Part shown: in pieces, positions 1 through 64,000 of the stretch
Position numbering within the stretch: the first letter of the stretch is position 1
Layout of the letters: each line of letters begins with the position of its first letter
IMG/VR virus record: IMGVR_UViG_3300027689_000001
Span: 1 to 64,000 of that record
DNA from: a virus
Taxonomy: Duplodnaviria > Caudoviricetes
Direction: 5' to 3' (one strand)
DNA: 64,000 nucleotides
Program-made: the position numbers and the translations under genes
The notes under the pieces: generated by a model
The model's input: only the letters and a program-made list of their open reading frames with translations
What the model was told of the DNA's origin: nothing
Databases searched by the model: none

Positions 1-3000
1 ATTAACAACAGATGTGTTATTTGTAGTATTAGAAACGTTTGTAGTATTATTAACTGTAGTAAACGTATTGTTTACTGTGGTATTCTGAATAACCCCAACT
101 GCTCTTTCGCCAATACGATTTGCAGTAGTATTGTTTTCAGTTACAGAACGAGAATCACTTACAGTATTAAACGCGACATTTGCTTCTCTTGTAGAAACAA
201 CAGTTCCTTGAACAACTTGCGAGAGACCATTGGCAGAGAAAGAATTTGTTGCAGAAGTTGTGACGAATGGAGATCTGTTAAACGGATCATCACAAACTCT
301 AAAATTCTTAGTTCCTGTTCTAAACGTACCAGCGGGAATTCTAAACTGAATTGCAAGTTCGCCGTTAGCATCAGTAACTAGTGAATCGCCATAATCACCT
401 GTGCCATTAGTAATAGCATACTGAGAATATTCTGCAGGATCAGTTGGAGATGCAGTTAAAGCAGCACTTGATAGTGGGCGACAATGTGCTGTAACATCAA
501 TACCGTCGAAGAATGGATAAATTCTGGTTGCAGGTTTCATTCTCGAGCACTTAACAGTAACTGTAACGCTTCTCATATATGGAATGATAGAAGCATTTGT
601 TACACGATCACCAAGATCTCTTGTGATGGTTTCAGGTGTGACAGTCATAGTCACACCTTGACGAGTTTGGCGCTGTGTAGTGGTAGTAGTTGAAATCTGT
701 ATTTGCTCTTGGAATAACGTATCACCAGACACACGAGTCTGTCCACCAGTATTGGTTGTGGCAGTGGAGGATGAACGACCAGTTACGATGTCCTGCCAAT
801 CATTCCACTGAGTTCCCCAAGAATTTGCCATAGCAGCAAAGTTGTCGTAGTTACCGTCGAAGTTTACAGCAAGATCAGGACTTTGTGCAGTATCAGTCCA
901 GTTATCAACTGGAGGATCAAGAGTCATATCACCAACATAGGAGAATAAAAGATCTCCCACACAGTTTCTTGCCTTAGAAGCAAATGTATTCTGAGTAAGA
1001 ACAGTATAGTTATATGGAAGTGTTAGTAGGTCACCCGTTTTCTGCACACCAATAGAATTTGTCGAATCAAAGATTAAATCGACATTCTCAATATTAAAGA
1101 ATGGGCGAAGTTCTTGATTGATTGCATCAATCGAGCAACTGTAGTTGAGATCCTTTGGATTACCTACATTATGACCCGTAAACGCATCTACCAGAATACC
1201 ATGCTTAAATCTGTTCAGAGTGTCATCAGCAGCACTAGGAATGAACAGCGACTCAGTTGACTTTTCGAGAAGAGTCAAAGAAGTGTAGTATTCTAAACGA
1301 GTAATACGTTGCGCAATTGCACCGATATCGCGCATTGTATAACGACGATTATCAAGAGTGCGGAAAGTTACACCATATTCATTGCGTCCAGTTGACTTTG
1401 CAACATTGGGAGCGAGTGATGGGAATGGCGGAATTGTAACAATGGCAATGCACATTGCGTTTTCTGGAGTAAGTGGTTCAACTGGAGTCAGTGATGGAGT
1501 TCCGTTCACGGCACTAAACACACCATTATCATCCAATACGATCTTATCTATACGACCAACATAATACTCATAATTAATATTGATTTCTTGCTCTGGTCTA
1601 GGAATAGTAAGACCGAACGAGGCAGGATCAATCGTAGTAGAAGTTGCTGGATTGACTGGAACTGTAGCAATATTAGCAAAAGTAACAGGTACGATCGAAT
1701 CAGTAATTCTTACTCTGAAGTCCAGCGTATCGCGAAGATCATACGACTCACCAGTTGTGGGTGAGTTATAGATCGGAATCTCGTATGTTTTTATAAACGG
1801 ACCATCGATCTCATCTTCGTCTATTTGATATGAGTCGACTGCGAAGTAACCAGCATTTGATGATGCTTCAGTGTGTGTAAAGTAACTGATCTTAGCAACT
1901 AGATTAAATCCAGCGAGAGAAGCAGCACCATTGACTGCATTAAGTTTACCAAGTTCGTATGTGTTATCACGTTGACCATTATCCAGAATATATTGTGACT
2001 TAATATCTGTGCCAGTTGTTACGATATCTGAGTACGATGCTGCTGATACTGGTGCTCTATAAACAGCATCAACAGAGAAGATGTCTGCAACACCAAGATT
2101 TAATGAGGTTCCGCCACCTACCTTAAAGAAGTATTGAGCATTGTTGCCTGTACCTGTTAGATTGACTGCACTACCACCTGACGTTGCTGATACTCTAAAG
2201 GCATTGGCAGTTAGTCCAGCAGAAATAACATAATACGTAGTACCGCTCGTTAATCCCGTAATACTTGTTCCACCACCATTGTAATATACTACAGCATCAC
2301 CAGAAGAATATCCGTGGGCAGTATATGTGAATGTTTCAGTAGAAACATCTACTGCAGAAGTTAGAATTTTATGAGACAAATCAAAGGCAACATATCTCGC
2401 TCTGTTCAGAGTTTTAACAAGAGGTGCCGCAAGGTTTACTTCAACCGTAGCATAGATGGTAACAGTATCGGTAAATACAGAAGAAGAACTATCTTCCAAA
2501 GCAGTAAAACTGATAATTTGAGCAGAAGCATCTAGTGCATCAACTGTGCCTGTTGTCAGATCTATAATTTCACCATCAGTGTCTTTTACCATCAACAGAT
2601 TGTTGTTGATATACGACTCAATCGCATCATTTTCATTTTGTATAAAGAACTCATTACCCGAAAGAGTAATGCTACCAGCGCCTCCAGAAATAGAAATACC
2701 TTCATATACCTTGGTATAATATAGAGATGTTTCGTAACTACCAAACTCTGCATCGACACCAGGAGCAGCAGGTTTGATTGTCTTAGTAGCACGCGATGGC
2801 ATTCTGTAGAGAAGTTTATTATATTGTGATGAATTCAATACAGATTCAAAAACGTCAGCATAACCATCATTGCCACCATCTTTTGCATAATACAATCCAG
2901 CAACATCAGAGAAATTTCCTGCAGTCATTTGAACATCATAGACATAGATATTATATTTTGCAGCAACAGAACCAACCGCTCCGTCTACGTATTCAATGTG

Positions 3001-4770
3001 ACGAACACGAGCACTACCATCTACGCTGTTATCGAAGAAGTACTGAGAATCGTTACCTGTTCCTGTAAGATTAATAACTGTTTCAGTTGTATATGTTAGA
3101 CCAGTTAGAGTACCTGCCGTAGTTACGATCGCGACATCAGCTTCGGTTGTTAGAGTAAATCCAGTAACATTTGGTGAGGTGCCAGTTACGGCAGAGACTT
3201 TATAAACAGTACCTGTTGCGTAACTAGTAATAGTACCAGTTCCACCAAGTGTACCAGTAATAGTAATACGATCAGCAACAGCTAGTGTTGAGTTGCCACA
3301 AGTAAACTGACCAGCAGTACCAGAAGTAGCAACAGTCGCTGCAAGAGTGCCAGATGTTGTTGCTGCCTTAACTTTAAATGCGTTAGCAGTTAAACCAGCA
3401 GTAGCAACGTAATATGTAGTGCCACTTGTTAATCCTGCAGCACTTGTGCCGCCGCTGTTGGAATATACTACAGCATCACCAGAAGAATATCCATGAGAAG
3501 TGTAAGTAAATGTATCAGTAGAAGTATTTACTCCCGACACAGGAATTTTGGTACCATTACGCAGAGAAATCTTAGAACCATCTAGTGGCAAATAACCCTT
3601 ATAATCGGTCACAACAACATAGTTACCATAAGCAGAACTGATGGGAACACTATAATTTTTTACAGTGTCGATACCCTTTTCAGTGAAGGCATATTCTGTC
3701 TGGCGAGTTTCATACTCATAACCGCGAACATATGCCTTACCCGCTTCAAGTCCAACTGCCAGAAGAAACTCATCACCACCAAGTTCCGTAGTATAAAGAC
3801 CATTGTTTGTAGTATCATCAAGGTGTTCACGAACCAGAACAGGGAATGACTTTACTGTATAGTTACCCGATTCGTCATATGTTCTGCGTGCTAGATTTTC
3901 GCCAAGTTTAGCATAGATGTCAGAAGTATGTGTTCTATTAAGTCCACCAGCAACAACTGTTGCAACTTCATAATATCCATCTGGAATTACATCGGGAGTT
4001 TCAACGAAAATCAGATCTGTTGAAACATAATATCTGTCTGCTCCTGGAGCAGCAAAGTTATATGTACCTTGTGCTGGATCGAGCAGAGTTTCATCATCAC
4101 CAGAGTCTGTAATTTGCTCATCTGCACCAACGCATATACTACCTGTTGGATTGTATGTATACTTTGAAAGATAAATTGTCTGTGAAGTATGGAGAATAAA
4201 TTTGCCATCGATATAAAGAATACCGTCACCAAGAGTCATACGAGTAGCACGACCCCAATAGTTATTTGTCAATACGTCAGTGTCAACTTCAAGTGCTTGA
4301 ACAGTAAATTCATCACCATCAAGAGATGCAGTATTTGACACAACTGTTAGAGTCTCTGCACCAATGAAGTGAACAGTATTTGTGCTACCATCACCGCTGG
4401 TATATCTTAGATAAAGAGTTCCTGGATCTGTTGCTGTTGCTGCAATTGCGTCTACGATTACCGCTGTAAGACCGTTGCTACCCTCGACTGTAGCACCGAT
4501 ATATGATGGAAGAGACGCATTTCCAGCAGCATTTGCATCAATCTTTACATATGATAATTCATTATCGATCTGAACGTCGCAACCCGAAACGATCGCGCCA
4601 TTTTTGAAAATGTGGTCACCAAACTTGTTGACCTGATTCTGAAGGATAGACTGCAGTTGCGTAAGTTCGCGTGCCTGAACCGCATATCCAGGTTTGAAGA
4701 GAATTCTATGAAACTTTTTAGATTCATTAAAGTCGTCATAATACGGAGATGTATTTAAGTCGAGTGCCAT
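1..4770 (-). CDS. Large virion structural protein, DUF4815/VrlC-like (C-terminus lies beyond the window start)
   Basis: Absent from the ORF track because its stop is outside the window. ATG at 4770 reads MALDLNTSPYYDDFNESKKFHRILFKPGYAVQARELTQLQ. RYTMRDIGAIAQRITRLEYYTSL and NRFKHGILVDAFTGH lie at ~1160-1350. The frame was spot-checked and is still open at position 1. Confidence 0.85.
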   Translation of the reverse strand, partial: MALDLNTSPYYDDFNESKKFHRILFKPGYAVQARELTQLQSILQNQVNKFGDHIFKNGAIVSGCDVQIDNELSYVKIDANAAGNASLPSYIGATVEGSNGLTAVIVDAIAATATDPGTLYLRYTSGDGSTNTVHFIGAETLTVVSNTASLDGDEFTVQALEVDTDVLTNNYWGRATRMTLGDGILYIDGKFILHTSQTIYLSKYTYNPTGSICVGADEQITDSGDDETLLDPAQGTYNFAAPGADRYYVSTDLIFVETPDVIPDGYYEVATVVAGGLNRTHTSDIYAKLGENLARRTYDESGNYTVKSFPVLVREHLDDTTNNGLYTTELGGDEFLLAVGLEAGKAYVRGYEYETRQTEYAFTEKGIDTVKNYSVPISSAYGNYVVVTDYKGYLPLDGSKISLRNGTKIPVSGVNTSTDTFTYTSHGYSSGDAVVYSNSGGTSAAGLTSGTTYYVATAGLTANAFKVKAATTSGTLAATVATSGTAGQFTCGNSTLAVADRITITGTLGGTGTITSYATGTVYKVSAVTGTSPNVTGFTLTTEADVAIVTTAGTLTGLTYTTETVINLTGTGNDSQYFFDNSVDGSARVRHIEYVDGAVGSVAAKYNIYVYDVQMTAGNFSDVAGLYYAKDGGNDGYADVFESVLNSSQYNKLLYRMPSRATKTIKPAAPGVDAEFGSYETSLYYTKVYEGISISGGAGSITLSGNEFFIQNENDAIESYINNNLLMVKDTDGEIIDLTTGTVDALDASAQIISFTALEDSSSSVFTDTVTIYATVEVNLAAPLVKTLNRARYVAFDLSHKILTSAVDVSTETFTYTAHGYSSGDAVVYYNGGGTSITGLTSGTTYYVISAGLTANAFRVSATSGGSAVNLTGTGNNAQYFFKVGGGTSLNLGVADIFSVDAVYRAPVSAASYSDIVTTGTDIKSQYILDNGQRDNTYELGKLNAVNGAASLAGFNLVAKISYFTHTEASSNAGYFAVDSYQIDEDEIDGPFIKTYEIPIYNSPTTGESYDLRDTLDFRVRITDSIVPVTFANIATVPVNPATSTTIDPASFGLTIPRPEQEININYEYYVGRIDKIVLDDNGVFSAVNGTPSLTPVEPLTPENAMCIAIVTIPPFPSLAPNVAKSTGRNEYGVTFRTLDNRRYTMRDIGAIAQRITRLEYYTSLTLLEKSTESLFIPSAADDTLNRFKHGILVDAFTGHNVGNPKDLNYSCSIDAINQELRPFFNIENVDLIFDSTNSIGVQKTGDLLTLPYNYTVLTQNTFASKARNCVGDLLFSYVGDMTLDPPVDNWTDTAQSPDLAVNFDGNYDNFAAMANSWGTQWNDWQDIVTGRSSSTATTNTGGQTRVSGDTLFQEQIQISTTTTTQRQTRQGVTMTVTPETITRDLGDRVTNASIIPYMRSVTVTVKCSRMKPATRIYPFFDGIDVTAHCRPLSSAALTASPTDPAEYSQYAITNGTGDYGDSLVTDANGELAIQFRIPAGTFRTGTKNFRVCDDPFNRSPFVTTSATNSFSANGLSQVVQGTVVSTREANVAFNTVSDSRSVTENNTTANRIGERAVGVIQNTTVNNTFTTVNNTTNVSNTTNNTSVVN
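3090..3345 (-). repeat. Copy of the ~80-aa Thr/Gly-rich module in the DUF4815 gene
   Basis: Translates TLAATVATSGTAGQFTCGNSTLAVADRITITGTLGGTGTITSYATGTVYKVSAVTGTSPNVTGFTLTTEADVAIVTTAGTLTGLTY, the same module as in gp8 and gp7. Boundaries approximate. Confidence 0.9.
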
Positions 4771-4785
4771 ATTTTCCTACTTCTT

Positions 4786-7512
4786 TTAAAAATTGATCAA
4801 CGCTCTGATTTTTTCAACTTGATCAGATGTTCTAATGATTTTAATTCTGTTGTCTAGATATATGATATCACCAGTTCTATTGTCAACTTCTGGTTCCAAA
4901 TAATCAACCATATCAGGGACTAACACGGTACCAATATTAAACTCAACAGGAGATCCTAATGATACTTCTTGCGTCTCATTAGTTAAAATGCTACTGCTAG
5001 AAATTCTTGGTATAATAGGTAACAAGTGAATTCTATCCACTACGCCATTATTATTACTGTCCTCTTTCTGAACAACAATAAATTTTCCACCATCATCACT
5101 CGTAATTACATCATCATAATCTACCAAGGCAAGATTATTTATTGCGATAACATAACAACAATTACCAGTATTTGAAGTAAAGTTATCAGAAGAACCGAAA
5201 ATTCTAGGATTCTTAATAACACCCAATTGGCGGAAATCGTTATTCAAGAAAGTATCAGAGGTTTCGTTTGCGAGAGAAACCGTCAATGATAGACTCTTAG
5301 CAAACAACTCTTTCTGTGGGTTGGAACCATGTCCACCATACGGTGAAAGAACTGCTCGGAAAGAAGCGCCATTACCTGGAGATCCCTCTGCAGCATTAAC
5401 AACAGAGATTTCTGCAAAACTATAACCAGATCCTGGATTTGTTATGGTGACAGCAGTAACGACGCCATCAGTTAATGTCAGTGTTGCTTCTGCATCTTGC
5501 CCATCACCAACAATAGAGATCGACGCATCACCTGTGATATAACTGTTACCACCAGTGAGAATTACGATTCTATCTATGGTTCCAGGAGTCGCTGCTGCTT
5601 CAACGTTTTCTTGTGGAGTTCCACCTTCAGTGAATCCAAGAACAGCAGATGCTGTTGCGGTTTCATTGATTACTTTTGTATAGGTTAAACCAGTCAGAGT
5701 ACCAGCAGTAGTTACGATTGCAGCACCCGCAGAAGTTTGAAGGGTAAATCCTGTGACGTTTGGTGAGGTACCAGTTATAGCAGAAACTTTATATGTGGTT
5801 CCTGATGTGTATCCAGTAATAGTGCCTGTACCTCCACGTGTACCAGTAATTAAAATGTGACTGCCAACTGTTAGTGTTGAGTTGCCGCAAGTAAACTGAC
5901 CACCAGTCCCGCTTGTTGCAACAGTAGCAGTTATAGTGCCAGGAACAGGAACGAAACTAACATTCGCAAACGAAAATCCAGATCCAGGTTCGTTTACTGT
6001 AACTGAGTCTACCTCGGAAGCAGATGCACCCGTTCCCAAAACAGCAGTCGCTCTAGCACCAGCATACCCAGTCCCACCATCGGTTACTGTGATTCCTGTA
6101 ATTACACCACTAGAGATAACTGGCGTAGCAGTGGCACCAGAACCCGCACCACCCAAAAGGGATACCGTAGTTCCTTCGAATGTAAGTGTATGTGAACTGC
6201 CAGTACCAAGAGAAGTTAGATCAATCGCAGAATTATCAGACGTATATGTCAACCCAGTCGGTGTTCCTGCTGTTGTTACAATAGCAACATCAGCCTCAGT
6301 TTGCAGTGTAAAGGCAGTAACGTTTGGTGATGTACCAGTTACAGCAGAAACTTTATAAACAGTATTAGTTGCATAACCAGTAATAGTGCCTGTACCGCCT
6401 AATGTGCCAGTAATTGTAAGACGATCACCAACTGCTAGAGTTGTAGCAGCACAAGAAAAAGCGCCAGCAGTATTAGTAATTGCAACACCAGCAATATTTT
6501 CATATGATCTAGTAAGTTTAATTGTATTCGCACCTTGATAAATCACATAATAGGGTCTATTATTCGTTAGACCACCAATAGAAGTTCCGCCACCATTTGA
6601 ATATGTCACGAGATCCAAATTAGTAAACCCATGGGCAGTTATGGTAAACGTATCACTTCCAACTGAAACTGCAGCAGAAGAAGATCCATTAAAAGTTTTA
6701 GAAACTTGAGATCTATAACCCGTTCCACCATTTGTTACGATAATTGAAGAAACAATATCGACACCAGAACCATTTGTTGTGCACTGAGAGAACGCAGAGG
6801 CATCTTGACCAGTTGTACTGTCGATAATTACCGATGGAGAAGTTTTACCATCACCTTGAATTACCACATAAGGTGCAGTTGAATACCCAGATCCGCCAGA
6901 CGTAACAGAAATATTATCTATGAACCCGTTCACATCAAACTGCGGTTCACCAAGACCTGCCATTTTACGAACAGGAATGTGTGTTGGAGTCAAAAACTTG
7001 GTGACATCACCTGTTTCGACCCTAAACATAAATTTCCAAATATACCCGTCTGATGTTTCAATCGTATTAGTATCTGTTCCTGTTGGTTTTACTGTACTTT
7101 CAGAATCTTCACCATTGCTGATACATTTGTATACGTTGAAATCATCGGTGATAACATAAAATATCGCAGTGTTTAGTGTAGTTCCCCCCGAGTATGGTTC
7201 GATTAAATCATCGTTAGCATCCGTTTCACCATATGCATCATCATATTGATCGTATACTGTACCCAACGTCCAGTTATATCTTGGTGCCATTAAGACCGCA
7301 TCACTTGCCTGTATTCTTTTGACAAACAAAGTGTTTCTATGGGACGTGTTTGAGTATGACACAGAGTCAATTGGTTGCTCTGGATCTTCTTCGTCCGCCC
7401 ATTCGAGAGTTCGGGAGACAAAAAAATAGTAGTAGTCGTTCTCGTTATAGATGTCACGATAAACGCTTCTTGCTATTTCTTGTCTTCCCTGTGATCTTAA
7501 AATAAGTGGCAT
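4786..7512 (-). CDS. gp8: Baseplate wedge protein gp8-like, expanded by inserted domains
   Basis: RYNWTLGTVYDQYDD, FYVITDDFNVYKCISN, DGYIWKFMF, NDFRQLGVIKNP, C-terminal GDIIYLDNR..QVEKIRALINF; synteny with gp7/gp6. Confidence 0.85.
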   Translation of the reverse strand: MPLILRSQGRQEIARSVYRDIYNENDYYYFFVSRTLEWADEEDPEQPIDSVSYSNTSHRNTLFVKRIQASDAVLMAPRYNWTLGTVYDQYDDAYGETDANDDLIEPYSGGTTLNTAIFYVITDDFNVYKCISNGEDSESTVKPTGTDTNTIETSDGYIWKFMFRVETGDVTKFLTPTHIPVRKMAGLGEPQFDVNGFIDNISVTSGGSGYSTAPYVVIQGDGKTSPSVIIDSTTGQDASAFSQCTTNGSGVDIVSSIIVTNGGTGYRSQVSKTFNGSSSAAVSVGSDTFTITAHGFTNLDLVTYSNGGGTSIGGLTNNRPYYVIYQGANTIKLTRSYENIAGVAITNTAGAFSCAATTLAVGDRLTITGTLGGTGTITGYATNTVYKVSAVTGTSPNVTAFTLQTEADVAIVTTAGTPTGLTYTSDNSAIDLTSLGTGSSHTLTFEGTTVSLLGGAGSGATATPVISSGVITGITVTDGGTGYAGARATAVLGTGASASEVDSVTVNEPGSGFSFANVSFVPVPGTITATVATSGTGGQFTCGNSTLTVGSHILITGTRGGTGTITGYTSGTTYKVSAITGTSPNVTGFTLQTSAGAAIVTTAGTLTGLTYTKVINETATASAVLGFTEGGTPQENVEAAATPGTIDRIVILTGGNSYITGDASISIVGDGQDAEATLTLTDGVVTAVTITNPGSGYSFAEISVVNAAEGSPGNGASFRAVLSPYGGHGSNPQKELFAKSLSLTVSLANETSDTFLNNDFRQLGVIKNPRIFGSSDNFTSNTGNCCYVIAINNLALVDYDDVITSDDGGKFIVVQKEDSNNNGVVDRIHLLPIIPRISSSSILTNETQEVSLGSPVEFNIGTVLVPDMVDYLEPEVDNRTGDIIYLDNRIKIIRTSDQVEKIRALINF
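5680..6490 (-). repeat. Two copies of the ~80-aa module in gp8 (~5680-5935 and ~6243-6490)
   Basis: Both copies are visible in the translation; 5759-5852 is identical (94 nt) to 11695-11788 in gp7. Confidence 0.9.
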
Positions 7513-7518
7513 GTTATC

Positions 7519-7968
7519 TTACGATACTGTAACCGTCCAAGTGATTGTCATGCTGTCTGACGCACCCTTGTTGATGACAGCAAATTCAGTGCGGCAAAGC
7601 ATTGTTCCACTGGTAAGAGCATTGAAGATACCTGCTTCAGTTACAGCACCAGTACCTGAACCAGCATCAAACGTTGCAACATATGCAACAGAATTTGTTG
7701 TTACTGTTGTTGAAGTCAGAGCAATACGTGCACCAAGAGCACTTCCTAGAGCAGTATCACCTGCTGCTGGGTCTACTGTACCTGAACCAACACCCATGTG
7801 TGTCATAGCAGTAGCAGTAGCATCCTTCATACGCGATGCGATATAGTTAAGACCAGTAGTAACAACGAGGTTAGGAACAGTTACTTCTTGCTTAACATTA
7901 CCTGCTTCATCGCGAAGAACAATATGTAGTTCGCCCTTAGTACCTTTTACGTTTTCGATTAGTTTCAT
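7519..7968 (-). CDS. Small virion/tail-associated structural protein
   Basis: NLVVTTG..ASR, GAVTEAGIFNA, INKGASDSMTITWTVTVS pattern typical of phage tail-associated proteins; lies in the baseplate operon. Confidence 0.6.
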   Translation of the reverse strand: MKLIENVKGTKGELHIVLRDEAGNVKQEVTVPNLVVTTGLNYIASRMKDATATAMTHMGVGSGTVDPAAGDTALGSALGARIALTSTTVTTNSVAYVATFDAGSGTGAVTEAGIFNALTSGTMLCRTEFAVINKGASDSMTITWTVTVS

Positions 7969-7988
7969 TTGATTTACCTTCTTCTTAG

Positions 7989-10900
7989 TTAAAAATAAGT
8001 TGCTTGACCCACAAAGTCCGAACCGAATGCACCTTCAACATAATCTTGTATGTTTACAATACCACTTTCAGTGACAGTTACTGTTTCGAATAGTCCTTTG
8101 AGTATATTTATAAGCGATTGTTCAGTTGCCGCAATAGATTCTATTGTTTCAGCATCATTTGCGACGATTAATAATTCAGTGGCACCTGCATTGTCAGTTT
8201 TAACCAGATATGGAATTACACCGACTAAATCAGTTGATGTTACAGAATCATTTAAATATTTATATAGATGATTGGTCGAATTTTCCGCTGCTGTCACCAC
8301 TTCTGCTTGGGGTTTTTCGATACCAGCATTGGCATATTCATTAGATATTACGGATTCTGTAAACGTTCTATAATACTCTACGGTTCTACCAAACGATTCG
8401 GTTGCAATAACAGCATCTTCACCTGCTATATGTTCGAATGTAGTTCCTCCGACGGAAACATAATAACCAAATGGCATTCCAAACCCAGAAACAATAGTAA
8501 TAACACCCTCACTATTGATACTAATAGTCATAGTATAAACACCACCACCGCTAGTTATATCAAAGGTGGTGCCATAAAGTGCACTGGCGTTATCAAACGG
8601 AGTAACATAAGAAGGTGTTATTACTTTCGAAACTGCAAATACATTTGCTTCAGAAGCCGTTGCTGCATCAGCAAGAACCTTTGCGAAATCAACTTCAATC
8701 GTTTCTTCAGGATCCCACGCAAATTCCACACCACTATAGTCTGGCACCGCCCAGAAATCTCTAGTAACCCAAACTGGATCCTCTACAAGAGTTTTACCGA
8801 AACCAACCACTGTGGTTTCTGAGGTGTAGAATGCTTCATTAAACACTCTGACATATTGCACAACACGGGCGAACGAATCGACCATAGAAGTAGTATCATC
8901 TGCAGGATTATAGATACCAACGTCAAATAATAGTTCTGTTGCATCAGATAGAGTTACAGAATCACTTAGAACCTTATATACGTGAGAGGTTGTAACATCA
9001 GATTTAGTAACAGTATCGGTAAGAACTTTATAGAAGTGAACAGATCTAGTTGTATCGTTAAGCACTATGACATCAATAAACAATTCATTGAGTACCAGAA
9101 TTTCGAGAACACCAATGTAATCAACCATATCGATTGTCTGGGTGATCAGCAATTCACCAAACACTGCCATACCAGCAGGGTGAACTGTTTTATTAATCAG
9201 AGGCAACCATGTATTCGAGGTCACACCAGACTTAATCACATACGAGTAGTTCTGATAATAAAGATTGTCTTGTAGTTTGTTGATGTTAGACAACATACCA
9301 CGAGAATCTTTAAATCTTCCTGTCTTAACAAGAACAGCACCAGTCGTAAAGGCAAGAACTGCTTCACATCCATTCGGAGATGTAATAGTTGCCTCGAATT
9401 CTTCTTGCTCGAAGTCGAAACCAGTATTGAAGATGGTAACAGCAGTAACGCATCCTGTTTCGTCAATCGAGGAAATTCTGACCGACGCTCTGTTATCACG
9501 ACCAACGAGTGTATATGATGGATCAAAAAATGGTTCGTCTACACCATCGTTAAATCTACCAGCATCGTATGTTCCATAATCGGTAGGATTAGCAGCGATA
9601 GCACTAATCAATCCTCCCGAAACCGCCGACATAGGTGGATCGATTACATATGGTCCGACTGTGCTTTGTTCGTCGATTTGATAGATCTGTCCAACTCTAA
9701 AACCACAGTCTCCGTCAACACCTTCGCCTTCACAGGAAACAACTTCTACTGTAGACAATTGACGAATTACAAAACCGTAAACTGTTGTAGAATTTGTTGA
9801 TAGAAAAATTTTAGTTCTAACGGAATCCGTAGAAAAGATTACTTGAATATCTTCTTGGTTTTCAACATATCCTGAACCACCTTCGACAACAGTAATACTA
9901 GAAACAGAACCATCTACAATATTCGCACGAAGAACTGCTCCAAGACCAACAGTAGAGTTTGGGTCTAGAGTAATTACTGGTGCTGCAAAATATCCTGATC
10001 CGCCATCAGTAACAGGAGCATACAATATGTGACTTCCTGAACCAACAACAGTAAGATCAACTGCTGTGCCAAGTGTAGCATTTCCTGCGCTCGCAGCAAG
10101 TTTGATTGTATTAACATCAACTGCTATAACGAAGTATGTATCGTAATTGGTAAGACCAGTTACAATTGTTCCGCCATCTTTATCATAAATAACCACATCA
10201 CCTGTAGAATACCCATGAGAAGAGATCTTAATAGTATTGTTGGTTAAGTCTATACCCGTTGCAGTCGCATATGTTAGACCTGTTAACTTACCAGCAGTAG
10301 TTATAACGGGAACATTAGATTGCGTGGTTAGAGTAAATCCAGTAACGTTTGGTGATGTACCAGTTACAGAAGAAACTCTATATGTGGTTCCTGTTGTGTA
10401 TCCATTAATAGTGCCTGTGGTTGTATATGTAAGACCTGTTAACTTACCAGTAGCAGTTACGATCGCGGCATTAGATTGAGTAGTTAGAGTAAATCCAGTA
10501 ACATTCGGCGAGGTCCCAGTTACAGCAGAAACTTTATATGTTGTTCCTGATTCGTATCCAGTAATCGTGCCTGTGGTAACATAAGTTAGACCAGTTAGAG
10601 TACCAGCAGTAGTTACAATTGCAGCATTAGCTTCGGTTGTTAACGTGAATCCAGTAACATTCGGCGAGGTCCCAGTTACAGCAGAAACTCTATATTTGGT
10701 TCCTGTTGTATATCCAGTAATAGTTCCTGTACCTGCACGAGTACCAGTGATCGTTACGCGATCGCCAACTGCTAGGGTTGAGTTGCCGCAAGTAAACTGA
10801 CCAGCAGTACCAGAAGTAGCAACAGTTGCTGCTAGAGTTCCAACCGTAGGTGTACCAGCGATAGTCATAAGATCACCAACTGCTAGAGTTGATGCACCAC

Positions 10901-12563
10901 AAGTAAACTGACCAGCAGTTCCGGATACAGCAACAGTAGCAGCAAGAGTTGCAACTGCGTATGTTAGACCCGTCAGCGTACCAGCAGTAGTCACGATCGC
11001 GGCATTATCTTCGGTTGTTAACGTGAATCCAGTAACAGCGCCAACCGAACCAGTTACAGCAGAAACCTTATAGACAGTTCCTGTCGTATAACCAGTGATT
11101 GTAGCAGTACCGCCTTTGGTACCAGTAATTCTAAGAAGATTACCAACTGCTAGAGTTGATGCACCACAAGTAAACTGACCAGCAGTTCCGGATACAGCAA
11201 CAGTTGCTGCCAGAGTTTCAACCGCAGGTGTACCAGTAATTGTAAGACGATCGCCAACTGCTAGAGTTGAGTTGCCGCAAGTAAACTGACCAGCAGTACC
11301 AGAAGTAGCAACAGTCGCTGCCAGAACTCCTGCTGTTGTAATACTACTAAATGTCTTACTAGTTTCTCCGACTATCGCCTTTATTTGCCCATCAGCAACT
11401 AGAGCAACGGCGGAAGCACCAGCACCTGGAACTTTCAAAGGAGAATTTTTAGGTAGTGATACGTTTAATTCGTAAATTGCTGGTGAAGTATACGCCAGTT
11501 TCTTTACGCTGGTTACCGTTGTTTCGATAGTCTTTGGGAAAGTCTGAACACCAGTATTTTCGTAATAAACTAAATTACAAATCTTACCATATAGGGTGAA
11601 TGGATCAACTCCCGCATATGTTAGACCTGTTAACGTACCCGCAGTAGTTACGAGTGCGGTATTAGATTGAGTAGTTAGAGTAAATCCAGTTACATTTGGT
11701 GAGGTACCAGTTATAGCAGAAACTTTATATGTGGTTCCTGATGTGTATCCAGTAATAGTGCCTGTACCTCCACGTGTACCAGTAATTACAAGAGTATCAC
11801 CAACTGCTAGAGTTGAGTTGCCGCAAGTAAACTGACCAGCAGTTCCGGAGACAGCAACAGGCGCTACTAGATTTACATCTGGACCAAGAATTCTAATTAC
11901 AACGTCTTCTATCCAAACACCATCAGATGCTTTTAAGATGTGAGTTGAGGGGTAAAAGAATTCTACCGTCTCATCATAAAGAATCTTGAACAGAAGTTCG
12001 ATAGAATTTTCTGCACCCTTAGATTCATAAAAATCACTGATTAATTTTACAAGTCTACGCTGATTAACGAGGACATTCTTCGGAATGTCTACTGCGTATT
12101 GTTTTCTAAACTGATCAATGAATGCTTCTAATGTTTTGTCAATGTCAGAATAATCTCTGGCATTTAATAGAAAATTATTTACTTCCCCTGATTGGTCAAG
12201 GAAACGGTAATAACCTTCTAGAAAAGTTACGAACCCTGCATATTCATTTTGAACAAATTCAGGGAGTTGTTCCTGAATAAGAAATTCTAATTTGTTTTTG
12301 TATGGAAGGTCACCAATAATCGCGACAATAGTAGCGCCCGTCCCACCACCGCCTACAACAGTAACTACAGGTGGAGTGGAGTAACCAGATCCCTGATTAG
12401 TAATAGTTATTGCAGTAATTTTACCACCAACAACAGTTGCTTCTGCAGTTGCACCAATACCACCACCACCATCAATATCAATAGTTGGTGTGGTGTAATT
12501 ACTCCCACCCGAGTTTATGGTAAACCCAATAACAACTTTCTCGTATGATGGTATTAAACTCAT
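7989..12563 (-). CDS. gp7: Baseplate wedge initiator gp7-like, 1524 aa with repeat insertions
   Basis: QLPEFVQNEY..FVTFLEGYY, FYESKGAENSIELLFKILY, LQDNLYYQNYSYVIKS, VHPAGMAVFG; lies between gp6 and gp8. Confidence 0.85.
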   Translation of the reverse strand: MSLIPSYEKVVIGFTINSGGSNYTTPTIDIDGGGGIGATAEATVVGGKITAITITNQGSGYSTPPVVTVVGGGGTGATIVAIIGDLPYKNKLEFLIQEQLPEFVQNEYAGFVTFLEGYYRFLDQSGEVNNFLLNARDYSDIDKTLEAFIDQFRKQYAVDIPKNVLVNQRRLVKLISDFYESKGAENSIELLFKILYDETVEFFYPSTHILKASDGVWIEDVVIRILGPDVNLVAPVAVSGTAGQFTCGNSTLAVGDTLVITGTRGGTGTITGYTSGTTYKVSAITGTSPNVTGFTLTTQSNTALVTTAGTLTGLTYAGVDPFTLYGKICNLVYYENTGVQTFPKTIETTVTSVKKLAYTSPAIYELNVSLPKNSPLKVPGAGASAVALVADGQIKAIVGETSKTFSSITTAGVLAATVATSGTAGQFTCGNSTLAVGDRLTITGTPAVETLAATVAVSGTAGQFTCGASTLAVGNLLRITGTKGGTATITGYTTGTVYKVSAVTGSVGAVTGFTLTTEDNAAIVTTAGTLTGLTYAVATLAATVAVSGTAGQFTCGASTLAVGDLMTIAGTPTVGTLAATVATSGTAGQFTCGNSTLAVGDRVTITGTRAGTGTITGYTTGTKYRVSAVTGTSPNVTGFTLTTEANAAIVTTAGTLTGLTYVTTGTITGYESGTTYKVSAVTGTSPNVTGFTLTTQSNAAIVTATGKLTGLTYTTTGTINGYTTGTTYRVSSVTGTSPNVTGFTLTTQSNVPVITTAGKLTGLTYATATGIDLTNNTIKISSHGYSTGDVVIYDKDGGTIVTGLTNYDTYFVIAVDVNTIKLAASAGNATLGTAVDLTVVGSGSHILYAPVTDGGSGYFAAPVITLDPNSTVGLGAVLRANIVDGSVSSITVVEGGSGYVENQEDIQVIFSTDSVRTKIFLSTNSTTVYGFVIRQLSTVEVVSCEGEGVDGDCGFRVGQIYQIDEQSTVGPYVIDPPMSAVSGGLISAIAANPTDYGTYDAGRFNDGVDEPFFDPSYTLVGRDNRASVRISSIDETGCVTAVTIFNTGFDFEQEEFEATITSPNGCEAVLAFTTGAVLVKTGRFKDSRGMLSNINKLQDNLYYQNYSYVIKSGVTSNTWLPLINKTVHPAGMAVFGELLITQTIDMVDYIGVLEILVLNELFIDVIVLNDTTRSVHFYKVLTDTVTKSDVTTSHVYKVLSDSVTLSDATELLFDVGIYNPADDTTSMVDSFARVVQYVRVFNEAFYTSETTVVGFGKTLVEDPVWVTRDFWAVPDYSGVEFAWDPEETIEVDFAKVLADAATASEANVFAVSKVITPSYVTPFDNASALYGTTFDITSGGGVYTMTISINSEGVITIVSGFGMPFGYYVSVGGTTFEHIAGEDAVIATESFGRTVEYYRTFTESVISNEYANAGIEKPQAEVVTAAENSTNHLYKYLNDSVTSTDLVGVIPYLVKTDNAGATELLIVANDAETIESIAATEQSLINILKGLFETVTVTESGIVNIQDYVEGAFGSDFVGQATYF
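10265..11865 (-). repeat. Five module copies in gp7: one stand-alone and four in a nested arrangement
   Basis: Order in the protein: full copy, then N-half, full, N-half, full, C-half, C-half. Confidence 0.9.
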
Positions 12564-14470
12564 TATGTTGTAACCGTTACCTGGAGACCTGAAGTAATAT
12601 TCGCGGCGGCATTCGCACTACTTAGATCCAATTTTAGCAAAGAGTTTCTGGAAATAGTAGGAATAATTGCACTAGTATAATCTTCGAGAGTGCGTGTTAG
12701 AATCTTTGTGGTAATATCCGCTGTAACATTTTGTGGTTTGACGTAAATTCTAAATTCAGTTGCGCCACCCAAAAGAGAGATAAAAAAGCATGACGGTACA
12801 AGTATCTTACCAGTACCATATTCTATTGTCCCAAAACTAGAAGACAGAACTATATCAGTCCCAATTTGTTTCAGGTAAATTTTTCCAGTTCCTAGTGGAT
12901 CGGGTGGAGATTGATCGGGAACGTCCACCATATATACATCATAATATGCACTGTTTAAGAATGTGTTAAAATATGTCGAATGTAAACTATTTGGTAGTAG
13001 AGATTGCCCAAAATTAGGATCCAACCTAAACGCAATTTGATCTGTTACAACACCAGTAAACCGTTTATGTAAAGTTAGATCAATCTTATTCGTAATAATC
13101 GAATTAGAAGTATCCATAATATCTGCGCTCAATTTTGAATAGTAGAAATCTTTTCCAAGTTTATTCAAATTGAGATCAAAGTGCGAAATAATATTTGTTC
13201 TTATTCGAGTAGCAAGTTCGGTTGAAGTCTCTAAAGATTGCTTCTGATCATATTTAGTTGTCGAATCAACACTGATAAATGTATATTCAGGATCAACGAA
13301 AATAGGTTGAATCGAGACTACACTTTTTGGTGCAAGAATATCTCTCGAAATTGTGTCTTTGTCAGACTCTGTAATAACAGTTCCCGCAACTGGATCTAGG
13401 CAGATAAACACTCTACCATAAATGGGAGGATCATTTATCTCACCGCCCCATACAGAAATAGAATTGATTCCAGGAAAACTTCTTTTGATAAGAGTTGCAT
13501 AATCATCAGAAGTTACTGCACGATCCCTCGTTGTATTGAATTTGGGAGCATAGAATTTAATACTATCGATGCTCTCTGCTGGTGATCCACCAGAAGCACG
13601 TGTGATTGTTGTTATTGTTTTGGTTTCTGTCGACCCAGTAAGAGTAGTATTCATTGAAAAATTAGAGAGATTATTTGCGCCATCTGCAGAACCAACAAAA
13701 TATTCTACAGTAACGATATTACCATATTCTAATTGTTTACCCAGAATATTATCACCAAACACAATTTGATATAGACCATCATAACCTAGTTCGATCCAAA
13801 AAACACTACTGTTGTTTTCGATGTTAAGGTATGTGTCTGAATAATTAAATGTGGTAGTGGTTTCGTCATTTTGAACAGAAACTGTAACCGTCGTAATATC
13901 AACATTCTTATTTGGAATGGTAAATGGTCCAGAGAGATTGGTTGTATCTACAAGAAATTCATTCGAAACCCGATTACCTTCAATTAGTTTGACATCATTG
14001 AATGTAAATGTTTTAATTGCTCCAACTTCATCAGATACAACAGCAGTATAATCGTCGTCTGGTCTAAATGAAAATATACCAGATGGGGATAAGTCTGTGG
14101 GGATTCCCGTCGCAGTAAAGGTGGCGTTTTTAGATAAAAGAAGAGAATCAGGACCATAGTTTGCAACAGCAGTTATCTCAAGATCGATTACCGCTCTTGC
14201 ACAATGCTGAGAATTGGGTAAGTATCCCATCGACTTTGCAATAGATACAACAGAAGATCTCTTCAATGCACTATCGAGAAACATTTCATTCGCAAGAAGA
14301 TGCGCAAGCGTAGCATTGTAGTGCGTATTATATGCAAGAACATCGAGGAGAACTGACATAGCAGATCCCTCGAAATTATAATCTGAAAATTGATCCTGAG
14401 AAGCAAGATATTCTTTCAGGTTTTGCTTGATTCCCACAAAATCAAGTTCTGTTACTCTAAGTTCTGCCAT
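12563..14470 (-). CDS. gp6: Baseplate wedge subunit gp6
   Basis: ELDFVGIKQNLKEYL, DYNFEGSAMSVLLDVLAYNTHY, NEMFLDSA, RAVTSDDY, WGGEINDPPIYGRVFI. Confidence 0.95.
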   Translation of the reverse strand: MAELRVTELDFVGIKQNLKEYLASQDQFSDYNFEGSAMSVLLDVLAYNTHYNATLAHLLANEMFLDSALKRSSVVSIAKSMGYLPNSQHCARAVIDLEITAVANYGPDSLLLSKNATFTATGIPTDLSPSGIFSFRPDDDYTAVVSDEVGAIKTFTFNDVKLIEGNRVSNEFLVDTTNLSGPFTIPNKNVDITTVTVSVQNDETTTTFNYSDTYLNIENNSSVFWIELGYDGLYQIVFGDNILGKQLEYGNIVTVEYFVGSADGANNLSNFSMNTTLTGSTETKTITTITRASGGSPAESIDSIKFYAPKFNTTRDRAVTSDDYATLIKRSFPGINSISVWGGEINDPPIYGRVFICLDPVAGTVITESDKDTISRDILAPKSVVSIQPIFVDPEYTFISVDSTTKYDQKQSLETSTELATRIRTNIISHFDLNLNKLGKDFYYSKLSADIMDTSNSIITNKIDLTLHKRFTGVVTDQIAFRLDPNFGQSLLPNSLHSTYFNTFLNSAYYDVYMVDVPDQSPPDPLGTGKIYLKQIGTDIVLSSSFGTIEYGTGKILVPSCFFISLLGGATEFRIYVKPQNVTADITTKILTRTLEDYTSAIIPTISRNSLLKLDLSSANAAANITSGLQVTVTT

Positions 14471-14860
14471 TTAGCGAGCTCTCTTTAAGAATGTTGAATA
14501 GGTAACTGGACCTGGAGTACCAACTACATAGAATCTGATGTTTATATCATATTGATTAAGGTCGAAATTTGGTGACACTTCAACCATTTGAAGATTGCAT
14601 CTAGGTTCAAACTGTTTGATTAGAAGTGTTATTTGCGATTCTAACATATTCGCAGTAATAAGATCCATAGGTTCAAACAACATCTTATAAATCGGAGAAC
14701 CAAGAATATAGTTGAACGGTCTTTCTCCGTTGGAAGTTAACAACAATATTCTAAGCGATTGCTTAACTGAATTGATGTCAAACTTCATCCCCACATCACC
14801 CGTTCCAGGATGTGGAGTAAAGGAAAGATCTAAATCTTTGTATATTCTGACTGTCTTCAT
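14471..14860 (-). CDS. gp25: Baseplate wedge subunit gp25
   Basis: YKDLDLSF, GERPFN..LGS, FEPR motifs. Confidence 0.9.
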   Translation of the reverse strand: MKTVRIYKDLDLSFTPHPGTGDVGMKFDINSVKQSLRILLLTSNGERPFNYILGSPIYKMLFEPMDLITANMLESQITLLIKQFEPRCNLQMVEVSPNFDLNQYDINIRFYVVGTPGPVTYSTFLKRAR

Positions 14861-14866
14861 AATACT

Positions 14867-14874
14867 TATTTATA
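14867..14874 (-). promoter_or_regulatory. T4-type late promoter TATAAATA
   Basis: Exact TATAAATA on the minus strand, just upstream of the gp25 start. Confidence 0.75.
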
Positions 14875-14881
14875 TGCCTTT

Positions 14882-17800
14882 TTAGTATTTTTTGAAAGTT
14901 CCAGGTGCCGAAACACGTTTATGATTATACATGGTAAAGTGCAGATATCTGTTGCCTTTTTCTTTAAACGAGATATGAATCCAATGTCCGCCAGATGGTA
15001 GATACTCGAGAAGAAGTTGGTCATATGGAACGTTCTTGACAATCCACGGGACGATTACATCGTGGTATTGACCTTTTGTTATTCCATTGAATTTCATGTC
15101 CACTGCCTGCCCAAGCATATGCTGTGAAGTCGTAGAACCACCAGATGGAATATAATCTCTAAATCCTGACGTGAAATACATTCCAGGGAACTTAGTTTTG
15201 ATTGGATCCAAGCAGTTTACTGCCAAGCAGCGCATGTTTGCAATCATGTCTGCTTTACTGAATCCACCATAATTTCGTAGTTTACCCTTTACCATAACGT
15301 CTTTCAGAGTAAACTTATCAGAGATTTTCATTCCATAGTTAATACCATTTGAGATGTTAATATCTGGAAGTTTTACGCCAGACTTGGTTACATTACATGC
15401 AGTAGGTGCAACCCTTCCACTTACTAAATTACTAGATCCTTCTTCTCCTGGAATCGCACTATCTTCAATACCAGCAGCGTTTCTATCTGCAATGCCATCT
15501 TCGCCATCATAATCCATACCCTTTGCTTCTTCTGGAGAAACACCACCATTACCACCAACAAATTCTGGTTCGCTTGGATTCATCGGTGAAACTGGATCTG
15601 CGACAATAGTAATATCAGGAGGAGTCCCATCTGATGCTGTTACTGCAGAACCTGCGCTTCCAGGACTTACTGTAATGACCACACCATCAACATTGGTAGC
15701 ACCACCACCCTTGACGTTCATAGTAGAACCTGCTTGGATATTTGTCGTATCAGATGCTTTGATGTTTGTCTCTGCGCCGTAAACATTCGCCTTCGCATCG
15801 GTCTTAATGTTAATATCAGAGGACGCATCGATATTAATTTTACCATTTGAGAGGATATCAACGCTTGTTGCAGAACCAAGTCTATATGATTTAGAAGTTG
15901 CTGAATCAATATCGCCACTCACATCCATCGAATAATCGCCATCGACGCGAGTGGCGAAAGTTCCTTTGACCGCAAGGTTCATATTCCCGCCGACTTTCCA
16001 GTCGACGTTTCCGTGTGTGTCAATATTTGTATTACCCCCAACTGTAAGATTACAGTTGTTTGCCACGTAAATATTACAACTACCACCAACGTGAACATTT
16101 GCCTTACCCTCGATGGTAATAACACCATTGCGATCGATAACTGTATAACCGTCACCGATAATTTTATTTACCTGTGAACCATCTGGGCGCATTTCTAGAA
16201 ATGACCCTGATTTGTGGTTTAACGAAACACGTTCTGCATTTGGAGTATCATCGAATTCCATAGTGTGTCCAGATTCACTCTGGTAGGTATGGTTGTATGG
16301 ATACTCAGCAGCAAAGGCAGATTTCGGTTGAGAAACAGATTCTCCTGTTCGACCAGCAATAGGTTTCGAAGTGGTTCTCTGCGCATCATGCTGTCCATGG
16401 ATCGTTTGATCCTGTGGTAGTGCTTTAGTTTCTCCTGGATTTTTTCCAACCGCAAGTGCATTAACGTCACCATTACCTGCTTCGAGATATTCCCGCTTAG
16501 GATAAACGTTATTTGGATCGTTAAATCCAATACGAGGATTGTTATCTCTTAATCCATCGTTCGTCGGCAGATTAGCAACAGTTGGTTTTGCCTGAGCAAG
16601 TGTTGCAGGATTTGGCGCAGAGATTGTTGGAGATCCAGGTTTTGCGTCCAAGAGTTCGTTAAATAATTTGTTCGCAGAAAACCCAACACCAAAGAAGTCG
16701 TTGGAGGTTTTCCCGTTAGAACTTGTCTTAATTAATCCATTGGCAAACTTAATCGCTGTGTCAATTCCTTGTCCATTAGCAACTGACAACATTCCTAAGA
16801 TAACATCTTTGGGAGAGTCTAATGAAATCGCCTTTGAAGATAGAAGGGATTTAATATTTCTATCAAGCAGAGAAACCATTGCATTGTTTTGCGCGAATGG
16901 ATCGTTTAGAAAACCGCTTCCACCTCCGCCAAGATTAGTAATCTGTTCGATGTGAGTATCATCGATAATTTCTGCGATTTCTTTTTCGTGTGTGTCTATC
17001 AACGAAGTAACTGTAGACACTGCAGTTGTCATGTTTAAAATAGTAGGTTCTTGTCTGAATGGGTCAAAAGAAACATCTATTGCTTCATTCACCGCAGATG
17101 TTTTTACATCAATCTGTTTGGAAACCAATTCAAATGCAACCTTAGTCGCGGATGGAAGTTTAACTGAATCGGTAATTAATGCAGTAGCAGATTTTACAGC
17201 AGACGAAGTAAGTGTCTTTGTTATGGTCTTGACCATTTTATTGGTAGTGCTTGATACTTCGTTATCGCCTGTTGCTGATGTCGTCAAGGCGATCTTAGTC
17301 GTAAGACCAGACACTTCTTTAGAAAGAGTGTTTTTAACAGAAGAAACTGCAGAACTAACTGAACCATTTGCAGCATTCACGACTTTGAGAGCAGTTTCTG
17401 CTGCACTACCTGTTTTTGCTGTCCAAATTTTTGGATCCGCAAGAGCAGCAAAGTTTAAATTATTACCAACGTTACCAATGTTCGTTGGAATCGGAAGTCC
17501 CAATTTATTAAGAGCATCAAGCGCAAAGTTTTTACCGAGATTTTTACCAATCAATCCACCAAGACCAAACTTCGCGAGAGAATCAGATGCCTGTGCTCTA
17601 ACCCAAGTTTTCTTTGTCAGTATTGAAATACTAGGAATATTCTTTTTGATATTCTCTAATGTTTTTTCGACAGCATTAGGTGCCACAGCACCGACAGTTT
17701 GTAATGCCTCTAAATTAAATCCGTATGCCCCAATCTTACCGCTATCTGAAATTGTAGAATGTGATCCACCACCAACGTCTTGTGCGATGGATCCCATCAA

Positions 17801-17890
17801 TTGCTTGACTTCGGTAGCGGAAAGAACCTTACTTATTTTGGTATTATCTAGAATTTTAGATAAATCTTGATCACGCAAAATATTCAGCAT
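14882..17890 (-). CDS. gp5: gp5 C-terminal part: spike beta-helix region plus C-terminal peptidase M15 domain
   Basis: YPYNHTYQSESGHTMEFDDTPNAER..HKSGSFLE, VxGxxxxx beta-helix repeats, then TSGFRD..SQHMLGQAVD..WIHISF (M15 zinc ligands). Confidence 0.8.
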   Translation of the reverse strand: MLNILRDQDLSKILDNTKISKVLSATEVKQLMGSIAQDVGGGSHSTISDSGKIGAYGFNLEALQTVGAVAPNAVEKTLENIKKNIPSISILTKKTWVRAQASDSLAKFGLGGLIGKNLGKNFALDALNKLGLPIPTNIGNVGNNLNFAALADPKIWTAKTGSAAETALKVVNAANGSVSSAVSSVKNTLSKEVSGLTTKIALTTSATGDNEVSSTTNKMVKTITKTLTSSAVKSATALITDSVKLPSATKVAFELVSKQIDVKTSAVNEAIDVSFDPFRQEPTILNMTTAVSTVTSLIDTHEKEIAEIIDDTHIEQITNLGGGGSGFLNDPFAQNNAMVSLLDRNIKSLLSSKAISLDSPKDVILGMLSVANGQGIDTAIKFANGLIKTSSNGKTSNDFFGVGFSANKLFNELLDAKPGSPTISAPNPATLAQAKPTVANLPTNDGLRDNNPRIGFNDPNNVYPKREYLEAGNGDVNALAVGKNPGETKALPQDQTIHGQHDAQRTTSKPIAGRTGESVSQPKSAFAAEYPYNHTYQSESGHTMEFDDTPNAERVSLNHKSGSFLEMRPDGSQVNKIIGDGYTVIDRNGVITIEGKANVHVGGSCNIYVANNCNLTVGGNTNIDTHGNVDWKVGGNMNLAVKGTFATRVDGDYSMDVSGDIDSATSKSYRLGSATSVDILSNGKINIDASSDINIKTDAKANVYGAETNIKASDTTNIQAGSTMNVKGGGATNVDGVVITVSPGSAGSAVTASDGTPPDITIVADPVSPMNPSEPEFVGGNGGVSPEEAKGMDYDGEDGIADRNAAGIEDSAIPGEEGSSNLVSGRVAPTACNVTKSGVKLPDINISNGINYGMKISDKFTLKDVMVKGKLRNYGGFSKADMIANMRCLAVNCLDPIKTKFPGMYFTSGFRDYIPSGGSTTSQHMLGQAVDMKFNGITKGQYHDVIVPWIVKNVPYDQLLLEYLPSGGHWIHISFKEKGNRYLHFTMYNHKRVSAPGTFKKY

Positions 17891-17957
17891 TAGATATCGT
17901 TCCTGCTCTTAGTGGTCAGAATTATATTTTTGTAAACCATATTTTTGTAAATTTACG

Positions 17958-18857
17958 TTACGCTGTCAACGTACCGCCTCCCTGTGTGAAATAGGATTTA
18001 ATTGCTGCAAGACTCTTTCCACCTTGATTATAATTATTTCCAGGCAAACTTGCCCAAATACGTGTTGCACGTCTTGTAGCTTCAGTTATGTTACCTTTCT
18101 TTACATAATCCAATGCACCGCACTGCTTCAGTAGTTGTACTGCTGCTAGATCTTGACTAGCAGGACTAAAATCTCGGAGTTTAAGTTTTCTTGCCAATTC
18201 ATCCCAAGTTGAAGTTAAGAATTGATATGCTCCTGCCGCAGTCGAGTAAATTGTTCTACCACGCACTGTTGCGCTGTTTGTAATTCTAGGATGATCTGCA
18301 AAACTGGTAAACAGTTTACCTGTAAACATTAGGTTATACCCATTCGCTCCAGCAGTTCCTTCGCAGTTTCTAATAGTCCACAAGAACGATGCAATATTAT
18401 CTTGTTCAACATTTCCAGTTTTTGTAGGAGGAGTACCATTAGATGGCGGAATACTATAATCACCCCTACCATCAGCACCACCAGAGGTAGGTGAGTTACC
18501 AGATCCATCTCCACCACTACCACCACCACTGCCGTTACTTTCAGGGACAGCGTTAATTGTTCCCAAAAATGCAGGTTGCTGTCCTTCTGCTCCGTCCATA
18601 AAGAATCCAAAAACCCATGTACCTTCTACTGGACCAGTTGGCGACCAACCTATTCCAGAAGTGCTGGCACTATTTGCTGGCATAATTGGCATCGCCCACG
18701 GAAGATCATCAGTTGGTAACTGTTCTTTGTCATCTGTATGATAACCAAGAATTCGTAGTTTTACTCGACCAAGACGTAAAGGATCATCACGATCCTCGAC
18801 ACATCCGAAGAACCAATAGAAGTTTGAATCATTATTTGAAAAGAAATTATCTGTCAT
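17958..18857 (-). CDS. gp5: gp5 N-terminal OB-fold fused to a lambda-R-type (GH104) lysozyme/transglycosylase
   Basis: WFFGCVEDRDDPLRLGRVKLRILGYH..LPWA..GTWVFGFFMDG; Gly/Ser linker; IRNCEGT, SFADHP, STAAGAYQFL, DFSPASQD, IWASLPG. Confidence 0.85.
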   Translation of the reverse strand: MTDNFFSNNDSNFYWFFGCVEDRDDPLRLGRVKLRILGYHTDDKEQLPTDDLPWAMPIMPANSASTSGIGWSPTGPVEGTWVFGFFMDGAEGQQPAFLGTINAVPESNGSGGGSGGDGSGNSPTSGGADGRGDYSIPPSNGTPPTKTGNVEQDNIASFLWTIRNCEGTAGANGYNLMFTGKLFTSFADHPRITNSATVRGRTIYSTAAGAYQFLTSTWDELARKLKLRDFSPASQDLAAVQLLKQCGALDYVKKGNITEATRRATRIWASLPGNNYNQGGKSLAAIKSYFTQGGGTLTA

Positions 18858-18865
18858 TTTTTATC

Positions 18866-20821
18866 TCACGTAATATAGGGGAGCGGATTTATTTTTCTAC
18901 CATCTAACCAAATCTCAAAGTGTAGATGGTGTCCTGTCGATGCGCCAGTGCTATTGACTTTCATAATTGCTTCTCCAGCCTTGACCTTCTGTCCAGGTTT
19001 GACCATTATAGAACCTTCGATACCATGACCGTAAAAGGTTGTATATTTACCAGCATGCGCAATTTTAACACGAATCCCGCCACCTGCGTTCTTTCCACTA
19101 CGTATACCTGGCTTTTGCCATCCTGCCAGTTCAACTGTGCCGTCTCTAGCAGCATAAACTGTCGTACCTTTTGGAGCAGCAATATCTACACCCATATGAC
19201 TACTAGAACCAACCCCACCAGGAGATTTTCTTGGTCCAAATTTACTAGAAATGCTACCCTTACCGCCAGTTGGATGAGTCCAACCTGCTTTATTGACTGG
19301 TCCAGGAGATGACGGAGATGCACCATTTTCTTGTTCTGCTAGAGGCATATCAGAATTTTCGGAATTTTCATAAAGAGGAGGATTCGGTGGTGGCGCACGT
19401 TCAATTGCTTGGAAGGATGTATGGAACGAATCCTTAGCGATTTCCAAAATCATATTGTGTGCGACTGGAGTAATTTTATGGTGGATGGCAGTGATCATCC
19501 AAACACCAGAAAGGAACGGATCCCATTGGTTTTTCGGATCTGATTTATCTGCGCCATCTCCAACTTTAGGATATTTGAAGTGAATGATCTTACCAACTTC
19601 AGCATCCGTTCTTCCAGGAACCGTGATGTGCATACGCAATCCAGAAATATCTTCTAGAACACTTTGACGCATACCCAACCATTTATCTGGCGTATAATCT
19701 AGCATCTCATCATCGCTTGTGGTAAGAACTTTTCTATGCACTGGACGAAAGAAACGCTTAGACAATGCGGAACGAGTTACGTTCGCAGGATATGTCATAT
19801 TATCTTTTGATTCCTCATCAAATGTTGCTTTACCATTTTCAACTCGGTAATTTTCCATATGGATGATGTCAGGATATGAATATGAATAGTCATGCGGTAT
19901 ATTTGTTGCTTCTTTAATCATAATATCGAAAACTGTAGTAGTGCTGGCAAATCTTCCGTTGTCTTGTGACTTCAGAATATCGACCTGCTCATTAAACCGA
20001 ATATCAGATACAGTACTAAATCCCTTGTCTAATCCAGGTTTCATCGTATGTAATGTTTCATCATCAACCAAATCGATTAAAGGATTAAGAGGTTTCGGTA
20101 AATACACATATTCTGCAAATATAGAACTGAGATCTAACTGACTCTTAATTAAATTGTCAATAGAAGTGAAGTAAAATCCTGTCTTCGTTTCATAGAATAA
20201 GAAACTGGGTCCCTTTTGTTTTGCGCCAATAGATCTCTGTGCAACATAGTTGAGGCAGCGAAATGGTGACCACATATTTGCCACGAAGGCAATCTTACCT
20301 TCATGTGGAGTATCCGCGATAACCATTGGGGTTTCGTCTTTATTATCGATACCGCCGAAACAGCGTTTTTGTTTTAAATACTCTGTGTATAGTTTGTCTG
20401 CAATTTCGTCTGTAGTACCCTCATACTTTTTACTGACTTGAGTGACATTATCACTGACTGCTTCCATAGAGCAGAAGTATAATGTATACATTTGTTCACG
20501 GTCAGCGTTGAGCATTCTATTCTTAATAGAATAAATTGAGAAGGTCTTTTTTATGCTTTCGCCGTATCCATCACCAAAGGTTGGAGTTTGTATCCAAATA
20601 TTTAAGAGTTCGTCGCCCACAAGAGGTAAACCAGATATAAGTTCTTTAGAATCTACAAGCATCAAAACACCCTGTAGTGCGTTCGAAAATATATCTTCGT
20701 AGATATTTAGTTCGACAACAAAACTTTTGATGTCAAGAATGTCACCGTTGACACTCATGATCTCAACAGTCTTAAATGTTACGTCACCAGGATTTGATAA
20801 TGCTTTAGAATTGGTTGCCAT
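18866..20821 (-). CDS. Baseplate hub protein (gp27-like) with C-terminal M23 peptidase
   Basis: ELNIYEDIFSNAL, FLFYETKTGFYF, LSGVWMITAIHH; M23 motifs HMGVDIAAPKGT and STGHHLHFEI. Confidence 0.8.
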   Translation of the reverse strand: MATNSKALSNPGDVTFKTVEIMSVNGDILDIKSFVVELNIYEDIFSNALQGVLMLVDSKELISGLPLVGDELLNIWIQTPTFGDGYGESIKKTFSIYSIKNRMLNADREQMYTLYFCSMEAVSDNVTQVSKKYEGTTDEIADKLYTEYLKQKRCFGGIDNKDETPMVIADTPHEGKIAFVANMWSPFRCLNYVAQRSIGAKQKGPSFLFYETKTGFYFTSIDNLIKSQLDLSSIFAEYVYLPKPLNPLIDLVDDETLHTMKPGLDKGFSTVSDIRFNEQVDILKSQDNGRFASTTTVFDIMIKEATNIPHDYSYSYPDIIHMENYRVENGKATFDEESKDNMTYPANVTRSALSKRFFRPVHRKVLTTSDDEMLDYTPDKWLGMRQSVLEDISGLRMHITVPGRTDAEVGKIIHFKYPKVGDGADKSDPKNQWDPFLSGVWMITAIHHKITPVAHNMILEIAKDSFHTSFQAIERAPPPNPPLYENSENSDMPLAEQENGASPSSPGPVNKAGWTHPTGGKGSISSKFGPRKSPGGVGSSSHMGVDIAAPKGTTVYAARDGTVELAGWQKPGIRSGKNAGGGIRVKIAHAGKYTTFYGHGIEGSIMVKPGQKVKAGEAIMKVNSTGASTGHHLHFEIWLDGRKINPLPYIT

Positions 20822-20822
20822 A

Positions 20823-21353
20823 TTATACTCTAATTATTCGTTGGAATTCCGAAACAAATCTGCCAACTAAAATCTTTGGAATATACTTTATTTCTCGTTT
20901 GTCTTCGTTCAATTCAAATTCATAATCCCAGTTTGTAACGGATTCATGTTCACCAGATGAAATCTTTGCTGAATTGTAATCAACAATAATTCCTTTCGGA
21001 ACACCTTGAGATGCGAGTTTATCTGTTGTTCTGTAATGATGTACTGCTTGATAGATATTATTCTCACCATACTTTTCTAAGCAATAAGAATAAAGATCTC
21101 TTTCTTTTCTCGGCCATTCTTCACGAACATCAACGATATTATTGATCAACAATAAAATCCAATGATAATCTTCTCTCTCATACATTTTAAACGCCAGTAA
21201 TTCCGGAGTTTCTCCATCTTGAACATACGTTGTTTCTAAAAATTCTACATTTTTAATAGGAGTTTGGGGTGCGACACGCAAGAAAATATCCGTAACACCT
21301 TTAAATGTGCCATCGAACTTACCTCTGAGTACTGGAAATTGTCTGAAATACAT
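20823..21353 (-). CDS. gp53: Baseplate wedge protein gp53 (LysM-like)
   Basis: MYFRQFP, DGETPELLAFKMY..HWILLLINNI, YEFELNEDKREIK. Confidence 0.9.
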   Translation of the reverse strand: MYFRQFPVLRGKFDGTFKGVTDIFLRVAPQTPIKNVEFLETTYVQDGETPELLAFKMYEREDYHWILLLINNIVDVREEWPRKERDLYSYCLEKYGENNIYQAVHHYRTTDKLASQGVPKGIIVDYNSAKISSGEHESVTNWDYEFELNEDKREIKYIPKILVGRFVSEFQRIIRV

Positions 21354-21354
21354 T

Positions 21355-22479
21355 TTAAAATCCTTGATAAACTCTTTGTGCGGTCATCAGTTCTAGTTCT
21401 AAAAATTCTAATCGCATAGTAGCATGTGTTGGCATACCTTCTTTGAAGGTTGTAAATCCAGTATCGCTACCATAGTCTACTGTCATACCAGTAAGAACGC
21501 AAGTGGAAATTTTACGAACATATTGATTCTCTTTTCCTGCATTATAATAAACGATAGAAAATTCTGATGGATAGTTAAAGAAGTATCCCGAGTCTCTAAG
21601 TTCTGGGTGCATATGATATGCGAACTTTTGAATGATTCCCATACCATCTCCCGCAGCACCAGTTCTACGAGTAAAAATTGCCTCTGCTTCTTTTAAACTT
21701 CTTGGGGCGAAATTGTATTCAAAAACAAATGATCTATTCTCCATTGATTTAAAAAATTGTTCTTTGTATGGATTCGTCACGGTTTTGGTATTAGATTCCA
21801 ATACTTTATTAACATCTAATGCATTATCACTCAACACTTTCGAAAGTTTACCACCAGAACGTAATGCCAGTTTCATGTTATCTGTACTTAGCGGATTAAT
21901 TGCACCCAGTAAAGATTGGTTACCAGATCCGATCGCACCGAGCAACGTGCCCATTTCATCTGCTTTCCAATTTGCTTTATACCCAGAAGACATTTTATTT
22001 TCAGGCATCTGAAGAGCAATCGCACCAGCACCTCGATATAGTTCCTGACTTCCTGATAATGCGCCAATAGCACCAGCACCTGCAGCACCTACTGCTCCCT
22101 TAGCAATTACAGAGGTAACGCTACCAAGTATACCACCAAGAGTCACACCACCTGCATTTTTGCCTCCGCCTTTAGTCAATTGTTCAGCGATACCAAGACC
22201 AGTGCCAATACCTGCACCGAGAGCAGCCGCCACTTTTGTGGCGTTTTTTGGATCGACTCCATTCTGTGCGCTCTTATCAAAAACAGGGGCACCTGCATTT
22301 TTAAAATTTTCACCCAGACGTGAACCTTCTCTTACCAGTGGGTAGAAGATAATATAATGGGGAGACTGATCTTGCAAATCAAGTGGATATCGTAATATCT
22401 TATCGTTAATTCCGCCAGTGGCCTGAACAAATGCTTCTCTCGCTGCATCTGGTGGAGGTGGTCCTGGATCGTTTGACAC
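21355..22479 (-). CDS. gp48: Baseplate tail-tube cap gp48
   Basis: LRYPLD, NPYKEQFFKSMENRSFVFEYNFAPRS, CVLTGMTVDY, LEFLELE. Confidence 0.85.
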   Translation of the reverse strand: MSNDPGPPPPDAAREAFVQATGGINDKILRYPLDLQDQSPHYIIFYPLVREGSRLGENFKNAGAPVFDKSAQNGVDPKNATKVAAALGAGIGTGLGIAEQLTKGGGKNAGGVTLGGILGSVTSVIAKGAVGAAGAGAIGALSGSQELYRGAGAIALQMPENKMSSGYKANWKADEMGTLLGAIGSGNQSLLGAINPLSTDNMKLALRSGGKLSKVLSDNALDVNKVLESNTKTVTNPYKEQFFKSMENRSFVFEYNFAPRSLKEAEAIFTRRTGAAGDGMGIIQKFAYHMHPELRDSGYFFNYPSEFSIVYYNAGKENQYVRKISTCVLTGMTVDYGSDTGFTTFKEGMPTHATMRLEFLELELMTAQRVYQGF

Positions 22480-22480
22480 T

Positions 22481-22520
22481 TATAAATATCCTTTAGATTG
22501 GTTATTTTCTTATATTTATA
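22481..22520. promoter_or_regulatory. Pair of opposed late promoters: TATAAATA on + at 22481-22488 and on - at 22513-22520
   Basis: Two exact T4 late consensus motifs between the divergent gp48 and gp4 genes. Confidence 0.75.
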
Positions 22521-22963
22521 TGGTTTATTCAAGAGATTCCTTAAAAGGTAGATACAATATTCAAAAACCCAATAAGTATATTGGGGATCCGACCAACATC
22601 ATTTTCCGTTCCAGTTATGAATTGAAGTTTATGAAGTGGTGTGATGCAAATGATAGTGTTTCCGAGTGGGGTTCAGAAGAACTTGCAATACCATATAGAT
22701 CTCCTGTTGATGGAAGATCCCACAGATACTTCGTCGACTTCTATATCAAGGTAAATGATCAACGTTATTTGATCGAAATTAAACCTGCCAAGTTTACACA
22801 GGAACCAAAAATCCCAAAACGAAAAACAAAACAGTTTCTCCAAGAAGTAATGACTTGGGGTGTGAATCAAGCAAAGTGGAAAGCAGCAACTGAGTTCTGT
22901 CTAGATAGAAAGTGGAAATTCCTGATATTAACTGAAAAAGAATTGGGAATAACGAATAAATAG
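22520..22963 (+). CDS. gp4: Head completion nuclease gp4
   Basis: KYIGDPTNIIFRSSYELKFMKWCD, WGSEE, RYFVDFY, IEIKP, NQAKWKAA. Confidence 0.92.
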   Translation: MVYSRDSLKGRYNIQKPNKYIGDPTNIIFRSSYELKFMKWCDANDSVSEWGSEELAIPYRSPVDGRSHRYFVDFYIKVNDQRYLIEIKPAKFTQEPKIPKRKTKQFLQEVMTWGVNQAKWKAATEFCLDRKWKFLILTEKELGITNK

Positions 22964-22968
22964 TTATT

Positions 22969-23541
22969 ATGGCAAATCCGTTCGAAACCCTTCGTGCTAA
23001 AGCTGGAGATGGACAAAAGTCTATCTGGTGGTATATGCGCAATGCTCAAAAATTAGTCGGCGCGAGTTTATCGCCGACTACAGCAATGCAATCTGATATT
23101 GGAGAACTAAAGTCAAACATCGAAATTGGTTCGATGTATATGTATTATTACGACCCAAAATGGAAAAACGAATTGCCATTCTATGATGCCTTCCCGTTAG
23201 TGCTGCCATTCGGTCCAGCACCTGGAGGGTTTTATGGTATCAATCTACACTATGCACCATATTTAGTTAGAGGAAAGATTCTAGGCGAATTGTTAAAATT
23301 CGCAGACTCAAAAACACTTAGTCCTACCACTAAAATTAGAATGTCATATCAAATGTTGCAAGGCATAAGCAGCGCAAACGAAGTAAAACCTTGCATCAAA
23401 CATTATTTAACTACACATGTTCAATCAAGATTTATGAAGATAAATCCATCCGACTGGAAAAGTGCCATTTTTCTACCTCTTGAAGCATTCCAGAAAAAAA
23501 CAAAAGAAGAAGTATTCAGAGACTCCAGGAGTAAATATTAA
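22969..23541 (+). CDS. gp2: DNA end protector protein gp2
   Basis: MYYYDPKWKNELPFYDAFPLV, GINLHY, KPCIKHYL. Confidence 0.9.
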   Translation: MANPFETLRAKAGDGQKSIWWYMRNAQKLVGASLSPTTAMQSDIGELKSNIEIGSMYMYYYDPKWKNELPFYDAFPLVLPFGPAPGGFYGINLHYAPYLVRGKILGELLKFADSKTLSPTTKIRMSYQMLQGISSANEVKPCIKHYLTTHVQSRFMKINPSDWKSAIFLPLEAFQKKTKEEVFRDSRSKY

Positions 23542-24254
23542 TGGCAGGCAATGGCCTCAAAGAATTCCTCGCAGAAGTTGGCAAGAAGGACTTGGCAAGA
23601 TCGGACAGATTCGAAGTAATTATCGGAACACCGAAATGCTTGAATGGTATAACAAATAGCGTCACCAATGCAATTTTGGATACTAACATTCCAATCTTAA
23701 ATTTTACCTTAAACGATGCGACGAAGTTTCTTGCTGGGTCGAAAAACACCCCAGAAAATGCTAACACACAGTATATTTCGCTTATGTGTGAAGAAGCAAT
23801 ATTTCCTGGTTTGATGATGGGATCTAAACCATACAAGTATAATAACCGAGTTGAAAATCGGGCAACGTTTTTAGACTACAATGGTGAATCTGCAACGTTT
23901 ACTTTCCTTTGTGATAAAGACTGGAAAGTAAAGAAATACTTTGACACATGGATGCGCGAAATTGTGGATGAAAACACGAGATATGTTAATTACTATGAAG
24001 ACTATACATGTCAAATAGAATTATACTCATTGAACCAAAAAGACGAAGTAACCAATAAATGGATCATCGAAGAAGCATGGCCGAGATCAATGGCACCTGC
24101 ATCATTGGCATGGTCCAATACACAATTTGTTAGACTACCAGTAACCTTTACGTTTAGAAATTGGTATCAGGATCAAAATGTTGTGCAAAGAGGTGCAAAC
24201 TTTGTTGGTAAATTGCTTGGACAACAGAACACTATACCTGGAGGTTCCAGTTAA
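23541..24254 (+). CDS. gp54: Tail tube initiator gp54 / tail-tube-fold protein
   Basis: LARSDRFEVII, YFDTWM, EAWPRSM..LAW, LPVTFTFRNW. Confidence 0.7.
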   Translation: MAGNGLKEFLAEVGKKDLARSDRFEVIIGTPKCLNGITNSVTNAILDTNIPILNFTLNDATKFLAGSKNTPENANTQYISLMCEEAIFPGLMMGSKPYKYNNRVENRATFLDYNGESATFTFLCDKDWKVKKYFDTWMREIVDENTRYVNYYEDYTCQIELYSLNQKDEVTNKWIIEEAWPRSMAPASLAWSNTQFVRLPVTFTFRNWYQDQNVVQRGANFVGKLLGQQNTIPGGSS

Positions 24255-24284
24255 GTCAGTTTTTATATTTATTAGGAGAATATT

Positions 24285-24965
24285 ATGTTACCTGTCATGG
24301 AAACACCAACGTTTTACATTGAAATGATTGGAACTAAAGAAAAAGTTAAATTCAGACCATTTTTGGTCAAAGAAGAAAAATTATTAATTCTCGCATCTGA
24401 ATCTGAGGACCAAAGTGAGATGCTGAACGCGATGCAAGAAATTACAAATGTTTGTAGTTTCGGCAAACTGGCAGGCAGCGAACTACCATTCTTTGAACTT
24501 CAGAATATCTTCATTAAACTTCGATCCGAATCTATTGGTCAGGTAACTGAGTTTAATTTGGTCTGCGGTGAGTGTGGTCACAAAACTGGAGCGGAACTTG
24601 ATCTGACGACAATCAAACCGACACTTACCGACGGACATACAAATAAGATTGACGTTGGCAATGGTCTTGGAGTTATTATGCGATATCCAACCGCACTCGA
24701 TATGAAAGGTGATTCTACAACATACGATCTGGTTGTTTCTTGTATCGACAGTGTATATACTGCCGAAGAAGTTTTCACTACCAAAGACATTCAAAGAAAA
24801 GAAGTAGAACAATTTGTTGACAATCTAACTTCCGAACAGTTTAAGAAGATTACAGAATTCTTCCTCTCTATGCCCAGAATTGAACACAAGATCGAATATG
24901 ATTGTGCAAATTGTTCAACTCACAACGTTGTTTTCCTGGATGGAGTAGAAAGTTTTTTCGAATAA
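24285..24965 (+). CDS. gp26: Baseplate hub assembly protein gp26
   Basis: VKFRPFLVKEEKLLILA, IFIKLRSESIG, two CxxC pairs, ends DGVESFFE. Confidence 0.9.
   Translation: MLPVMETPTFYIEMIGTKEKVKFRPFLVKEEKLLILASESEDQSEMLNAMQEITNVCSFGKLAGSELPFFELQNIFIKLRSESIGQVTEFNLVCGECGHKTGAELDLTTIKPTLTDGHTNKIDVGNGLGVIMRYPTALDMKGDSTTYDLVVSCIDSVYTAEEVFTTKDIQRKEVEQFVDNLTSEQFKKITEFFLSMPRIEHKIEYDCANCSTHNVVFLDGVESFFE
24953..24959 (+). promoter_or_regulatory. Putative -1 ribosomal frameshift heptamer T TTT TTC
   Basis: In the gp26 frame (AGT TTT TTC GAA TAA); the -1 frame is open into gp51. Confidence 0.65.
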
Positions 24966-25141
24966 CCCTTTCTCATGATAACTTGAGGAATCATTATAAG
25001 ACCAACTTTATTTTAATGCACGAGCATAAATACTCATTAAGTGAACTTGAAAATATGATGCCTTGGGAAAGGGAAGTTTATGTTGGTTTATTGTCATTAC
25101 ATTTAAAAGAAAAAGCAGATAAACAAAGGCAGCAGTATTAA
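24953..25141 (+). CDS. gp51: Baseplate hub assembly catalyst gp51-like, probably expressed as a gp26-gp51 frameshift fusion (or from ATG 25016)
   Basis: LSHDNLRNHYKTNFILMHEHKYSLSELENMMPWEREVYVGLL. The family-like N-terminal part precedes the first in-frame ATG after the gp26 stop. Track ORF is 24902..25141. Confidence 0.8.
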   Translation, partial: FFRITLSHDNLRNHYKTNFILMHEHKYSLSELENMMPWEREVYVGLLSLHLKEKADKQRQQY

Positions 25142-27669
25142 TGGAACCTAACTCCACGTCGGAAAGATTTGCCAAGGTTATAGAAACCGCCAAGAACAAT
25201 TCAAGTTCTGGGGCAAAACCAATGCAGTCAGACGACAGGGATAAACAGTTTTCTGAGATTCGCAAACTTCTTGATATTAATAAAAATAGACCTTCAGATA
25301 TCCAAGCATCCGCGAGATTAGTCAATAGTTTTGTTGAATCTATTGAAAAGAATACTGACGACACACTAAGATCATTAGAGAAGCAAGATAAGAAACTATT
25401 AGAAGATACATTGGATGCAATAACAAAATTGCAATTCAAGACAGTCGAAGAATTTAAAAACTCTCTAAAAGATATTAACGACCTTGCAGCAAAAATGATT
25501 GCTAGAAGCGAGAGCGATGGACCAAAAGAATTTGGTGATATTGGAAAGAATCTTCAAAACCAAACACTAGAGGAACGTTTTAAGTCAGAAGGATTGACTC
25601 TAGAGGGAAAAGACGACACATTCGTTAATCGTCTGAAGAATAGTATGTTTGGCACAAATAGAGAACCTGGAAAAGAGGGGCAAGTTGTTGGACTCAAAGA
25701 AGGTGCCAGCAATTTCAAACAGGACTTCAAAAAAAGTTTCATGGATGGGTTTGCACCAAAAAATGGTGTTCTTGGTGGATTATTTCGGTCACAAGAATCT
25801 CGCCGAGAAGAAATTCGCAACGAGGTAAACCAATCTAACGAAAAGGTCTCAGAAGTAGAACGTTTGAAGAAAATGTTTTCCGAGGCAATTAATAATGAGA
25901 CGGAAACCAAACAGTCCACTTCTCAATCCACAAAAGAGTCTACCGCAGAATTTAAATCTGTTGATAAAATGGTAAATCTTACCGAAGAACAAAAAAAGAT
26001 TCTAGAACAGCAGGGTATCAAACCAGCTTCCGAGAAAGATTTTTCGTATAGAAAAGATGGTAAACCTGTCTCGATGGAAGAGATTAATAAAACCCTCGAA
26101 ACAAAGTACAAGGAATCACAACAACCAAAGGTAAAGATTCAGACTGCCAAGGTTGGAGTTGCACCCGATGAAAAGAATGATGTTGCATCTATCTTACATG
26201 ACATCAAAGATATTCTAGTAGAGATTAAAGATAAGTTATTCGATAAAAAACGTGCTGGTGTTGCACCTTCTGGTAAAAAACAGTTGGATCCAAATTCTAA
26301 TGTAAAAGAAGTTATGACTCGCAATAAAGCAGCACAAGTAGAAGCAGAACAAGCATCTGCTAATGCCGAAAAACGTGCGGAAAATATTGATAAACAAAAC
26401 ACCGAAAAGGCATCTGCGAAAGTTGAAGCAAAAGAGAAATCCGAACCAAAGGTAGTTATCGGCGGAACAGAATCTGCAAACACTAGAGTTACACCAGAAA
26501 CTCCTACAACTGGCAACGGTGAACAAGGTGAAGGTGGAGGATCTCTGTTTGGCGGAATCGCTGCTGGGTATGCTGGTTTCAAAGCTGGCGGTCAGGGTCT
26601 ATTTAAAAAACTAGAAAATCAAAGATACTCTAATCGTCTCTCCAACTTTGGTGCAAAAGCAGGTGGTGTATTCGAGAGAGGCACCAATGCAGTAGATGGT
26701 ACTGTTGATCGAGTAAGGGGAACTGCAAACACTCTGAGAACAAAGGCGACTGACCTTGTTAAAAACAGAGGTTTGCGAGCAGAACAATTACTAGACAAGA
26801 ATGGCAGACCTCTTGCTGGTGCTGCTAAACAGTCTCGAATTGGTAAAGTGATGCGAGATCGTATTGCGGGAGTTACTGAAAGTGGTAAAGGGATGTTTAA
26901 TAAAGCATCTCAATTTATCGGCAAAAACACTGCAAAGGGTACTGCCGCTGGTAAAATTGCTGAGAGTGGTATGGGCATGCTCAGTAAAGCAAAAGGTGCT
27001 ATCGGCAAGGTCGCAGAAAAGGGAATGTCTAAAGTTAGTGGCAAGATTGCTACAAAGGGTGCTGCTAAAATAGGCGCAAAGGCAGTTGGTAAATCTCTCC
27101 TAAAGAAAATCCCAATCATTGGTGCAATCGCTGGTCTCGGATTTGGAGCGATGCGAGCACTACAAGGAGACTTTGCTGGTGCTGCTGGTGAAGTAGCGTC
27201 GGGCGTTGCTTCTACTGTTCCTGGAATGGGAACTGCTGCATCTTTCGCCATTGACGCTGGACTTGCAGCAAGAGATATTTCAAGAGAAGGTGAATCCACT
27301 GAAGGTTCAACAGAATCCGTCGACGGAGCAAGAGCAGAAGGTGGACCAGTGTCTGCTAATGGTTCTTATCTAGTTGGTGAAAATGGACCTGAGTTATTTT
27401 CTCCAAATTCTGCTGGAACGATTAAAACCAATCCAGTTACTAAGAGTGATTTGGAAACAGGAAATAATACCGCCGCAGCGAATCTAAAAGAAATGACTGA
27501 AAGTGCAAAAGAAGATACTGCACCAGTTATCAATGTTCCTCCACCAACTGTAATTCAACAACCTGCTGCACCGTCACAAAATGGTGGTGGCGGATCTCTA
27601 CCAATGGATACAGTAAGAACTGAAGACAGTAGTTGGCAACGATTCCAAAATAGAAGATCTTTCGGATAA
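25141..27669 (+). CDS. Tape-measure-like protein (gp29-like)
   Basis: 842 aa, helical and Ala/Gly/Lys-rich, KSLLKKIPIIGAIAG, RAEGGPVSANGSYLVGENGPELF; follows gp26/gp51. Confidence 0.7.
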   Translation: MEPNSTSERFAKVIETAKNNSSSGAKPMQSDDRDKQFSEIRKLLDINKNRPSDIQASARLVNSFVESIEKNTDDTLRSLEKQDKKLLEDTLDAITKLQFKTVEEFKNSLKDINDLAAKMIARSESDGPKEFGDIGKNLQNQTLEERFKSEGLTLEGKDDTFVNRLKNSMFGTNREPGKEGQVVGLKEGASNFKQDFKKSFMDGFAPKNGVLGGLFRSQESRREEIRNEVNQSNEKVSEVERLKKMFSEAINNETETKQSTSQSTKESTAEFKSVDKMVNLTEEQKKILEQQGIKPASEKDFSYRKDGKPVSMEEINKTLETKYKESQQPKVKIQTAKVGVAPDEKNDVASILHDIKDILVEIKDKLFDKKRAGVAPSGKKQLDPNSNVKEVMTRNKAAQVEAEQASANAEKRAENIDKQNTEKASAKVEAKEKSEPKVVIGGTESANTRVTPETPTTGNGEQGEGGGSLFGGIAAGYAGFKAGGQGLFKKLENQRYSNRLSNFGAKAGGVFERGTNAVDGTVDRVRGTANTLRTKATDLVKNRGLRAEQLLDKNGRPLAGAAKQSRIGKVMRDRIAGVTESGKGMFNKASQFIGKNTAKGTAAGKIAESGMGMLSKAKGAIGKVAEKGMSKVSGKIATKGAAKIGAKAVGKSLLKKIPIIGAIAGLGFGAMRALQGDFAGAAGEVASGVASTVPGMGTAASFAIDAGLAARDISREGESTEGSTESVDGARAEGGPVSANGSYLVGENGPELFSPNSAGTIKTNPVTKSDLETGNNTAAANLKEMTESAKEDTAPVINVPPPTVIQQPAAPSQNGGGGSLPMDTVRTEDSSWQRFQNRRSFG

Positions 27670-27698
27670 AAAAAGGGGGACTTAATTGTCCCCCTTTT
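27668..27698. terminator. Bidirectional intrinsic terminator
   Basis: A7-GGGGGAC-TTAATT-GTCCCCC-T4 between the convergent tape-measure and gp32 genes. Confidence 0.9.
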
Positions 27699-27702
27699 CA
27701 TT

Positions 27703-28626
27703 TTATTCGTCCGCGAGACTCGAGAAGTAACTCATCGTGTCATCATCAGAATCTTCTTTCCAAGGTGGAGTATCATCTACCTTGGACGCTGCTGGTGCAG
27801 ACTTCATCTTAGTTTCAACGAACAGTTCGTCTTCGGCATCAAGCGGATTAGACTTTTCTGCTGTAGGAACACGAGAAACGCCAGATAGGACTAGGTTCAA
27901 CTTGTTCTTCAGTTCGTCGTATGACTTGAAGTTTGAAGGATCCAGAAACGCTGCAAGCGAATGGGTCTTACCCCAAATCTGTTCCAACTTATCTTCATTT
28001 TCGTCGAGAGGAGTTGAACCGTCGAATTCCGACTTATCGTAGTTACGATAACCTTCAACCTGACGAATGCGCAACTTAAAGTTAGCACCTTCCCAGAGGT
28101 CGAATGGATTGACTGGTTTCTCGTCTTCAAACGTAGGTTGCATCACATCCTTAATCTTATCGAAGATCTTCTTTCCGTACTTATACAGGAAGACCTTACC
28201 TTCGTTCTCAGGATTCGCAGGATCGCGAATAACAAGAACGTTTGAGATGTAAGAAAGGCGACGCTTTTGCTTACGAGCAATTTCCTTGTTCGATTCGATA
28301 CCTGAATTCCAAAGTTCGGAATTAAGTTCGCCTACAGGATCTGGTTTGTTAAGAGTAGTAAGTGAGTTTTCGATATACCACTTACCAGTTGGACCTTGGA
28401 AACCATGGTCCCATACGCGAACCCACGGAAGTTCTTCACCTGCAGGAGCAGGGAGGAAACGAAGCACTGCTTGACCGTTACCTGTCTTATCGACAGTCGG
28501 TTTCCAGAGACGATCATCATCGCCACGTTTTTCTGTGGTGGGGTTTGCGATTGACTCGACTGCCTTCATGAGAGAGTCGAAATTTCCACGTTGCTTGCGG
28601 AGGTCAGATAGAGAATTATTTGACAT
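27703..28626 (-). CDS. gp32: Single-stranded DNA-binding protein gp32
   Basis: DDRLWKP, GNGQAVLRFLPAP, GKWYIENSLTTL, NPFDLWEGANFKL, acidic tail ending SYFSSLADE. Confidence 0.97.
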   Translation of the reverse strand: MSNNSLSDLRKQRGNFDSLMKAVESIANPTTEKRGDDDRLWKPTVDKTGNGQAVLRFLPAPAGEELPWVRVWDHGFQGPTGKWYIENSLTTLNKPDPVGELNSELWNSGIESNKEIARKQKRRLSYISNVLVIRDPANPENEGKVFLYKYGKKIFDKIKDVMQPTFEDEKPVNPFDLWEGANFKLRIRQVEGYRNYDKSEFDGSTPLDENEDKLEQIWGKTHSLAAFLDPSNFKSYDELKNKLNLVLSGVSRVPTAEKSNPLDAEDELFVETKMKSAPAASKVDDTPPWKEDSDDDTMSYFSSLADE

Positions 28627-28656
28627 ATGTATTGTCCTTATGTTTGCGTTGTATGT

Positions 28657-28827
28657 TTATTTTGACGTTGTATCATAATAAAAGTCGTCATCGAAATCAT
28701 CTTCTCGACTACCAATATATTTATACAAGTTGTTTTTGCTTTTACGTATTTTATTTACGTCTTTTTCATTATGTCGAATGCGGTTGGAACCACGGTCTTC
28801 ATAATCGCTTCTACGAGACTTACCCAT
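28657..28827 (-). CDS. Small hypothetical protein (56 aa, below the track cutoff)
   Basis: MGKSRRSDYEDRGSNRIRHNEKDVNKIRKSKNNLYKYIGSREDDFDDDFYYDTTSK fills the gp59-gp32 gap. It contains a late promoter motif at 28718-28725. Confidence 0.65.
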   Translation of the reverse strand: MGKSRRSDYEDRGSNRIRHNEKDVNKIRKSKNNLYKYIGSREDDFDDDFYYDTTSK

Positions 28828-28829
28828 AG

Positions 28830-29414
28830 TTATTTTACCACCGTCCCAATCTCCTGTTCTAGTTGGCGGATGTAATGCCCCTTATCAATTTTGACAAAGG
28901 GTTTATATTTCTTTACCAAATGCACGAAGTCATTCCAAATAAAATCATTCGATAAAGAACTATAATCGTTATTCTCTAGTATACCTATTTTTGCCAAAAT
29001 AGCAATAGATTCTAGAGAAATCTTTTTACCAAGATAAAGTTTTAATATCTTGGGGTGTTGACCATCAATTACTTCGAGGGGATTACCATCTGCATAGAGA
29101 GTTTGGATATCTTGTTTAAAAGTATATCCTAATTTCTGCATTCGTGTCTGCCACTCTGTATAGACTTCATTTGCCTCTGTATCAAAAACACCACCCCATT
29201 GATTTCCAGATACAAAATTGGCAACTAGAAAATCAATGACCTCAGTTTTTGTTTTTGTATCTGCAATTTTGCGCAGAGCAAACAAGTCTTTGCGTTTCAA
29301 GAATGCTTCTCTAGAAACCTTTACCCCTTTACGGGATTTGGTAATATCGAAATCAGGTCTAGTGAAATGCAATCTCAATGAGAGATACAATTGATAAACT
29401 TGAAGCGAGTCCAT
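28830..29414 (-). CDS. gp59: Helicase loader gp59
   Basis: YQLYLSLRLHF, FLKRKD, FLVANFV, HPKILKLYLGKKISLES, KKYKPF. Confidence 0.88.
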   Translation of the reverse strand: MDSLQVYQLYLSLRLHFTRPDFDITKSRKGVKVSREAFLKRKDLFALRKIADTKTKTEVIDFLVANFVSGNQWGGVFDTEANEVYTEWQTRMQKLGYTFKQDIQTLYADGNPLEVIDGQHPKILKLYLGKKISLESIAILAKIGILENNDYSSLSNDFIWNDFVHLVKKYKPFVKIDKGHYIRQLEQEIGTVVK

Positions 29415-29680
29415 CAGAGAGGCAAAACCCCATCATCGTTTTTTAACATGTTGAGTTGTTGCGCTTCAACTTTAATCTTTTCTTTAAGTGATGCGCTGAT
29501 AAGACTAGCAACAGAGCCCACCTCAATATTTCGTTTCTCACAATAGTCTATTAGAATATCCATACATGGTGTTCTAGAGTCTCTTGCGAGTTTCTCAATA
29601 AAGATGGAGAACTCTGCTGCCGTCTTAAATTGCTTAGTTATTAAAAACTCATCAGTTATTGGAATTACTTCCGTTACCAT
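29414..29680 (-). CDS. gp33: Late transcription coactivator gp33
   Basis: FSIFIEKL..MDILIDYCE..LISASLKEKIKVEAQQLNML; adjacent to gp59. Confidence 0.88.
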   Translation of the reverse strand: MVTEVIPITDEFLITKQFKTAAEFSIFIEKLARDSRTPCMDILIDYCEKRNIEVGSVASLISASLKEKIKVEAQQLNMLKNDDGVLPL

Positions 29681-29683
29681 AAT

Positions 29684-30304
29684 CTATCCTGCGTAAAAAA
29701 TATGTCTACCGATTTTAGTAACTCTCTGTAATCTCCACCCTGGACTAACATAATCCGCATGGTAAAACAACACGTTACTATTAACTACTATACGCGTATT
29801 GATCTCAGAAGTCAATACTTTTTTAGCAATATCTTTTGCTTCGGCGTATAATACTGGGTCTTTGGCAGGTCGACGCATACACGTCCAACTGAACTGACAG
29901 ACCCTACTTGTTCTCTGATAAACGACAGAGCAAACGTTTGATGGATATTTTGGATTGCGAACTCTATTTAAAGTTACACCTGCAACCGCGATTTTACCCT
30001 TTCTGGGTTCATTACCTGCTTCGTAGTAGATGTTATCTGCTAGACAAGTTATTGCTGCAGAATTTTGTGACAGGTATTTTTGTTTTTCTTTTTTAACGTT
30101 TTTTTGTATGATTTCTTCTTGTTTTTGTAAAATTTCTTGGTTTTGTCGTTTTACGCTTTCGACTTTCTCATATCCACCGACAGTGTATTCCATTGCGGTG
30201 TCTTCGATTCTTTCTTTTGCATAACTCAATGATACACAATATATTACAATTACCACTAAAATTGAAGAAAGAATTTTCAATGTCTTCTTATTAAAGGAAG
30301 GCAT
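29684..30304 (-). CDS. SleB-like cell wall hydrolase (Hydrolase_2) with N-terminal membrane anchor
   Basis: CLADNIYYEAGNE, VAGVTLNRV, CQFSW, FYHADYVSPGW, IGRHIFY. Start at ATG 30304 (AAGGA upstream) is preferred over 30376. Confidence 0.88.
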   Translation of the reverse strand: MPSFNKKTLKILSSILVVIVIYCVSLSYAKERIEDTAMEYTVGGYEKVESVKRQNQEILQKQEEIIQKNVKKEKQKYLSQNSAAITCLADNIYYEAGNEPRKGKIAVAGVTLNRVRNPKYPSNVCSVVYQRTSRVCQFSWTCMRRPAKDPVLYAEAKDIAKKVLTSEINTRIVVNSNVLFYHADYVSPGWRLQRVTKIGRHIFYAG

Positions 30305-30429
30305 CTCTATTCCTTGGATTGTTAAACTGGAGAGAGGATTAACCAGTGACTCCCTACACTGGGCACTTTTTTTCAAAGGTGCATTATATTTAGGGTTTCG
30401 AAACTCTTTATAGTCTCGTTTTAACCCTA

Positions 30430-30672
30430 AACTAGAACGGTTGACGGTTTATTCTGTTTCGAGGAAAACCGCCGAAAACCCAATGCTAGCTTAAGCAGCT
30501 AGAGCAAAGGCAACGTTATCGTTTGCATTTACAGTTTGTGGCGCTTTGCCAGTCAATCAGTCTCGGTATTCCTATTACACGAAAATCGATATCCAGGTCA
30601 CCCCCATATGGTGGAGGTGGAGGGAGTCGAACCCTCGTCTTTCCGCTTTTATTGTCAACTGTCATCAACTAA
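30430..30672 (-). ncRNA. ssrA: Circularly permuted (two-piece) tmRNA
   Basis: Minus strand: T-arm GAGGG-TTCGACT-CCCTC, then CACCTCC-A-CCA (ends 30609), spacer TAT, then the 5' acceptor strand GGGGGTG (starts 30605), giving a G3:U70 pair. Tag frame 30526-30491 reads ANDNVAFALAA-stop. Outer ends approximate. Confidence 0.93.
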
Positions 30673-30677
30673 TATTC

Positions 30678-30708
30678 TATTTATACTATACTTAACGTAG
30701 GAAGTCAA
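30678..30708 (-). promoter_or_regulatory. Composite promoter for the tmRNA: TTGACT-N17-TATAAA overlapping a late TATAAATA
   Basis: Minus strand TTGACTTCCTACGTTAAGTATAGTATAAATA. Confidence 0.75.
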
Positions 30709-30920
30709 GTGTTTTTTACCACACTTCCCCATTTAATTTTCAACCAAATTCTTTCATGGATGTAGTAGTCTACACTCAACATCAAATGTAAGATAGTCGA
30801 AAACCCCGTCGCTTCACCAATATTTCCAGTGAACAGATATGTCCAAAGAATCGTGAACAACCATGCAGATACTCTGTATGAAATACCTCTAACTAAAGTC
30901 CGTGTTTTTGTTTCAAACAT
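30705..30920 (-). CDS. Small membrane protein, DUF2061-like
   Basis: ETKTRTLVRGISYRV..YYIHERIWLKIKWG. Confidence 0.75.
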   Translation of the reverse strand: MFETKTRTLVRGISYRVSAWLFTILWTYLFTGNIGEATGFSTILHLMLSVDYYIHERIWLKIKWGSVVKNT

Positions 30921-30925
30921 AAAAT

Positions 30926-31750
30926 CTACCCATATAAATTTGAATAATCAAATGCAATTCTGTGAAGGACACGATTGTCCATTCCGTCGAAATCCCAACG
31001 TTTGTGAATGCTCAACCATTGTTCCGATATAACAATATCTCCATCTTCCCAATCATGATGATAAACAAACTCATCCTTTAGCACATGTTCAGTTAGTTCC
31101 TGCATAATGCTTTCAAATTGTTCCTGTTCGTATCCATCAAATCCAAAAATTTGTAAGAACGGAAAGAAAATTCCAGTCTTACCTTCTTTATTGGTGTGAA
31201 CAAGATCGATTAAATTGTCTCTGTTTACATGGTCATTGAAGATTGTAGTTTGTGAGTACTTTCCATGTTCATGCCCACAATATACCTTTATGTCAGCAAT
31301 CTTAGATTTCATCTCATCACTTAATGCTTTGTAACTCGCAATGTTGTTAATCCAACTGGTGCGAGAACCTTTTGTTCCCTTTACTCCATGTAACCAAATA
31401 AGAGGATCTCGCTCTTTGTTGCTAGGTTGATTTGCATGCCAATCTAGAGCAACTTTGTGACCATGTAATCCTTGTTCACCATCCTTGTTGCGTTGACCCG
31501 TTACTCGAAGAATATGGTCAGTTAAACGAATGTGTTTAATTCTTTCTGCTTCTACGGGATAGTATTGACACTTTCCTATAATTTTACAGAATCGTACTTC
31601 ATCTTCAGTCGAGAGTGATTGGTTCTTGAACACAACCACCATGTTACTAACAATGAGTTTACCGACTTGTCTAACTTGCTCGTCGGTTAACATTCTGATG
31701 TCCTCGTCAACGAACACGGTCCATCCATTATCTAATATTTTAATTTGCAT
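30926..31750 (-). CDS. TauD/TfdA-family Fe(II)/2-oxoglutarate dioxygenase
   Basis: VVVFKNQSL, LDWHAN (HxD variant HxN), HHDWEDGDIVI, HKR, RVLHRI. Confidence 0.8.
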   Translation of the reverse strand: MQIKILDNGWTVFVDEDIRMLTDEQVRQVGKLIVSNMVVVFKNQSLSTEDEVRFCKIIGKCQYYPVEAERIKHIRLTDHILRVTGQRNKDGEQGLHGHKVALDWHANQPSNKERDPLIWLHGVKGTKGSRTSWINNIASYKALSDEMKSKIADIKVYCGHEHGKYSQTTIFNDHVNRDNLIDLVHTNKEGKTGIFFPFLQIFGFDGYEQEQFESIMQELTEHVLKDEFVYHHDWEDGDIVISEQWLSIHKRWDFDGMDNRVLHRIAFDYSNLYG

Positions 31751-31769
31751 AATATACTCTCTTTACATC

Positions 31770-32447
31770 TCAGTCGAGATAATATCCATTTTCATAATAG
31801 TCGCGTGTTTTGATTAATTCTTTTGCCCAGTTATCACGCTTCTCGATGAACACCTGTGGTTCCTCATCTTCGACTGCGATCAGAATTACAACATTAGGAA
31901 TAGAAATACCTGTTCGCTCTTCATACATGATTGCATATGCAGTAGTCTGCATAAAGTAGGAACTGATATGTTCTTTCTTCTTGAGTTTACCCGAGGTTTT
32001 AAAGTCAATAACTGCTCGTTGCCCGTTATACTCGGCGATACAGTCAACGCGACCTGCCATGCGCAAATGGTCACTATACAGAGCAAGTTCTTGACAATGT
32101 ATATTGCTGATGGGATCGAGAATGGGTAGAAATTTTGTGAACATCTCAAGGTCAAGCAACGATGCTTTCGTGCTCGTATACGCTTCTTTCAGATCTTCGT
32201 TCTTGAGATATGTCTCGGTCAAAGAGTGAATCTTTGTTCCGCGAGTGGATGACTGCCTAGAGATTTTGTCTGCTTCTTCAGCACCAACACGAGCACGCCA
32301 TTTGGCAATTCCGTCTCGACTTAATACAGAAAGAACGGTGGTAGCAGAAGGATACGCTACACCAGAGGCATTAACGTAAACTCTGCTACCATCTTCGTTC
32401 GTAGTTGATTGAGCGAAATCTTCATATTCATATATCGTTTTAAACAT
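31770..32447 (-). CDS. PD-(D/E)XK exonuclease of T4-like phages
   Basis: YPSATTVL, RGTKIH, AGRVDCIAEY, IDFKTS, YFMQTTAYA; adjacent to phoH. Confidence 0.85.
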   Translation of the reverse strand: MFKTIYEYEDFAQSTTNEDGSRVYVNASGVAYPSATTVLSVLSRDGIAKWRARVGAEEADKISRQSSTRGTKIHSLTETYLKNEDLKEAYTSTKASLLDLEMFTKFLPILDPISNIHCQELALYSDHLRMAGRVDCIAEYNGQRAVIDFKTSGKLKKKEHISSYFMQTTAYAIMYEERTGISIPNVVILIAVEDEEPQVFIEKRDNWAKELIKTRDYYENGYYLD

Positions 32448-32452
32448 AATTC

Positions 32453-32481
32453 ATTATACTATAATTTTTACGAAAAGTCAA
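32453..32481 (-). promoter_or_regulatory. Sigma70-type promoter TTGACT-N17-TATAAT
   Basis: Near-consensus motif, 5 nt upstream of the exonuclease ATG. Confidence 0.75.
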
Positions 32482-32768
32482 GCCATTTCGTCAATAAATT
32501 CTTTCAATTTAGTTTGATAAAAATAAAAGTAATTAACATCATTCTCTAGTATGGAATAATTTTCATCTTCAACCACAGTATTTGCTTCTGTAATTTCTCT
32601 GTTCAATTTTGCAATAAAATCTGCATTAGCAGGATCTTCTGCATCTAATCCATCCAATTGCGCCTGCAACTGAGACGGACGATCTAGTGCAAGTTGTTTT
32701 GGTTGGGTTGGCAGACCTGTAAATGCATCACCAAGTGATGCGTGGAAATCTTCTAGTAGTGTTGACAT
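32478..32768 (-). CDS. Hypothetical protein
   Basis: 96 aa, AGGAG RBS, co-oriented with neighbours. Confidence 0.7.
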   Translation of the reverse strand: MSTLLEDFHASLGDAFTGLPTQPKQLALDRPSQLQAQLDGLDAEDPANADFIAKLNREITEANTVVEDENYSILENDVNYFYFYQTKLKEFIDEMA

Positions 32769-32777
32769 TTTTATCTC

Positions 32778-33536
32778 CTATGCTGCGTAGCGACTTTCGT
32801 AATCTAGTCTTGCAATTATGTATTCTTTTACGAGTTTTGATCGAACGATATCGTCTACTGTAAACTCAACAGTTTTAAATGAAGGCATCATATCTGCGAT
32901 CGCAATAAACTTTTGCAACCCAGACATATCGTTCTTCTTATATAGGTCAGTTTGACGGAAGTCTCCACAGAAAATGACTTTTGAGTTCTTACCAATACGA
33001 GTCATGATAGAATTAAGTTCCATGTCTGTCATGTTCTGACATTCATCGACAACTACGATCGAATTATCTAGAGTGATACCACGAACGAATGATGTAATAA
33101 GGAAGTGAACCATTTTTTGTTCTTGTAAGCGAGCAAATGGTTGAATATGATTGAAGAGATCTTCGCAGATTTCAACATACGGTAAAGTATAGACTTCTGT
33201 TTTTTCTTTTTCGTCACCTGGAAGGTGACCGATATCTCTTGATGGCACTGCTGAACGTACAATAACGAGACGTTCGAAATTGCTGGAACTATCTAATACT
33301 TCTTCTAATGCTTTATATAGGGCGATGAATGTTTTACCAGTGCCAGCGACACCATGTAGTAGGACTGCGGATGCTTGCTTATCATAAATTTCGAAAAAAG
33401 ATCTTTGATTGAAATTTAGAGGGGAAATTTGTTTCAAATCATTATATGAAACTTTGCATTTAGAACTTCTCTCTTGTTGAATGATAGTTTCGGATGGGGC
33501 GACGAGTTGTAGATTATTTTGCTTTCTTCTCGACAT
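32778..33536 (-). CDS. phoH: PhoH-family ATPase
   Basis: GVAGTGKT, IGHLPG, SFVRGITL, VVDECQN, CGDFRQTD, DIVRS. Confidence 0.95.
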   Translation of the reverse strand: MSRRKQNNLQLVAPSETIIQQERSSKCKVSYNDLKQISPLNFNQRSFFEIYDKQASAVLLHGVAGTGKTFIALYKALEEVLDSSSNFERLVIVRSAVPSRDIGHLPGDEKEKTEVYTLPYVEICEDLFNHIQPFARLQEQKMVHFLITSFVRGITLDNSIVVVDECQNMTDMELNSIMTRIGKNSKVIFCGDFRQTDLYKKNDMSGLQKFIAIADMMPSFKTVEFTVDDIVRSKLVKEYIIARLDYESRYAA

Positions 33537-33570
33537 TTGCAGTCCTTATTTTAACTAGAGGGTTGGTACG

Positions 33571-33605
33571 AAAAAGGCGACTCCACGCAAGGTAGAGTCG
33601 CCTTT
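33571..33605 (-). terminator. Intrinsic terminator hairpin upstream of phoH
   Basis: AAAGGCGACTCTAC-CTTGC-GTGGAGTCGCCTTTTT on the minus strand. Confidence 0.75.
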
Positions 33606-33671
33606 ATTTTCCGAGGACATCGGAATCTAAAACTGGGATGGGAGTTCTTTTTTGTTCCATACAAGTATTTA

Positions 33672-34211
33672 TTAAACTGTATCGCTCCACCACTCTGGAA
33701 TCGGACGATTTTTCCATTTTGCAAAACTTTTTTTCGCGCCGATATAATAGTTCTTATATGCCTGAATTGAGTCGAGTGTCTTGTATTCTTCTGGCATACA
33801 CTGAGGCATAGGAGTTATATCACCATCTTTGATATTGGTAGGCAGATTACCCAAATAGGGAATCAATCGTTCAGAAACATGATGCCTACCGTAACGAAAT
33901 GTGTATTCGTCCATAAGATTCCGCCAAAGGGTATACAACCACATGTAGTTACCTGTGGTCTCTCTGCACCAAATGCCTGAAGGATGTTTCATGTGAGATG
34001 CAAGGTATAGATTACTATCACGATCGTCTTCCAATTTCCAACGCATTGCTTTGCGTCCAGAAATAGATTTACCCACATATTCATCACCATCAAGAAGTCG
34101 ATGAGCAGTTGATAGAAGTTGCGCATATTCTAGAATCATTTTGACAACATGTTTGTCAACATGCATCACTGCACACGTCTTGGGGTCTGGATGTAGATAA
34201 AAAATATTCAT
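33672..34211 (-). CDS. Pyrimidine-dimer DNA glycosylase (DenV)-like protein
   Basis: MNIFYL..DKHVVKMILEYAQLLSTAH, HPSGIW, EYTFRYGRHH, QCMP, AYKNYY. Confidence 0.65.
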   Translation of the reverse strand: MNIFYLHPDPKTCAVMHVDKHVVKMILEYAQLLSTAHRLLDGDEYVGKSISGRKAMRWKLEDDRDSNLYLASHMKHPSGIWCRETTGNYMWLYTLWRNLMDEYTFRYGRHHVSERLIPYLGNLPTNIKDGDITPMPQCMPEEYKTLDSIQAYKNYYIGAKKSFAKWKNRPIPEWWSDTV

Positions 34212-34217
34212 AATGTA

Positions 34218-34496
34218 TTACTCGTCAAATGGAATCTCTTCCATGTTATTAATTATGTTTTGTATCGCATCTTTAGCGACATTACTTATTATACTGTTTC
34301 CTATCGAAAAGTCAAGTGCTTTTCTAACAAAAATTGGATCTAATGCATTCAACATATCTGGTTTATATCTCTTATCACATTCTGGATAAGTATTCAATGC
34401 AGCAAGGACAAGTTCTACTTCGAAGTCCGTATATAAAGATATACGATACCTTCTGTGCGATAGAAATCTATCTGGAAAATTAACTACTCTACCCAT
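34218..34496 (-). CDS. Hypothetical protein
   Basis: 92-aa co-oriented ORF behind a TAATAAATA late-like motif. Confidence 0.6.
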   Translation of the reverse strand: MGRVVNFPDRFLSHRRYRISLYTDFEVELVLAALNTYPECDKRYKPDMLNALDPIFVRKALDFSIGNSIISNVAKDAIQNIINNMEEIPFDE

Positions 34497-34510
34497 AACA
34501 ATATTTATTA

Positions 34511-35938
34511 TTAAAAGACCTTCACATTATAGATATTTTGGAACATTGCAGCATCTTTCTTATCATTTACCATTGGAAATCCCTTTACGTTTAAACTGGT
34601 GTTGAGTAACATGGGACAACCTGTTTCTTTATACCATCTTGTCAACAATTCAAACAATCCTGGATGCTGCTGCTCGTTTACAGTTTGGACGCGAGATGTG
34701 CCATCAACGTGAATGATAGCAGGGAACTTTGCAGGAAATTTACATCTTGCAGTAAATTGCATGTAAGGGGATACTTCAACTGGCATCTCAAAATATTCTG
34801 CTGCATGTTGCTCAAGGATGACTGGGGCGAATGGTCTAAACTTTTGTCTGCGCTTAATTGCATTTACTCTGTCCTTAATGTCTGGTCTAGTAGGATCGGC
34901 GAGGAGACTTCGGTTACCAAATGCTCTCGGACCAAACTCCGCCTTTCCACTAGCAACTCCAACTATACCCTCTTTAAGCAAAGAAGTCAATAGTTTTTCT
35001 ACAGGATATTCAGTATCAATATTCTCGCCAAGGTATGGACCTTGCCAGTTTAGTTTTCTGCGATTGTTTGCAGCAATAGCACCAAGAGAACTACCAGCGT
35101 CTCCTGGATTCGGAATGATCCAAATATTCTTGAAGTATTTCAATGCGATATGATTCGCAGAGCAGTTAAGTGCGCAACCCCCTGATAACACTAGGTTATT
35201 TTGTAGAGGGTCTATTTCCTTGGCACGACGAAGCAGTTTATCGAATTCTTCTTCATAAATCTTCTGCGCAGAAGCAGCAAGGTCATAATAATCAGGATCT
35301 TCGTTTTTCAACCACCATTTACAACCACGATGTAAATTAGTTTTTTCGTAGAGTTCGCGCATGTCCCAATAGTGTTTATTGGGATTACCATATGCTGCCA
35401 TACCCATCAGGATATATTCATCTTCGTTTGGTTTCAATCCAACTCTGTCTGTTATAGCGGAATAGAATAGGCCAAGAGATTTCGGATAATCCATATTCCA
35501 CTTTTTCTTAAGAGTCTCATCGGCGCATAACCAAATAGATGCTGTATCAAATTCACCGATGGCATCAATTACTAGAGCAGTTGCAGATTCAAACTGAGAA
35601 GTATAATACCCAGCAGCAGCATGTGATTCGTGATGCGACGCAAATTCAACAGGAACTTGGAGTCCAAATTCATCCTCTAGATATCGCCGAACACTGAAAC
35701 GAACCAGTCCTTGCCCTGAAAGTAATCTACGCATTGCTCGTAGTTTTGGTTTCTCATACCAGTGGATTTTTTCTGGTTTACCAAACTTCAGCGCTGCTTC
35801 GATAAGATCTAGATTCAGATACTTGTCATTTTTGATTCCGCTATACCGTTCTGCGCTTGACGCGAATAGGATTTCTCTGCCACTGACAACAGTCAAAGCA
35901 GCATCATGTGCACCAGCAGAGATTCCCCACTCAATCAC
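34511..35938 (-). CDS. Carbamoyltransferase, NodU/CmcH/TobZ family
   Basis: HDAA, HHESHAA, DAIGE, MGMAAYG, SGGCALN, GDAGSSLG, EFGPRAFGNRS, FRPFAP, HVDGTSRVQTV, LLNTSLN. Confidence 0.95.
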   Translation of the reverse strand: MIEWGISAGAHDAALTVVSGREILFASSAERYSGIKNDKYLNLDLIEAALKFGKPEKIHWYEKPKLRAMRRLLSGQGLVRFSVRRYLEDEFGLQVPVEFASHHESHAAAGYYTSQFESATALVIDAIGEFDTASIWLCADETLKKKWNMDYPKSLGLFYSAITDRVGLKPNEDEYILMGMAAYGNPNKHYWDMRELYEKTNLHRGCKWWLKNEDPDYYDLAASAQKIYEEEFDKLLRRAKEIDPLQNNLVLSGGCALNCSANHIALKYFKNIWIIPNPGDAGSSLGAIAANNRRKLNWQGPYLGENIDTEYPVEKLLTSLLKEGIVGVASGKAEFGPRAFGNRSLLADPTRPDIKDRVNAIKRRQKFRPFAPVILEQHAAEYFEMPVEVSPYMQFTARCKFPAKFPAIIHVDGTSRVQTVNEQQHPGLFELLTRWYKETGCPMLLNTSLNVKGFPMVNDKKDAAMFQNIYNVKVF

Positions 35939-36782
35939 TATACATCTGTTCTAGTTTTTCAATTACAAGGTTTGCATATTTTTGATGGGATTCAATTCGG
36001 GGGTGTCCGAATACATGATGATTCTTAACATTAGTAATAGGATTTCCGGAAATTACTGTAAGACCAGTGGTATTAATCTCATTATTTGACGGCAGCATAG
36101 AAGCACACAAATCAACGAACTCAGAAAAATTCTTAGTTTTCAGTTCTTCTGAGAACGTATACGGTAAAAAGGTATCTTTACCAAAAACATAGCATAGTTT
36201 AATTCGTCCATCTAATCTGTCAGATAGAGTAGACAAAATCATAAGTTCTTTATAGTAATTATATAGTATATTGTAGGCATTAACCCAATGATGTTCTATT
36301 TGTGTTTTGAACTCACTGGAGAAGTTGGATTCCCATGTAGACTCTGTAAACTTAGAACCAAAAATCCCTCCACCAACATCGCCAGTTTCTAAAAATTGAA
36401 ACCATCTAAATGGAGAAGTAACTCCTGCTAAAATAAAATCATCGTTCTGTATTTTAGAATTGTGTAAATCGGATAAAATTCTATATGTTGCATCTGCTAA
36501 ACTGGATCCTGCTCTTGCTCTATTATGCAGAGGTTTATCAAATCTTTTTGCGACATAATTCGGCCAACTTTTAGTTGCATTAAGACGTAGTATATCGCTA
36601 ATTGTATTTGATGATACGTTTAAACTTTCATACAAATCGCGAGGACCTGTTATGTTAGCGTTTTTTACATGAGCAAACAGATCCCTTTCTGACATATTAA
36701 AAAATTCGTGATCCGTCAATTCGGATCCTGCAGTCATACTACATCCATAACTAATGATTCTGTTATACGGAAACTTAATCAT
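35931..36782 (-). CDS. SGNH-like hypothetical protein
   Basis: GCSMTAG block I, SWP..NRARAGSS, C-terminal GHP..SH. Confidence 0.55.
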   Translation of the reverse strand: MIKFPYNRIISYGCSMTAGSELTDHEFFNMSERDLFAHVKNANITGPRDLYESLNVSSNTISDILRLNATKSWPNYVAKRFDKPLHNRARAGSSLADATYRILSDLHNSKIQNDDFILAGVTSPFRWFQFLETGDVGGGIFGSKFTESTWESNFSSEFKTQIEHHWVNAYNILYNYYKELMILSTLSDRLDGRIKLCYVFGKDTFLPYTFSEELKTKNFSEFVDLCASMLPSNNEINTTGLTVISGNPITNVKNHHVFGHPRIESHQKYANLVIEKLEQMYSD

Positions 36783-36879
36783 ATATGAAAGGGTCCATTT
36801 TTCTTATTTTTTGTAATCTCTTTTTTACTCTTCTAGATTGTAAATAAGAACGAATTATCGTTAATATTTTTTTAAACAT
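36775..36879 (-). CDS. 34-aa basic peptide (not in track)
   Basis: MFKKILTIIRSYLQSRRVKKRLQKIRKMDPFIYD; overlaps the upstream stop and downstream start (translational coupling); AAAGGA upstream. Confidence 0.7.
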   Translation of the reverse strand: MFKKILTIIRSYLQSRRVKKRLQKIRKMDPFIYD

Positions 36880-38404
36880 AATAGTTATATCCTTTTAACT
36901 CATCACTAATATAACCTGATTCCATCGTCGCTGGGTCGCCCGCACGACTGCTGATTTTGCTATCTACATACTTATTTGTTAGTATTTCATCTTTTGTTGG
37001 AACCGCAACATCAATGTTATCTATAAAGTGTGCAAACTCTGGAAATGTTGTTTTGAAATCTTTGCCACGACGCACGTCGTATTGTATATAGAAGTTCTTA
37101 AAGTCGTTCCAAAGTTTTCCTTCTTCTGCTGTATCACTGTGCGGCGTTTTAATAATGTCTAGATAATCTATCAATCGTTCAACTTGTGCATATTCCCACT
37201 CACCAAGTAACGGTTGAGAGTTGCAGTCGTTGTCTGTTAAGTGTTTAGATTTTCTATTATCATACCATGTCTGTAGTTTGTCCCGATAAAATTCTTTGAT
37301 ATTGATCGGAAGGATAGCAGGACTTTGGAAACTTGGGAATCGTAGTATGTTCAATGAAATTTGGCAGTAACGATTACCATACTTGCGCTTAAACTCAAGC
37401 ATCTCATCCATAAATTCTGTTATGCTTGATAAACATAGACCGTTTATTGTCATCATCACAACAATCGACTTAAAATTTCCCTCGACGATAATCCGTTCTA
37501 AGTTTATTATCCATTGTTTGTAATCCATGCCATCGCGGATGTATTCGCTATGCGCACCAACTGATTCATTACTAGTGTATAAATCAAGATGTGGTACATG
37601 ATGACTTACCTCAATAAACTTATCAAGTAGATCCTGTTTGGGAACTAGATTGGAGTTTACAGCGTAACGCAGTTTCTTACCCTTTTCAGGATTGTTTTTG
37701 AACCAGTCAAACAATTTCCACACTGATGCTGCCATCAAAGGTTCACCGCCAGTGATGCGGATCTCTTCTAAGTTGTCCTGTAGTCCACTTTCCCACCATT
37801 TCCAAAATGCTTGGATGTAAGGATTGTTTCCTTCTTTGTCTGCTGCACTCGCCGCCCATGGTGCATCGTCTACGTAGTGTCCGCGAGAATCGCTGATGAT
37901 GTTACGGTATGGACCATGCTTCTTAATATCTTTGACCCAACTTGTGCTGAATGATGGGTTGCAATATGAACAAGCAAAATTACAGGTGCGGTCAAAACTA
38001 ACCTCTAGTATCTTGAGCATCACATCTTGCTCCCACGGCATGTCAACGGTGGTCTTTATATCTTCTTCCTTATAGATGTGAGTTTTCATCACACGGTCAG
38101 AAATCAAATCCTTACCAATATCTTCGACCTTCCAACAATACTCACATTCGTTGGGTCTTTTACCTTCTTGCATCAACTTACGCATCTTCTTCTTATGCTG
38201 CGTATTATGAATTGCAGATGGATTGGTCTTGATTTCTTCAGGATCAATCTTGTGCGCTGGAGGGTGATGGCATGATGTTGTCTGACCATGACCTAACCAA
38301 ATCGTAGCATTGTACCATTTTGCGGCGCAGTAACTTTCGCTGATGGGATCTATCACTCGAACTTTATATTGTGACAGTGACTCGTCTGGTTTATATGTCT
38401 TCAT
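36872..38404 (-). CDS. Radical SAM protein with N-terminal twitch/SPASM-like Cys cluster (6th of 6 in transcription order)
   Basis: CAAKW..SCHH..CEYCW; CNFACSYC; ITGGEPL. Start taken at MKTYKP (38404). Confidence 0.9.
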   Translation of the reverse strand: MKTYKPDESLSQYKVRVIDPISESYCAAKWYNATIWLGHGQTTSCHHPPAHKIDPEEIKTNPSAIHNTQHKKKMRKLMQEGKRPNECEYCWKVEDIGKDLISDRVMKTHIYKEEDIKTTVDMPWEQDVMLKILEVSFDRTCNFACSYCNPSFSTSWVKDIKKHGPYRNIISDSRGHYVDDAPWAASAADKEGNNPYIQAFWKWWESGLQDNLEEIRITGGEPLMAASVWKLFDWFKNNPEKGKKLRYAVNSNLVPKQDLLDKFIEVSHHVPHLDLYTSNESVGAHSEYIRDGMDYKQWIINLERIIVEGNFKSIVVMMTINGLCLSSITEFMDEMLEFKRKYGNRYCQISLNILRFPSFQSPAILPINIKEFYRDKLQTWYDNRKSKHLTDNDCNSQPLLGEWEYAQVERLIDYLDIIKTPHSDTAEEGKLWNDFKNFYIQYDVRRGKDFKTTFPEFAHFIDNIDVAVPTKDEILTNKYVDSKISSRAGDPATMESGYISDELKGYNYYV

Positions 38405-39584
38405 AGTTGATTGCTTTACAAAACTCAGGGAAAACATCAGAGAACAGTGTATTTCTGTAAGTGTCCAGTCTTTTATTATATGAAATAAATTGCCGAAACT
38501 TAGTTTCGTTACCATCTTTACGTAATGTCTGTGTTATGTTGTTACGAACATAATCAGGCATGGTTTGAATTTTCTCTATTACTTTTTCTTTAACTTCAGT
38601 AGGTAGATTCCAAGGACTTAGAAAATCTGGATCATAACACCAGTTATGATGTACCTTATATTCTTTGAAATAATCGAAAAATTCTTTGACATAAAATATA
38701 TTGTAACTGCTAATAGTTTGGCAAATACTTAAATCTATCCAATCTGCACCATTTAATTTAGAAAGATTAACAAGAAGTTCTTCCCAATTACTACCAGACC
38801 GTATGTAAGTATTTCTCTCATGAATATCATCAATACTAGCAGTGATAGAAGATTTCTTAAAATTCTTTAGTATTTCGAACAGTCTTTGTGGAATAGAAGT
38901 TAAATTGATATTATACCAAAGTTCGATATTCTGAGAAAGTCCACTTTCAACAAGCATGTCAAGATAATCTAAATGATGCATCATCAATGTTGGTTCGCCA
39001 CCATTGACATAGATTCGTTTTAGTTTAGAAGACTTATCATATAAATCTGCCCAGAAATCTTTATTGAGATACCAATCAACCTCAAACACTTTATAGTTGG
39101 TAACAAAATCTAATTCAGTTTGAAGTTTGTTATAATCTTTAATCCACTTAGAACTTGATATTGGATTGCAGGTTCTGCATTTTAAATTGCAAATATTACC
39201 AAGTCTCAATTCAATGAATTCTAGATCGATTTCAGTGATCCTACCATCAACTTCCATCTTCTCAACAATAGCAGGAACAGAAGAAAGATATCTTCCATTT
39301 TCTTCAAGTCGTTTGCTCTTAATGCCCACTCGTTCTTCATCATAACATCTAGTGCATGCTGCAGGTTCTATTCCTTGCAGCATTTCTAGTCTTGCAGTTT
39401 TAAATGTTTCTGAGTTTAAGACATCGTCAACCTTAGAGTTATTTAAAGTTAAGATTTTACCGTCATTTTTAGCATGACTAGCACAGTTCTTGTGATCGCT
39501 AATACAACATAGACTTACATTTCCATTCGGATGTGTTGCTAGATGTAGAAATGGTAATGCACAAACTTTAGATAAATTTATCAA
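38391..39584 (-). CDS. Radical SAM/twitch protein (5th)
   Basis: CALPF..LCC..CTRCY; CNLKCRTC; NGGEPT. TTG start at 39584 after GGAG is inferred (track start 39641). Confidence 0.9.
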   Translation of the reverse strand: MINLSKVCALPFLHLATHPNGNVSLCCISDHKNCASHAKNDGKILTLNNSKVDDVLNSETFKTARLEMLQGIEPAACTRCYDEERVGIKSKRLEENGRYLSSVPAIVEKMEVDGRITEIDLEFIELRLGNICNLKCRTCNPISSSKWIKDYNKLQTELDFVTNYKVFEVDWYLNKDFWADLYDKSSKLKRIYVNGGEPTLMMHHLDYLDMLVESGLSQNIELWYNINLTSIPQRLFEILKNFKKSSITASIDDIHERNTYIRSGSNWEELLVNLSKLNGADWIDLSICQTISSYNIFYVKEFFDYFKEYKVHHNWCYDPDFLSPWNLPTEVKEKVIEKIQTMPDYVRNNITQTLRKDGNETKFRQFISYNKRLDTYRNTLFSDVFPEFCKAINYEDI

Positions 39585-40809
39585 AACTTTTCTCCATCCA
39601 TGGATAAACACTTCTCCAACTTTGTCCCCTGCGTTGGTCAAGTCGATTTAAGTAGTTTTTCAGACGTTGTAATTTTACAGGGTCAGGTTCAGTCGAAACG
39701 ATCATATTACCAAAACCAGCAATATATGCTGTTGCATCTTTCCAGGGGCTGTTGGCAAGCGAATCATTCAATTTGTCTACAAACGGTTTCAATTCAGAAC
39801 CGAAAATTGCTGGATCCATAAACGTAGGAGAAGCAACAATATTAGCACCATAATTAATATGTTTTATCTTAGACCATTCGATTAATTTATCGACCAAAAC
39901 ATAAGCAGTCGGTAATGTTACTGACGATAATGTCGCCTGAATCGAGATCTTAACATTTTTTGATTGCAATAGAATGTTAAAATTATCTTGCCAGTTTTCT
40001 AGGGACATACCATGTCTAGCAAATTCTGCTTCTTTATCCCAGCAATCTATACTACAAACAATTTCAACCGATTTCAATTTACCATCTTCGACAAGTTTAT
40101 CGAGTTTTTGTATCGTTGCAATAAATTTAGGAGTAGGATGTTTGAGGTTTGAAAAGATTTTCCAATTTAATCTTGGGTGAGATCTTTGTTCAAAGAAACT
40201 TAAACATTCATAAAATTCTGGTTGGTATAATGGTTCACCGCCGAGCACTTGAAAGTCAAACAGTTCTTTGGAGTTGAAGTCCATCCAACTCCAAAATTTC
40301 TCTTTTATTTCAGCATAATTATCGACTGGTTTAAACGAACCGTCTAAATCATATTCGGATTCTAATGGACCATATTTCTTAATTTCTTGTTCGATTACGG
40401 AACTAAAAAGAGCATTGCAGTATACACATGCTTGATTACAAAGATTAGTAAAATAAACTTCTAAAATTCTTGGAGTAACTTTAGTTGCAAATGGATTATC
40501 TTTTAGTTCTGGGGGGCAACAATCGGCATCATTAATATATGCAGTGCGCTCACTCTCTCCACCAGCATCTTCAATTCTCTTGCAATATTCGCAACCGTTT
40601 CCAGGCCATTGTCCGTCAAGCATCTTCTCTCGATCTTTGACCTTTCCTGGATGGTTGTGGAAATCTTTAAAATCGATTTCATTCAAATCCCAACTATTGC
40701 ATCTGTGACAACTAGAGGTTGTGCCCTTTGAGAGAAAAATAGTACTCCACGTCCATTTGAATTGACATGCAGTTTTAGTTTCTATTGGAAACTTATGATA
40801 ATCAGTCAT
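39568..40809 (-). CDS. Radical SAM/twitch protein (4th)
   Basis: CQFKW..SCHRC..CEYC; CNQACVYC; LGGEPL. Confidence 0.9.
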   Translation of the reverse strand: MTDYHKFPIETKTACQFKWTWSTIFLSKGTTSSCHRCNSWDLNEIDFKDFHNHPGKVKDREKMLDGQWPGNGCEYCKRIEDAGGESERTAYINDADCCPPELKDNPFATKVTPRILEVYFTNLCNQACVYCNALFSSVIEQEIKKYGPLESEYDLDGSFKPVDNYAEIKEKFWSWMDFNSKELFDFQVLGGEPLYQPEFYECLSFFEQRSHPRLNWKIFSNLKHPTPKFIATIQKLDKLVEDGKLKSVEIVCSIDCWDKEAEFARHGMSLENWQDNFNILLQSKNVKISIQATLSSVTLPTAYVLVDKLIEWSKIKHINYGANIVASPTFMDPAIFGSELKPFVDKLNDSLANSPWKDATAYIAGFGNMIVSTEPDPVKLQRLKNYLNRLDQRRGQSWRSVYPWMEKSFDKFI

Positions 40810-42199
40810 GTCTTGTCCACCAATCGTATAATTCTGGATCTTCAGAATATATAGTTCTCAAATTAAGATTAGAATCATTTCTAATATGATCTAATAATTT
40901 TTGGTAATTCAATCCATTTTTAAATGATTGTTCTGCCTCATCGGGCCATTGTTCTTGAAAAGTTGGTCTATTCTTCATTTCCTGTAATGTTTTAATCAGA
41001 GTAAGTTGTTTATTCGTTCCACGGGGAATCATATACTCCAACAGAGAATCAATATGACGATCCAGAATATGTCGAGGCCAAGCAAACGGACTGAATACAA
41101 TATCTGCATGAAATGCAAACATAATTTTAGTTTCAATTCTAACGTCTAGTTCTTTACTGAGGTCGAAAAGGTTTTTGAGACTAAACATTCCTGGACCAGT
41201 AATGGTTAGATCAAGAACCATACGATCTTTGCCGTGTGGTAACTCGAGTCCTTTCTTAAAGTTCTCTAACCACTCTTTCCAAACTATTCCTTTGCGAATA
41301 AACTCTACGATCTCATCAGTTCCATCTATGCTTGCACAGATCAACCAGTTCTTAAACTGCGGGAGATAGTCATAAAGATTCTTACCGAAATAATCAACTC
41401 TACTTAGATTTGTATTATAACGTAAGTGGCAATTCTTTGCGCTGCCATTATCTACCATTTCTTGTAACGCCCACCAGTGGATATCATACATCAATGGTTC
41501 GCCGCCAACCCAGTAGCACTCTTCCACAATACCTCGAGTTACAGCATCGCGAAATTCTTCCTCTACCACTTCGGTCTGAAATTTTTGCATCTTTGCTTTG
41601 ACTTCTGGAATCATGAATGGTTGATTCTGTTTCGACCACATATTATGCTTACGCTTTTCTGCTTCCCAAGAAGAACTTAACTGTTCTCCGCACATGCGAC
41701 ATTTGAAATTACACAGATTACTAAACCGATAATCAAACGAAATAGGTTCCATTGTGGTATGACCTGTTTCGTCGGTTGAGTCAAAACATTCTTGAATCTT
41801 ATCATTAAATAGTGCGCCAGTGAACCAACTGCGATAGTTACTTACGCTGAGAATATCGTCGTTGCAAACATCGCACTGCGAGATACGTTCTCCCGCCATT
41901 AACTTGCGACGAATGTCTTTCATATATTCGCTGTTCCAGTGTTCCTTCAACGAGACTGGATTAAAATCATCTACCTCTGTTTTGCTTTCAGTAACTTCAC
42001 CATACTTGGAGTCATTACTCGCGTCGATGTATTGTTTCTGGAAACTATGCTGTTCTCTACTTGCACAGCACAGTCGTCTTTCCGCCTGTGGACTAATATA
42101 GGTGTGAGTCCACGGAGCAGTGCAAAAGACTTTATTTGGACTGTCTTCTTTTACTTTACCATGTTCCCACACAGGAAGAATTTTATCGCTCATTGACAC
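40802..42199 (-). CDS. Radical SAM/twitch protein (3rd)
   Basis: CTAPW..LCC..CDVC; CNFKCRMC; VGGEPL. Confidence 0.9.
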   Translation of the reverse strand: MSMSDKILPVWEHGKVKEDSPNKVFCTAPWTHTYISPQAERRLCCASREQHSFQKQYIDASNDSKYGEVTESKTEVDDFNPVSLKEHWNSEYMKDIRRKLMAGERISQCDVCNDDILSVSNYRSWFTGALFNDKIQECFDSTDETGHTTMEPISFDYRFSNLCNFKCRMCGEQLSSSWEAEKRKHNMWSKQNQPFMIPEVKAKMQKFQTEVVEEEFRDAVTRGIVEECYWVGGEPLMYDIHWWALQEMVDNGSAKNCHLRYNTNLSRVDYFGKNLYDYLPQFKNWLICASIDGTDEIVEFIRKGIVWKEWLENFKKGLELPHGKDRMVLDLTITGPGMFSLKNLFDLSKELDVRIETKIMFAFHADIVFSPFAWPRHILDRHIDSLLEYMIPRGTNKQLTLIKTLQEMKNRPTFQEQWPDEAEQSFKNGLNYQKLLDHIRNDSNLNLRTIYSEDPELYDWWTRHD

Positions 42200-43754
42200 C
42201 TAAACTATCTGTTTTGGTATTCCATCCATGTGCGATTTCGTCGCTGATATACCCTTCTTCGGTAGTAGCAGGATTACCAGTTCGTTCTTTCAATCCAGTA
42301 TCTTCTTTATAATTTTTACCAAGAATTTCTTCAGTTGTTGGAACTGGAACATCAACACTATCAATAAAGTCTACAAAAATTTGTGGGAATGTTTCGCGGA
42401 AGTTCTTACCACGACGCACATCATATTGTAGATAGAAATTCTTAAAGTCGTTCCACAACTTTGATTCTTCGCTGGTGTTTATATGTGGTGTTTTAATTAC
42501 GTCAAGGTAATCAATCAAACGCTGAACATGAGAACGTTCCATAAGAGAAAATAATTGTATGCCGTTTTTATCTCTTTCATCTTTACTTACGATGTCCAAC
42601 AACCATTTTTCCAATTTGTTCTTATAAAATTCCTTGATATTAATCGGGAGGATAGCAGGACTTTGGAAACTAGGAAACCGCAAAAGATTCAGGGTCATTG
42701 TTGGAAACTCTCTTCCATATGTTCGTTTTAGGTCGAGCATATCATCCATGAATTCAGTAATCGACGCCAAACAAAGACCATTAATTGTCATCATTATGTG
42801 CAATTTCTTTAGATTTCCTTCAGTAACTAATCGATGGATATTTTCTTTCCACTGATCGTATATCATACCGTCACGAATATAATCTGAGTGTTTTCCAAGA
42901 GATTCGTTACTGGTATACACTTCGAAATCAGGCACGTGATGCGACATCTCAATTAGTTTATCTAGTAACGCTTTCTTAGGAACAAGATTAGAATTCATCG
43001 CATATCTAAGTTTCTTGCCCTTCTCAGGATTGTTTTTGAACCAATCGAATAATTTCCACACTGATGCTGCCATCAAAGGTTCACCGCCAGTGATTCTAAT
43101 TTCTTGCAAATTGTCTTGAAGATCTGATTCCCACCATTTCCAAAATGCCTGAATGTAAGGATTGTTTTCTTCTTTTTCTGCAGCTGGTTTTGCCCACGGA
43201 GAATCATCGATAAAATGCCCTCGCCCATCACTTTGAATGTTACGGTACGGACCAAACTTCTTGATGTCTTTAACCCATGTAGTAGAAAATCCTGGATTGC
43301 AATATGAACAAGCAAAATTACAGGTGCGGTCAAAACTGATCTCGAGAGTTCTAAGAGTTACATCTTCTTCCCAAGGCATGACTGCAGCCTTTTGAATATC
43401 TTCTTGTGAGTAAATCCCTGTCTTGTATACTCGGTCAGAAACATTATTTCGACCAATGTCTTCCACCTTCCAACAATATTCACATTCATTTGGTCGCTTA
43501 CCTTCTTGCATCATCTTACGCATAAGTTTTTTATGCTGCGTATTATGAATTGCAGAAGGATTGTTTTCTAGTTCTTTTGGATCGATATTATGTCCAGGAG
43601 GGTGATGGCATGATGTTGTTTGTCCATGTCCTAACCAAATGGTAGCATTGTACCATTTTGCGGCACAAAATGTATCCGAAATCGGATCGATAACATTCTT
43701 CTTATACTCAAGAAAAATATCGGTCTCTTTTGTGTCCATTATAGTTCCTTGCAC
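42183..43754 (-). CDS. Radical SAM/twitch protein (2nd); close paralog of 36872..38404
   Basis: CAAKWYNATIWLGHGQTTSCHHPP; CNFACSYC; ITGGEPL. The start may be 43739. Confidence 0.9.
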   Translation of the reverse strand: MQGTIMDTKETDIFLEYKKNVIDPISDTFCAAKWYNATIWLGHGQTTSCHHPPGHNIDPKELENNPSAIHNTQHKKLMRKMMQEGKRPNECEYCWKVEDIGRNNVSDRVYKTGIYSQEDIQKAAVMPWEEDVTLRTLEISFDRTCNFACSYCNPGFSTTWVKDIKKFGPYRNIQSDGRGHFIDDSPWAKPAAEKEENNPYIQAFWKWWESDLQDNLQEIRITGGEPLMAASVWKLFDWFKNNPEKGKKLRYAMNSNLVPKKALLDKLIEMSHHVPDFEVYTSNESLGKHSDYIRDGMIYDQWKENIHRLVTEGNLKKLHIMMTINGLCLASITEFMDDMLDLKRTYGREFPTMTLNLLRFPSFQSPAILPINIKEFYKNKLEKWLLDIVSKDERDKNGIQLFSLMERSHVQRLIDYLDVIKTPHINTSEESKLWNDFKNFYLQYDVRRGKNFRETFPQIFVDFIDSVDVPVPTTEEILGKNYKEDTGLKERTGNPATTEEGYISDEIAHGWNTKTDSLGVNER

Positions 43755-45271
43755 TTTTTATAGAAATTATTTAATTCAGGAAAGGTCGTCATAAAATCAG
43801 TATTTCTTCTTTTGTCCATTTCGTCTACATACTCAGAAAAACGTTTCATGTCTAGTTGTTTCTGGCGAGGATCCATTCCTGATTTCAGTATATCTAGGTC
43901 TCGTTGAACCTTGTCGATTTCATATGGTTTGAATCCACGCAAACTTCTGTTATAATCTTCTTGCTGAACGTTATCGCGCATGAATTGTAGGCAGTCTTCG
44001 AATTGTTCAATCATCTCAGTTTCTTCGTGTAGTAATTTCATATTCAACCAAGAAGGACTGTGGAGCATAGGTATGTCGAACCAAATTCTTTGTGCGACAT
44101 TACGAATGAATGGAGGATGCTTGAAACCATCATGATCAGGTGGTTGAATTACTTTTCGTTCTTGTTTATCGAAAGCAAATTCTTCGCGAAGTTCTAGGAT
44201 CCATTCTAAGAATCCTCGCAGTCCAGGAACACTCAGAATATTAAATGTATTGATAATAGTAATACTTGTTCCTTGTGTTGAATGAAGAAACTTCGATACA
44301 TTTGATTTCAAGACAGCATAATCCATACCAGTTCGGATATATTCTGCTTGTTTACCAACACTATCGCAACTTACAAACAACGAGAAGTGTTTGATTGCTG
44401 GAGCAACATACCAATAATTACCACTATCTGGATTTAAACGGTCAGGGTTTTCCCACACTCTGACTTCTTCCAGTTTCTGAACCTTAGAAATAAACTTATC
44501 GAAAATATCAGGTTTTGGAGGACATAAGTTACTGGTAATGCTCACCTCAAGCAGAGAGTTGGGATGTTTATCAACATACTCCAGAACCTTCCACGTATTA
44601 TGATCCATCAAAGGTTCACCACCTGTCATGCGGAAAATCTTAAGATTCTTATAGAGATCTGGCCACCATTTCCAAAATGCCTCAACGTAGGGATTGTCTC
44701 GGTTCGCAACCTTCTTGGGCATCAGATTTATACGAGCGAGTGCATCAAGATCGTTATGCCTTGCATCGGTTAGTGGTATTGCACCATACTTTACGATTTC
44801 TTCTTCCCAAGCAGAACTTAGGTGTGGACTACAGTAAAGACATTTAAAATTACACGCCTGATTGAAGTTGACTTCCACGTATGCGGGAGTCCACGAGGCA
44901 TCTAATTCAGCATCTCCGAGAGTAATCTTCTCGAAGTCAGGAGAGTTCCACCATTCGCTACTACGATAATGTCGATCGCTCGTATGACCTGCATCTTCAA
45001 TACGCCAACAGTACGAACAACCTTTTGGTCGCTCGCCCTTGCGCATCATAGCACGTTCTTCAATTTTCTGGGGAGTATTGTGGAGTAATCCTGGATTTTC
45101 AGACAATCCTTCTAGAGGAATATCGTGTGTCGGCGGATGGTAGCAACTATGCGTCTTACCGTTAGTAAGATGCATACTGACCATATTCCATTTTGCAAGA
45201 CACATCGACGAACTAGCAGACTTCAGTCGCTCTTTCATCTTTTCTGTCACATCATGATATTCATTACTCAT
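43739..45271 (-). CDS. Radical SAM/twitch protein (1st)
   Basis: CLAKW..SCYHP..CSYCW; CNFKCLYC; MTGGEPL. Confidence 0.9.
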   Translation of the reverse strand: MSNEYHDVTEKMKERLKSASSSMCLAKWNMVSMHLTNGKTHSCYHPPTHDIPLEGLSENPGLLHNTPQKIEERAMMRKGERPKGCSYCWRIEDAGHTSDRHYRSSEWWNSPDFEKITLGDAELDASWTPAYVEVNFNQACNFKCLYCSPHLSSAWEEEIVKYGAIPLTDARHNDLDALARINLMPKKVANRDNPYVEAFWKWWPDLYKNLKIFRMTGGEPLMDHNTWKVLEYVDKHPNSLLEVSITSNLCPPKPDIFDKFISKVQKLEEVRVWENPDRLNPDSGNYWYVAPAIKHFSLFVSCDSVGKQAEYIRTGMDYAVLKSNVSKFLHSTQGTSITIINTFNILSVPGLRGFLEWILELREEFAFDKQERKVIQPPDHDGFKHPPFIRNVAQRIWFDIPMLHSPSWLNMKLLHEETEMIEQFEDCLQFMRDNVQQEDYNRSLRGFKPYEIDKVQRDLDILKSGMDPRQKQLDMKRFSEYVDEMDKRRNTDFMTTFPELNNFYKKCKEL

Positions 45272-45864
45272 TTAATACCAGTCACCATAAATCTGTAAAA
45301 ATGCCCACACTTCAACATACCAGCGTATTCTGGTTCTCTGACTCTGTTGATCAGCAGGAATTCCTCTAGAGTATCAGCAAGTCGAACATGCTCAGGATTA
45401 ACTAGATTATTTCCTTGGACTATGTATTTAGTCCCAGCAGGGATAGAGTTCCACCATGCATCGTAAACCTCTTGTGTTACATGTTCACTGCTGGTGTTGA
45501 TAACGAGATTCGGATATGGTTCATAAGACACCATACCATTGCTCATATCATGTTGTTGGTATTTAACATTCCTACTGAGATTGATTTGGTCAAATACAGT
45601 TTCACATTTAGAATCAAGATCTGTTGTTATGATATTAGTTTCAGGAAATCGTTCAGCAATAAATTGCGCCAGAATACCATACCAACCGCCGAAGATAACG
45701 ATAGATTTTGTCTCTTCTGGAATGCATTCGAGCAACCACTTCTTACTCTCGATCTGACTTGACCAGAAGTTTTCGGAGAATCTGTATGCATTATTCGGAT
45801 TATTGCGGATGTACTCCATCCACTTCATTACAATATCAAATTCAACCACGGCGCATTTTCGCAA
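45268..45864 (-). CDS. Class I SAM-dependent methyltransferase-like protein
   Basis: IVIFGGWYG motif I, TTDLD, VINTSSEH. Confidence 0.7.
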   Translation of the reverse strand: MRKCAVVEFDIVMKWMEYIRNNPNNAYRFSENFWSSQIESKKWLLECIPEETKSIVIFGGWYGILAQFIAERFPETNIITTDLDSKCETVFDQINLSRNVKYQQHDMSNGMVSYEPYPNLVINTSSEHVTQEVYDAWWNSIPAGTKYIVQGNNLVNPEHVRLADTLEEFLLINRVREPEYAGMLKCGHFYRFMVTGIK

Positions 45865-46243
45865 TCTCTAAAATTTGTTCATTATTGGTGACAGGAACAG
45901 CATTGCTCTTATGCAAGACACTGATGCCCTTGATTAATGTTCCAGTATATGTATTCTCTTTGCGAGCAAAGGTAACGCCAATACCATCACCAGAAGGATA
46001 CTTTTGACGATGATCGCTGACTTGATAGTCAGGAAGAGGGGTGCCACGCAACTTGGGATTGTAATTGCCTTGACGATAAGAGACATACTCATCGAACGTC
46101 TTAGTTTTAGAACCAATGCGCTTCATCTGCTTGTTGTAATCGATCCAGTCTTGGGAATACTTCGCAGTCACGCCCTTGTTAGAAGTTTTGCGCTTGCGAG
46201 TGCTGGTAGTAGTGAAGGCATGTGACATAAGTTGCATAGACAT
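45842..46243 (-). CDS. Hypothetical phage protein
   Basis: 133 aa ending YTGTLIKGISVLHKSNAVPV..IAKMRRG; first gene after the promoter at 46274-46302. Confidence 0.7.
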   Translation of the reverse strand: MSMQLMSHAFTTTSTRKRKTSNKGVTAKYSQDWIDYNKQMKRIGSKTKTFDEYVSYRQGNYNPKLRGTPLPDYQVSDHRQKYPSGDGIGVTFARKENTYTGTLIKGISVLHKSNAVPVTNNEQILEIAKMRRG

Positions 46244-46273
46244 AATATAATCCTTTTCATAGACGACATAGTC

Positions 46274-46364
46274 AGTATACCCGTATTCGAGACAAAAGTC
46301 AATGGAAAAAAGATTTTATTTTGACAAATAAGAGCTTGACTTTTCCGCAAGAATGGGGTATAGT
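46274..46364. promoter_or_regulatory. Divergent sigma70-type promoters (- 46274-46302 TTGACT-N17-TATACT; + 46336-46364 TTGACT-N17-TATAGT)
   Basis: Both motifs read directly from the sequence. Confidence 0.8.
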
Positions 46365-46379
46365 GGTAATAATAAATAA

Positions 46380-46616
46380 ATGGAGATTGTTATGAATGAT
46401 TTTGAAATTTCTACTGAAGCAGAAACTCTTTTGACTACGCTCGGTTATGAGTGGAATGGTTGGGGATATATCGCCGAAGATTTCCTCGAAGTCAACTTCG
46501 AATTGGAAGCGAATGGTATTCCGCAGTATCAGTCGTTCGAAGAGTTTCTTCGTCGTAAATTGGAATGGAAACAGTCGCTGAAGAGCGACATGATTGATGA
46601 AAAGGTTGTAGCATAA
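46380..46616 (+). CDS. Hypothetical acidic protein
   Basis: Downstream of the + promoter; the start may be 46392 (GGAG upstream). Confidence 0.65.
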   Translation: MEIVMNDFEISTEAETLLTTLGYEWNGWGYIAEDFLEVNFELEANGIPQYQSFEEFLRRKLEWKQSLKSDMIDEKVVA

Positions 46617-46786
46617 TGAGTACATCTATCCACGATCAAGAACTTGATCAACATTTTGGTCGAGTTGAAAGCGAACTTAACACGCAAGAAGTAACAGAAA
46701 CTCCTGTTGTATTTTTCCGATTCAACGAGGACAAGGACAATCCCCTACTTACATGGACGTGGCACGGTAAACCCCATCGAAGTTAG
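46616..46786 (+). CDS. Hypothetical 56-aa protein (not in track)
   Basis: TAATG overlap with the previous gene; MSTSIHDQELDQHFGRVESELNTQEVTETPVVFFRFNEDKDNPLLTWTWHGKPHRS. Confidence 0.45.
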   Translation: MSTSIHDQELDQHFGRVESELNTQEVTETPVVFFRFNEDKDNPLLTWTWHGKPHRS

Positions 46787-47505
46787 CAGGAGGTTCGCCC
46801 TCCATGCGCTCGAGCATCATATCGTAGTAATTGTTTAACTCTCTTTGCCAGCAATGCTGGCAAACTTTTTAGCATTTTCGACTACTTGGTATACATCCCT
46901 AACCAGTTCGGCAGTTTGCGGTCCGACGATGAGTTTGACTCCATAAGACTTGGTTTGACCTTCCAGACGAGCAGCCAGATTAACGCCATCACCCAAGCAA
47001 TTACAGTCAAAACGCTGAGTGCTGCCCATATTACCAACAACCACAGTGGCAGTGTTAATACCAAGACCCATCCCAAAAGCGGGCACACTTTCTCCTTTAA
47101 TTTCGTCATTGAAAATCTCCAAATCTTTTAACATTAAAAATGTCGTTGTGTGTTAATAAATATACTGGAAGATAGTAAAAATTACAGAGAATCAAACCGA
47201 GAGAGGAAGATAAATGCCAGAGCAAGAACAAGAAAAGAAACAAGACCCACAATTGTTGACAAATTCGGAATCGACACAGAATCACCACTCAGGAGAATTT
47301 CTAATAGATTGGTCTGTAACTGATGGGGATGTTGGGCACCTGAGAGAGTCGCTACAAGATTCGCAATTCCAGCAGCAGATACGCCAAGAATCACTATCTT
47401 ACCAGCCAGACCAGAAAGTGGTTCGCCAATTTCGACCGACTGAAATCGGTAGTTCGGATTAATGAAAACCCGACTGTATTCATCAGTCGGTACTTTCTTT
47501 AGCAT
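46749..47505 (-). pseudogene. Fragmented CHASE2-transmembrane-class III adenylate/guanylate cyclase
   Basis: CHASE2 piece LAGKIVILGVSAAG..HPHQLQ plus a TM helix (47182..). Cyclase piece GMGLGINTATVVVGNMGSTQRFD..LGDGVNLAARLE (46835..47134) lacks the N-terminal half of the catalytic domain. The C-terminal YYDMMLERMEGEPPANFDGVYRATSM-stop is in another frame and ends at 46749. Confidence 0.8.
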
Positions 47506-47564
47506 TCTCTTCCTTTTTCTTTTCGGAAGAAAAACTAAACTCAAAACAGAATACTTTGAGGATC

Positions 47565-47828
47565 TCAATTTTTAGATTTATCGTCATTGTGATCCTCTTT
47601 TATTTGCAATACGGTACTCACCTTTTGGTTTAATCTTATCAAATCGTTATCGAGCATACGAACTCGATCGATCAACGCAATCAAAATTACATTCGTTTCG
47701 CCAATCAACGGCATTAATTTATCGGTTACGAACTTATAAATGAACCAAACAAAATAACCCATACCGACAGAAGCGACAATAGGAAATCCATACTGCTTTA
47801 CAAGTTCCGCAATGATAGAAGGATCCAT
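47565..47828 (-). CDS. Small membrane protein (YvrJ/holin-like; TM plus coiled coil)
   Basis: KQYGFPIVA TM segment, LIDRVRMLDNDLIRL. Confidence 0.65.
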   Translation of the reverse strand: MDPSIIAELVKQYGFPIVASVGMGYFVWFIYKFVTDKLMPLIGETNVILIALIDRVRMLDNDLIRLNQKVSTVLQIKEDHNDDKSKN

Positions 47829-48115
47829 TAGTCCTTCCTTGCGTCATTCTTCCCGTCGGCTCGTGCGATTCTGTCTAGATCTGGTTTCAGACCGAGAGCG
47901 GAACTTACAACTGCATCAACGCGAATAATATCATGGTTCATGGTCTTCACTCGGTTATCTAACCCCATGATGATACCCTGCATTCCCTTGAGTGCTTTAA
48001 CAACACTTTCAAGAATATAGTTGATGACAAAATATACGAATACACCTGCAAGCAATGCGCCTGCGATCGGGAAACCAACGTCTCCGATTAATTTAAAGAT
48101 AACATCGTAACTCAT
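47828..48115 (-). CDS. Small membrane protein, paralog of 47565..47828
   Basis: GDVGFPIAG TM segment, LDNRVKTMNHDIIRVD; late promoter TATAAATA just upstream. Confidence 0.65.
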   Translation of the reverse strand: MSYDVIFKLIGDVGFPIAGALLAGVFVYFVINYILESVVKALKGMQGIIMGLDNRVKTMNHDIIRVDAVVSSALGLKPDLDRIARADGKNDARKD

Positions 48116-48133
48116 ACGATTATTTATAAGAAG

Positions 48134-49249
48134 TTATCTTATAATGTCAATTTTTTCAATTGAGTCAGCATTCCAAACTTCTAGATCGCGGCGTAATCGA
48201 CCTTCTGCAACCAGATTATCATATCTAGAAGTTGCTTTACGCTTCCACCACGAAATAATATTATCCATATAATGTTTATCAAAGTTTTGTCCAGGAATTA
48301 ACTTATCCTGCTTGCCGAGAATAACTTCCTTGGAATTTTCATACCCGTATGTTGAAATATAGAAACGCTTCTTGGTGGTAATCTCTTTATTTAGTTTAAG
48401 CGCATCGCAGAACACCGAATACTGTTCGGATTCATGCTCCTTCAGTGATTTGCTGATGATGCTGTTCATCTTGTTCTGCATCTTCATCTTATATGATGCA
48501 ACACCCTCACGACCAAACAATGGCGCTCCACTATTTTTCTCGTAGAACCATTCCATGGTCTCGTCCCAGAAATCGTCGGAGAAAGAAAGAACAAAATTGC
48601 TAAGAGTGTCGCCTGTGTAACGGATAAACGGTTTCAATCCATCGTACTGAGATGCTTGCTTGATGCTACCATATAATGAGGTGGTTTCAAATAGACAAGT
48701 GTCCATGTTATACTTCTTGTTAAACATCTCGCGGAACTCATGCGAGGTGCAAAGAAGTGCAAGAAGTTTACCGCCCAGATAATTAAATCCGAACGGTTGA
48801 GCAGGAACAATGATGAACCCCATGACAGCATGTTTGTTGAACGACCGAAGATCGGGAACTTGTCCGAACCATTCATTACGTGGTCGTGAGTTTATGAATG
48901 GACTGGCAACTCGGCAGAATCCTACGTGCTTGCCAGTATTCTTTTCTCGTACGATGAACTTGATTTCCTTACCGAACGAATTCTCATTACAAAAGGAAGA
49001 AGTGATTTCTACCATTGTAGAAAATTCGCTCGGTGAAGGTTCATAGATCTCAAGATCCATGTCTTCAGGGTGCATATTAAAGTCGGAGAACAGATTGTTC
49101 TCAGGTTCAAACCCTGGAAGAGAGTGAGGAAGGGTTTTCAACCGCTCCAGTTTTTTCATGCGCATATGATCGTCAATACGACCATAATTTGACATGTAGT
49201 CAACGAATCGTTTTGCGATGTATTCTGCGTCGTGTTTTTCTAATATCAT
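48134..49249 (-). CDS. DUF4338/Druantia DruA-like protein
   Basis: GFCRVASP, RNEWFG, IVPAQPFGFNYLGGKLLALL, TTSLYG..SQY. Confidence 0.65.
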   Translation of the reverse strand: MILEKHDAEYIAKRFVDYMSNYGRIDDHMRMKKLERLKTLPHSLPGFEPENNLFSDFNMHPEDMDLEIYEPSPSEFSTMVEITSSFCNENSFGKEIKFIVREKNTGKHVGFCRVASPFINSRPRNEWFGQVPDLRSFNKHAVMGFIIVPAQPFGFNYLGGKLLALLCTSHEFREMFNKKYNMDTCLFETTSLYGSIKQASQYDGLKPFIRYTGDTLSNFVLSFSDDFWDETMEWFYEKNSGAPLFGREGVASYKMKMQNKMNSIISKSLKEHESEQYSVFCDALKLNKEITTKKRFYISTYGYENSKEVILGKQDKLIPGQNFDKHYMDNIISWWKRKATSRYDNLVAEGRLRRDLEVWNADSIEKIDIIR

Positions 49250-49792
49250 TTAACCAGTATAAAGCATTTTTTTAATAAAGTCAATGATTTTTTGCTGATC
49301 GTCAAAAGATTCATTAAGAAACTCGGTCATCTCCATCTGAAGAACGAAGTTAGAGCGAATGTTGTTAATTTTACTCTCACGACCCTTCAACCAAGTCTCG
49401 TCTTGATTGCTACCACGTTCTGCATAGCGAACATTCCGAGTTTCCTTAGTGGTTTGTAGATAAACGATACAGGTGTCATACTTATCGACGCATTCTTCTA
49501 GGAATGAACCTGTGCAAAGACGATCGCCTTCGAATAGAACAATGTCATTGGGAGCACGAGATGCGAGAAACTTCACTGCCTCTGGTTGAACTGCCATTGA
49601 CATCTTGTCAGTGCCGCCAAACACTTCGCCTTCTTCATACTTACCTAAAACGTAAATGTTGTCCTTATTATGATAGGGAACCAACTTTACATCAGTCTTC
49701 ACTTCGCGAGAAATGCCAATCTCGTCGAGCAAACGTTTCATAAGGGTTGACTTACCGCTTCCAGGTTCGCCGAAAATTGCAATTACATTCAT
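49250..49792 (-). CDS. P-loop nucleotide kinase of the type found with DNA hypermodification genes
   Basis: GEPGSGKSTL, GGTD, FEGDRL, RYAERGSNQ; overlaps the transferase gene. Confidence 0.75.
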   Translation of the reverse strand: MNVIAIFGEPGSGKSTLMKRLLDEIGISREVKTDVKLVPYHNKDNIYVLGKYEEGEVFGGTDKMSMAVQPEAVKFLASRAPNDIVLFEGDRLCTGSFLEECVDKYDTCIVYLQTTKETRNVRYAERGSNQDETWLKGRESKINNIRSNFVLQMEMTEFLNESFDDQQKIIDFIKKMLYTG

Positions 49793-50811
49793 CCAAATAA
49801 ATCCTCTAATCCAACTGGTTTCTGTTCAACATCAAACATCCAATTCATTCTATCTAGTGTTCTAGACCGAACGTATTCACCACACTTGTCCTTATTAACA
49901 CCATACCGCGAAAGCAATCGAGAGTCAAGGATTTCTTCGCGAGATTGCCATAAAACATTCCACTCAATACCATACCAACCGTCTGCTGCTACTTTATTAA
50001 TCTCGTCTGCTTGACGATCTAGATAAAATCCTAGATATCGCGACGACCTTTCTCGAAAGATTTTCTTGAACGAGCAAAGACAGGTTTCCATAGTAAATGC
50101 GTCGAACTGTGGCGCAAGAGTTGGATAGCGATGACGTAATTCATCCAGAATCGACTGAGACTGATCTTCCAACCACTGATATTCCGCTTGAGTGAGTTTA
50201 CCATTAATCCATTCTTCCTTATCGAGAGCATAACAGAGACCATTGCGGTGTGACTTGCTACCTGAATAGTCATTCAACATTAGACTGGTAGGTTCGATCT
50301 TAATTCCTGCAGTATGCTTTAGATGCTGCATATAGAACCAAGTCGTGTAGCGACCGAACTTATGATAATTGGTATTGATAACCTTCCAAAGATTATCGAA
50401 GTTTTGAGTTTCGTTATCGCCGTAGTGAGATTCTAATACATCACGTTGAAGTTTCTTACCCATAAACTTCTGATACGACTCAAACATAGAAGGCAAATGC
50501 CCTTTATTGTATTTGGTATCTGTTTGATAACGAAGTCTTTTATAGTTTTCGTTATTCCACCATGTAATACGGTCTACAGTCGCAAGTTCGTAGTCTGGGA
50601 ACTCATTCTTGAGCACCCAAGATGTTGGAAGGTAATAGGTGTTACCGTATAACCAGCACAACCAAATACGTTCCTCGTCATTGTGTTCATATCGCTTATT
50701 GAGGTAGTTGGTCTGCCAGACCGAAGGATCACAATCCTTGTGACTAACAGACCAAGCATACCAGCGAATGAATAATTCTCTGTTAGATACTTCGATCCCA
50801 GAAAGACTCAT
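49789..50811 (-). CDS. Amino acid:DNA transferase / aGPT-pyrophosphorylase-like protein (HhH-glycosylase fold)
   Basis: DCDP, WLCWLYGNTY, FGRYTTWFYMQHL, SHRNGL, METCLCSFKK, RYLGFY. Confidence 0.75.
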   Translation of the reverse strand: MSLSGIEVSNRELFIRWYAWSVSHKDCDPSVWQTNYLNKRYEHNDEERIWLCWLYGNTYYLPTSWVLKNEFPDYELATVDRITWWNNENYKRLRYQTDTKYNKGHLPSMFESYQKFMGKKLQRDVLESHYGDNETQNFDNLWKVINTNYHKFGRYTTWFYMQHLKHTAGIKIEPTSLMLNDYSGSKSHRNGLCYALDKEEWINGKLTQAEYQWLEDQSQSILDELRHRYPTLAPQFDAFTMETCLCSFKKIFRERSSRYLGFYLDRQADEINKVAADGWYGIEWNVLWQSREEILDSRLLSRYGVNKDKCGEYVRSRTLDRMNWMFDVEQKPVGLEDLFG

Positions 50812-52321
50812 ATTTCCTCACAATAATATTGCGAGCAGTGCTTGTAGTCATATTAAACAAATGTAACGGAGAATTGGTATCCAACTTAGTACCAGTCACA
50901 TCGAATACAATATCTTCGTCGATGATTTCATCAGAAAGATATTTATCGAAGCAATAGGCAATCCATCCACAATATAGTGCACGGTCGACTTTATTTTTAG
51001 AAGTCTTAGTTGCACCATCAGGAATAATGCGACGCGAAGTCCACATATTATTCACGTGAGGATTAGTAGTACCATGAATGGAATCTGAAGTTTGCAACTC
51101 GTCCATCATAATGAACAGATTGATCATCGAGGGATATTTCAACGTCGAATAAAATCCATTTACATAGGTTTTATTGGATGGTCGAGTAAACGGAAAATAT
51201 CCTGCTTTTAGATAATCCACCAAACGATTGATACCTTCTATAACCTTGTCGCGTTGCTCACCCTTAGTGGTCATGAGATAACGAATTAGCATTCCCATCA
51301 ATGGAGAAGTCAAAGACTTAGGAACATTATCGCGAGAAATAATATTACCAAGAGTAACAAATTCTTCAATGAAGTAATCAAGAACTTCAGTGGTCTTGAT
51401 TGCCTTTTCCTGCATATCATTCGAGTTAAGTCCCGCGAGATTGATGGGGTCATGTTCACCAACAGGAACATACTGATCGACGGCAACAACTGCAATGTCA
51501 TAAACCTTCTCACCCTTTTGAAAAACTGTAGGGAGATTCAAATGGTAATTCTTGTAACGAAGATAACCGCTCAGTTTTTCAGAGAAAGTTTCCGCAGTAT
51601 CGCTGGAGTCAATTGAGTGGTAAAGACGTTCTGCTTCTTCTTTATCATTTACAGGATAGAAAAGAACAGTCCAATTCTCAGGTTTGACATAATCAGGAAA
51701 CTGAAGGTTGTTATTGAAGATATGAGTTCGCGTGTTACCGTCAAGACGTTCAATTTTTCCGTCAGGATAAACCGCAACTTGCATTATACCATGCGTCGCT
51801 AAAGAAACATGCCCAATTGCACGCTTAGTCTTTTCCCAACGCAATGTTTCATTACGCTGGCACCAGACTGCAGCCCACGACTGAGCAATTTCTGCAGGAA
51901 CATCAGTTCGAACAGAAATCTTTTGACTCTTCAATTCAGCAAAGATTTGGGAAAGATCATAATTAATTACATTAGACGTTGATGTTTCAGATCCAATAAG
52001 AGTATCGATGATACCATTATCATACCAAAGTTTAAGAAGTTCGGTCGACTTCTCTGTCAGTTTCGATCCCTTGCGAAGATTATCTTCACGAGAAATCCAT
52101 TGTAAGTTGTCATCGCGACAAATTACCGAAACTGGGATATTGTGCTCGTAACCAAACTTGATCGAAATAGTATGGTCTAAATTTAATTCTTGACCATAAG
52201 ATCCGATCGGAAGAGGAATATTTTTCTTCTTCAAATCAGTAAGTTCGCGAGCTTTTGTTTCATAAGACTTGTAGTCACTGCTGACAGTGTTAATAAAATT
52301 AATCATAAAAAATACTTTCAT
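50783..52321 (-). CDS. Hypothetical protein: HNH-like N-terminus plus ParB/DGQHR-like (DGNTR) domain
   Basis: LDHTISIKFGY..DNLQWISREDNLRKG; CQRNE..ERLDGNTRT; has its own promoter at 52426-52454. Confidence 0.55.
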   Translation of the reverse strand: MKVFFMINFINTVSSDYKSYETKARELTDLKKKNIPLPIGSYGQELNLDHTISIKFGYEHNIPVSVICRDDNLQWISREDNLRKGSKLTEKSTELLKLWYDNGIIDTLIGSETSTSNVINYDLSQIFAELKSQKISVRTDVPAEIAQSWAAVWCQRNETLRWEKTKRAIGHVSLATHGIMQVAVYPDGKIERLDGNTRTHIFNNNLQFPDYVKPENWTVLFYPVNDKEEAERLYHSIDSSDTAETFSEKLSGYLRYKNYHLNLPTVFQKGEKVYDIAVVAVDQYVPVGEHDPINLAGLNSNDMQEKAIKTTEVLDYFIEEFVTLGNIISRDNVPKSLTSPLMGMLIRYLMTTKGEQRDKVIEGINRLVDYLKAGYFPFTRPSNKTYVNGFYSTLKYPSMINLFIMMDELQTSDSIHGTTNPHVNNMWTSRRIIPDGATKTSKNKVDRALYCGWIAYCFDKYLSDEIIDEDIVFDVTGTKLDTNSPLHLFNMTTSTARNIIVRKYESFWDRSI

Positions 52322-52425
52322 TGTAAACTACGAAAGGAATTTGCGTGGTGAACCATTAACGGTTGTGACAAATCAACATTCGGAGTTTTGTTTCATGTAA
52401 TAAGGGACATCCTCATTACAATACC

Positions 52426-52454
52426 ATTATACTAAACTTTACAGGGAAAGTAAA
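52426..52454 (-). promoter_or_regulatory. Promoter TTTACT-N17-TATAAT followed by a hairpin
   Basis: Minus-strand motif; leader hairpin TGTAATGAGG-ATGTC-CCTTATTACA at 52396-52420. Confidence 0.6.
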
Positions 52455-52984
52455 TGGTTTTCTTCAATTTTTACAAATACTTTTACGCATCCACCCTTAC
52501 CTTTTCTATATACTGCTTTATTAATAACAGTATCGTTGATGTCATATAAACCATCGCGGTAGGTTGGACCATTGAGTTTGAACATAGACAGTTGACTGCC
52601 TGACTTCTGCTCACCGAGGAAAGTGAATCCACATTTCTCGTAGAATTGCACTGCATCTGCTTCTGCTGACACTCGGAAGTATGTGGCATTGTATCGATGC
52701 GCTTCAGCAATGGCAAAGTCACATAACGTCCTACCAACACCCTTGCCCCGCGAAGCATAGAATGTATGGAGCAACTGCAGGTTAGCAATGACGGGAGTTC
52801 GCTTAGAGAATGATACGATGATGGCGCCGAGAAGATTATCATCTTCCCAGACGCCCATACAGTTATCCCAGAGTTCTTGCATGTCTGCCTTTGCGACAAA
52901 AGTCTTTGCAAAGGAATCTTGCTTCTGAGTTGTAATATGTTTAGTAAATTCCTCGCGGGTTGTCGAACGCAACCTAGACAACAT
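52439..52984 (-). CDS. GNAT-family acetyltransferase
   Basis: RGKGVGRTL motif A, AVQFYEKCGF; start at MLSRLR (52984) inferred. Confidence 0.85.
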   Translation of the reverse strand: MLSRLRSTTREEFTKHITTQKQDSFAKTFVAKADMQELWDNCMGVWEDDNLLGAIIVSFSKRTPVIANLQLLHTFYASRGKGVGRTLCDFAIAEAHRYNATYFRVSAEADAVQFYEKCGFTFLGEQKSGSQLSMFKLNGPTYRDGLYDINDTVINKAVYRKGKGGCVKVFVKIEENHLLSL

Positions 52985-53858
52985 CGTGGAATTCTCGTTT
53001 CTTTTCACCACGAGACTTATCATACTTGGTTTTAATCCAACCAGCATATTCATTTAGATCCCAGATGAATGGTGGGAACTTGAAATCATTGTTAGCAAGG
53101 ATTTCTTTGACACTCGGTCCATCATTCAATGCTGCATCAATAAATGCAGTTGCAAACTTGAACTGATCTTCCATCTCACGACGATTTACAGTTGAACGGA
53201 AGCAACGGAACTCAATTGTGCCAGTATGCTTCATGCAATACATGTTGATCGCATAACGGAAGGGTCGACCCATCGAAACGCCATCTTTACCTGCTGCATG
53301 CATCTTGATAAACGAATTAAAATCTGTTGCAAGGTTGGCAATATTGTCACACATGTAATCAGGCATCTCACGACCACCGTCGAACTTGAGATATGTTGTA
53401 GCACCCTTTGCCGACTTCATACCACCACCATCGCGGAACTGGTAACATGCTTCGATAGTGTCTTTCTGATTTACCTTGATATATGCAGTGAGACGCTTCA
53501 ATGCATCAATGTCATCTTTCAGTCCTGGAACAAAAACGTGAAGGTGACCATGATTGACACAGGAAGCAGTTGGTTCATTACCAAAATCTTCGAACAGCAG
53601 ATGAATGTCCATGATACGATCAACCTGCTCCTCCCACGTACGAGTAGGTTTGGTATTAATCTCACCACCGAAGGCAGGTTCCTTCCCCAACGGATCACAA
53701 GCGATGTAGCGATAGGGTGCATGAATGTTTACAATATCAGTTTCCGCAAACTCCCATGCACCAAGTTCTTCTGGAATTTCAACGCGACGATCTATGTCAC
53801 CCCACTCAATTTCGTACCCATAAGTGAAGTCTTCAGGATTATATTTCATATTTACCAT
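52974..53858 (-). CDS. Amidoligase (COOH-NH2 ligase, Amidoligase_2-like)
   Basis: TYGYEIEW, GGEINT, NHGHLHV, RYAIN, TIEFRCF. Confidence 0.8.
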   Translation of the reverse strand: MVNMKYNPEDFTYGYEIEWGDIDRRVEIPEELGAWEFAETDIVNIHAPYRYIACDPLGKEPAFGGEINTKPTRTWEEQVDRIMDIHLLFEDFGNEPTASCVNHGHLHVFVPGLKDDIDALKRLTAYIKVNQKDTIEACYQFRDGGGMKSAKGATTYLKFDGGREMPDYMCDNIANLATDFNSFIKMHAAGKDGVSMGRPFRYAINMYCMKHTGTIEFRCFRSTVNRREMEDQFKFATAFIDAALNDGPSVKEILANNDFKFPPFIWDLNEYAGWIKTKYDKSRGEKKREFHDVV

Positions 53859-54534
53859 ATTGCAAGTCCTTATTGTTAGTATTTACCGCTGTTTCAGTAA
53901 TTTCACCATTAGAAACAGTATAAACTATATTCATGTTACAGTCAATAGTTTTTTCTACACCTGCACGATTAAAAATATCATGTGTAGAAGCAACAATTAC
54001 GCCATTTTCAGTTCTATACTGTGTAAGTGGGCGTTTACCGTTGCGGTAGAAGCGAAAAATCTTGTCAGAATGAACTTCACACGCTGAAATTGACGCATCA
54101 GGCCAACGTTCAAGTGGATTTTCACCATTTTCAACGGTTTTTAGCAAAAGTTCGCTGTCATTTCGTGTTTCAGTCGCGTAAGAACTGATTTTTGACCAAT
54201 TTTCGGGCAATTCTTGTGTAATTACACCATTATGAACGATTGCAACCTTGTCAGTGAACAATGGTTGGTTAAATTCTAGGTCTGAAGTGCTATAACGACA
54301 GTGTGCAACCATGTAAAGGTTGCCATCTTCATTCAGCATGCTATACATGTCAATGCCATCAAGGAATTCATCTGCTGGAAGTGGTGCTTTGATGGTAAAG
54401 ATGTGATTTTTACGAACAAACGACACACCTGTTGCGTGCAATCCCCGAATACGAGACTCAGAGATAACACGCTTCAGGAGCATCATGTCTTCAGCACTGG
54501 GATTTCTAAGAAATGCTCCAACAACACCACACAT
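53839..54534 (-). CDS. Class II (Ntn) glutamine amidotransferase
   Basis: N-terminal MCGV, RGLHATG, HCRYST, NQP, VHNGVI, NDSE. Confidence 0.88.
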   Translation of the reverse strand: MCGVVGAFLRNPSAEDMMLLKRVISESRIRGLHATGVSFVRKNHIFTIKAPLPADEFLDGIDMYSMLNEDGNLYMVAHCRYSTSDLEFNQPLFTDKVAIVHNGVITQELPENWSKISSYATETRNDSELLLKTVENGENPLERWPDASISACEVHSDKIFRFYRNGKRPLTQYRTENGVIVASTHDIFNRAGVEKTIDCNMNIVYTVSNGEITETAVNTNNKDLQYGKYEI

Positions 54535-55871
54535 TAGAACAAATCTGCCAATGAAGACTCCACCGTGAACGCTGTAGGGTGATACTTCTCTAAGATTTCA
54601 GTGCCCATCTTGTTCTCGAGATATTCATACCACTCAGGTTCGTCCCACATTCCAGGCGAAACGCCATTCCAGAGTGGGCGATAGAACTTGTGGTTACGAT
54701 CCATTCGACGATCGGTTACAAACTGTTCACGAGTCTGCTCATATTCCCATGGTCCAAGATCTAGCATTGCTTCGCGAAAATAGCAAACCAACGAAATACG
54801 TTCAGCATCTGGAGTATCTAGAACAATCTCAGTATTAGCATGCATAATCTCGTGATTGTTAACCAGCAAAAGATCTCCTGGCCGAACATTCACTGCCATA
54901 CGATATTCTGGGAATACCAGATAACCACCAGTATAGTTACCCTTACCAACTACGAGAAGATTCGACAATCCACTGTCTAGATCGCCAGCATCTCGGTGAC
55001 ACGCAGTGCGGAAAGTCTTGTTAACGGTAATGGTGGTAAACACTGTCTCGGGAACGAGGAAGCGAGGGTCCAACTTGTCTGCCGCTGCTCGCTGATTACC
55101 CCAACGCCATGGTAGGAGTTCCTTAAAACCTCTGTCCAGCGACTGGAGGAACGGGAACGAGAGAGCAAACTTCTCTGGTTCATCGCGAGTGTATGAGGTG
55201 GCGCGACCGAAGGGAATGCGAGGATAACGGTCGAACCATCCAGCAACGCCAGAAAATACTGACTTCGCGTAGTTGGTCTGTGAAACCCACTTAGTGGCAA
55301 TCATCTTCGCTTCTTCTGCGCACTGTTCCTTGGTCTTATTATGAAGACCGTCGACCCACTTGTCAAACCATCCGAAGTATTCGGGATATGTCTTACAGAC
55401 CTGACTGCGCAACCAGACTTGACCACGAGTCTCGTCCTCAGTAGAACGACCTGCGCCTTCATACTTCTTACGAATGGACTCAATGGAAAGGTCATCAATC
55501 AAACGACCGTCTGTATTTAGCAGGAAGTCTAGAACCTCGAGTTCGTAACTGGTAACCCAATCACGTCCACCGCGACCTTCGACACCGAGAAGTTCTCCGC
55601 GAGGTCCAGCAGCGAGTCCACGATTCTGGGATTCTTTTGCTGCCTCGCGGAGACCGATGTATGCTGAATCTCGTTCTTCCTGTGTAAACCAGTTCTTGCG
55701 GAACTTGAACGCAATACGCTGCTCATTCCCAAGACTGGGTGAACCCATGACCGATTCCATGTAGCAATCTGTGTCTTCATTAATAACAATATCATAATGA
55801 CTGTCATCAACATATTGACCAAGCAAATGCTCACAATCGAGTTTAGAATCTGCAACAATAATTCTTACCAT
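54534..55871 (-). CDS. TET/JBP-like Fe(II)/2-oxoglutarate dioxygenase
   Basis: FTTITVNKTFRTACHRDAGD (HxD), GGYLVFPEY, GDLLLVNNHEIMHAN (distal H), RISLVCYFRE (2OG-binding R). Confidence 0.8.
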   Translation of the reverse strand: MVRIIVADSKLDCEHLLGQYVDDSHYDIVINEDTDCYMESVMGSPSLGNEQRIAFKFRKNWFTQEERDSAYIGLREAAKESQNRGLAAGPRGELLGVEGRGGRDWVTSYELEVLDFLLNTDGRLIDDLSIESIRKKYEGAGRSTEDETRGQVWLRSQVCKTYPEYFGWFDKWVDGLHNKTKEQCAEEAKMIATKWVSQTNYAKSVFSGVAGWFDRYPRIPFGRATSYTRDEPEKFALSFPFLQSLDRGFKELLPWRWGNQRAAADKLDPRFLVPETVFTTITVNKTFRTACHRDAGDLDSGLSNLLVVGKGNYTGGYLVFPEYRMAVNVRPGDLLLVNNHEIMHANTEIVLDTPDAERISLVCYFREAMLDLGPWEYEQTREQFVTDRRMDRNHKFYRPLWNGVSPGMWDEPEWYEYLENKMGTEILEKYHPTAFTVESSLADLF

Positions 55872-55911
55872 AATATCTCCAAAACTTTCTTACATTATAT
55901 GTAGGCGACTT

Positions 55912-56400
55912 TTAAACCGCATTGTGTGCAATCCACTTATGATTTAAACCTACTTCGCGACCATATGCTTCGATCTCCCAAGGAGCATCGAAATAGGCAT
56001 CTTCCTTGCCCTTGGGTTTCCAGATCTGTCCCATCCACTTGCTGTAGATTTTAAGTCCACCACGTGCGGCGACCGCATGTCCTGTCGCGAGTTCGTTCTT
56101 GGCATGCTGCTTGACGTGAACCATCTCGTGACCAAGAACCTTGATCATCTCATCGATATCTTGGTTCTTCAGACCGATGGTGAACCATCGTGGGTTCTTC
56201 GTGCCGTCCTCATCGACACACTCGCCCTCAAGGTCAAAGTTTTTCCAAACTTCGATATCTAGTGTTAGGTTACGAACCATCCGAGGATCCATTAGTTGCG
56301 CCGCAAAAAACTCTGCTGCTTCGATTAACTTCGCCTTTTCCTTGCGCTTACCAACCATACCTGTTACTGTGATATCCATAATCAATTCCTTCATAACCAA
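55912..56400 (-). CDS. HExxH zinc metallopeptidase-like protein
   Basis: LGHEMVHVKQ, PWEIEAY. Confidence 0.75.
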   Translation of the reverse strand: MVMKELIMDITVTGMVGKRKEKAKLIEAAEFFAAQLMDPRMVRNLTLDIEVWKNFDLEGECVDEDGTKNPRWFTIGLKNQDIDEMIKVLGHEMVHVKQHAKNELATGHAVAARGGLKIYSKWMGQIWKPKGKEDAYFDAPWEIEAYGREVGLNHKWIAHNAV

Positions 56401-56407
56401 TACAGAC

Positions 56408-56436
56408 AGTATACCCTAAAACGAGGCAGAAGTCAA
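56408..56436 (-). promoter_or_regulatory. Early promoter TTGACT-N17-TATACT
   Basis: Read directly from the sequence. Confidence 0.8.
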
Positions 56437-56642
56437 GCCCCTAAATCATCGAGGAGACGATTAATTATATCTTCGAAGTCATCATCAGGGTGAAGGCGAT
56501 AGTCAATAGAGACGCTTTGATAGAGATCATTGACATACTCAAAGAGTTCGTTGCCATGACTTCCAGAGATACAATCATAGATGTAGTCGAATGCATCAGG
56601 CGCATTGGCGAGACCACGAGCGAGGACTTGTTGTTCAATCAT
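56433..56642 (-). CDS. Hypothetical protein
   Basis: 69-aa acidic ORF with AAGG RBS behind an early promoter. Confidence 0.7.
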   Translation of the reverse strand: MIEQQVLARGLANAPDAFDYIYDCISGSHGNELFEYVNDLYQSVSIDYRLHPDDDFEDIINRLLDDLGA

Positions 56643-56670
56643 TTTATTTTCCTTTTCAAATTATATACAC

Positions 56671-56699
56671 AGTATACCCCAAAATGAAGATAAAGTCAA
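56671..56699 (-). promoter_or_regulatory. Early promoter TTGACT-N17-TATACT
   Basis: Read directly from the sequence. Confidence 0.8.
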
Positions 56700-56703
56700 G
56701 CCC

Positions 56704-57171
56704 CTAATTTGCTAATTTGTATTTTATTCTTGCAGATAAAGATTCATATGTCTCATCGAAGATGGATATCTTGAGCATAATACGCTCGGTATCTCCGTTC
56801 GTCACGGAGTGTGGCAATGTAGTGTTTAGCAATGCTTGTTGATACGTATAGTCAATACCCTCAACGGTAATCGGAGCAGGATTCTCGGTTATGATCAGAT
56901 TGATAGAACACTGCGTCCCATTGTCTACATGCTGCGGTATATCTGCGAAAGGTTCTAACCAATAGAATCTTGGACTTCCATCAACTTCGAAATCGCGCAT
57001 TATCTTATCGATATGCTCATCAGTATATCGCCCAATATACCAATCCTCTTTCCTTTGTCCTGGATACCGCGAATCAGTATATGGTTCAGCACACAGTTTC
57101 GCATTCACTGCTGACTGTAGTAGAGCGACAGTGTCCAAAGGATAATCTAGTAGAGTAAGTGGATTTGTCAT
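56704..57171 (-). CDS. Small cupin / 2OG-Fe(II) oxygenase-like protein
   Basis: IPQHVD, CSINL, LNTTLPHSVTN, RIMLK. Confidence 0.6.
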   Translation of the reverse strand: MTNPLTLLDYPLDTVALLQSAVNAKLCAEPYTDSRYPGQRKEDWYIGRYTDEHIDKIMRDFEVDGSPRFYWLEPFADIPQHVDNGTQCSINLIITENPAPITVEGIDYTYQQALLNTTLPHSVTNGDTERIMLKISIFDETYESLSARIKYKLAN

Positions 57172-57983
57172 ACTTTATCTAAGAATTTCTGAGTGACTGC
57201 TTCGTGCCATTCTTTTCCTGGATGCATCAGATCTCGACCCATTGTTCCCGTCCATCCTTGGTCAGTCATAAGAGTTGTTAACTCTATTTTATCCAGAGGT
57301 TTTTCTATGAGTGCTGCACCGATGCTGTTGCATATAGACTGCACACCCAAGGAACACTTCAATAGGTTCATTTCGGCATTAGCAGGGTGCGACAACCAAG
57401 TATTATAAAACGGTTCAACCTTTTCTCTGACGCCAGTTCTTTCAAGATGCTTCAAATAGTTTGGCATTAATTGAATAATCGCTTTGTCCGCCAATATCTC
57501 CATTCTTCCCCCGTAGGGTGTGAGCATCATCACATATTTCGGACGAAGTCTAGGGATCCAGTGGTGCGCCAAACGGAAACACATATCGGGTCCACCACCT
57601 CCCACACCAAGGTTATATCGACGAAGTCCAAGTCTGCTCGCCACTTTATACGCCCAAGTACTCTCCAAATCTACGCCAATACCGACAGTAAGGGAGCAAC
57701 CGAGGAAAAGCACGGAGTCGTCTGGTTCGTAAGTAAACTCCTCCGAGCGAAACCCGTCTTTGTTAAAGGTATACGTAATATTGTCTTTCGTCCACCCGTT
57801 CTTCTCCAGCAATGCACGCTGCTTCGGGTCTGCCATGTTCTGGTCGAACAGTTCTTCGAAGTCACTGGGGCACCAATTAACTGTCGTGTCGATATACTTG
57901 TTTAAACCATACCAACTCTGCCCGTAACTATCACATGTTTCACTCACTAGCAAATCTCCCCTTTGTAATATCTTTCCACTCAT
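57168..57983 (-). CDS. SGNH-like protein
   Basis: YTFNKDGFRS, FLGCSLTVGIG, NLGVGG, RDLMHPG (DxxH). Confidence 0.65.
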   Translation of the reverse strand: MSGKILQRGDLLVSETCDSYGQSWYGLNKYIDTTVNWCPSDFEELFDQNMADPKQRALLEKNGWTKDNITYTFNKDGFRSEEFTYEPDDSVLFLGCSLTVGIGVDLESTWAYKVASRLGLRRYNLGVGGGGPDMCFRLAHHWIPRLRPKYVMMLTPYGGRMEILADKAIIQLMPNYLKHLERTGVREKVEPFYNTWLSHPANAEMNLLKCSLGVQSICNSIGAALIEKPLDKIELTTLMTDQGWTGTMGRDLMHPGKEWHEAVTQKFLDKV

Positions 57984-58578
57984 CTGGTGATACTCTTTCC
58001 TTATTCGCCATAAAATCCTTATAGAGATCTACCTCATTCTGCAACTCCTCTAGGGAATATCCCACATTCTCCACATATACATCCTCTGCTGTAACAGAAT
58101 CTCCGACATACGAATCCGTGCGACGAGACTGAAAGAGTTCGTCTCTTCTAGGAACATAGTTATTCAGTTCGTAGAAGTCTATAATACGAAAATTCACTCC
58201 CACCAAGATATTATACATGTATGGAAAGGAGTGAGAATATAACGCATGCAGAGATTGTCTATAGTTTTCTTTCCCAAGTTCGACAGCATATCTAAAGGTC
58301 TTCGCCTCACTCCACTCATCCTCAGCGAGAGCAACCAAATCCCTATGCATGTCTGTAGTCAGTAGTATCATGTCTTGTGTAGCATAGGAAGTCGCAGACC
58401 TAACACGATCCAATGGATGGCGAAGAACTACGATGGGATTGTGGTGTTCTTTCCATTCCTTTACGCTATGTGTATGCATCTCAGAATACGCTTCCATACC
58501 ATGATAGTAATACATGTTGGTATGCCCACAGCGAGTCGCTGCTAGTATCGCGTATTTACTGTTACATCGAATGAACAT
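57940..58578 (-). CDS. Sulfotransferase-like protein (paralog 1)
   Basis: TRCGHTN (5'-PSB-like loop), VVLRHPLDRVRSA (3'-PB-like). Confidence 0.5.
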   Translation of the reverse strand: MFIRCNSKYAILAATRCGHTNMYYYHGMEAYSEMHTHSVKEWKEHHNPIVVLRHPLDRVRSATSYATQDMILLTTDMHRDLVALAEDEWSEAKTFRYAVELGKENYRQSLHALYSHSFPYMYNILVGVNFRIIDFYELNNYVPRRDELFQSRRTDSYVGDSVTAEDVYVENVGYSLEELQNEVDLYKDFMANKERVSPDEWKDITKGRFASE

Positions 58579-59095
58579 GGTTATCTCTCTGTGTGTTCGT
58601 CAATTTTTTCCATTCTTCTACTGATACTCTGTCCTTGGTTACCATAAATTCGTTATAGATGTCCAATTCGGTTTGCAACATCTGAAAGGAGTAGAACTCA
58701 TTCGCGACATAAACATCCTCAATCGTTGCATCTCCGACACGCGAATTGCTGCGATATGACTGCATCTTTTCCCTAGGAATATACTGCTCAAGGTCATAAA
58801 AATCTATGATGCGAAAATCAAATCCTATCATATTGTGCATATAGGGTAAAGAGTGTGTACCAAAAATTATGAGATTTTGTTCCTCATCCTTAATAAGTTC
58901 GCAATACGCTGCAGCAGACATCACACGGTCTAAAGGATTACGAAGAACTACTATAGGATTGTGATGCTCTTTCCAATGCCGAAAAAGAAACCCAGTGTCA
59001 GAATGTAGTGCCCGACCGAAGTAATGATACATGTTGGTATGCCCACAGCGAAGTTTCACCATGACAGCACAATTACTGGAGCAGAGAATAAACAT
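58562..59095 (-). CDS. Sulfotransferase-like protein (paralog 2)
   Basis: LRCGHTN, VVLRNPLDRVMSA; clearly homologous to 57940..58578. Confidence 0.5.
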   Translation of the reverse strand: MFILCSSNCAVMVKLRCGHTNMYHYFGRALHSDTGFLFRHWKEHHNPIVVLRNPLDRVMSAAAYCELIKDEEQNLIIFGTHSLPYMHNMIGFDFRIIDFYDLEQYIPREKMQSYRSNSRVGDATIEDVYVANEFYSFQMLQTELDIYNEFMVTKDRVSVEEWKKLTNTQRDNHVHSM

Positions 59096-59281
59096 GTTGA
59101 ACCTTTTCGAACCCTGTATCTGGCCGCAAAAAAATTAAAGACGCATTATATAGGAAAGTGTGTAGCGGGAGAGCGATTGCGTTTTTCAGACGATGTTAAA
59201 GCAAGTCGTCGCTTAACCCCTCGCACCGCTCGGGTACCTTGTCCAACTTTCCATAGCTCACTTTCTCTAGAGCCAGTACTA

Positions 59282-59524
59282 CTACACGCCACGAGGGACG
59301 CGAAGGAGGCGCATTACATCTTTGTCAAGATAGTTACCCACAGCGGACCACTGACGGAAGGCGACACACTCGGTCGCTCGAGCAGCGCAACGGTCGATGT
59401 TGGCGCAACCCTCACAGGGAACATCGCGGACGTTCTCTGGGGTGTTCAGGGGAAGGAGGGCATTCGCTGATCGACCCTTGATGTAATCTTGTTCACAACC
59501 AACTGAGAAATATTCGGTATTCAT
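59282..59524 (-). CDS. Hypothetical Cys-rich protein
   Basis: PCEGC..RC..EC; AAGG RBS. Confidence 0.6.
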   Translation of the reverse strand: MNTEYFSVGCEQDYIKGRSANALLPLNTPENVRDVPCEGCANIDRCAARATECVAFRQWSAVGNYLDKDVMRLLRVPRGV

Positions 59525-59542
59525 AATAACTTTTCCTTTGCT

Positions 59543-59686
59543 TTATTGTGAATCAATTTCTATTATCCTGTCCCAATTTATGCTGTACGGTAATTTTAGG
59601 TCTCTAAACTCTATGAGCTGTGCTACCTTGTCGGTCGCTTGTTGATATATCTTATAAACGTCTGCTAGGGTGTATTCGTAAGCCAT
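59543..59686 (-). CDS. Hypothetical 47-aa protein (not in track)
   Basis: MAYEYTLADVYKIYQQATDKVAQLIEFRDLKLPYSINWDRIIEIDSQ; GAAGGA RBS, directly after an early promoter. Confidence 0.65.
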   Translation of the reverse strand: MAYEYTLADVYKIYQQATDKVAQLIEFRDLKLPYSINWDRIIEIDSQ

Positions 59687-59719
59687 AATTTAATCCTTCA
59701 TTTCATAGACGACATAGTC

Positions 59720-59748
59720 AGTATACCTCGATTTGCTGTATAAGTCAA
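59720..59748 (-). promoter_or_regulatory. Early promoter TTGACT-N17-TATACT
   Basis: Read directly; shares 27 nt with the promoter at 46274. Confidence 0.8.
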
Positions 59749-59843
59749 CACTTTTCTTCATCTTTCTACAAATAAAATGATCCCCCTGCCATCGCTGACA
59801 GAGGGACCAGTAGGTGCACAGAGAGAGAAAGGAAGGAAACTCC

Positions 59844-60137
59844 CTATGCAGTAACACCAAATTCTTCGTCAACCCACGCCTGTCGACGAGCATCAGCACG
59901 CTTGTTGTATTCGCGCACTTCGATCTTCTGGTTGGTGTAGTCCACCGCAGAGACCAGTTCGTCGATCCCGTCCTTGGCGACCGCAGCAAGCACTGTCTCG
60001 AGGTAACCAGCAACGTAAGAGTAGTGATTCCCCGAGAGGTCCAGCAGGTTGTTTACCAACTGCCGAGCGAGTTCGGAGGAGGTGTAGACACGAGTCACAG
60101 CAGGGTGAGTGTAAGGGACAAAATCAGTCATAATCAA
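59844..60137 (-). CDS. Hypothetical protein
   Basis: 97 aa, overlaps the upstream stop. Confidence 0.65.
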   Translation of the reverse strand: MIMTDFVPYTHPAVTRVYTSSELARQLVNNLLDLSGNHYSYVAGYLETVLAAVAKDGIDELVSAVDYTNQKIEVREYNKRADARRQAWVDEEFGVTA

Positions 60138-60427
60138 TTGCTCCAGTAAGATTCAGAGGCAGGTGAACAATGGTAAGGAGTATTCTCACGTTCGAGGAAC
60201 TTCTTACCAGTCATCATATTGGTTTTTTCGACCATAGTAGTATTACCTAGTTCCAACGCATAAGCGATGGCGAGGTGCTTGCGAGGAAAGGTACGAAGCG
60301 AATTGGTCACCCCAGCGACGGTTTCAAGCACGTGGAAACCCTTGAACATTTTGTCATAGGGAGTAACCGAGAAGCGCGAGTGGCGGAGGACATTGGTAGA
60401 ACGAAGCATAATTTTTTTCCTTTTCAT
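60134..60427 (-). CDS. Hypothetical protein
   Basis: Ends NMMTGKKFLERENTPYHCSPASESYWSN; probable start 60409 (MLRST) after AAGGA. Confidence 0.65.
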   Translation of the reverse strand: MKRKKIMLRSTNVLRHSRFSVTPYDKMFKGFHVLETVAGVTNSLRTFPRKHLAIAYALELGNTTMVEKTNMMTGKKFLERENTPYHCSPASESYWSN

Positions 60428-60438
60428 ATTATATACAC

Positions 60439-60467
60439 AGTATACCTTATTTTTAGGATAAAGTCAA
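60439..60467 (-). promoter_or_regulatory. Early promoter TTGACT-N17-TATACT
   Basis: Read directly from the sequence. Confidence 0.8.
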
Positions 60468-60929
60468 CACTTATCTTGCTTCCCGACAACTTTTTTTTGT
60501 GCCCTGTCGCGGTCAGTGGCGAAGTGTGAGCGGACTAAGACAAACCTCGACACACCCCAAAACGCCCCATTTCGCTCCATTCGATTCAAGAACAGGACTA
60601 TGCGTAAAACGTACTAAATGTTAGCGAAAAGTACTAACATTCACATTTTATTCATATTAGAGACATCAATATCACACCAGCAGCGAATGCATTCAGTAGT
60701 GATACCTTACGTATAGTATCATTCTTCACATCTTTCCATACATAATATGCATTCAATAACAATAATAGTACACCAATTACATTCCATATCATTTACTTTA
60801 CTCCAAACAGTTCATTTAATGCTTTTTCTTTAGATTCATTATCACGGAATTCAGGATAGAAATCATCATAAGTTCTCTTAAAAGACTTGTTCAATGCTTC
60901 TGTATATTCTTTTTGCATGTCGTTATTAT

Positions 60930-61466
60930 TCATATCACAAACGACCACAGAGATGTTTCTGGGTATAGAGTTGCAGGAGTTCCCAGCATTTCTTCTAAGT
61001 TCTTTACATTTTCTATCACATCAGGCCAGTCAAGGGAATAATCATGTCCGCAGAGTAGACCACCACTCTTTATATTGTTTATACCAAACAATATGATATG
61101 CCAATCATTTGGATTAGAGTGTGTAGCATCTACGAAGAATATATCTGCAGGTTTGTCTACGTATCTGGAGTATTTAAAGAATGGGCAGACTGCCATGATT
61201 GGATGGATATTAGAGATATCTTTAGTGTTCTCGCGGAACTCATCATAGAAGTCTACATCTTCTCGTGCATCATAAAATCCATCCACGCAATATACATTCA
61301 CGGAGGGATCGCAGGACTTTGCCCATGCGACTGCGCTGCGTCCATACAGACTGCCTACCTCTACGATGACACCACCTTCTGGTACTGCACTCGCCCATTT
61401 CTCGATGACCTGGAGTTCGGTCTCATCCATGTGTCCCTTGATTGACATATCATACATCGTCTTCAT
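60930..61466 (-). CDS. Class I SAM-dependent methyltransferase (Methyltransf_24-like)
   Basis: IVEVGSLYGRS, YCVD, FFVDATH, GGLLCGHDY. Confidence 0.85.
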   Translation of the reverse strand: MKTMYDMSIKGHMDETELQVIEKWASAVPEGGVIVEVGSLYGRSAVAWAKSCDPSVNVYCVDGFYDAREDVDFYDEFRENTKDISNIHPIMAVCPFFKYSRYVDKPADIFFVDATHSNPNDWHIILFGINNIKSGGLLCGHDYSLDWPDVIENVKNLEEMLGTPATLYPETSLWSFVI

Positions 61467-61748
61467 CTCCCATTTCTTCCAGCATTTCCAGCAGTTGCCT
61501 GACGGTTAGATCATAATATGCATACTCACGATCATACTGATTAGGATATTTCTTCTCGAGTTGCGCTCGTATGCGTCCTGCAAGTTTAGATAAATCAGTC
61601 ATAATATATTTCCTTTAAAAATGATACTCAACCCAGTAATAGGCAGTCTTGCCACTAGACCATGTTACCTTGCTGCCTCGATATCGCTTATACGGAACCA
61701 GAGGTGATTCAGTTGGTAGTGGTAGTTGCTTCCATTCTTTCTCAGTCA

Positions 61749-62165
61749 TTAGATACCAGACTTCTTTACCAGATCCTTGTATCCACGCCATGATGGATGG
61801 ATTTTGTCAGGTTGGACGTAGGATGTAGAGATGGTGACATCATTGTATTGTGCAGCAATCTGCTTTACGACGGCATTTACCTTGGGTTTACAGAATCCAC
61901 TATTACACGGAGGCATGACCCACACAACCTTCACAGAGCGAATACGATATCGAATCTTCTGTAGTTCTTTATATGTGTTTACACCAGAGTGGTCGTTGGT
62001 GCCCAGACTGATTACTACAGTCTTTGCCTCGAGTGGAGTGCTACCCCAGCGTTTGTTCCACTGCCACGTGTTGTATCCACCCTTGGAGTGGGATACGCAC
62101 TCAGTGGGTGCAAACATCTTGGTGCCAACTGCGATACTATCGCCCATGATTAAACACTCTAACAT
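61749..62165 (-). CDS. SGNH/GDSL hydrolase
   Basis: MGDSIAVG, SLGTND, DKIHP. Confidence 0.8.
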   Translation of the reverse strand: MLECLIMGDSIAVGTKMFAPTECVSHSKGGYNTWQWNKRWGSTPLEAKTVVISLGTNDHSGVNTYKELQKIRYRIRSVKVVWVMPPCNSGFCKPKVNAVVKQIAAQYNDVTISTSYVQPDKIHPSWRGYKDLVKKSGI

Positions 62166-62452
62166 TATATGCTCTCTCTATCACGGTTTTCGTTCATGCG
62201 CTTGATATCAGCAGCACGTTGCTTCTTGAGTTCTTCAGCAGTGGCAACAGCATTCTTCTGCACGGCATACTCAATCAGTGCATCTTTACTCATGCTGGAC
62301 TGAAGATCCGCAATGATAGACTGAAATCGTTGGACTTCGCTACTCGTAGGAGCATAGCGAGTGACCGACTCGAGTCGAGTCTCGGCGAGTCGCAACTTAT
62401 CGAATGCATTAAACGTTTCGGCAGTCTTGGTGTTAATCATAATATCAGGCAT
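62165..62452 (-). CDS. Hypothetical protein
   Basis: 95 aa, AGGA RBS, behind a promoter. Confidence 0.7.
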   Translation of the reverse strand: MPDIMINTKTAETFNAFDKLRLAETRLESVTRYAPTSSEVQRFQSIIADLQSSMSKDALIEYAVQKNAVATAEELKKQRAADIKRMNENRDRESI

Positions 62453-62484
62453 AATCTAGTTTCCTATTCAATCTTAGAATTACC

Positions 62485-62513
62485 ATTCTACCCGATAATT
62501 GAGCAGAAGTCAA
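62485..62513 (-). promoter_or_regulatory. Early promoter TTGACT-N17-TAGAAT
   Basis: Read directly from the sequence. Confidence 0.75.
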
Positions 62514-62522
62514 TAGTTTTAT

Positions 62523-62705
62523 TCATTGTCTGATATTATATATGTCATGATGCTCTGATAGTTTGTCACTCTTCAGTGCTTCCTCAGCAATATTGGCACA
62601 TGTATACCCATGTCCATGTCCATTCGAGTGACCGAACTTCTGTATACGTTCTAGTGCTTCTTTGTATCGTTGTTCAGTTTTACTTGTCATCATCAACCCA
62701 TTCAA
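62523..62705 (-). CDS. Hypothetical protein
   Basis: Short co-oriented ORF with HSNGHGHG. Confidence 0.5.
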   Translation of the reverse strand: MNGLMMTSKTEQRYKEALERIQKFGHSNGHGHGYTCANIAEEALKSDKLSEHHDIYNIRQ

Positions 62706-62842
62706 TCTGATGAAATGCTACCACTCGCTCAGAGATATTACCATCATCGTCTTCTAGATTCAGAGTGACTCCAGTCGAGTTTGGACGAGACTTGAGAGAA
62801 TGCACAAAGTAAACCTTATCGACATCCTCCCACATATCATTG

Positions 62843-63031
62843 TTAATCGTGCAGCGCATGTTCTTCCTCCGTGTCTACAATATGTAATAGGTTTGGTTCG
62901 CGGGATGCGAAGAATGCTCGATTAAACTGCTGGTTGATTGCTGTGTAATCTTCTGACGTCTGTCGCACTACATACTCAGTTCGACTCTGGTCTGTCCATC
63001 TACGTAACTCATACCTCATTAGAAGTTCCAT
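62843..63031 (-). CDS. Hypothetical protein
   Basis: Short co-oriented ORF. Confidence 0.5.
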   Translation of the reverse strand: MELLMRYELRRWTDQSRTEYVVRQTSEDYTAINQQFNRAFFASREPNLLHIVDTEEEHALHD

Positions 63032-63591
63032 CCTCTTTCCATAAATTTATCAAATCTCAGTTGAGACATCGAAGACATCGGTTGTTGATGCTTTGGATTT
63101 TTAATCAGCGTCTTGCTCTTGATAGCATCATACTGCTGACGAGAGATGAATAGTTGCTGCTTTGCCATGTCGAAGTATGGCATCGTATGCACAAAGTCGA
63201 ATGTCTCACGATGCTTCTTATCCGTCTTGATGATGACCTGTAGTCCATTCTTAAACGTAATGGCATTGGCAGTCACTAACTTACCGCCAACATTGGTTAT
63301 GGTCATGTATTCAGAAGTAACATCTGCAACCTCATTTAAAGTGGGAGTGTCACTCATTACGAATGATTCGAACCGAGATATAGTCACAGAATCCCTTAGA
63401 TAGACATCCCAGTCATGGACTTCTTCATCGAGGAATAAAGACGCAAAGCATCCACCAGTCAGGATGGATTCCTTAAAGAAGGGATAGTTGTCGGTTGGTA
63501 GATCAGATAGCAGTTCGCGCAGTTTCTTCTGCACGATATCTTTTACGGATTCGATCTCAGCACGTTCAGCGTCATTGAATACAGATGTCAT
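63019..63591 (-). CDS. Nucleotidyltransferase-fold protein (Pol beta/CCA-adding-like head domain)
   Basis: ILTGGCFAS..DWDVY (hG[G/S]..DxD), FDFVH. Confidence 0.6.
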   Translation of the reverse strand: MTSVFNDAERAEIESVKDIVQKKLRELLSDLPTDNYPFFKESILTGGCFASLFLDEEVHDWDVYLRDSVTISRFESFVMSDTPTLNEVADVTSEYMTITNVGGKLVTANAITFKNGLQVIIKTDKKHRETFDFVHTMPYFDMAKQQLFISRQQYDAIKSKTLIKNPKHQQPMSSMSQLRFDKFMERGWNF

Positions 63592-63614
63592 ATCAATCCT
63601 CTCATAATATAATC

Positions 63615-63643
63615 ATTCTACCTTAAATTGGTCGAAAAGTCAA
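63615..63643 (-). promoter_or_regulatory. Early promoter TTGACT-N17-TAGAAT
   Basis: Read directly from the sequence. Confidence 0.75.
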
Positions 63644-64000
63644 GCGATATTTGGAATTAATCCGAACGTAGATGTTTCTTTTTTGATTGTTGCTGGGATA
63701 AGTGCGTCTGTCAGACTACCCATGTTGAATATCTGCGGCACTGCCAGTTGCAGGATATCGCATGCTGTAAATGGATTCTCTCCACGAACGATCTTTACGA
63801 CCTTTTCGATGCATGTGTAGATAGAATTGACAATAGGAATTGCCTTTATTAGCGCAGAAGCAGAATCAATAATGTCAAAGATAGCACCAATAAGACTCGT
63901 GCGGAAGATCATTCTTGCCTTGTCAATCAGATGATCGAACGCATCCTCCAGATGATGTAGTAGATACTCCTTGGATATAATCACCTTGGTTTTCTTCAAC
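63640..64000 (-). CDS. Hypothetical protein (probably begins beyond the window)
   Basis: Frame is open to the window edge. Confidence 0.55.
   Translation of the reverse strand, partial: LKKTKVIISKEYLLHHLEDAFDHLIDKARMIFRTSLIGAIFDIIDSASALIKAIPIVNSIYTCIEKVVKIVRGENPFTACDILQLAVPQIFNMGSLTDALIPATIKKETSTFGLIPNIA

Follow-up and report, generated by a model that had tools for sequence, protein, structure and literature searches.

The minus strand of the window, that is, the whole 64-kb stretch of DNA from an uncultured T4-like phage analysed here, carries a circularly permuted tmRNA gene at 30431-30672. We consider this gene to be a functional phage ssrA encoding a two-piece tmRNA, and the counterpart by position of the published ssrA genes of the marine T4-like phages Melnitz (a Methylophilales phage), Mosig and HTVC008M (both Pelagibacter phages), with a probability of about 0.85. 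It belongs to a known class, in which it is nothing out of the ordinary, and is not a new architecture. A preliminary description of this DNA had claimed a phage-encoded circularly permuted tmRNA with an intervening segment of only 3 nt, and had named the Rfam alpha_tmRNA model and ARAGORN as suitable checks. Both gave a positive result and bore out the claim. The Rfam model RF04321 (tmRNA_permuted) matched with 93.4 bits (cut-off 47, E = 8.9e-17) over its whole length (1-213), and RF01849 (alpha_tmRNA) matched with 55.7 bits (cut-off 50, E = 1e-12), scores that are far above chance. ARAGORN called a permuted tmRNA at 30400-30704 on the minus strand as the sole RNA gene of the 64-kb window, and its tag, ANDNVAFALAA, is the same degradation-type tag that had been read from the letters. 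The permuted order is directly visible on the minus strand, as the T arm, the acceptor 3' strand and the CCA come first and the acceptor 5' strand and the tag frame after them. A blastn search with the whole gene against 50,697 GenBank phage records at E 1e-5 gave no match. When a 58-nt query across the junction was compared with the GenBank phages, only T-arm-like stretches of tRNA-Ala and the SsrA of Mosig were found, and among the best matches listed, none crosses a short spacer. The parts of the gene and its surroundings are collected in Table 1.

Table 1. Features of the permuted tmRNA gene and its promoter in the 64-kb window
Feature	Position	Strand	Basis or remark
-35-like hexamer TTGACT	30703..30708	-	Read directly; 17 nt upstream of TATAAA
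TATAAATA, T4-type late promoter motif doubling as -10 box	30678..30685	-	Kept in relatives
Acceptor piece, about 62-64 nt (5' pairing strands, T arm, acceptor 3' strand, A73, CCA)	30609..30672	-	Rfam alignment; 5' end inferred from promoter position
T arm GAGGG-UUCGACU-CCCUC	30636-30620	-	Read directly
Acceptor 3' strand CACCUCC	30619-30613	-	Read directly
Discriminator A (A73)	30612	-	Read directly
Encoded CCA	30611-30609	-	Read directly
Intervening segment TAT, 3 nt, predicted to be removed	30606..30608	-	Sequence and Rfam alignment
Coding piece, about 175 nt	30431..30605	-	Rfam and alignment of relatives; 3' end inferred
Acceptor 5' strand GGGGGUG, G1 at 30605	30605-30599	-	7-bp stem with CACCUCC
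P2a strand UUUUCGU	30585-30579	-	Coding piece; pairs with 30646-30640
P2b strand UGAUUG	30559-30554	-	Coding piece; pairs with CAGUUG 30661-30656
Small hairpin, 4 bp	30551-30539	-	Coding piece, upstream of tag
Tag frame GCA...GCU UAA, ANDNVAFALAA and stop	30491..30526	-	ARAGORN
3' hairpin GGCGGUUU/AAACCGUC, conserved loop UCCUCGAAACAGAAU	30443..30473	-	Fold
Downstream hairpin, possibly a terminator or 3'-end structure	30388..30432	-	Fold, -18.4 kcal/mol, z-score -4.43

The secondary structure was compared in an alignment with the closest viral relatives, about 12 distinct sequences from few lineages. The nearest by identity are the contigs L059, L046 and L049 (93%), followed by the L050 group, L045 and L029 (83-84%) and by L057, L026 and L051 (71-73%). 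In this alignment, the T stem has two compensatory pairs and the P2a helix is paired in 100% of the cells. All the helices taken together are paired in 98.3% of the cells, as against 40-61% when the partner strand is slid by 1-3 columns. The acceptor stem of 7 bp is invariant among the relatives and hence gives no covariation signal. It sets G3 (30603) opposite U70 (30615), next to a discriminator A, and this alanine identity pair, which the preliminary description had pointed out, is seen in the window sequence. The window sequence permits the pairing between the two pieces that was proposed at the same time, but half of the relatives disrupt it (82.6% of cells paired). That register of P2 was rejected and replaced by the P2b register of Table 1, which is shifted by a few bases and is paired in 97% of the cells with one compensatory pair.

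Toward its end, the coding piece carries a 3' hairpin for which seven of eight lineages, including Melnitz, Mosig and HTVC008M, put the same AACAGAA loop on differing stems of 5-11 bp. Upstream of the resume codon, where pseudoknot PK1 is expected, only the 4-bp hairpin was found and no second stem was established; the hairpin takes a different register in L057 and L026. RNAalifold pairs CGAG (30565-30562) over a long range with the loop of the 3' hairpin, and one side alone of this pairing varies. Sequence conservation with the closest relatives stops at about 30431. The downstream hairpin directly follows this conserved end of the tmRNA, has no T run behind it and is not kept in the 93%-identical relatives. 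The compensatory changes, the kept loop and the pattern of the tag point to a working RNA and not a remnant.

The tag frame opens with the GCA resume codon and closes with ALAA and a UAA stop, which lies in the loop of a hairpin at 30502-30486. The tag is identical in L059, L046 and L049, and the relatives in general keep the ANDN start and the LAA end with a variable middle (ANDNVAFALAA, ANDNDSFADIRLAA, VANDNDIVDFALAA). It had been suggested to compare the tag across host taxa. The bacterial tags sampled were ANESYA(L/I)AA in SAR11, ANDERFALAA of the Rhodocyclales type and ANDNFAPVAVAA in alphaproteobacterial MAGs; none of them equals the window tag and no host is indicated by it. The pattern ANDN...LAA is too widespread to tell hosts apart.

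The promoter had been described as a combination of a sigma70-like box and a T4-late motif, and both motifs are present in the window. In 13 of the 14 related contigs, the late motif TATAAATA precedes the 5' end of the RNA by a constant distance, the 14th having TATATATA. It occurs eight times in the window against 4.07 expected, and seven of the eight copies are on the minus strand. The -35 box is kept in L059, L046 and L049, and as TTGACA in L057 and L026; it is replaced by TGTACA in the L050 group and is present in only about half of the relatives. In Melnitz, the promoter consists of TTGACA, 17 nt and TATAAATA, which is the layout of the window promoter with TTGACT, 17 nt and TATAAATA. A scan with the sigma70 consensus, which demands T at position 6 of the -10 hexamer, does not list the tmRNA promoter; we retained the promoter reading on the strength of its conservation among the relatives.

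The IMG/VR record to which the window belongs is 150 kb long and, according to the CheckV estimate, 92% complete; the window covers its first 64 kb. The tmRNA gene is flanked by genes of T4 type, encoding the gp32 single-strand binding protein, the gp59 helicase loader, a PD-(D/E)XK nuclease, PhoH and a Nol-like carbamoyltransferase. The best GenBank phage matches of gp32 were Melnitz (59.5% identity), HTVC008M (55%) and T4-like cyanophages (about 54%). The gene order PhoH, PD-(D/E)XK nuclease, ssrA, gp33, gp59 and gp32 is common to the window, 13 aligned viral contigs, Melnitz, Mosig and HTVC008M. In the annotated records of Melnitz and Mosig, SsrA has the PD-(D/E)XK nuclease gene on one side and the genes for gp33 (the late-transcription coactivator), gp59 and gp32 on the other, and in HTVC008M a tmRNA that lacks an annotation occupies the corresponding site.

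Some genes beside the tmRNA gene vary. A lysozyme/endolysin-like gene lies directly downstream of it (window 29684-30376, minus strand) and is found at the same place in all related contigs; Melnitz is without such a gene there, and gp33 follows its tmRNA. This gene was listed with a TTG start at 30376, and an ATG at about 30304, behind AAGGA, is the more probable start. On the other side, between the PD-(D/E)XK nuclease gene and the tmRNA promoter (30705-31750, minus strand), sit a gene of 274 aa resembling 2OG-Fe(II)/taurine dioxygenases and an ORF of 71 aa without a PHROG match. As a tblastn search found neither of them in the related loci, they represent a variable insertion beside the tmRNA gene. 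In L026, a related viral contig of 51.6 kb, ARAGORN called a tRNA with the anticodon CTA (L026:5740-5816; labelled tRNA-Pyl, amber-reading) about 300 nt from the tmRNA gene.

Permuted tmRNA genes of this kind are already known in phages. A two-piece ssrA with a relationship to alphaproteobacterial and pelagimyophage genes was described for Melnitz by Buchholz et al. (2022, PMC9004378). They also reported 53 two-piece tmRNAs called by ARAGORN among phage isolates, 50 of which were aquatic, and permuted tmRNAs in 17 of 47 Melnitz-like contigs (PMC9004378). The window gene shares with Melnitz, Mosig and HTVC008M (Kyanoviridae) the permuted arrangement, the genomic position and the 3' hairpin with the AACAGAA loop. 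It also shares the promoter layout with Melnitz, the acceptor stem GGGGGUG/CACCUCC with Mosig and HTVC008M, and a tag of the form ANDN/ANFN...ALAA with Melnitz and HTVC008M. It differs from them in its spacer of 3 nt, the spacers of Melnitz, Mosig and HTVC008M being about 150, 44 and 48 nt long, respectively, and in its T loop, which is the canonical UUCGACU in place of the GCAGUAC, UGCAACU and UGCAAUA types of these phages. A glutamine riboswitch in the 3' domain, said not to be defining, was reported for Melnitz and Mosig (PMC9004378); a search of 30250-30800 with Rfam at E up to 5 gave no match to the glnA or Downstream-peptide RNA models.

The bacterial permuted tmRNAs (RF04321; RF01849, alpha; RF01850, beta; RF01851, cyano) have the same succession of acceptor piece, spacer and coding piece, and likewise G3:U70, an encoded CCA (alpha and beta types), a P2 between the pieces and a tag with LAA. 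A two-piece tmRNA was reportedly described in Caulobacter by Keiler et al. in 2000. In contrast to the bacterial genes, the window gene belongs to a lytic-type T4-like phage without SmpB, as no SmpB gene was found in the 92%-complete record. Permuted tRNA genes are known in Cyanidioschyzon merolae and Thermofilum pendens (PMC3978253). In these genes, too, the 5' half comes after the 3' half, and a sequence of 1-74 nt, thought to be removed by RNase P and a 3' nuclease, closes the acceptor stem (PMC3978253). The difference is that their halves are re-ligated via a circular intermediate to a one-piece tRNA, whereas the tmRNA pieces stay unligated as two RNAs.

The preliminary description had concluded from the permuted gene that the host is an alphaproteobacterium. 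This cannot be inferred, since Melnitz, whose ssrA is of alpha type, infects OM43, a host outside the Alphaproteobacteria (PMC9004378). The 55.7 bits of the window gene on the alpha model also compare poorly with the 206-249 bits of real alphaproteobacterial genes, and the beta model RF01850 scored nearly equally with 53.1 bits (below its cut-off of 84). The T loop does not indicate the alpha type either; an alpha-type loop (GGCGGUACC or GCAGUACC) is present in 51 of the 61 bacterial genes listed, and the window has the canonical UUCGACU. We regard the window RNA as a member of a diverged viral lineage with an ambiguous alpha/beta subtype, because its scores are low on every clade-specific model, where cellular genes reach 206-319 bits. 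No psbA was found in the phage record, so that it is probably not a cyanophage, and unlike Melnitz and HTVC008M, no CsgG curli pore gene was found in it.

The intervening segment had been said to be usually tens of nucleotides long in the permuted ssrA genes of Alphaproteobacteria. This holds for the alpha and beta Rfam consensus and for the cultured phages Melnitz, Mosig and HTVC008M, but not for bacterial genes with 3-5 nt, for SAR11 with 11-12 nt or for viral genes with as little as 1 nt. Our spacer scans covered only the acceptor stem GGGGGUG/CACCUCC with spacers of up to 30 nt, and the counts are samples and not censuses. In the viral contigs, the scan with a canonical T loop found 31 genes with spacers of 1-5 nt among the 58 listed. 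When a second, looser scan was included, spacers of 5 nt or less were found in 35 of the 143 genes listed with a proper T arm. A spacer of 1 nt between CCA and G1 was observed in L039 (L039:1238-1561; IMGVR_UViG_3300025030_000003, a 190-kb contig) and also in L055, L018 and L054. These genes pass the Rfam cut-offs, with 98.2 bits on RF04321 for L039 and 97.7 bits on cyano_tmRNA for L055. The L039 gene abuts an array of 15 tRNA genes, and the genes of L055 and L018 are of the cyanobacterial type.

The bacterial sample consisted of GTDB species representatives scanned with the same acceptor pattern. A spacer of 3 nt was found in L170 (beta_tmRNA, 234.8 bits), spacers of 4 nt in an Accumulibacter MAG (L142, beta type, 236.9 bits) and an alphaproteobacterial MAG (L118, alpha_tmRNA, 248.8 bits), and a spacer of 5 nt in L154 (alpha type, 206.4 bits). 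The SAR11 spacers measured 11-12 nt in most genomes sampled, including two complete genomes. In a gene of the picocyanobacterium Cyanobium (318.9 bits), a 13-nt loop closes the acceptor stem and no CCA is encoded. The 3-nt spacer of the window is short, yet it is neither unique nor the shortest.

A search of the viral contigs with the 5' part of the acceptor piece of the window revealed alleles of the same lineage. The spacer is TAT (3 nt) in the window and TCTAT (5 nt) in L059, L046 and L049; it is stem-closed and 53 nt long in L294-L297, and stem-closed and 67 nt long in L299. The 64-nt acceptor piece is 100% identical in all of these contigs and their coding pieces are 93-95% identical to that of the window. 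In L298, the spacer has 134 nt and the acceptor piece is 95% identical. The spacer of L298 (L298:2235-2368, minus strand of the locus; IMGVR_UViG_3300043466_000624) contains an ATG-started Cys-rich frame (CxC...CCGxC), which has no stop within the spacer and continues into the coding piece to a total of 58 codons; a Pfam search with this frame gave no significant match. Because nearly identical pieces flank spacers of 3, 5, 53 and 67 nt, the mature RNA appears to be independent of the spacer length. These alleles suggest that the gain or loss of the spacer is recent, and that the spacer is a dispensable, highly variable slot of which the window represents the minimal allele.

The composition of the spacers gives a hint on what is left in the window. 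Among the genes listed, TAT is the most frequent last trinucleotide, ending 27 of the 99 unique viral spacers and 11 of the 44 unique bacterial spacers, and in the unique spacers of both sets A prevails at -2 and T at -3. The TAT of the window may thus be the conserved stretch before the predicted RNase P site, with the remainder of the spacer gone. Bacterial RNase P prefers U at -1. A wider reading, which we put forward only as a speculation and hold to be rather improbable, is that the spacer between CCA and G1 in phage tmRNA genes is a hot spot where stem-closed cassettes, some with small genes, are gained and lost, their content being removed by RNase P and 3' trimming. The window would then be an empty site with a UAU leader.

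As for the processing and function of the RNA, we propose the following model. Transcription would start about 6-8 nt after TATAAATA, at about 30672-30670, from a dual sigma70-type and T4-late promoter. The primary 5' end would then already be the 5' end of the acceptor piece, with no 5' leader to remove. The precursor would fold into the 7-bp acceptor stem closed by the loop A-CCA-UAU, a single cut by the host RNase P on the 5' side of G1 (30605) would separate the pieces, and host 3' exonucleases would trim UAU back to the encoded CCA (30609), as with CCA-encoding tRNA precursors. The two pieces would be held together by the acceptor stem and the P2 helices. Charging, SmpB binding and tagging would need host factors, because the phage is without SmpB. 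The host AlaRS would charge the RNA via G3:U70 and A73, the host SmpB and EF-Tu would bring it to stalled ribosomes, and the nascent chain would gain ANDNVAFALAA and be passed to host proteases. The phage would probably benefit from free ribosomes and recycled amino acids while host and phage mRNA decay. The data neither support nor contradict the idea of the preliminary description that the RNA possibly stands in for a host tmRNA destroyed by defence nucleases.

In principle, the processing of a 3-nt spacer would require nothing exotic, as an RNase P cut and 3' exonucleolytic trimming would do. In the RNAfold structure of the precursor, a U(-1):A73 pair lengthens the acceptor helix to 8 bp and leaves a loop of 5 nt, and this extension might hinder RNase P or move its cut. 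A review stated that the precursors of permuted tmRNAs are "probably" processed by RNase P and tRNase Z (PMC3985003). A permuted tRNA gene whose intervening sequence is 1 nt long has posed the puzzle of a very short acceptor loop before (PMC3978253), and in the literature searched no experiment on the processing of a substrate with a 3-nt spacer was found.

The same puzzle lends some weight to the view that the closed 7-nt acceptor loop cannot be opened and the RNA is never charged, or that the gene was taken up from a host and is now an inert remnant. We find this hardly credible. The window gene shares its mature parts with alleles that have spacers of 5-67 nt, at an identity of 100% for the acceptor part and 93-95% for the coding part, and the helices are maintained through compensatory change. 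Moreover, spacers of 1-5 nt recur in 35 of the 143 viral genes listed and in high-scoring bacterial genes, which are presumably the working tmRNA genes of those genomes.

A working RNA could nevertheless serve other ends than ribosome rescue. The authors of the Melnitz study put forward an offensive role as an alternative (PMC9004378), in which the tmRNA, made early from a sigma70-type promoter, would chiefly tag host proteins to supply amino acids. The protease-type C terminus ALAA of the tag and the sigma70-like -35 box of the window are consistent with this. However, a tmRNA cannot select host proteins and acts only at ribosomes stalled on broken messages. An early-only role also agrees poorly with the promoters, where the conserved element is the late motif TATAAATA and the -35 box is absent in half of the relatives, and we judge a chiefly offensive tmRNA to be unlikely. 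The RNA might also act as a decoy and inhibit trans-translation in the host by competition with the host tmRNA for SmpB, AlaRS or ribosomes. A tag-less tmRNA-like RNA of mycobacteriophage DS6A, which inhibits the E. coli tmRNA (PMC11915505), is a precedent for such a decoy, and the lack of an own SmpB in the phage would fit it. Unlike the DS6A RNA, the window RNA has a full tag frame, a resume codon and a stop in a hairpin loop. The ANDN...LAA pattern is kept across diverged relatives, a conservation of the tag that would not be expected for a decoy, so that this possibility seems very improbable to us.

We keep to the reading of an apparently functional two-piece tmRNA. The gene adds little to the knowledge of phage tmRNAs, since the two-piece ssrA of this clade was published in 2022 and standard tools detect the window gene. 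It does show that an alpha-like phage tmRNA is unsuitable as a host predictor. If the reading of the spacer as a hot spot is true, the window and the 1-nt alleles would define the natural lower limit for RNase P, with a closed acceptor loop of 5-7 nt; if RNase P cannot cut such loops, some unknown nuclease would be needed to open them. The value of the window gene is comparative, as it has the shortest spacer in a lineage whose mature RNA is nearly identical and whose spacers range from 3 to 134 nt. This set of alleles is a natural series that may serve to learn what RNase P and the 3' trimming enzyme need, and to place the boundaries of cassettes in the same slot of other phages.

Follow-up and report, generated by a model that had tools for sequence, protein, structure and literature searches.

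The window analysed here is a 64,000-nucleotide stretch of viral DNA. On its minus strand, twelve coupled genes run from 46243 to 33672 downstream of a sigma-70-like promoter, and each junction from R1, the first of six radical SAM paralogs (R1 to R6), to the carbamoyltransferase gene is an overlap of 4-17 nt. The features are listed in the order of transcription.

46274..46302, minus strand: sigma-70-like promoter by consensus match only (TTGACT-17-TATACT), 31 nt 5' of the first operon ATG
45842..46243, minus strand: first operon gene, 133 aa; PHROG 27048 (unknown function), E 2.7e-15
45268..45864, minus strand: class-I methyltransferase-like protein, 198 aa; sub-threshold matches
43739..45271, minus strand: R1, N_Twi_rSAM, subfamily R1, one copy per locus; NF033640 301 bits
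42183..43754, minus strand: R2, N_Twi_rSAM, subfamily R2/6; NF033640 306 bits
40802..42199, minus strand: R3, N_Twi_rSAM, subfamily R3, one copy per locus; NF033640 307 bits
39568..40809, minus strand: R4, N_Twi_rSAM, rare subfamily, viral only in this sampling; NF033640 225 bits
38391..39641, minus strand: R5, N_Twi_rSAM, copy-variable cassette subfamily; NF033640 352 bits
36872..38404, minus strand: R6, second N_Twi_rSAM of the R2/6 type; NF033640 299 bits; ORF open to 38515
36775..36879, minus strand: basic 34-aa micro-protein with C-terminal DPFIYD; 8-nt overlap with each neighbour
35931..36782, minus strand: SGNH/GDSL-fold esterase or acyltransferase, 283 aa, by predicted fold
34511..35938, minus strand: NodU/CmcH/TobZ-type O-carbamoyltransferase, 475 aa; Pfam, PHROG and PDB matches
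34218..34496, minus strand: 92-aa protein after the carbamoyltransferase, as in most viral loci that carry it
33672..34211, minus strand: last coupled gene, 179 aa, pyrimidine-dimer-glycosylase-like by ESM Atlas clusters

A first-pass annotation had described nine of these ORFs, all of which were found on the minus strand where it had placed them, and a promoter upstream of the run, where the consensus match indeed lies. However, the run it described, although real, is too short: it misses the genes at 45842-46243, 34218-34496 and 33672-34211, and an apparent gap is filled by the conserved 34-aa ORF. We infer promoter activity at 46274..46302 from its match to the consensus; sites of this kind, taken together, are not over-represented there (55 observed versus 49.5 expected), and no T4-type late TATAAATA motif was found from 30.7 to 48.1 kb. 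The array lies in the early region, with gp32, gp59 and PhoH on one side and a DNA-modification island on the other. The operon belongs to an uncultured T4-like marine myovirus and is probably transcribed early.

Pfam searches with the 133-aa, 92-aa and 179-aa proteins gave no match. Orthologs of the first gene precede the array in two related loci (L057 and L064, 69-70% identity), and the 92-aa protein is carried by nine viral loci, immediately 3' of the carbamoyltransferase in most. For the 179-aa protein, 29-76% of the members of the nearest ESM Atlas clusters have PF03013 (Pyr_excise), and a homolog (42% identical) lies ∼750 bp 3' of the carbamoyltransferase in the Ralstonia phage RsoM2USA; this gene probably has a separate function.

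Six radical SAM paralogs of the NF033640 family

The six paralogs are 21-34% identical. All of them match Pfam Radical_SAM and score 225-352 bits, end to end, against the NF033640 (N_Twi_rSAM) profile, whose curated cut-off is 170 bits. In a six-way alignment, four N-terminal cysteines (C24, C43, C85 and C88, R1 numbering), the CxxxCxxC triad (C140, C144 and C147) and GGEP are invariant, and they remain so over 68 family members. R3 and R5 have a Pfam SPASM match before the SAM core (residues 26-113 and 27-100, respectively), the Radical_SAM domain of R3 following at residues 158-329. The alignment shows that each paralog has predicted ligands for two [4Fe-4S] clusters, one held by the four cysteines of the N-terminal twitch domain and one by CxxxCxxC. 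The two motifs and the N-terminal position of the auxiliary cysteines, both proposed in the first-pass annotation, are thus borne out, but to call this position unusual was an overstatement: it defines the named family NF033640, in which a four-cysteine twitch domain also precedes CxxxCxxC and GGEP, and is therefore not peculiar to this phage. The name of the family describes architecture only and no substrate or reaction is known for any member, so membership gives no function; no paper on NF033640 was found.

By sequence comparison, the paralogs are shown to be old, divergent and selectively maintained, in the distinct subfamilies R1, R2/R6, R3, R4 and R5. The R1 clade is represented by 78 genes at 74 viral loci and by 30 genes at 29 bacterial ones, and the R3 clade (support 1.0) covers 56 viral and 7 bacterial loci, whereas all 11 loci of the R4 clade are viral. 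R2 has >8000 metagenome homologs and is 53% identical to a gene of RsoM2USA; R5-type genes number 1-5 per locus. Compared with the related locus L001, R1 to R4 and the carbamoyltransferase are 84-95% identical (92% for R1), with dN/dS of 0.05 for R1, R2 and R4, 0.03 for R3 and 0.07 for the carbamoyltransferase, values that reflect strong purifying selection on these core genes. R6 is 69% identical to R2 and lies in a swapped block with no collinear partner in L001, its DNA matching the R2 gene of L001 at 71%. Two starts differ from those of the longest ORFs: R5 most likely begins near 39584 (its sequence in the Atlas starts at residue 20) and R6 most likely at the ATG at 38404 rather than at 38515.

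The AlphaFold model of R5 (pLDDT 94) gave its best Foldseek and VIA matches with SPASM maturases (anSME, CteB, SkfB and SuiB; E 5e-8 for anSME), of which only a core of ∼200 residues aligns (TM 0.38-0.44). The Z scores of anSME (12.9), viperin (12.4), SkfB (12.4), BlsE (12.2) and CteB (11.8) are tied, and those of DesII (9.9) and AprD4 (7.9) are lower. At the level of this predicted model, the fold search does not separate sugar-, peptide- and nucleotide-acting enzymes.

Accessory enzymes and recurrence of the array

The carbamoyltransferase is complete, as previously annotated, with Carbam_trans_N (1e-37) and Carbam_trans_C (3e-52). It belongs to PHROG 1601 (E 2e-99), strongly matches solved members of the NodU/CmcH/TobZ/GdmN group (carbamoyltransferase 7xb6, 3e-49; TobZ, 4e-35) and shares their metal-site HHxxH, its HHESH and GGCALNC motifs being aligned. 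However, it is ∼100 residues shorter than the characterised enzymes, and it scores 148 bits against the 1000-bit cut-off of the NodU equivalog, so it is not NodU itself. The micro-protein has no Pfam match. An ORF ending in DPFIY was found in 9 of the 24 loci that have a carbamoyltransferase and in 2 of the 103 that lack one (Fisher p 3e-6), and RsoM2USA also has such an ORF; the micro-protein is a carbamoyltransferase partner that travels with the enzyme. It is soluble, and only its position and its C-terminal motif recall the SxtK/DUF5989-type small proteins that accompany carbamoyltransferases in bacteria.

The SGNH-like label of the 283-aa protein, which has no Pfam match, was upheld by its AlphaFold model (pLDDT 94.2): the top Foldseek matches are all SGNH enzymes (EstL5, a CE2 esterase, PatB and acetylxylan esterases; E 6e-5 to 1e-3; target-normalised TM 0.35-0.66, mostly 0.4-0.6). 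S15, G92 and H260 are invariant. As for the 198-aa protein, its ORF lies beside the run as claimed, but its identity as a methyltransferase is weakly supported by sub-threshold matches (Methyltransf_2, 15.7 bits, under the 22.3 cut-off; putative methyltransferase 3dtn with a 17-member profile, E 0.001). It has conserved IFGGWYG and NTSxEH motifs.

Tandem N_Twi_rSAM arrays were present in all 80 related viral loci, each with at least two copies and many with four to ten; the usual gene order begins R1, R2, R3, R5, and R1, R2 and R3 form a single-copy core. A carbamoyltransferase was found in 15 of the 80 and the methyltransferase-like gene, immediately 5' of R1, in 20. In the nearest relative, a 2.5-kb middle block (R6/SGNH) is swapped. 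The distant jumbo phage RsoM2USA keeps a module of radical SAM, SGNH, micro-protein, SGNH and carbamoyltransferase genes, and a radical SAM, SGNH, micro-protein and carbamoyltransferase module also stands beside arrays in Bdellovibrionota. Scattering of the genes in relatives would have spoken against a common pathway; the opposite was seen, and the recurrent arrays and conserved partner genes support the earlier proposal of a multi-enzyme phage tailoring line, its substrate left unspecified. In most viral loci, two tandem glycogenin/GT8-like genes lie just upstream (profile versus glycogenin E 0.004; LLLDxDY) and the array follows fibre-like genes, one with a Peptidase_G2 intramolecular-chaperone domain; some loci have epimerase or DegT genes.

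Cellular homologs are concentrated in Bdellovibrionota, which make up most of the 45 bacterial loci compared; these neighbourhoods are not fully independent of one another, the genomes being related and syntenic. GT1 glycosyltransferases (39 genes) lie beside the family in 17 of the 45 loci and carbamoyltransferases in 7, and the neighbours include an ABC-2 permease and ATPase pair (Wzm/Wzt-like), a DegT sugar aminotransferase and an NAD-dependent epimerase/dehydratase. Carbamoyltransferase, ABC-2 and epimerase genes recur as partners in independent loci of other phyla. The Bdellovibrionota loci also hold PqqD-like proteins, a rSAM-SPASM enzyme and small Peptidase_S74 proteins, among them a ∼150-aa protein with a 50-residue head on the S74 chaperone domain; these genes speak for a peptide or a fibre protein as the target, against a sugar.

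Candidate substrates

The best reading is that the operon tailors a carbohydrate-containing substrate, to which we give about an even chance of being correct. BtrN, NeoN, AprD4, DesII and BlsE act on C-H bonds of sugars or aminocyclitols, and aminoglycoside pathways also use TobZ-type carbamoyltransferases. They share the radical SAM core with the phage paralogs, and their twitch members have one auxiliary [4Fe-4S] cluster; however, their auxiliary domain is C-terminal whereas that of the paralogs is N-terminal, and the sequence similarity to BtrN is marginal (E 0.0065). The solved relatives of the carbamoyltransferase O-carbamoylate sugars or polyketide hydroxyls, and the SGNH model resembles carbohydrate esterases and the peptidoglycan O-acetyltransferase PatB. 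As the first-pass annotation had stated, the window has neither a glycosyltransferase nor a RiPP-type precursor; the phage has only two GT2 genes, at distances of 30 and 60 kb, and none of the GT8-like or cluster-3 genes that most array-bearing phages carry.

That the paralogs instead modify a ribosomal peptide or a protein of the fibres or the virion by cross-linking, epimerisation or C-H oxidation, with side chains then carbamoylated, methylated or acylated, is in our view unlikely. Peptide maturases (anSME, CteB, SkfB, SuiB, ChlB and EpeE) are among the best structural neighbours, and the Bdellovibrionota genes described above, the position after fibre-like genes in most viral loci and a Bacteroidota locus in which two family members adjoin an 842-aa S74 protein are consistent with such a target. 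So is the finding that near-identical genomes of pelagimyophages, marine T4-like phages, differ by added radical SAM cassettes in a 'host recognition cluster' (Zaragoza-Solas et al. 2020, PMC7029224). The present phage is similar in that its nearest relative differs by the swapped block, but its array stands in the early region, away from fibre genes, with a promoter of early rather than late type, and the paper neither assigns the cassettes to a family nor names partner genes or a function for them. Moreover, although the N-terminal domains of R3 and R5 each give a Pfam SPASM match, the paralogs differ from SPASM maturases in their single auxiliary cluster and reversed domain order; no RRE/PqqD peptide-recognition domain is recognisable in any of the six, the only small ORF co-occurs with the carbamoyltransferase rather than with the radical SAM genes, and sugar enzymes are the commoner partners.

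Rather doubtful is the synthesis of an aminoglycoside-, cyclitol- or nucleoside-like molecule from a primary metabolite, for use against hosts or competitors. BtrN and TobZ, from aminoglycoside biosynthesis, are the only characterised pairing of a twitch radical SAM enzyme with a carbamoyltransferase of this type, although the BtrN matches here are weak; BlsE, a nucleoside-antibiotic enzyme, is among the tied structural matches, and the family occurs in phages and Bdellovibrionota, both of which attack bacteria. The ABC-2 exporters of the bacterial loci would fit as well, but polysaccharide export is more typical of such pairs with GT1 genes. No scaffold-forming enzyme (cyclase, synthase or amidinotransferase) is encoded in the operon or close to it, and a long pathway is ill-suited to a short lytic cycle. 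We consider it improbable that the operon modifies nucleotides or extends the adjacent hypermodification pathway to a decorated base in phage DNA. A thymine-modification island containing TET/JBP (54771-55199) lies 2 kb upstream, the operon sits amid replication genes with an early-type promoter, its last gene resembles pyrimidine-dimer DNA glycosylases and has its homolog near the RsoM2USA carbamoyltransferase, and there are weak similarities to viperin and MoaA. However, the latter span generic SAM-binding motifs only, the bacterial contexts are glycan-like and not DNA-related, TET/JBP was not found in five further large viral records with arrays, one of them a 100%-complete relative whose operon has the same layout, and relatives with 10 kb of upstream sequence carry none of the island's genes. 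The modified base, one of the substrates listed in the first-pass annotation, is weakened because the island does not co-occur with arrays elsewhere; it is not linked to the array.

The NF033640 family was already catalogued and radical SAM cassettes had been mentioned in PMC7029224. If the operon does tailor carbohydrate, each paralog would attack one specific C-H bond of a sugar residue, removing its hydrogen with a 5'-deoxyadenosyl radical, and the auxiliary cluster would next accept or donate the electron. The sugar would thereby be oxidised, epimerised, dehydrated or deoxygenated, as by BtrN, NeoN, AprD4, DesII and BlsE, and carbamoyl, methyl and acyl groups would then cap the hydroxyls or amines that are left. 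The sugar may be borne by a host envelope glycan or a glycan on the phage fibres or virion, or may be a free sugar nucleotide. The single-copy R1, R2 and R3 would constitute the fixed core of the pathway, and the R5-type copies and the swapped R6/SGNH block may make its product differ among related phages.

Operon layout in the phage genome

The IMG/VR virus record of the window is 150 kb long, with an estimated completeness of 92%. The window codes for T4-type proteins of the baseplate and tail as well as for gp32 and gp59, and the best cultured-phage match of its gp6 homolog is Pelagibacter phage HTVC008M (38% identity). We therefore assign it to an uncultured marine T4-like myovirus. The operon DNA itself gave no match to cultured phages by megablast. 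The operon is an unbroken run of open reading frames (ORFs) on the minus strand, from 46243 to 33672, in the following order:

45842-46243, minus strand: first gene of the operon, 133 aa
45268-45864, minus strand: methyltransferase-like gene
36872-45271, minus strand, after the methyltransferase-like gene: R1 to R6, six radical SAM genes
36775-36879, minus strand: 34-aa ORF
After the 34-aa ORF, minus strand: 283-aa gene, predicted SGNH fold
After the 283-aa gene, minus strand: carbamoyltransferase, 475 aa
After the carbamoyltransferase, minus strand: two more small genes, the last ending at 33672

All junctions between R1 and the carbamoyltransferase overlap, by 4-17 nt, and a gap of 135 nt separates the 3' end of the operon from PhoH. 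The last coupled gene resembles pyrimidine-dimer DNA glycosylases and may not be part of the pathway. A TTGACT-17-TATACT site lies 31 nt upstream of the first ATG, and the T4-type late motif TATAAATA, found ahead of structural genes elsewhere in the window, does not occur inside the operon. From these two features it is reasonable to infer that the operon would be transcribed early, although consensus promoter sites are no more frequent in this region than in shuffled sequence.

Several features of the surroundings were also recorded. The GC content is 0.35-0.36 over R4-R6 (36001-40000) against about 0.40 in the remaining window, and this low-GC stretch takes in a block swapped relative to L001, the nearest relative. 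Downstream, ARAGORN predicts a permuted tmRNA gene at 30400-30704 on the minus strand (tag peptide ANDNVAFALAA); a TauD/TfdA-type dioxygenase (30926-31750) lies between the tmRNA region and the downstream neighbours of the operon, and a Hydrolase_2 cell-wall hydrolase (29684-30376) belongs to the same stretch (29684-31750). Two short ORFs at 46835-47568 cluster with one 683-aa protein of the related locus L002 (120-2171), so the copy in the window seems fragmented. Elsewhere in the same genome, outside the window (G000:C1 about 71,270-75,550; L127:3268-7550), there is a second radical SAM locus of a different kind, a run of a B12-binding radical SAM (532 aa), a Coq4-like protein, a GT2 glycosyltransferase and a weakly QueC-like protein.

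The six radical SAM enzymes and their partner proteins

Pfam detects a radical SAM core in all six paralogs and an N-terminal SPASM domain in two of them (residues 26-113 and 27-100), ahead of the Radical_SAM hit. The NCBIfam family NF033640 (N_Twi_rSAM) matches R1-R6 end to end with 301, 306, 307, 225, 352 and 299 bits, respectively, its curated cut-off being 170 bits for the whole protein, and a genome-wide scan found these six places only above this value. The other paralogs are 21-34% identical to R1; four N-terminal Cys, the CxxxCxxC triad and GGEP are kept across the six and are invariant in 68 family members as well. The first-pass annotation had described an auxiliary Cys domain N-terminal to the SAM domain as unusual. 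The reversed domain order is thus real, yet it defines a family that has already been catalogued. A literature search on NF033640 and twitch domain-containing radical SAM enzymes, including phage, Bdellovibrio and hypermodification contexts, found neither a publication devoted to the family nor a functional study, and a radical SAM for 'antibiotic synthesis' in a cyanophage paper proved unrelated.

The AlphaFold model of R5 is confident (pLDDT 94). Its PDB neighbours, obtained with Foldseek and with a Foldseek-independent VIA search, share only the radical SAM core with it, and anSME, viperin, SkfB, BlsE, CteB and MoaA are tied at Z 11.6-12.9 (BlsE, at 12.2, with anSME, viperin and SkfB); therefore, the structure gives no substrate class. 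BtrN, a sugar twitch radical SAM, matches the six-paralog profile weakly (E 0.0065-0.0092). RiPP maturase systems have a precursor and an RRE/PqqD domain in the locus, whereas no protein of the operon has a PqqD/RRE hit and its only small ORF tracks the carbamoyltransferase. PqqD proteins are present in some bacterial loci of the family.

The proposal of a complete NodU/CmcH-type carbamoyltransferase was borne out by Pfam, since both the Kae1-like N domain (Carbam_trans_N, 130.7 bits) and the YrdC-like C domain (Carbam_trans_C, 177.2 bits) are there, each above its cut-off. The metal-site and ASKHA motifs are present, with HHESH (metal site) and GGCALNC aligning to 7xb6, and structures have been solved for its relatives TobZ, GdmN and the novobiocin enzyme. 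NodU itself is ruled out by the score against the NodU equivalog NF041651 (147.6 bits for a cut-off of 1000), and the protein is a superfamily member. For the 283-aa protein and its 63 homologs no Pfam hit was obtained, Lipase_GDSL included in the case of the 283-aa protein. However, the top Foldseek matches of its model (pLDDT 94.2) are all SGNH/GDSL enzymes, with TM values normalised to target of 0.35-0.66, mostly 0.4-0.6, and include carbohydrate esterases and the peptidoglycan O-acetyltransferase PatB. The model thus argues for an SGNH fold. S15 (in YGCS), G92 and H260 are invariant across 47 sequences, an alignment from which the block III Asn and the block V Asp are not assignable. The putative methyltransferase was called from a Methyltransf_2 hit of 15.7 bits, below the Pfam cut-off of 22.3, and from a profile match to 3dtn at E 0.001 (7wm6 at 0.02); its IFGGWYG loop is conserved.

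ORFs of 33-41 aa that end in DPFIY are found near the carbamoyltransferase in nine loci, including that of Ralstonia phage RsoM2USA, and are rare away from it (association p 3e-6); in one bacterial locus the small ORF has a transmembrane form ending in SPFVYPLF. The 34-aa ORF, which ends in DPFIYD, is a real gene, and its micro-protein is a predicted partner of the carbamoyltransferase and not a radical SAM substrate. It was rejected as a RiPP precursor because it goes with the carbamoyltransferase rather than with the radical SAM genes. Similarly to the SxtK/DUF5989-type partners, it is small, adjoins the carbamoyltransferase and has a C-terminal PF(I/V)Y motif, but it does not have the transmembrane helix of their classical form, and it has no Pfam hit at E 0.05 or better.

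Arrays, subfamilies and gene company

More than 8,000 metagenome sequences are close homologs of R2, and the family profile finds 8,987 clusters (50% identity) at E 1e-30 or better. Many of these consist of two or three fused N_Twi_rSAM modules. For instance, P0187-P0211, P0253 and other metagenome proteins hold two or three complete modules in one polypeptide of 790-1466 aa, and other members carry unannotated extensions of 115-500 aa. The N- and C-terminal extensions of fused members gave no match in the PDB, and no rSAM-glycosyltransferase fusion was found. A 699-aa viral ORF (L073:4625-6724), which joins an N_Twi_rSAM module to a segment like the GDSL-like cluster-24 proteins, could represent a fusion of rSAM and esterase, or two genes that were merged in gene calling.

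A gene-neighbourhood survey agreed with the idea that the tailoring genes co-occur in relatives: all 80 viral loci fetched with R2 contain tandem arrays of at least two, and often four to ten, family genes. The methyltransferase-like gene stands ahead of R1 in 20 of them and the carbamoyltransferase after the array in 15. In a subfamily tree of 216 representatives, R1 and R3 are single-copy per locus, R2/6 has one or two copies and R5 one to five, R4 being rare and seen in viruses only; the common array order is R1, R2, R3, R5 and so on. Viruses and bacteria have all subfamilies except R4 in common, so the paralogs are old and specialised. In the comparison with L001, sequence identity is 84-95% for R1-R4 and the carbamoyltransferase (dN/dS 0.03-0.07). 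The block 35938-38463 (R6, micro-protein and SGNH genes) is non-collinear with L001, which has two R5-type genes and an SGNH variant of 31% identity at the corresponding place; R6 looks like a copy of an R2-type gene. Near-identical pelagimyophages were reported in 2020 to differ by radical SAM cassettes in the host recognition cluster, a difference not analysed further there (PMC7029224). We conclude that the operon is genuine: it is intact, it is under selection and it belongs to a widespread but unstudied system.

In most viral loci the array is preceded by a conserved block with a fibre-like protein, which carries an intramolecular-chaperone domain, and two tandem glycogenin/GT8-like genes. 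This block is absent from the present phage. Annotation attempts gave no match for cluster 3, which is directly upstream of R1 in most viral loci, or for clusters 2, 4, 5 and 19.

As the six-paralog alignment was too divergent a seed for genome scans, the closer R2/R6 alignment was taken, and 43 of the 45 cellular loci found by R2/R6 patterns were Bdellovibrionota MAGs. Because the two R2/R6 peptide patterns bias genome hits, phylum frequencies were determined anew with the family HMM, which exceeded its cut-off in 31 of 151 sampled Bdellovibrionota genomes versus 2/301 and 3/301 in two other phyla and 0/14 control genomes. In Bdellovibrionota the genes are likewise arranged in arrays, and the genes next to them code for GT1 glycosyltransferases, carbamoyltransferases, a DegT aminotransferase, an NAD-dependent epimerase and an ABC-2 exporter pair. 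Of these partners, the epimerase, ABC-2 and carbamoyltransferase genes recur in loci of other phyla. Bdellovibrionota loci also carry PqqD-like proteins, a conventional rSAM-SPASM enzyme, large pilin-like proteins and small proteins made of a 50-residue head and a Peptidase_S74 chaperone domain. A trio recurs in MAGs of this phylum (L093:12882-14993, L100:2332-3881, L116:2028-4880 and L117:2067-2842), formed by a PqqD-like protein, an rSAM-SPASM enzyme of roughly 250 aa and a head-Peptidase_S74 protein of roughly 150 aa (a self-cleaving chaperone). The head of the latter ends in ...DVFAG, followed by SD.xFKEN, and the arrangement suggests a peptide that a trimerising chaperone releases.

Candidate substrates and significance

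The function that we consider most likely, with about an even chance of being correct, is that a sugar-bearing substrate is edited by radical chemistry in several steps and capped. The glycan-type partners in the bacterial loci are the main basis of this carbohydrate reading; what the substrate is, and each chemical step of the pathway, are inferred. The same bacterial loci keep other company: the PqqD-like, rSAM-SPASM, head-S74 and pilin-like proteins, as well as an 842-aa S74 protein in one Bacteroidota locus of the family, make a peptide or a fibre protein, or a glycan borne on such fibres, a possible target. A link with DNA hypermodification is suggested by a thymine hypermodification island 2 kb upstream of the operon, the TET/JBP gene of which was confirmed. 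However, a search of five further large records with arrays, of which one is complete and shares the operon layout, did not detect TET/JBP, and relatives with 10 kb of upstream sequence are without the island. On this co-occurrence the link was rejected, and the adjacency looks incidental.

A further reading, which we think improbable, is that phages and predatory Bdellovibrionota share a fibre-decorating system. Fibres that recognise host or prey would be decorated with radical-SAM-edited, carbamoylated sugars, and the exchange of enzyme cassettes would alter this decoration and serve as an arms-race device. Such a system would unite the usual position of the arrays behind fibre genes, the glycogenin-like transferases (a protein-glycosylating type), the Peptidase_S74 and pilin-like proteins of the bacterial loci, the predator-concentrated cellular homologs and the block swap between near relatives.

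Few auxiliary gene sets are as common in marine T4-like phages as N_Twi_rSAM genes, and we know of no family member to which a reaction has been assigned. If six to ten different paralogs act in series, one substrate would undergo a succession of radical C-H reactions, which could be new enzymology on sugars. Moreover, the concentration of cellular homologs in predators and the swapping of cassettes in near-identical phages point to a possible function where attacker and prey meet. Compact, intact and well delimited, with defined partner enzymes, the operon offers a practical entry to the biochemistry of this family.

Follow-up and report, generated by a model that had tools for sequence, protein, structure and literature searches.

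5-Acetylaminomethyl-dU is produced in phage PaMx11 by gp49, gp46, gp47, and gp48, which are a kinase, a glycine:DNA transferase, an FAD lyase, and an acetyltransferase, respectively (Lee et al. 2021, PMC8989533; Wen et al. 2024, PMC11472151). There, 5hmdU is made before replication by a ThyA homologue, and the amine arises via glycine addition and subsequent cutting back by the flavoenzyme. Metagenomic contigs (sequences 22-25) that combine TET_JBP, 5-HMUDK, and aGPT-Pplase2 were already described by Lee et al. 2021 (PMC8989533); they place Tet/JBP beside thymidine-hypermodifying genes, lack a dUMP hydroxymethylase, and were accompanied by a note of amidoligase and glutaminotransferase genes of unknown function. 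T-dioxygenase activity of phage 5-methylpyrimidine dioxygenases (5mYOXs) was demonstrated by O'Toole et al. 2026 (PMC13229309), who linked a ParB-dependent subclass to glutamine amidotransferases (GATases) as well as to P-loop kinases and to amino-acid:DNA transferases (AADTs); no final product was assigned to these Clade C1 clusters. Base J synthesis (JBP1/2 and a glucosyltransferase) and phage clusters with a TET-associated glycosyltransferase (TAGT) likewise convert T to 5hmU on DNA as a handle.

The island described here belongs to a T4-like environmental phage, and gene neighbourhoods of its type have been described before (Lee 2021; O'Toole 2026). It follows the same logic as the Lee contigs and shares with PaMx11 the kinase, a Glu-Thr-x-x-Cys AADT, a GNAT acetyltransferase, and, as a likely common intermediate, 5-aminomethyl-dU. 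Unlike PaMx11, it has no flavoenzyme or ThyA homologue, and its AADT lacks the glycine-binding Trp and Lys; what it encodes instead are a Tet/JBP oxygenase, a GATase, and an amidoligase. Similar to the Clade C1 clusters, as judged from their published description, it has a Tet/JBP oxygenase but no C5-methyltransferase, and it co-locates a GATase, a PF18751 P-loop kinase, and a PF18724 AADT together with a protein of the ParB fold, although this protein is 512 aa long, carries an N-terminal HNH motif, and goes undetected by PF02195. The likely handle is that of base J and the TAGT clusters, while the downstream route runs through a kinase and an AADT rather than glycosylation. A reading of the sequence alone had regarded such neighbourhoods as computational predictions lacking a product; the literature searched indeed assigns no product to this enzyme set, but the published work goes beyond prediction (PMC8989533, PMC13229309). 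The new elements are the tie between the GATase and one AADT clade, GATase-AADT fusions, and predicted docking of the two proteins, all from the present analysis, whereas Lee 2021 lists co-occurrence only. These data sharpen the earlier, vague proposal of a substituent "built or capped" by accessory enzymes into a candidate route for ammonia from the GATase to the AADT.

Island layout and the probable 5hmU handle

The window is the whole 64,000-nt stretch that was analysed, and the island occupies positions 48134-55871 of it. Its eight ORFs are all co-oriented on the minus strand and most overlap, as the sequence-only reading had described. The six functions which that reading named are all present, and the range additionally holds an HNH + ParB-like gene and a DruA-like gene that it had left unnamed. 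The oxygenase and GATase genes share base 54534, the GATase and amidoligase genes overlap by 20 nt, and the 80-nt overlap between the amidoligase end and the GNAT start is retained in relatives. The 512-aa gene follows a gap of 117 nt and overlaps the AADT gene by 29 nt; the AADT and kinase genes overlap by 4 nt, and the kinase and DruA-like genes abut. Pfam matches are counted as above threshold when they exceed the curated cut-offs.

The Tet/JBP-family 5mYOX (54534..55871, minus strand, 445 aa) matches Tet_JBP above cut-off over residues 240-367 (E 2.9e-23) and phrog_24024 over its full length (E 2e-151), with CcTet and NgTet as weak PDB sequence matches. The HRD..H..R signature noted in the earlier reading corresponds to H292-R-D294, H340/H344, and R358/R366. 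The protein is 49% identical to a homologue from Stenotrophomonas phage DLP6 and 44% to one from Caulobacter phage Cr30, while it exceeds the short phage Tet homologues (HTVC112P, P12024L) by ~195 N-terminal residues that do not align to them.

The 150-kb record (CheckV 92% complete) encodes ThyX (E 1.6e-43), and neither a ThyA-type hydroxymethylase (Thymidylat_synt family) nor a C5 DNA methylase was found in it, although either could lie outside because the record stops at exactly 150,000 bases. This gene complement points to thymine in DNA as the most likely source of 5hmU, which fits the earlier proposal of a handle installed by the oxygenase. On the basis of its family and the published activity of related phage enzymes, the oxygenase is most likely a thymine dioxygenase making 5hmU in DNA, and the first step would be the post-replicative conversion of thymine in phage DNA to 5-hydroxymethyluracil.

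Around Tet, 80 related viral loci were found, and the module downstream of the Tet gene switches type at least 15 times on the Tet tree. In sister phages whose Tet is 74-77% identical, the amino cassette is replaced by a TAGT or by sugar-nucleotide enzymes, the latter version consisting of an epimerase and a UDP-galactopyranose mutase in the same island position. These glycosylation genes fit a common 5hmU handle. A 5-methylcytosine target, with cytosine rather than thymine being hypermodified, is very improbable: clade A and B phage Tet enzymes do oxidise 5mC and some T-dioxygenases also accept it, but the record yielded no C5-methyltransferase, 5hmU is the base on which the families of the partner kinase and AADT have been characterised, and O'Toole 2026 (PMC13229309) groups enzymes linked to GATase, kinase, and AADT with the T-dioxygenases. 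Thymine hypermodification through 5hmU is highly likely, and the island very probably builds a nitrogen-containing side chain on the oxidised base.

Kinase, transferase, and glutamine amidotransferase

The P-loop kinase (49250..49792, minus strand, 180 aa) is of the 5-hydroxymethyluracil DNA kinase type. It matches Ploopntkinase3 above cut-off (E 7.5e-15), carries the Walker A motif GEPGSGKST in its sequence, and is 32% identical to the M6 5-HMUDK gp54 over 97 aa (E 8e-6). Its family suggests that it would phosphorylate the hydroxymethyl group. The sequence-only reading had placed a pyrophosphorylated 5hmU in M6 and ViI; pyrophosphate is reported for PhiW-14 and SP10, whereas the literature gives the monophosphate 5-PmdU for M6 and ViI.

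The AADT (49789..50811, minus strand, 340 aa) belongs to the clade 2 aGPT-Pplase family. A match to ADDT, on which its assignment had been made to depend, is found above cut-off (E 1.3e-19), and the essential Glu and Cys are present: E242-T243-x-x-C246 aligns with catalytic Glu243, Thr244, and Cys247 of PaMx11 gp46 and with M6 gp51. The glycine-binding Trp146 and Lys150 of PaMx11 gp46 are replaced by Tyr155 and Phe159. Because ViI-type (serine) AADTs have lost the glycine pocket too, its absence is no specific pointer to ammonia as the nucleophile. In the proposed third step, Cys246 would attack C6 and expel the phosphate, leaving an exocyclic methylene. For M6 gp51, outside nucleophiles and reductants are reported to react with the methylene intermediate, which makes attack by ammonia chemically plausible.

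The candidate ammonia source is the stand-alone class II (Ntn) GATase (53839..54534, minus strand, 231 aa), which matches GATase_6 above cut-off (E 1.3e-9), begins with the anticipated MCG, and keeps Cys2, R30, R80, N102-G103, and D126 invariant across 18 homologues. Among the Tet-linked loci, a GATase adjoins 22 of the 22 AADTs that are at least 49% identical to the island AADT and none of the 14 with 21-30% identity; the Tet tree provides six independent pairs, all of which agree with this adjacency (p 0.031), which may nevertheless reflect only block transfer of the cassette. On the AADT tree, the 17 AADTs next to a GATase fall into a single clade (support 92) to which three fusion domains are sister (support 89), and the GATase-less AADTs group with a ViI-type AADT (support 91).

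Fusions point to the same partnership. Single polypeptides with an N-terminal GATase and a C-terminal AADT make up six protein clusters (P0171, P0172, P0173, P0174, P0175, and P0176), of which P0172 has 11 members and P0174 comes from two independent samples. Contig context was looked up for four of the six, and three of these adjoin 5hmU-kinase families and ThyA-like genes with no amidoligase; P0175 neighbours Ku, DNA ligase, and AAA genes. One further cluster, P0167, fuses a GATase to a GNAT.

In a predicted complex of AADT, amidoligase, and GATase, the GATase scored 0.77 while the best of three controls scored 0.00. The score is the model's own confidence. In its calibration, 58 of 80 solved complexes attained this mark, as did 2 of 110 mismatched pairs; these counts apply only roughly here because our job, unlike the calibration, used its own alignments and three chains. 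At least 36% of contacts are shared between the prediction runs, GATase pLDDT is at least 85, and all confident contacts listed lie between AADT residues 40-46, 68-80, 85, and 280-286 and GATase residues 1, 28-33, 81, 83, 103-104, 183-186, and others. The contacting GATase residues flank the catalytic positions Cys2, R30, R80, and N102-G103.

Clade linkage, fusions, and predicted docking together favour glutamine-dependent amination to 5-aminomethyl-dU. The docked GATase would free ammonia from glutamine as the nucleophile that adds to the methylene, and the product of this step would be 5-aminomethyl-2'-deoxyuridine. On balance, we think it somewhat more likely than not that the GATase feeds ammonia to the AADT, and we hold with the same moderate confidence the whole chain of oxidation, phosphorylation, and ammonia transfer that would lead to this product. 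In PurF, an Ntn glutaminase is coupled to pyrophosphate displacement, and class II amidotransferases occur both fused and split. The proposed step resembles PurF and other class II amidotransferases in that an N-terminal-Cys glutaminase supplies ammonia and the partner displaces a phosphate-type leaving group. The likeness is one of analogy with established enzymology and not of acceptor homology. The island acceptor domain has a helix-hairpin-helix glycosylase-like fold, and a base within the DNA polymer, activated via a Cys-C6 adduct, would serve as the acceptor.

Amidoligase, acetyltransferase, and the candidate side chain

The amidoligase (52974..53858, minus strand, 294 aa) falls below the Pfam threshold for Amidoligase_2 (E 0.029; 14.7 bits, cut-off 22), but its AlphaFold model (pLDDT 88, pTM 0.89) bears out the earlier assignment by adopting the glutamine-synthetase/carboxylate-amine ligase fold of an ATP-dependent ligase. 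The model matches YbdK with a VIA Z of 10.7 (rmsd 4.8 Å over 222-226 aligned residues) and a Foldseek probability of 0.99. Over residues 4-275, Z is ~10 against glutamine synthetases, glutamate-cysteine ligases, GmaS, and PafA; a Z of at least 8 is attained by 225 chains. Among its homologues, of which 597 were found, the relative inside fusion protein P0170 is 31% identical to the island amidoligase and matches Amidoligase_2 with E 4.6e-8. The GNAT (52439..53053, minus strand, 204 aa), also as anticipated, matches Acetyltransf_10 above cut-off (E 1.6e-12) and also matches Acetyltransf_7 and _1; its similarity to the PaMx11 5-NmdU acetyltransferase gp48 (E 3e-7, 59 aa) is confined to the acetyl-CoA motif region.

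In a speculative fourth step, the amidoligase might use ATP to join a carboxylate to the amine of 5-aminomethyl-dU, after which the GNAT might acetylate the remaining free amine, giving an amide-linked, acetylated, and uncharged side chain. To our knowledge, characterised ligases of the glutamine-synthetase fold (GS, GCL, GmaS, PuuA, and PafA) activate the γ-carboxyl of glutamate, and this group would be the most likely substrate. The specific γ-glutamyl/acetyl product is proposed with low confidence.

Alternatively, the AADT could move a whole amino acid onto phosphorylated 5hmU, as in M6, ViI, and PaMx11, with the amidoligase and GATase-derived ammonia turning its free carboxylate into a carboxamide and the GNAT acetylating its amine. 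Amino acids are what all characterised AADTs transfer, and this route would account for the 20-nt overlap of the GATase and amidoligase genes as well as for the two clusters of GATase-amidoligase fusions, P0169 (three members) and P0170. A real partnership behind these fusions is possible, although they could be read-through artefacts since the two genes adjoin and overlap in the cassette. Taken as a whole, the amino-acid route appears unlikely: three Tet-linked loci with the order Tet-GATase-small GNAT-like-AADT-kinase lack an amidoligase, as do the three fusion contexts above, GATase fusion clusters number six with AADT against two with amidoligase, and the confident contacts of the predicted complex all join GATase to AADT.

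The HNH + ParB-like and DruA-like proteins

In the 512-aa protein (50783..52321, minus strand), an HNH nuclease motif at the N-terminus is followed by a ParB N-terminal/sulfiredoxin-fold domain in the centre and by a C-terminal part that is helical (AlphaFold pLDDT 86). Across 45 homologues, D49, H50, N72, N81, and D194-G-N-T-R198 do not vary. Pfam ParB_N (PF02195) does not match this protein, whereas residues 131-244 of the model superpose with Z 7.3-5.0 on pNOB8 ParB, ParB-CDP, Noc, KorB, PadC, and Srx. Of 13 distinct full cassettes, 12 have an ORF of 435-518 aa in this slot.

This fold would be consistent with a role as ParB-type activator, required by the oxygenase on double-stranded DNA in the manner of the ParB-dependent subclass, whose published members are tied to exactly this enzyme set, and the proteins of the slot often share a DGN..R/S core. 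We regard such a role as a minority prospect. A 97% identical oxygenase is paired with a different slot protein that has only a 21-column motif in common and matches a homing-endonuclease model (E 5e-4), and the slot gene is missing from cassettes with a 70% identical oxygenase. Published ParBs of this kind begin with a nucleotide-binding domain and have no nuclease domain, and the reported Asn (for Q52) and Asp/His (for E93) correspond, by eye, to Gln155 and Asn196 here.

With nearly balanced prospects, the protein may instead take no part in biosynthesis and be a mobile or selfish nuclease that has settled in the island, either a free-standing homing endonuclease or a GmrSD-like enzyme that distinguishes modified from unmodified DNA. 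The HNH residues are invariant, only 46 homologues were found against the 597 of the amidoligase, and the gene, which has its own upstream intergenic gap, gives way to a different allele in near-identical genomes. Identity of the amidoligase and GNAT beside it falls to 91-92% there, compared to 96-98% for the other genes, and BrxU/GmrSD and SspE are weak structural matches (Z 3.5-3.8). On the other hand, a slot that is nearly always filled with proteins of similar size and a common core motif points to a selected, cassette-tied function.

The DruA/DUF4338-like protein (48134..49249, minus strand, 371 aa) matches Pfam DruA above cut-off over residues 85-193 (E 7.7e-12), PADLOC DruA (E 7e-9), and phrog_19197 over its full length; it may or may not be part of the pathway. 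Its Atlas clusters are 91-98% viral, and the gene flanks the variable island and is retained beside it in both amino-type and glycosyl-type relatives.

Composition and setting of the island

The island comprises eight minus-strand genes at positions 48134-55871 whose ends overlap or abut, the sole exception being a 117-nt gap upstream of the gene for a 512-aa protein. This bears out the co-oriented, mostly overlapping arrangement described in the sequence-only reading. The window covers the initial 64 kb of an IMG/VR viral record that is 150 kb long and 92% complete (CheckV), and the source, judged by its large structural genes and nearest relatives, is a T4-like myovirus from metagenomes. A megablast search with the island as query found nothing among 50,697 phage records; its relatives are distant and recognizable at the protein level only. 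Promoter and terminator scans of the sequence were at chance (27 found vs 23.8 expected).

Five genes pass curated Pfam thresholds for the families that had been named for them, (i) Tet_JBP, (ii) GATase_6, (iii) GNAT, (iv) ADDT, and (v) Ploopntkinase3, and a sixth passes that of the DruA family. The expected motifs are likewise present, namely HRD...H...R in the oxygenase, an MCG N-terminus in the glutamine amidotransferase (GATase), a Walker A motif in the kinase, and Glu-Thr-x-x-Cys in the amino-acid:DNA transferase (AADT). The earlier observation is thus confirmed and its interpretation as a hypermodification pathway is supported. Such neighborhoods are published, and the earlier statement that no product is assigned to them agrees with the literature: neither a product nor a role for the GATase or amidoligase is given in Lee et al. 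2021 (PMC8989533), O'Toole et al. 2026 (PMC13229309), or the other literature found, and the GATase and amidoligase genes that accompany numerous kinase/AADT clusters have been on record as unexplained since 2021. The kind of neighborhood is therefore not new, the island being a variant of it; what is added is a proposed role for the GATase, specific enough to be tested.

The outermost gene encodes a 371-aa DruA-like protein (48134..49249, minus strand) that matches PF14236 with 45.4 bits against a threshold of 27, over profile positions 73-182 of 297 only. It belongs to a viral family with hundreds of members and, within the nearest clade only, borders the island in amino-type as well as glycosyl-type relatives. 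No Druantia partner genes lie near it, and no biochemical function of DruA was found in the literature. The gene may be part of the phage backbone rather than of the pathway.

Two further minus-strand gene groups lie outside the island. Positions 34511-45864 hold a tandem array of six radical SAM genes; in two of these, a SPASM domain precedes the radical SAM core. Next come a 283-aa gene without a Pfam family and a NodU/CmcH-type carbamoyltransferase (Carbam_trans_C, E 2.7e-52). The six-gene radical SAM operon was rejected as part of the pathway, since it is not beside the cassette in relatives whose oxygenase is 97% identical. The 212-aa and 177-aa products of 57940-58578 and 58562-59095 match one and the same ORF in relatives (e.g., L005:4870-5361) and therefore look like diverged tandem paralogues.

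Oxygenase and probable tailoring enzymes

Phage DNA is shielded from restriction enzymes by thymidine hypermodifications, which are built by enzymes working directly on the bases of the DNA polymer. The Tet/JBP oxygenase of the island (445 aa; 54534..55871, minus strand) matches PF12851 with 82.3 bits against a cut-off of 34.9 (E 2.9e-23). Candidates for its Fe(II) triad and 2-oxoglutarate-binding arginine are H292-R-D294, H340 or H344, and R358 or R366. The N-terminal 235 residues have no match in a Pfam search, and against the Atlas this part yields weak leads (scores 0.80-0.82), again to Tet_JBP clusters. Its sequence identity to the oxygenases of Stenotrophomonas phage DLP6, phage C48C1, and Caulobacter phage Cr30 is 49%, 46%, and 44%, respectively. 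In Cr30 (L002:15293-16474), a cultured isolate open to direct study, the oxygenase and an AADT-like gene are found near an annotated inositol-1-phosphate synthase, a tailoring set that differs from that of the island.

A ThyX gene (E 1.6e-43) lies outside the window at G000:C1:88391-88972 (minus strand; locus L003). Neither a ThyA-family enzyme, a family that includes the dUMP and dCMP hydroxymethylases, nor a C5 DNA methyltransferase was found in the 150-kb record (92% complete). With ThyX present and the other two not found, the phage makes ordinary dTMP; thymine in its DNA is then most likely oxidized by the oxygenase after replication, in line with the on-DNA origin of the hydroxymethyl group proposed in the sequence-only reading. 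The same genomic context favors T over 5mC as the substrate. This on-DNA logic has already been proposed for TET_JBP contigs by Lee et al. 2021 (PMC8989533), and T-dioxygenase activity of phage 5-methylpyrimidine dioxygenases (5mYOX) has been demonstrated by O'Toole et al. 2026 (PMC13229309).

The P-loop kinase (180 aa; 49250..49792, minus strand) matches PF18751 with 55.4 bits against 27, carries the Walker A motif GEPGSGKST, and is 32% identical to M6 gp54 over 97 aa (E 8e-6). The GNAT acetyltransferase (204 aa; 52439..53053, minus strand) matches Acetyltransf_10 with 48 bits against a cut-off of 23.6.

The 294-aa protein (52974-53858, minus strand), earlier called an amidoligase, falls below threshold for Amidoligase_2 (PF12224; 14.7 bits vs 22, E 0.029, last 36 profile residues only), a match insufficient by itself; a 31%-identical relative within P0170, a cluster of longer GATase-containing proteins, passes the same profile at E 4.6e-8. 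Its AlphaFold model (pLDDT 88) adopts a glutamine-synthetase/carboxylate-amine ligase fold, with a VIA Z of 10.7 to YbdK and of about 10 to GS, GCL, GmaS, and PafA over residues 4-275, and all 225 chains at Z ≥ 8 belong to the glutamine-synthetase-fold superfamily. The acidic, histidine, and arginine residues E16, E18, E66, H103/H105/H107, E216, and R218, located on the strands of the active site, are invariant; the protein has 597 homologues, the best 120 of them at 69-88% identity. The amidoligase assignment is thus confirmed at the level of the predicted fold. Foldseek E-values are weak for this model (0.0025) and for that of the 512-aa protein (0.04), and both fold calls use uniform match lists together with VIA Z scores. 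Sequence and profile searches of the PDB with the 294-aa, 512-aa, and 371-aa proteins and the AADT profile gave nothing usable.

Proposed coupling of the GATase to the AADT

The class II (Ntn) GATase (231 aa; 53839..54534, minus strand) matches GATase_6 with 38.6 bits against a cut-off of 27, and the Cys2 of its MCG N-terminus is invariant across 18 sequences. Among the 50,697 phage records, neither protein has a close counterpart in a cultured phage: the GATase reaches at best 29% identity, in PaP3-like Pseudomonas phages, and the amidoligase 25-27%. The AADT (340 aa; 49789..50811, minus strand), which had been named from its motifs, matches the ADDT profile PF18724 with 71.3 bits against a cut-off of 26.2 and is a clade 2 aGPT-Pplase. 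Its E242, T243, and C246 fall in columns that are invariant or nearly so with PaMx11 gp46, M6 gp51, and a ViI-type AADT, and correspond to Glu243, Thr244, and Cys247 of PaMx11 gp46; the Glu-Thr-x-x-Cys motif is essential in M6 gp51, ViI gp247, and PaMx11 gp46. Trp146 and Lys150, which bind glycine in the FGPW helix of PaMx11 gp46, are not kept (FGRY here, with Tyr155 and Phe159), and the enzyme is therefore not filed as a glycine:DNA transferase (PUGT type).

Gene adjacency, natural fusions, the AADT tree, a predicted complex, and the altered glycine pocket all point to the GATase belonging with the AADT. A GATase adjoins AADTs of the island clade in 22 of 22 loci and other AADTs in none of 14. 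The Tet tree provides six independent contrasts, every one of which fits this pattern (p 0.031). Adjacency alone could reflect block transfer of the cassette. A GATase-profile search of longer proteins identified six protein clusters that join an N-terminal GATase to a C-terminal AADT in a single polypeptide; the five Pfam-annotated ADDT fusions all keep E[ST]xxC, four of them start with MCG, and one fusion cluster is present in two independent samples. In other phage contigs, fusions of 555-668 aa are encoded at L106:250-2016, L107:476-2143, L108:3579-5333, L109:1364-3118, and L105:7886-9814, those of L108 and L109 being the same protein. Three of the four fusion proteins whose contigs were looked up (L106-L109, four of these five loci) are encoded beside HMUDK/HMUD (5hmU-kinase) families and ThyA-like hydroxymethylase candidates, with the amidoligase absent nearby; in the fourth (P0175, locus L105) the fusion is surrounded by Ku, DNA ligase, and AAA genes. 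In the AADT tree, the GATase-adjacent enzymes form one clade, sister to three fusion domains, and the GATase-less AADTs group with a ViI-type enzyme.

When AADT, amidoligase, and GATase were submitted jointly for complex prediction, with the GATase as scored partner, the score was 0.77, against 0.00 for the best of three controls. In calibration, 58 of 80 solved complexes attained that mark, as did 2 of 110 mismatched pairs; these counts apply only approximately to a three-chain prediction with custom alignments. The runs share at least 36% of contacts, and the partner pLDDT is at least 85. The predicted interface includes AADT residues 40-46 and 280-286 and GATase residues 28-33 and 183-186, and all confident contacts link the AADT to the GATase face bearing Cys2, R30, R80, and N102-G103, which we take, from GlmS and PurF, to be the class II glutaminase catalytic positions.

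In the mechanism favored here, which is held to be slightly more likely than not, the GATase and the AADT clade would constitute a two-subunit DNA aminase, taking phosphorylated 5hmU in DNA straight to 5-aminomethyl-dU with ammonia drawn from glutamine. For 5-aminomethyl-dU, Lee et al. 2021 (PMC8989533) give 257 u. The oxygenase would turn T into 5hmU, the kinase would produce 5-phosphomethyl-dU, and the AADT would form a Cys-C6 adduct and then an exocyclic methylene, to be attacked by ammonia from the docked GATase. For M6 gp51, both the adduct and the methylene have been shown, and foreign nucleophiles can react. Where the cassette is complete, the new amine would next be acylated by the amidoligase, and GNAT would cap the remaining one. 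That the acyl group is glutamate is speculation, favored because, to our knowledge, the characterized ligases of the glutamine-synthetase fold activate a glutamate γ-carboxyl and because glutamate is the by-product of glutaminase, which the amidoligase would re-attach. The predicted product, N-acetyl-γ-glutamyl-aminomethyl uracil, would be a base not yet seen in any DNA; aminase and product together are considered unlikely to be correct as drawn.

According to the main rival explanation, the AADT transfers a whole amino acid whose carboxylate is subsequently amidated. GATase-amidoligase fusions, which exist too, speak for this order of events, but this route is considered unlikely. The complex score, computed with the GATase as scored partner, gives no verdict on GATase-amidoligase binding. 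If true, direct amination by the GATase-AADT pair would add a reaction to the repertoire of each family and lead by a shortcut to the intermediate of the PaMx11 pathway. The product of that pathway, 5-acetylaminomethyl-dU, would then also arise in the minimal GATase-GNAT-AADT-kinase cassettes, in a more direct way. Glutamine-dependent amination of DNA would join the known reactions, a widespread metagenomic gene pair would be explained, and a new base predicted. The fusions, clade association, and docking model make the GATase question experimentally simple, with the natural fusions as good candidates for testing the proposed amination.

Cassette exchange and the slot protein

Mapping the window proteins onto 80 viral loci with oxygenase relatives at 49-97% identity shows the gene order Tet-GATase-amidoligase-GNAT-slot-AADT-kinase-DruA to be conserved in the nearest relatives (97%), the slot being the position occupied here by the 512-aa gene. 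A sister clade (74-77%) keeps the oxygenase, the DruA-like gene, and the same flanking genes, and carries between them either a TET-associated glycosyltransferase (L008:11377-12186; PF20691, E 7e-12) or an NAD epimerase and UDP-galactopyranose mutase (L012:6487-9452; GLF, E 2.5e-52), which suggests base-J-like or galactofuranosyl modification of 5hmU. Three loci hold Tet-GATase-small GNAT-like-AADT-kinase without amidoligase or slot gene, and 14 combine oxygenase, kinase, and a divergent AADT (21-30% identical) without a GATase. The oxygenase tree shows at least 15 changes of cassette type, which means repeated exchange of the module lying downstream of the Tet gene. These switches between amino and glycosyl chemistries are direct evidence of modular DNA-modification evolution in environmental T4-like phages.

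The 512-aa protein (50783-52321, minus strand; 46 homologues, model pLDDT 86) comprises (i) an HNH motif at the N-terminus, in which D49, H50, N72, and N81 are invariant, (ii) a ParB N-terminal/sulfiredoxin fold at residues 131-244 with an invariant DGNTR motif and Z of 7.3 to 5.0 to ParB, Noc, KorB, PadC, and Srx, and (iii) a helical C-terminal part. The best ParB N-domain match has Z 7.3 and an rmsd of 3.5 Å over 97 aligned residues. A ParB-dependent 5mYOX subclass is "consistently linked" with GATases, P-loop kinases, and AADTs (O'Toole et al. 2026, PMC13229309), and the island likewise links these to its oxygenase, making the 512-aa protein a candidate oxygenase activator of the published ParB type. 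However, it has an HNH domain that the published ParB lacks, no ParB-type C-terminal dimerization domain was identified in it, and Pfam ParB_N (PF02195) matches neither this protein nor anything else in the genome. It is also a candidate nuclease that senses DNA modification state.

A third candidate role is that of a mobile endonuclease. The slot between GNAT and AADT is filled by a 435-518-aa ORF in 12 of 13 distinct full cassettes; several have a DGN..R/S core, and the proteins are very unlike one another. In the 97% relatives it holds a 513-aa protein with sub-threshold ParB matches (E 0.011 and 0.027) whose N-terminus matches a homing-endonuclease model (E 5e-4); the two kinds have a 21-column motif in common and nothing more (hhalign probability 7%, E 0.005). 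Next to the slot, identity to these relatives falls to 91-92% for amidoligase and GNAT, compared with 96-98% for the other genes. L005:13482-15023 and window 50783-52321 are unrelated-looking slot alleles in genomes 96-98% identical across the island, one HNH plus ParB-like and the other ParB-like with a homing-endonuclease-like N-terminus.
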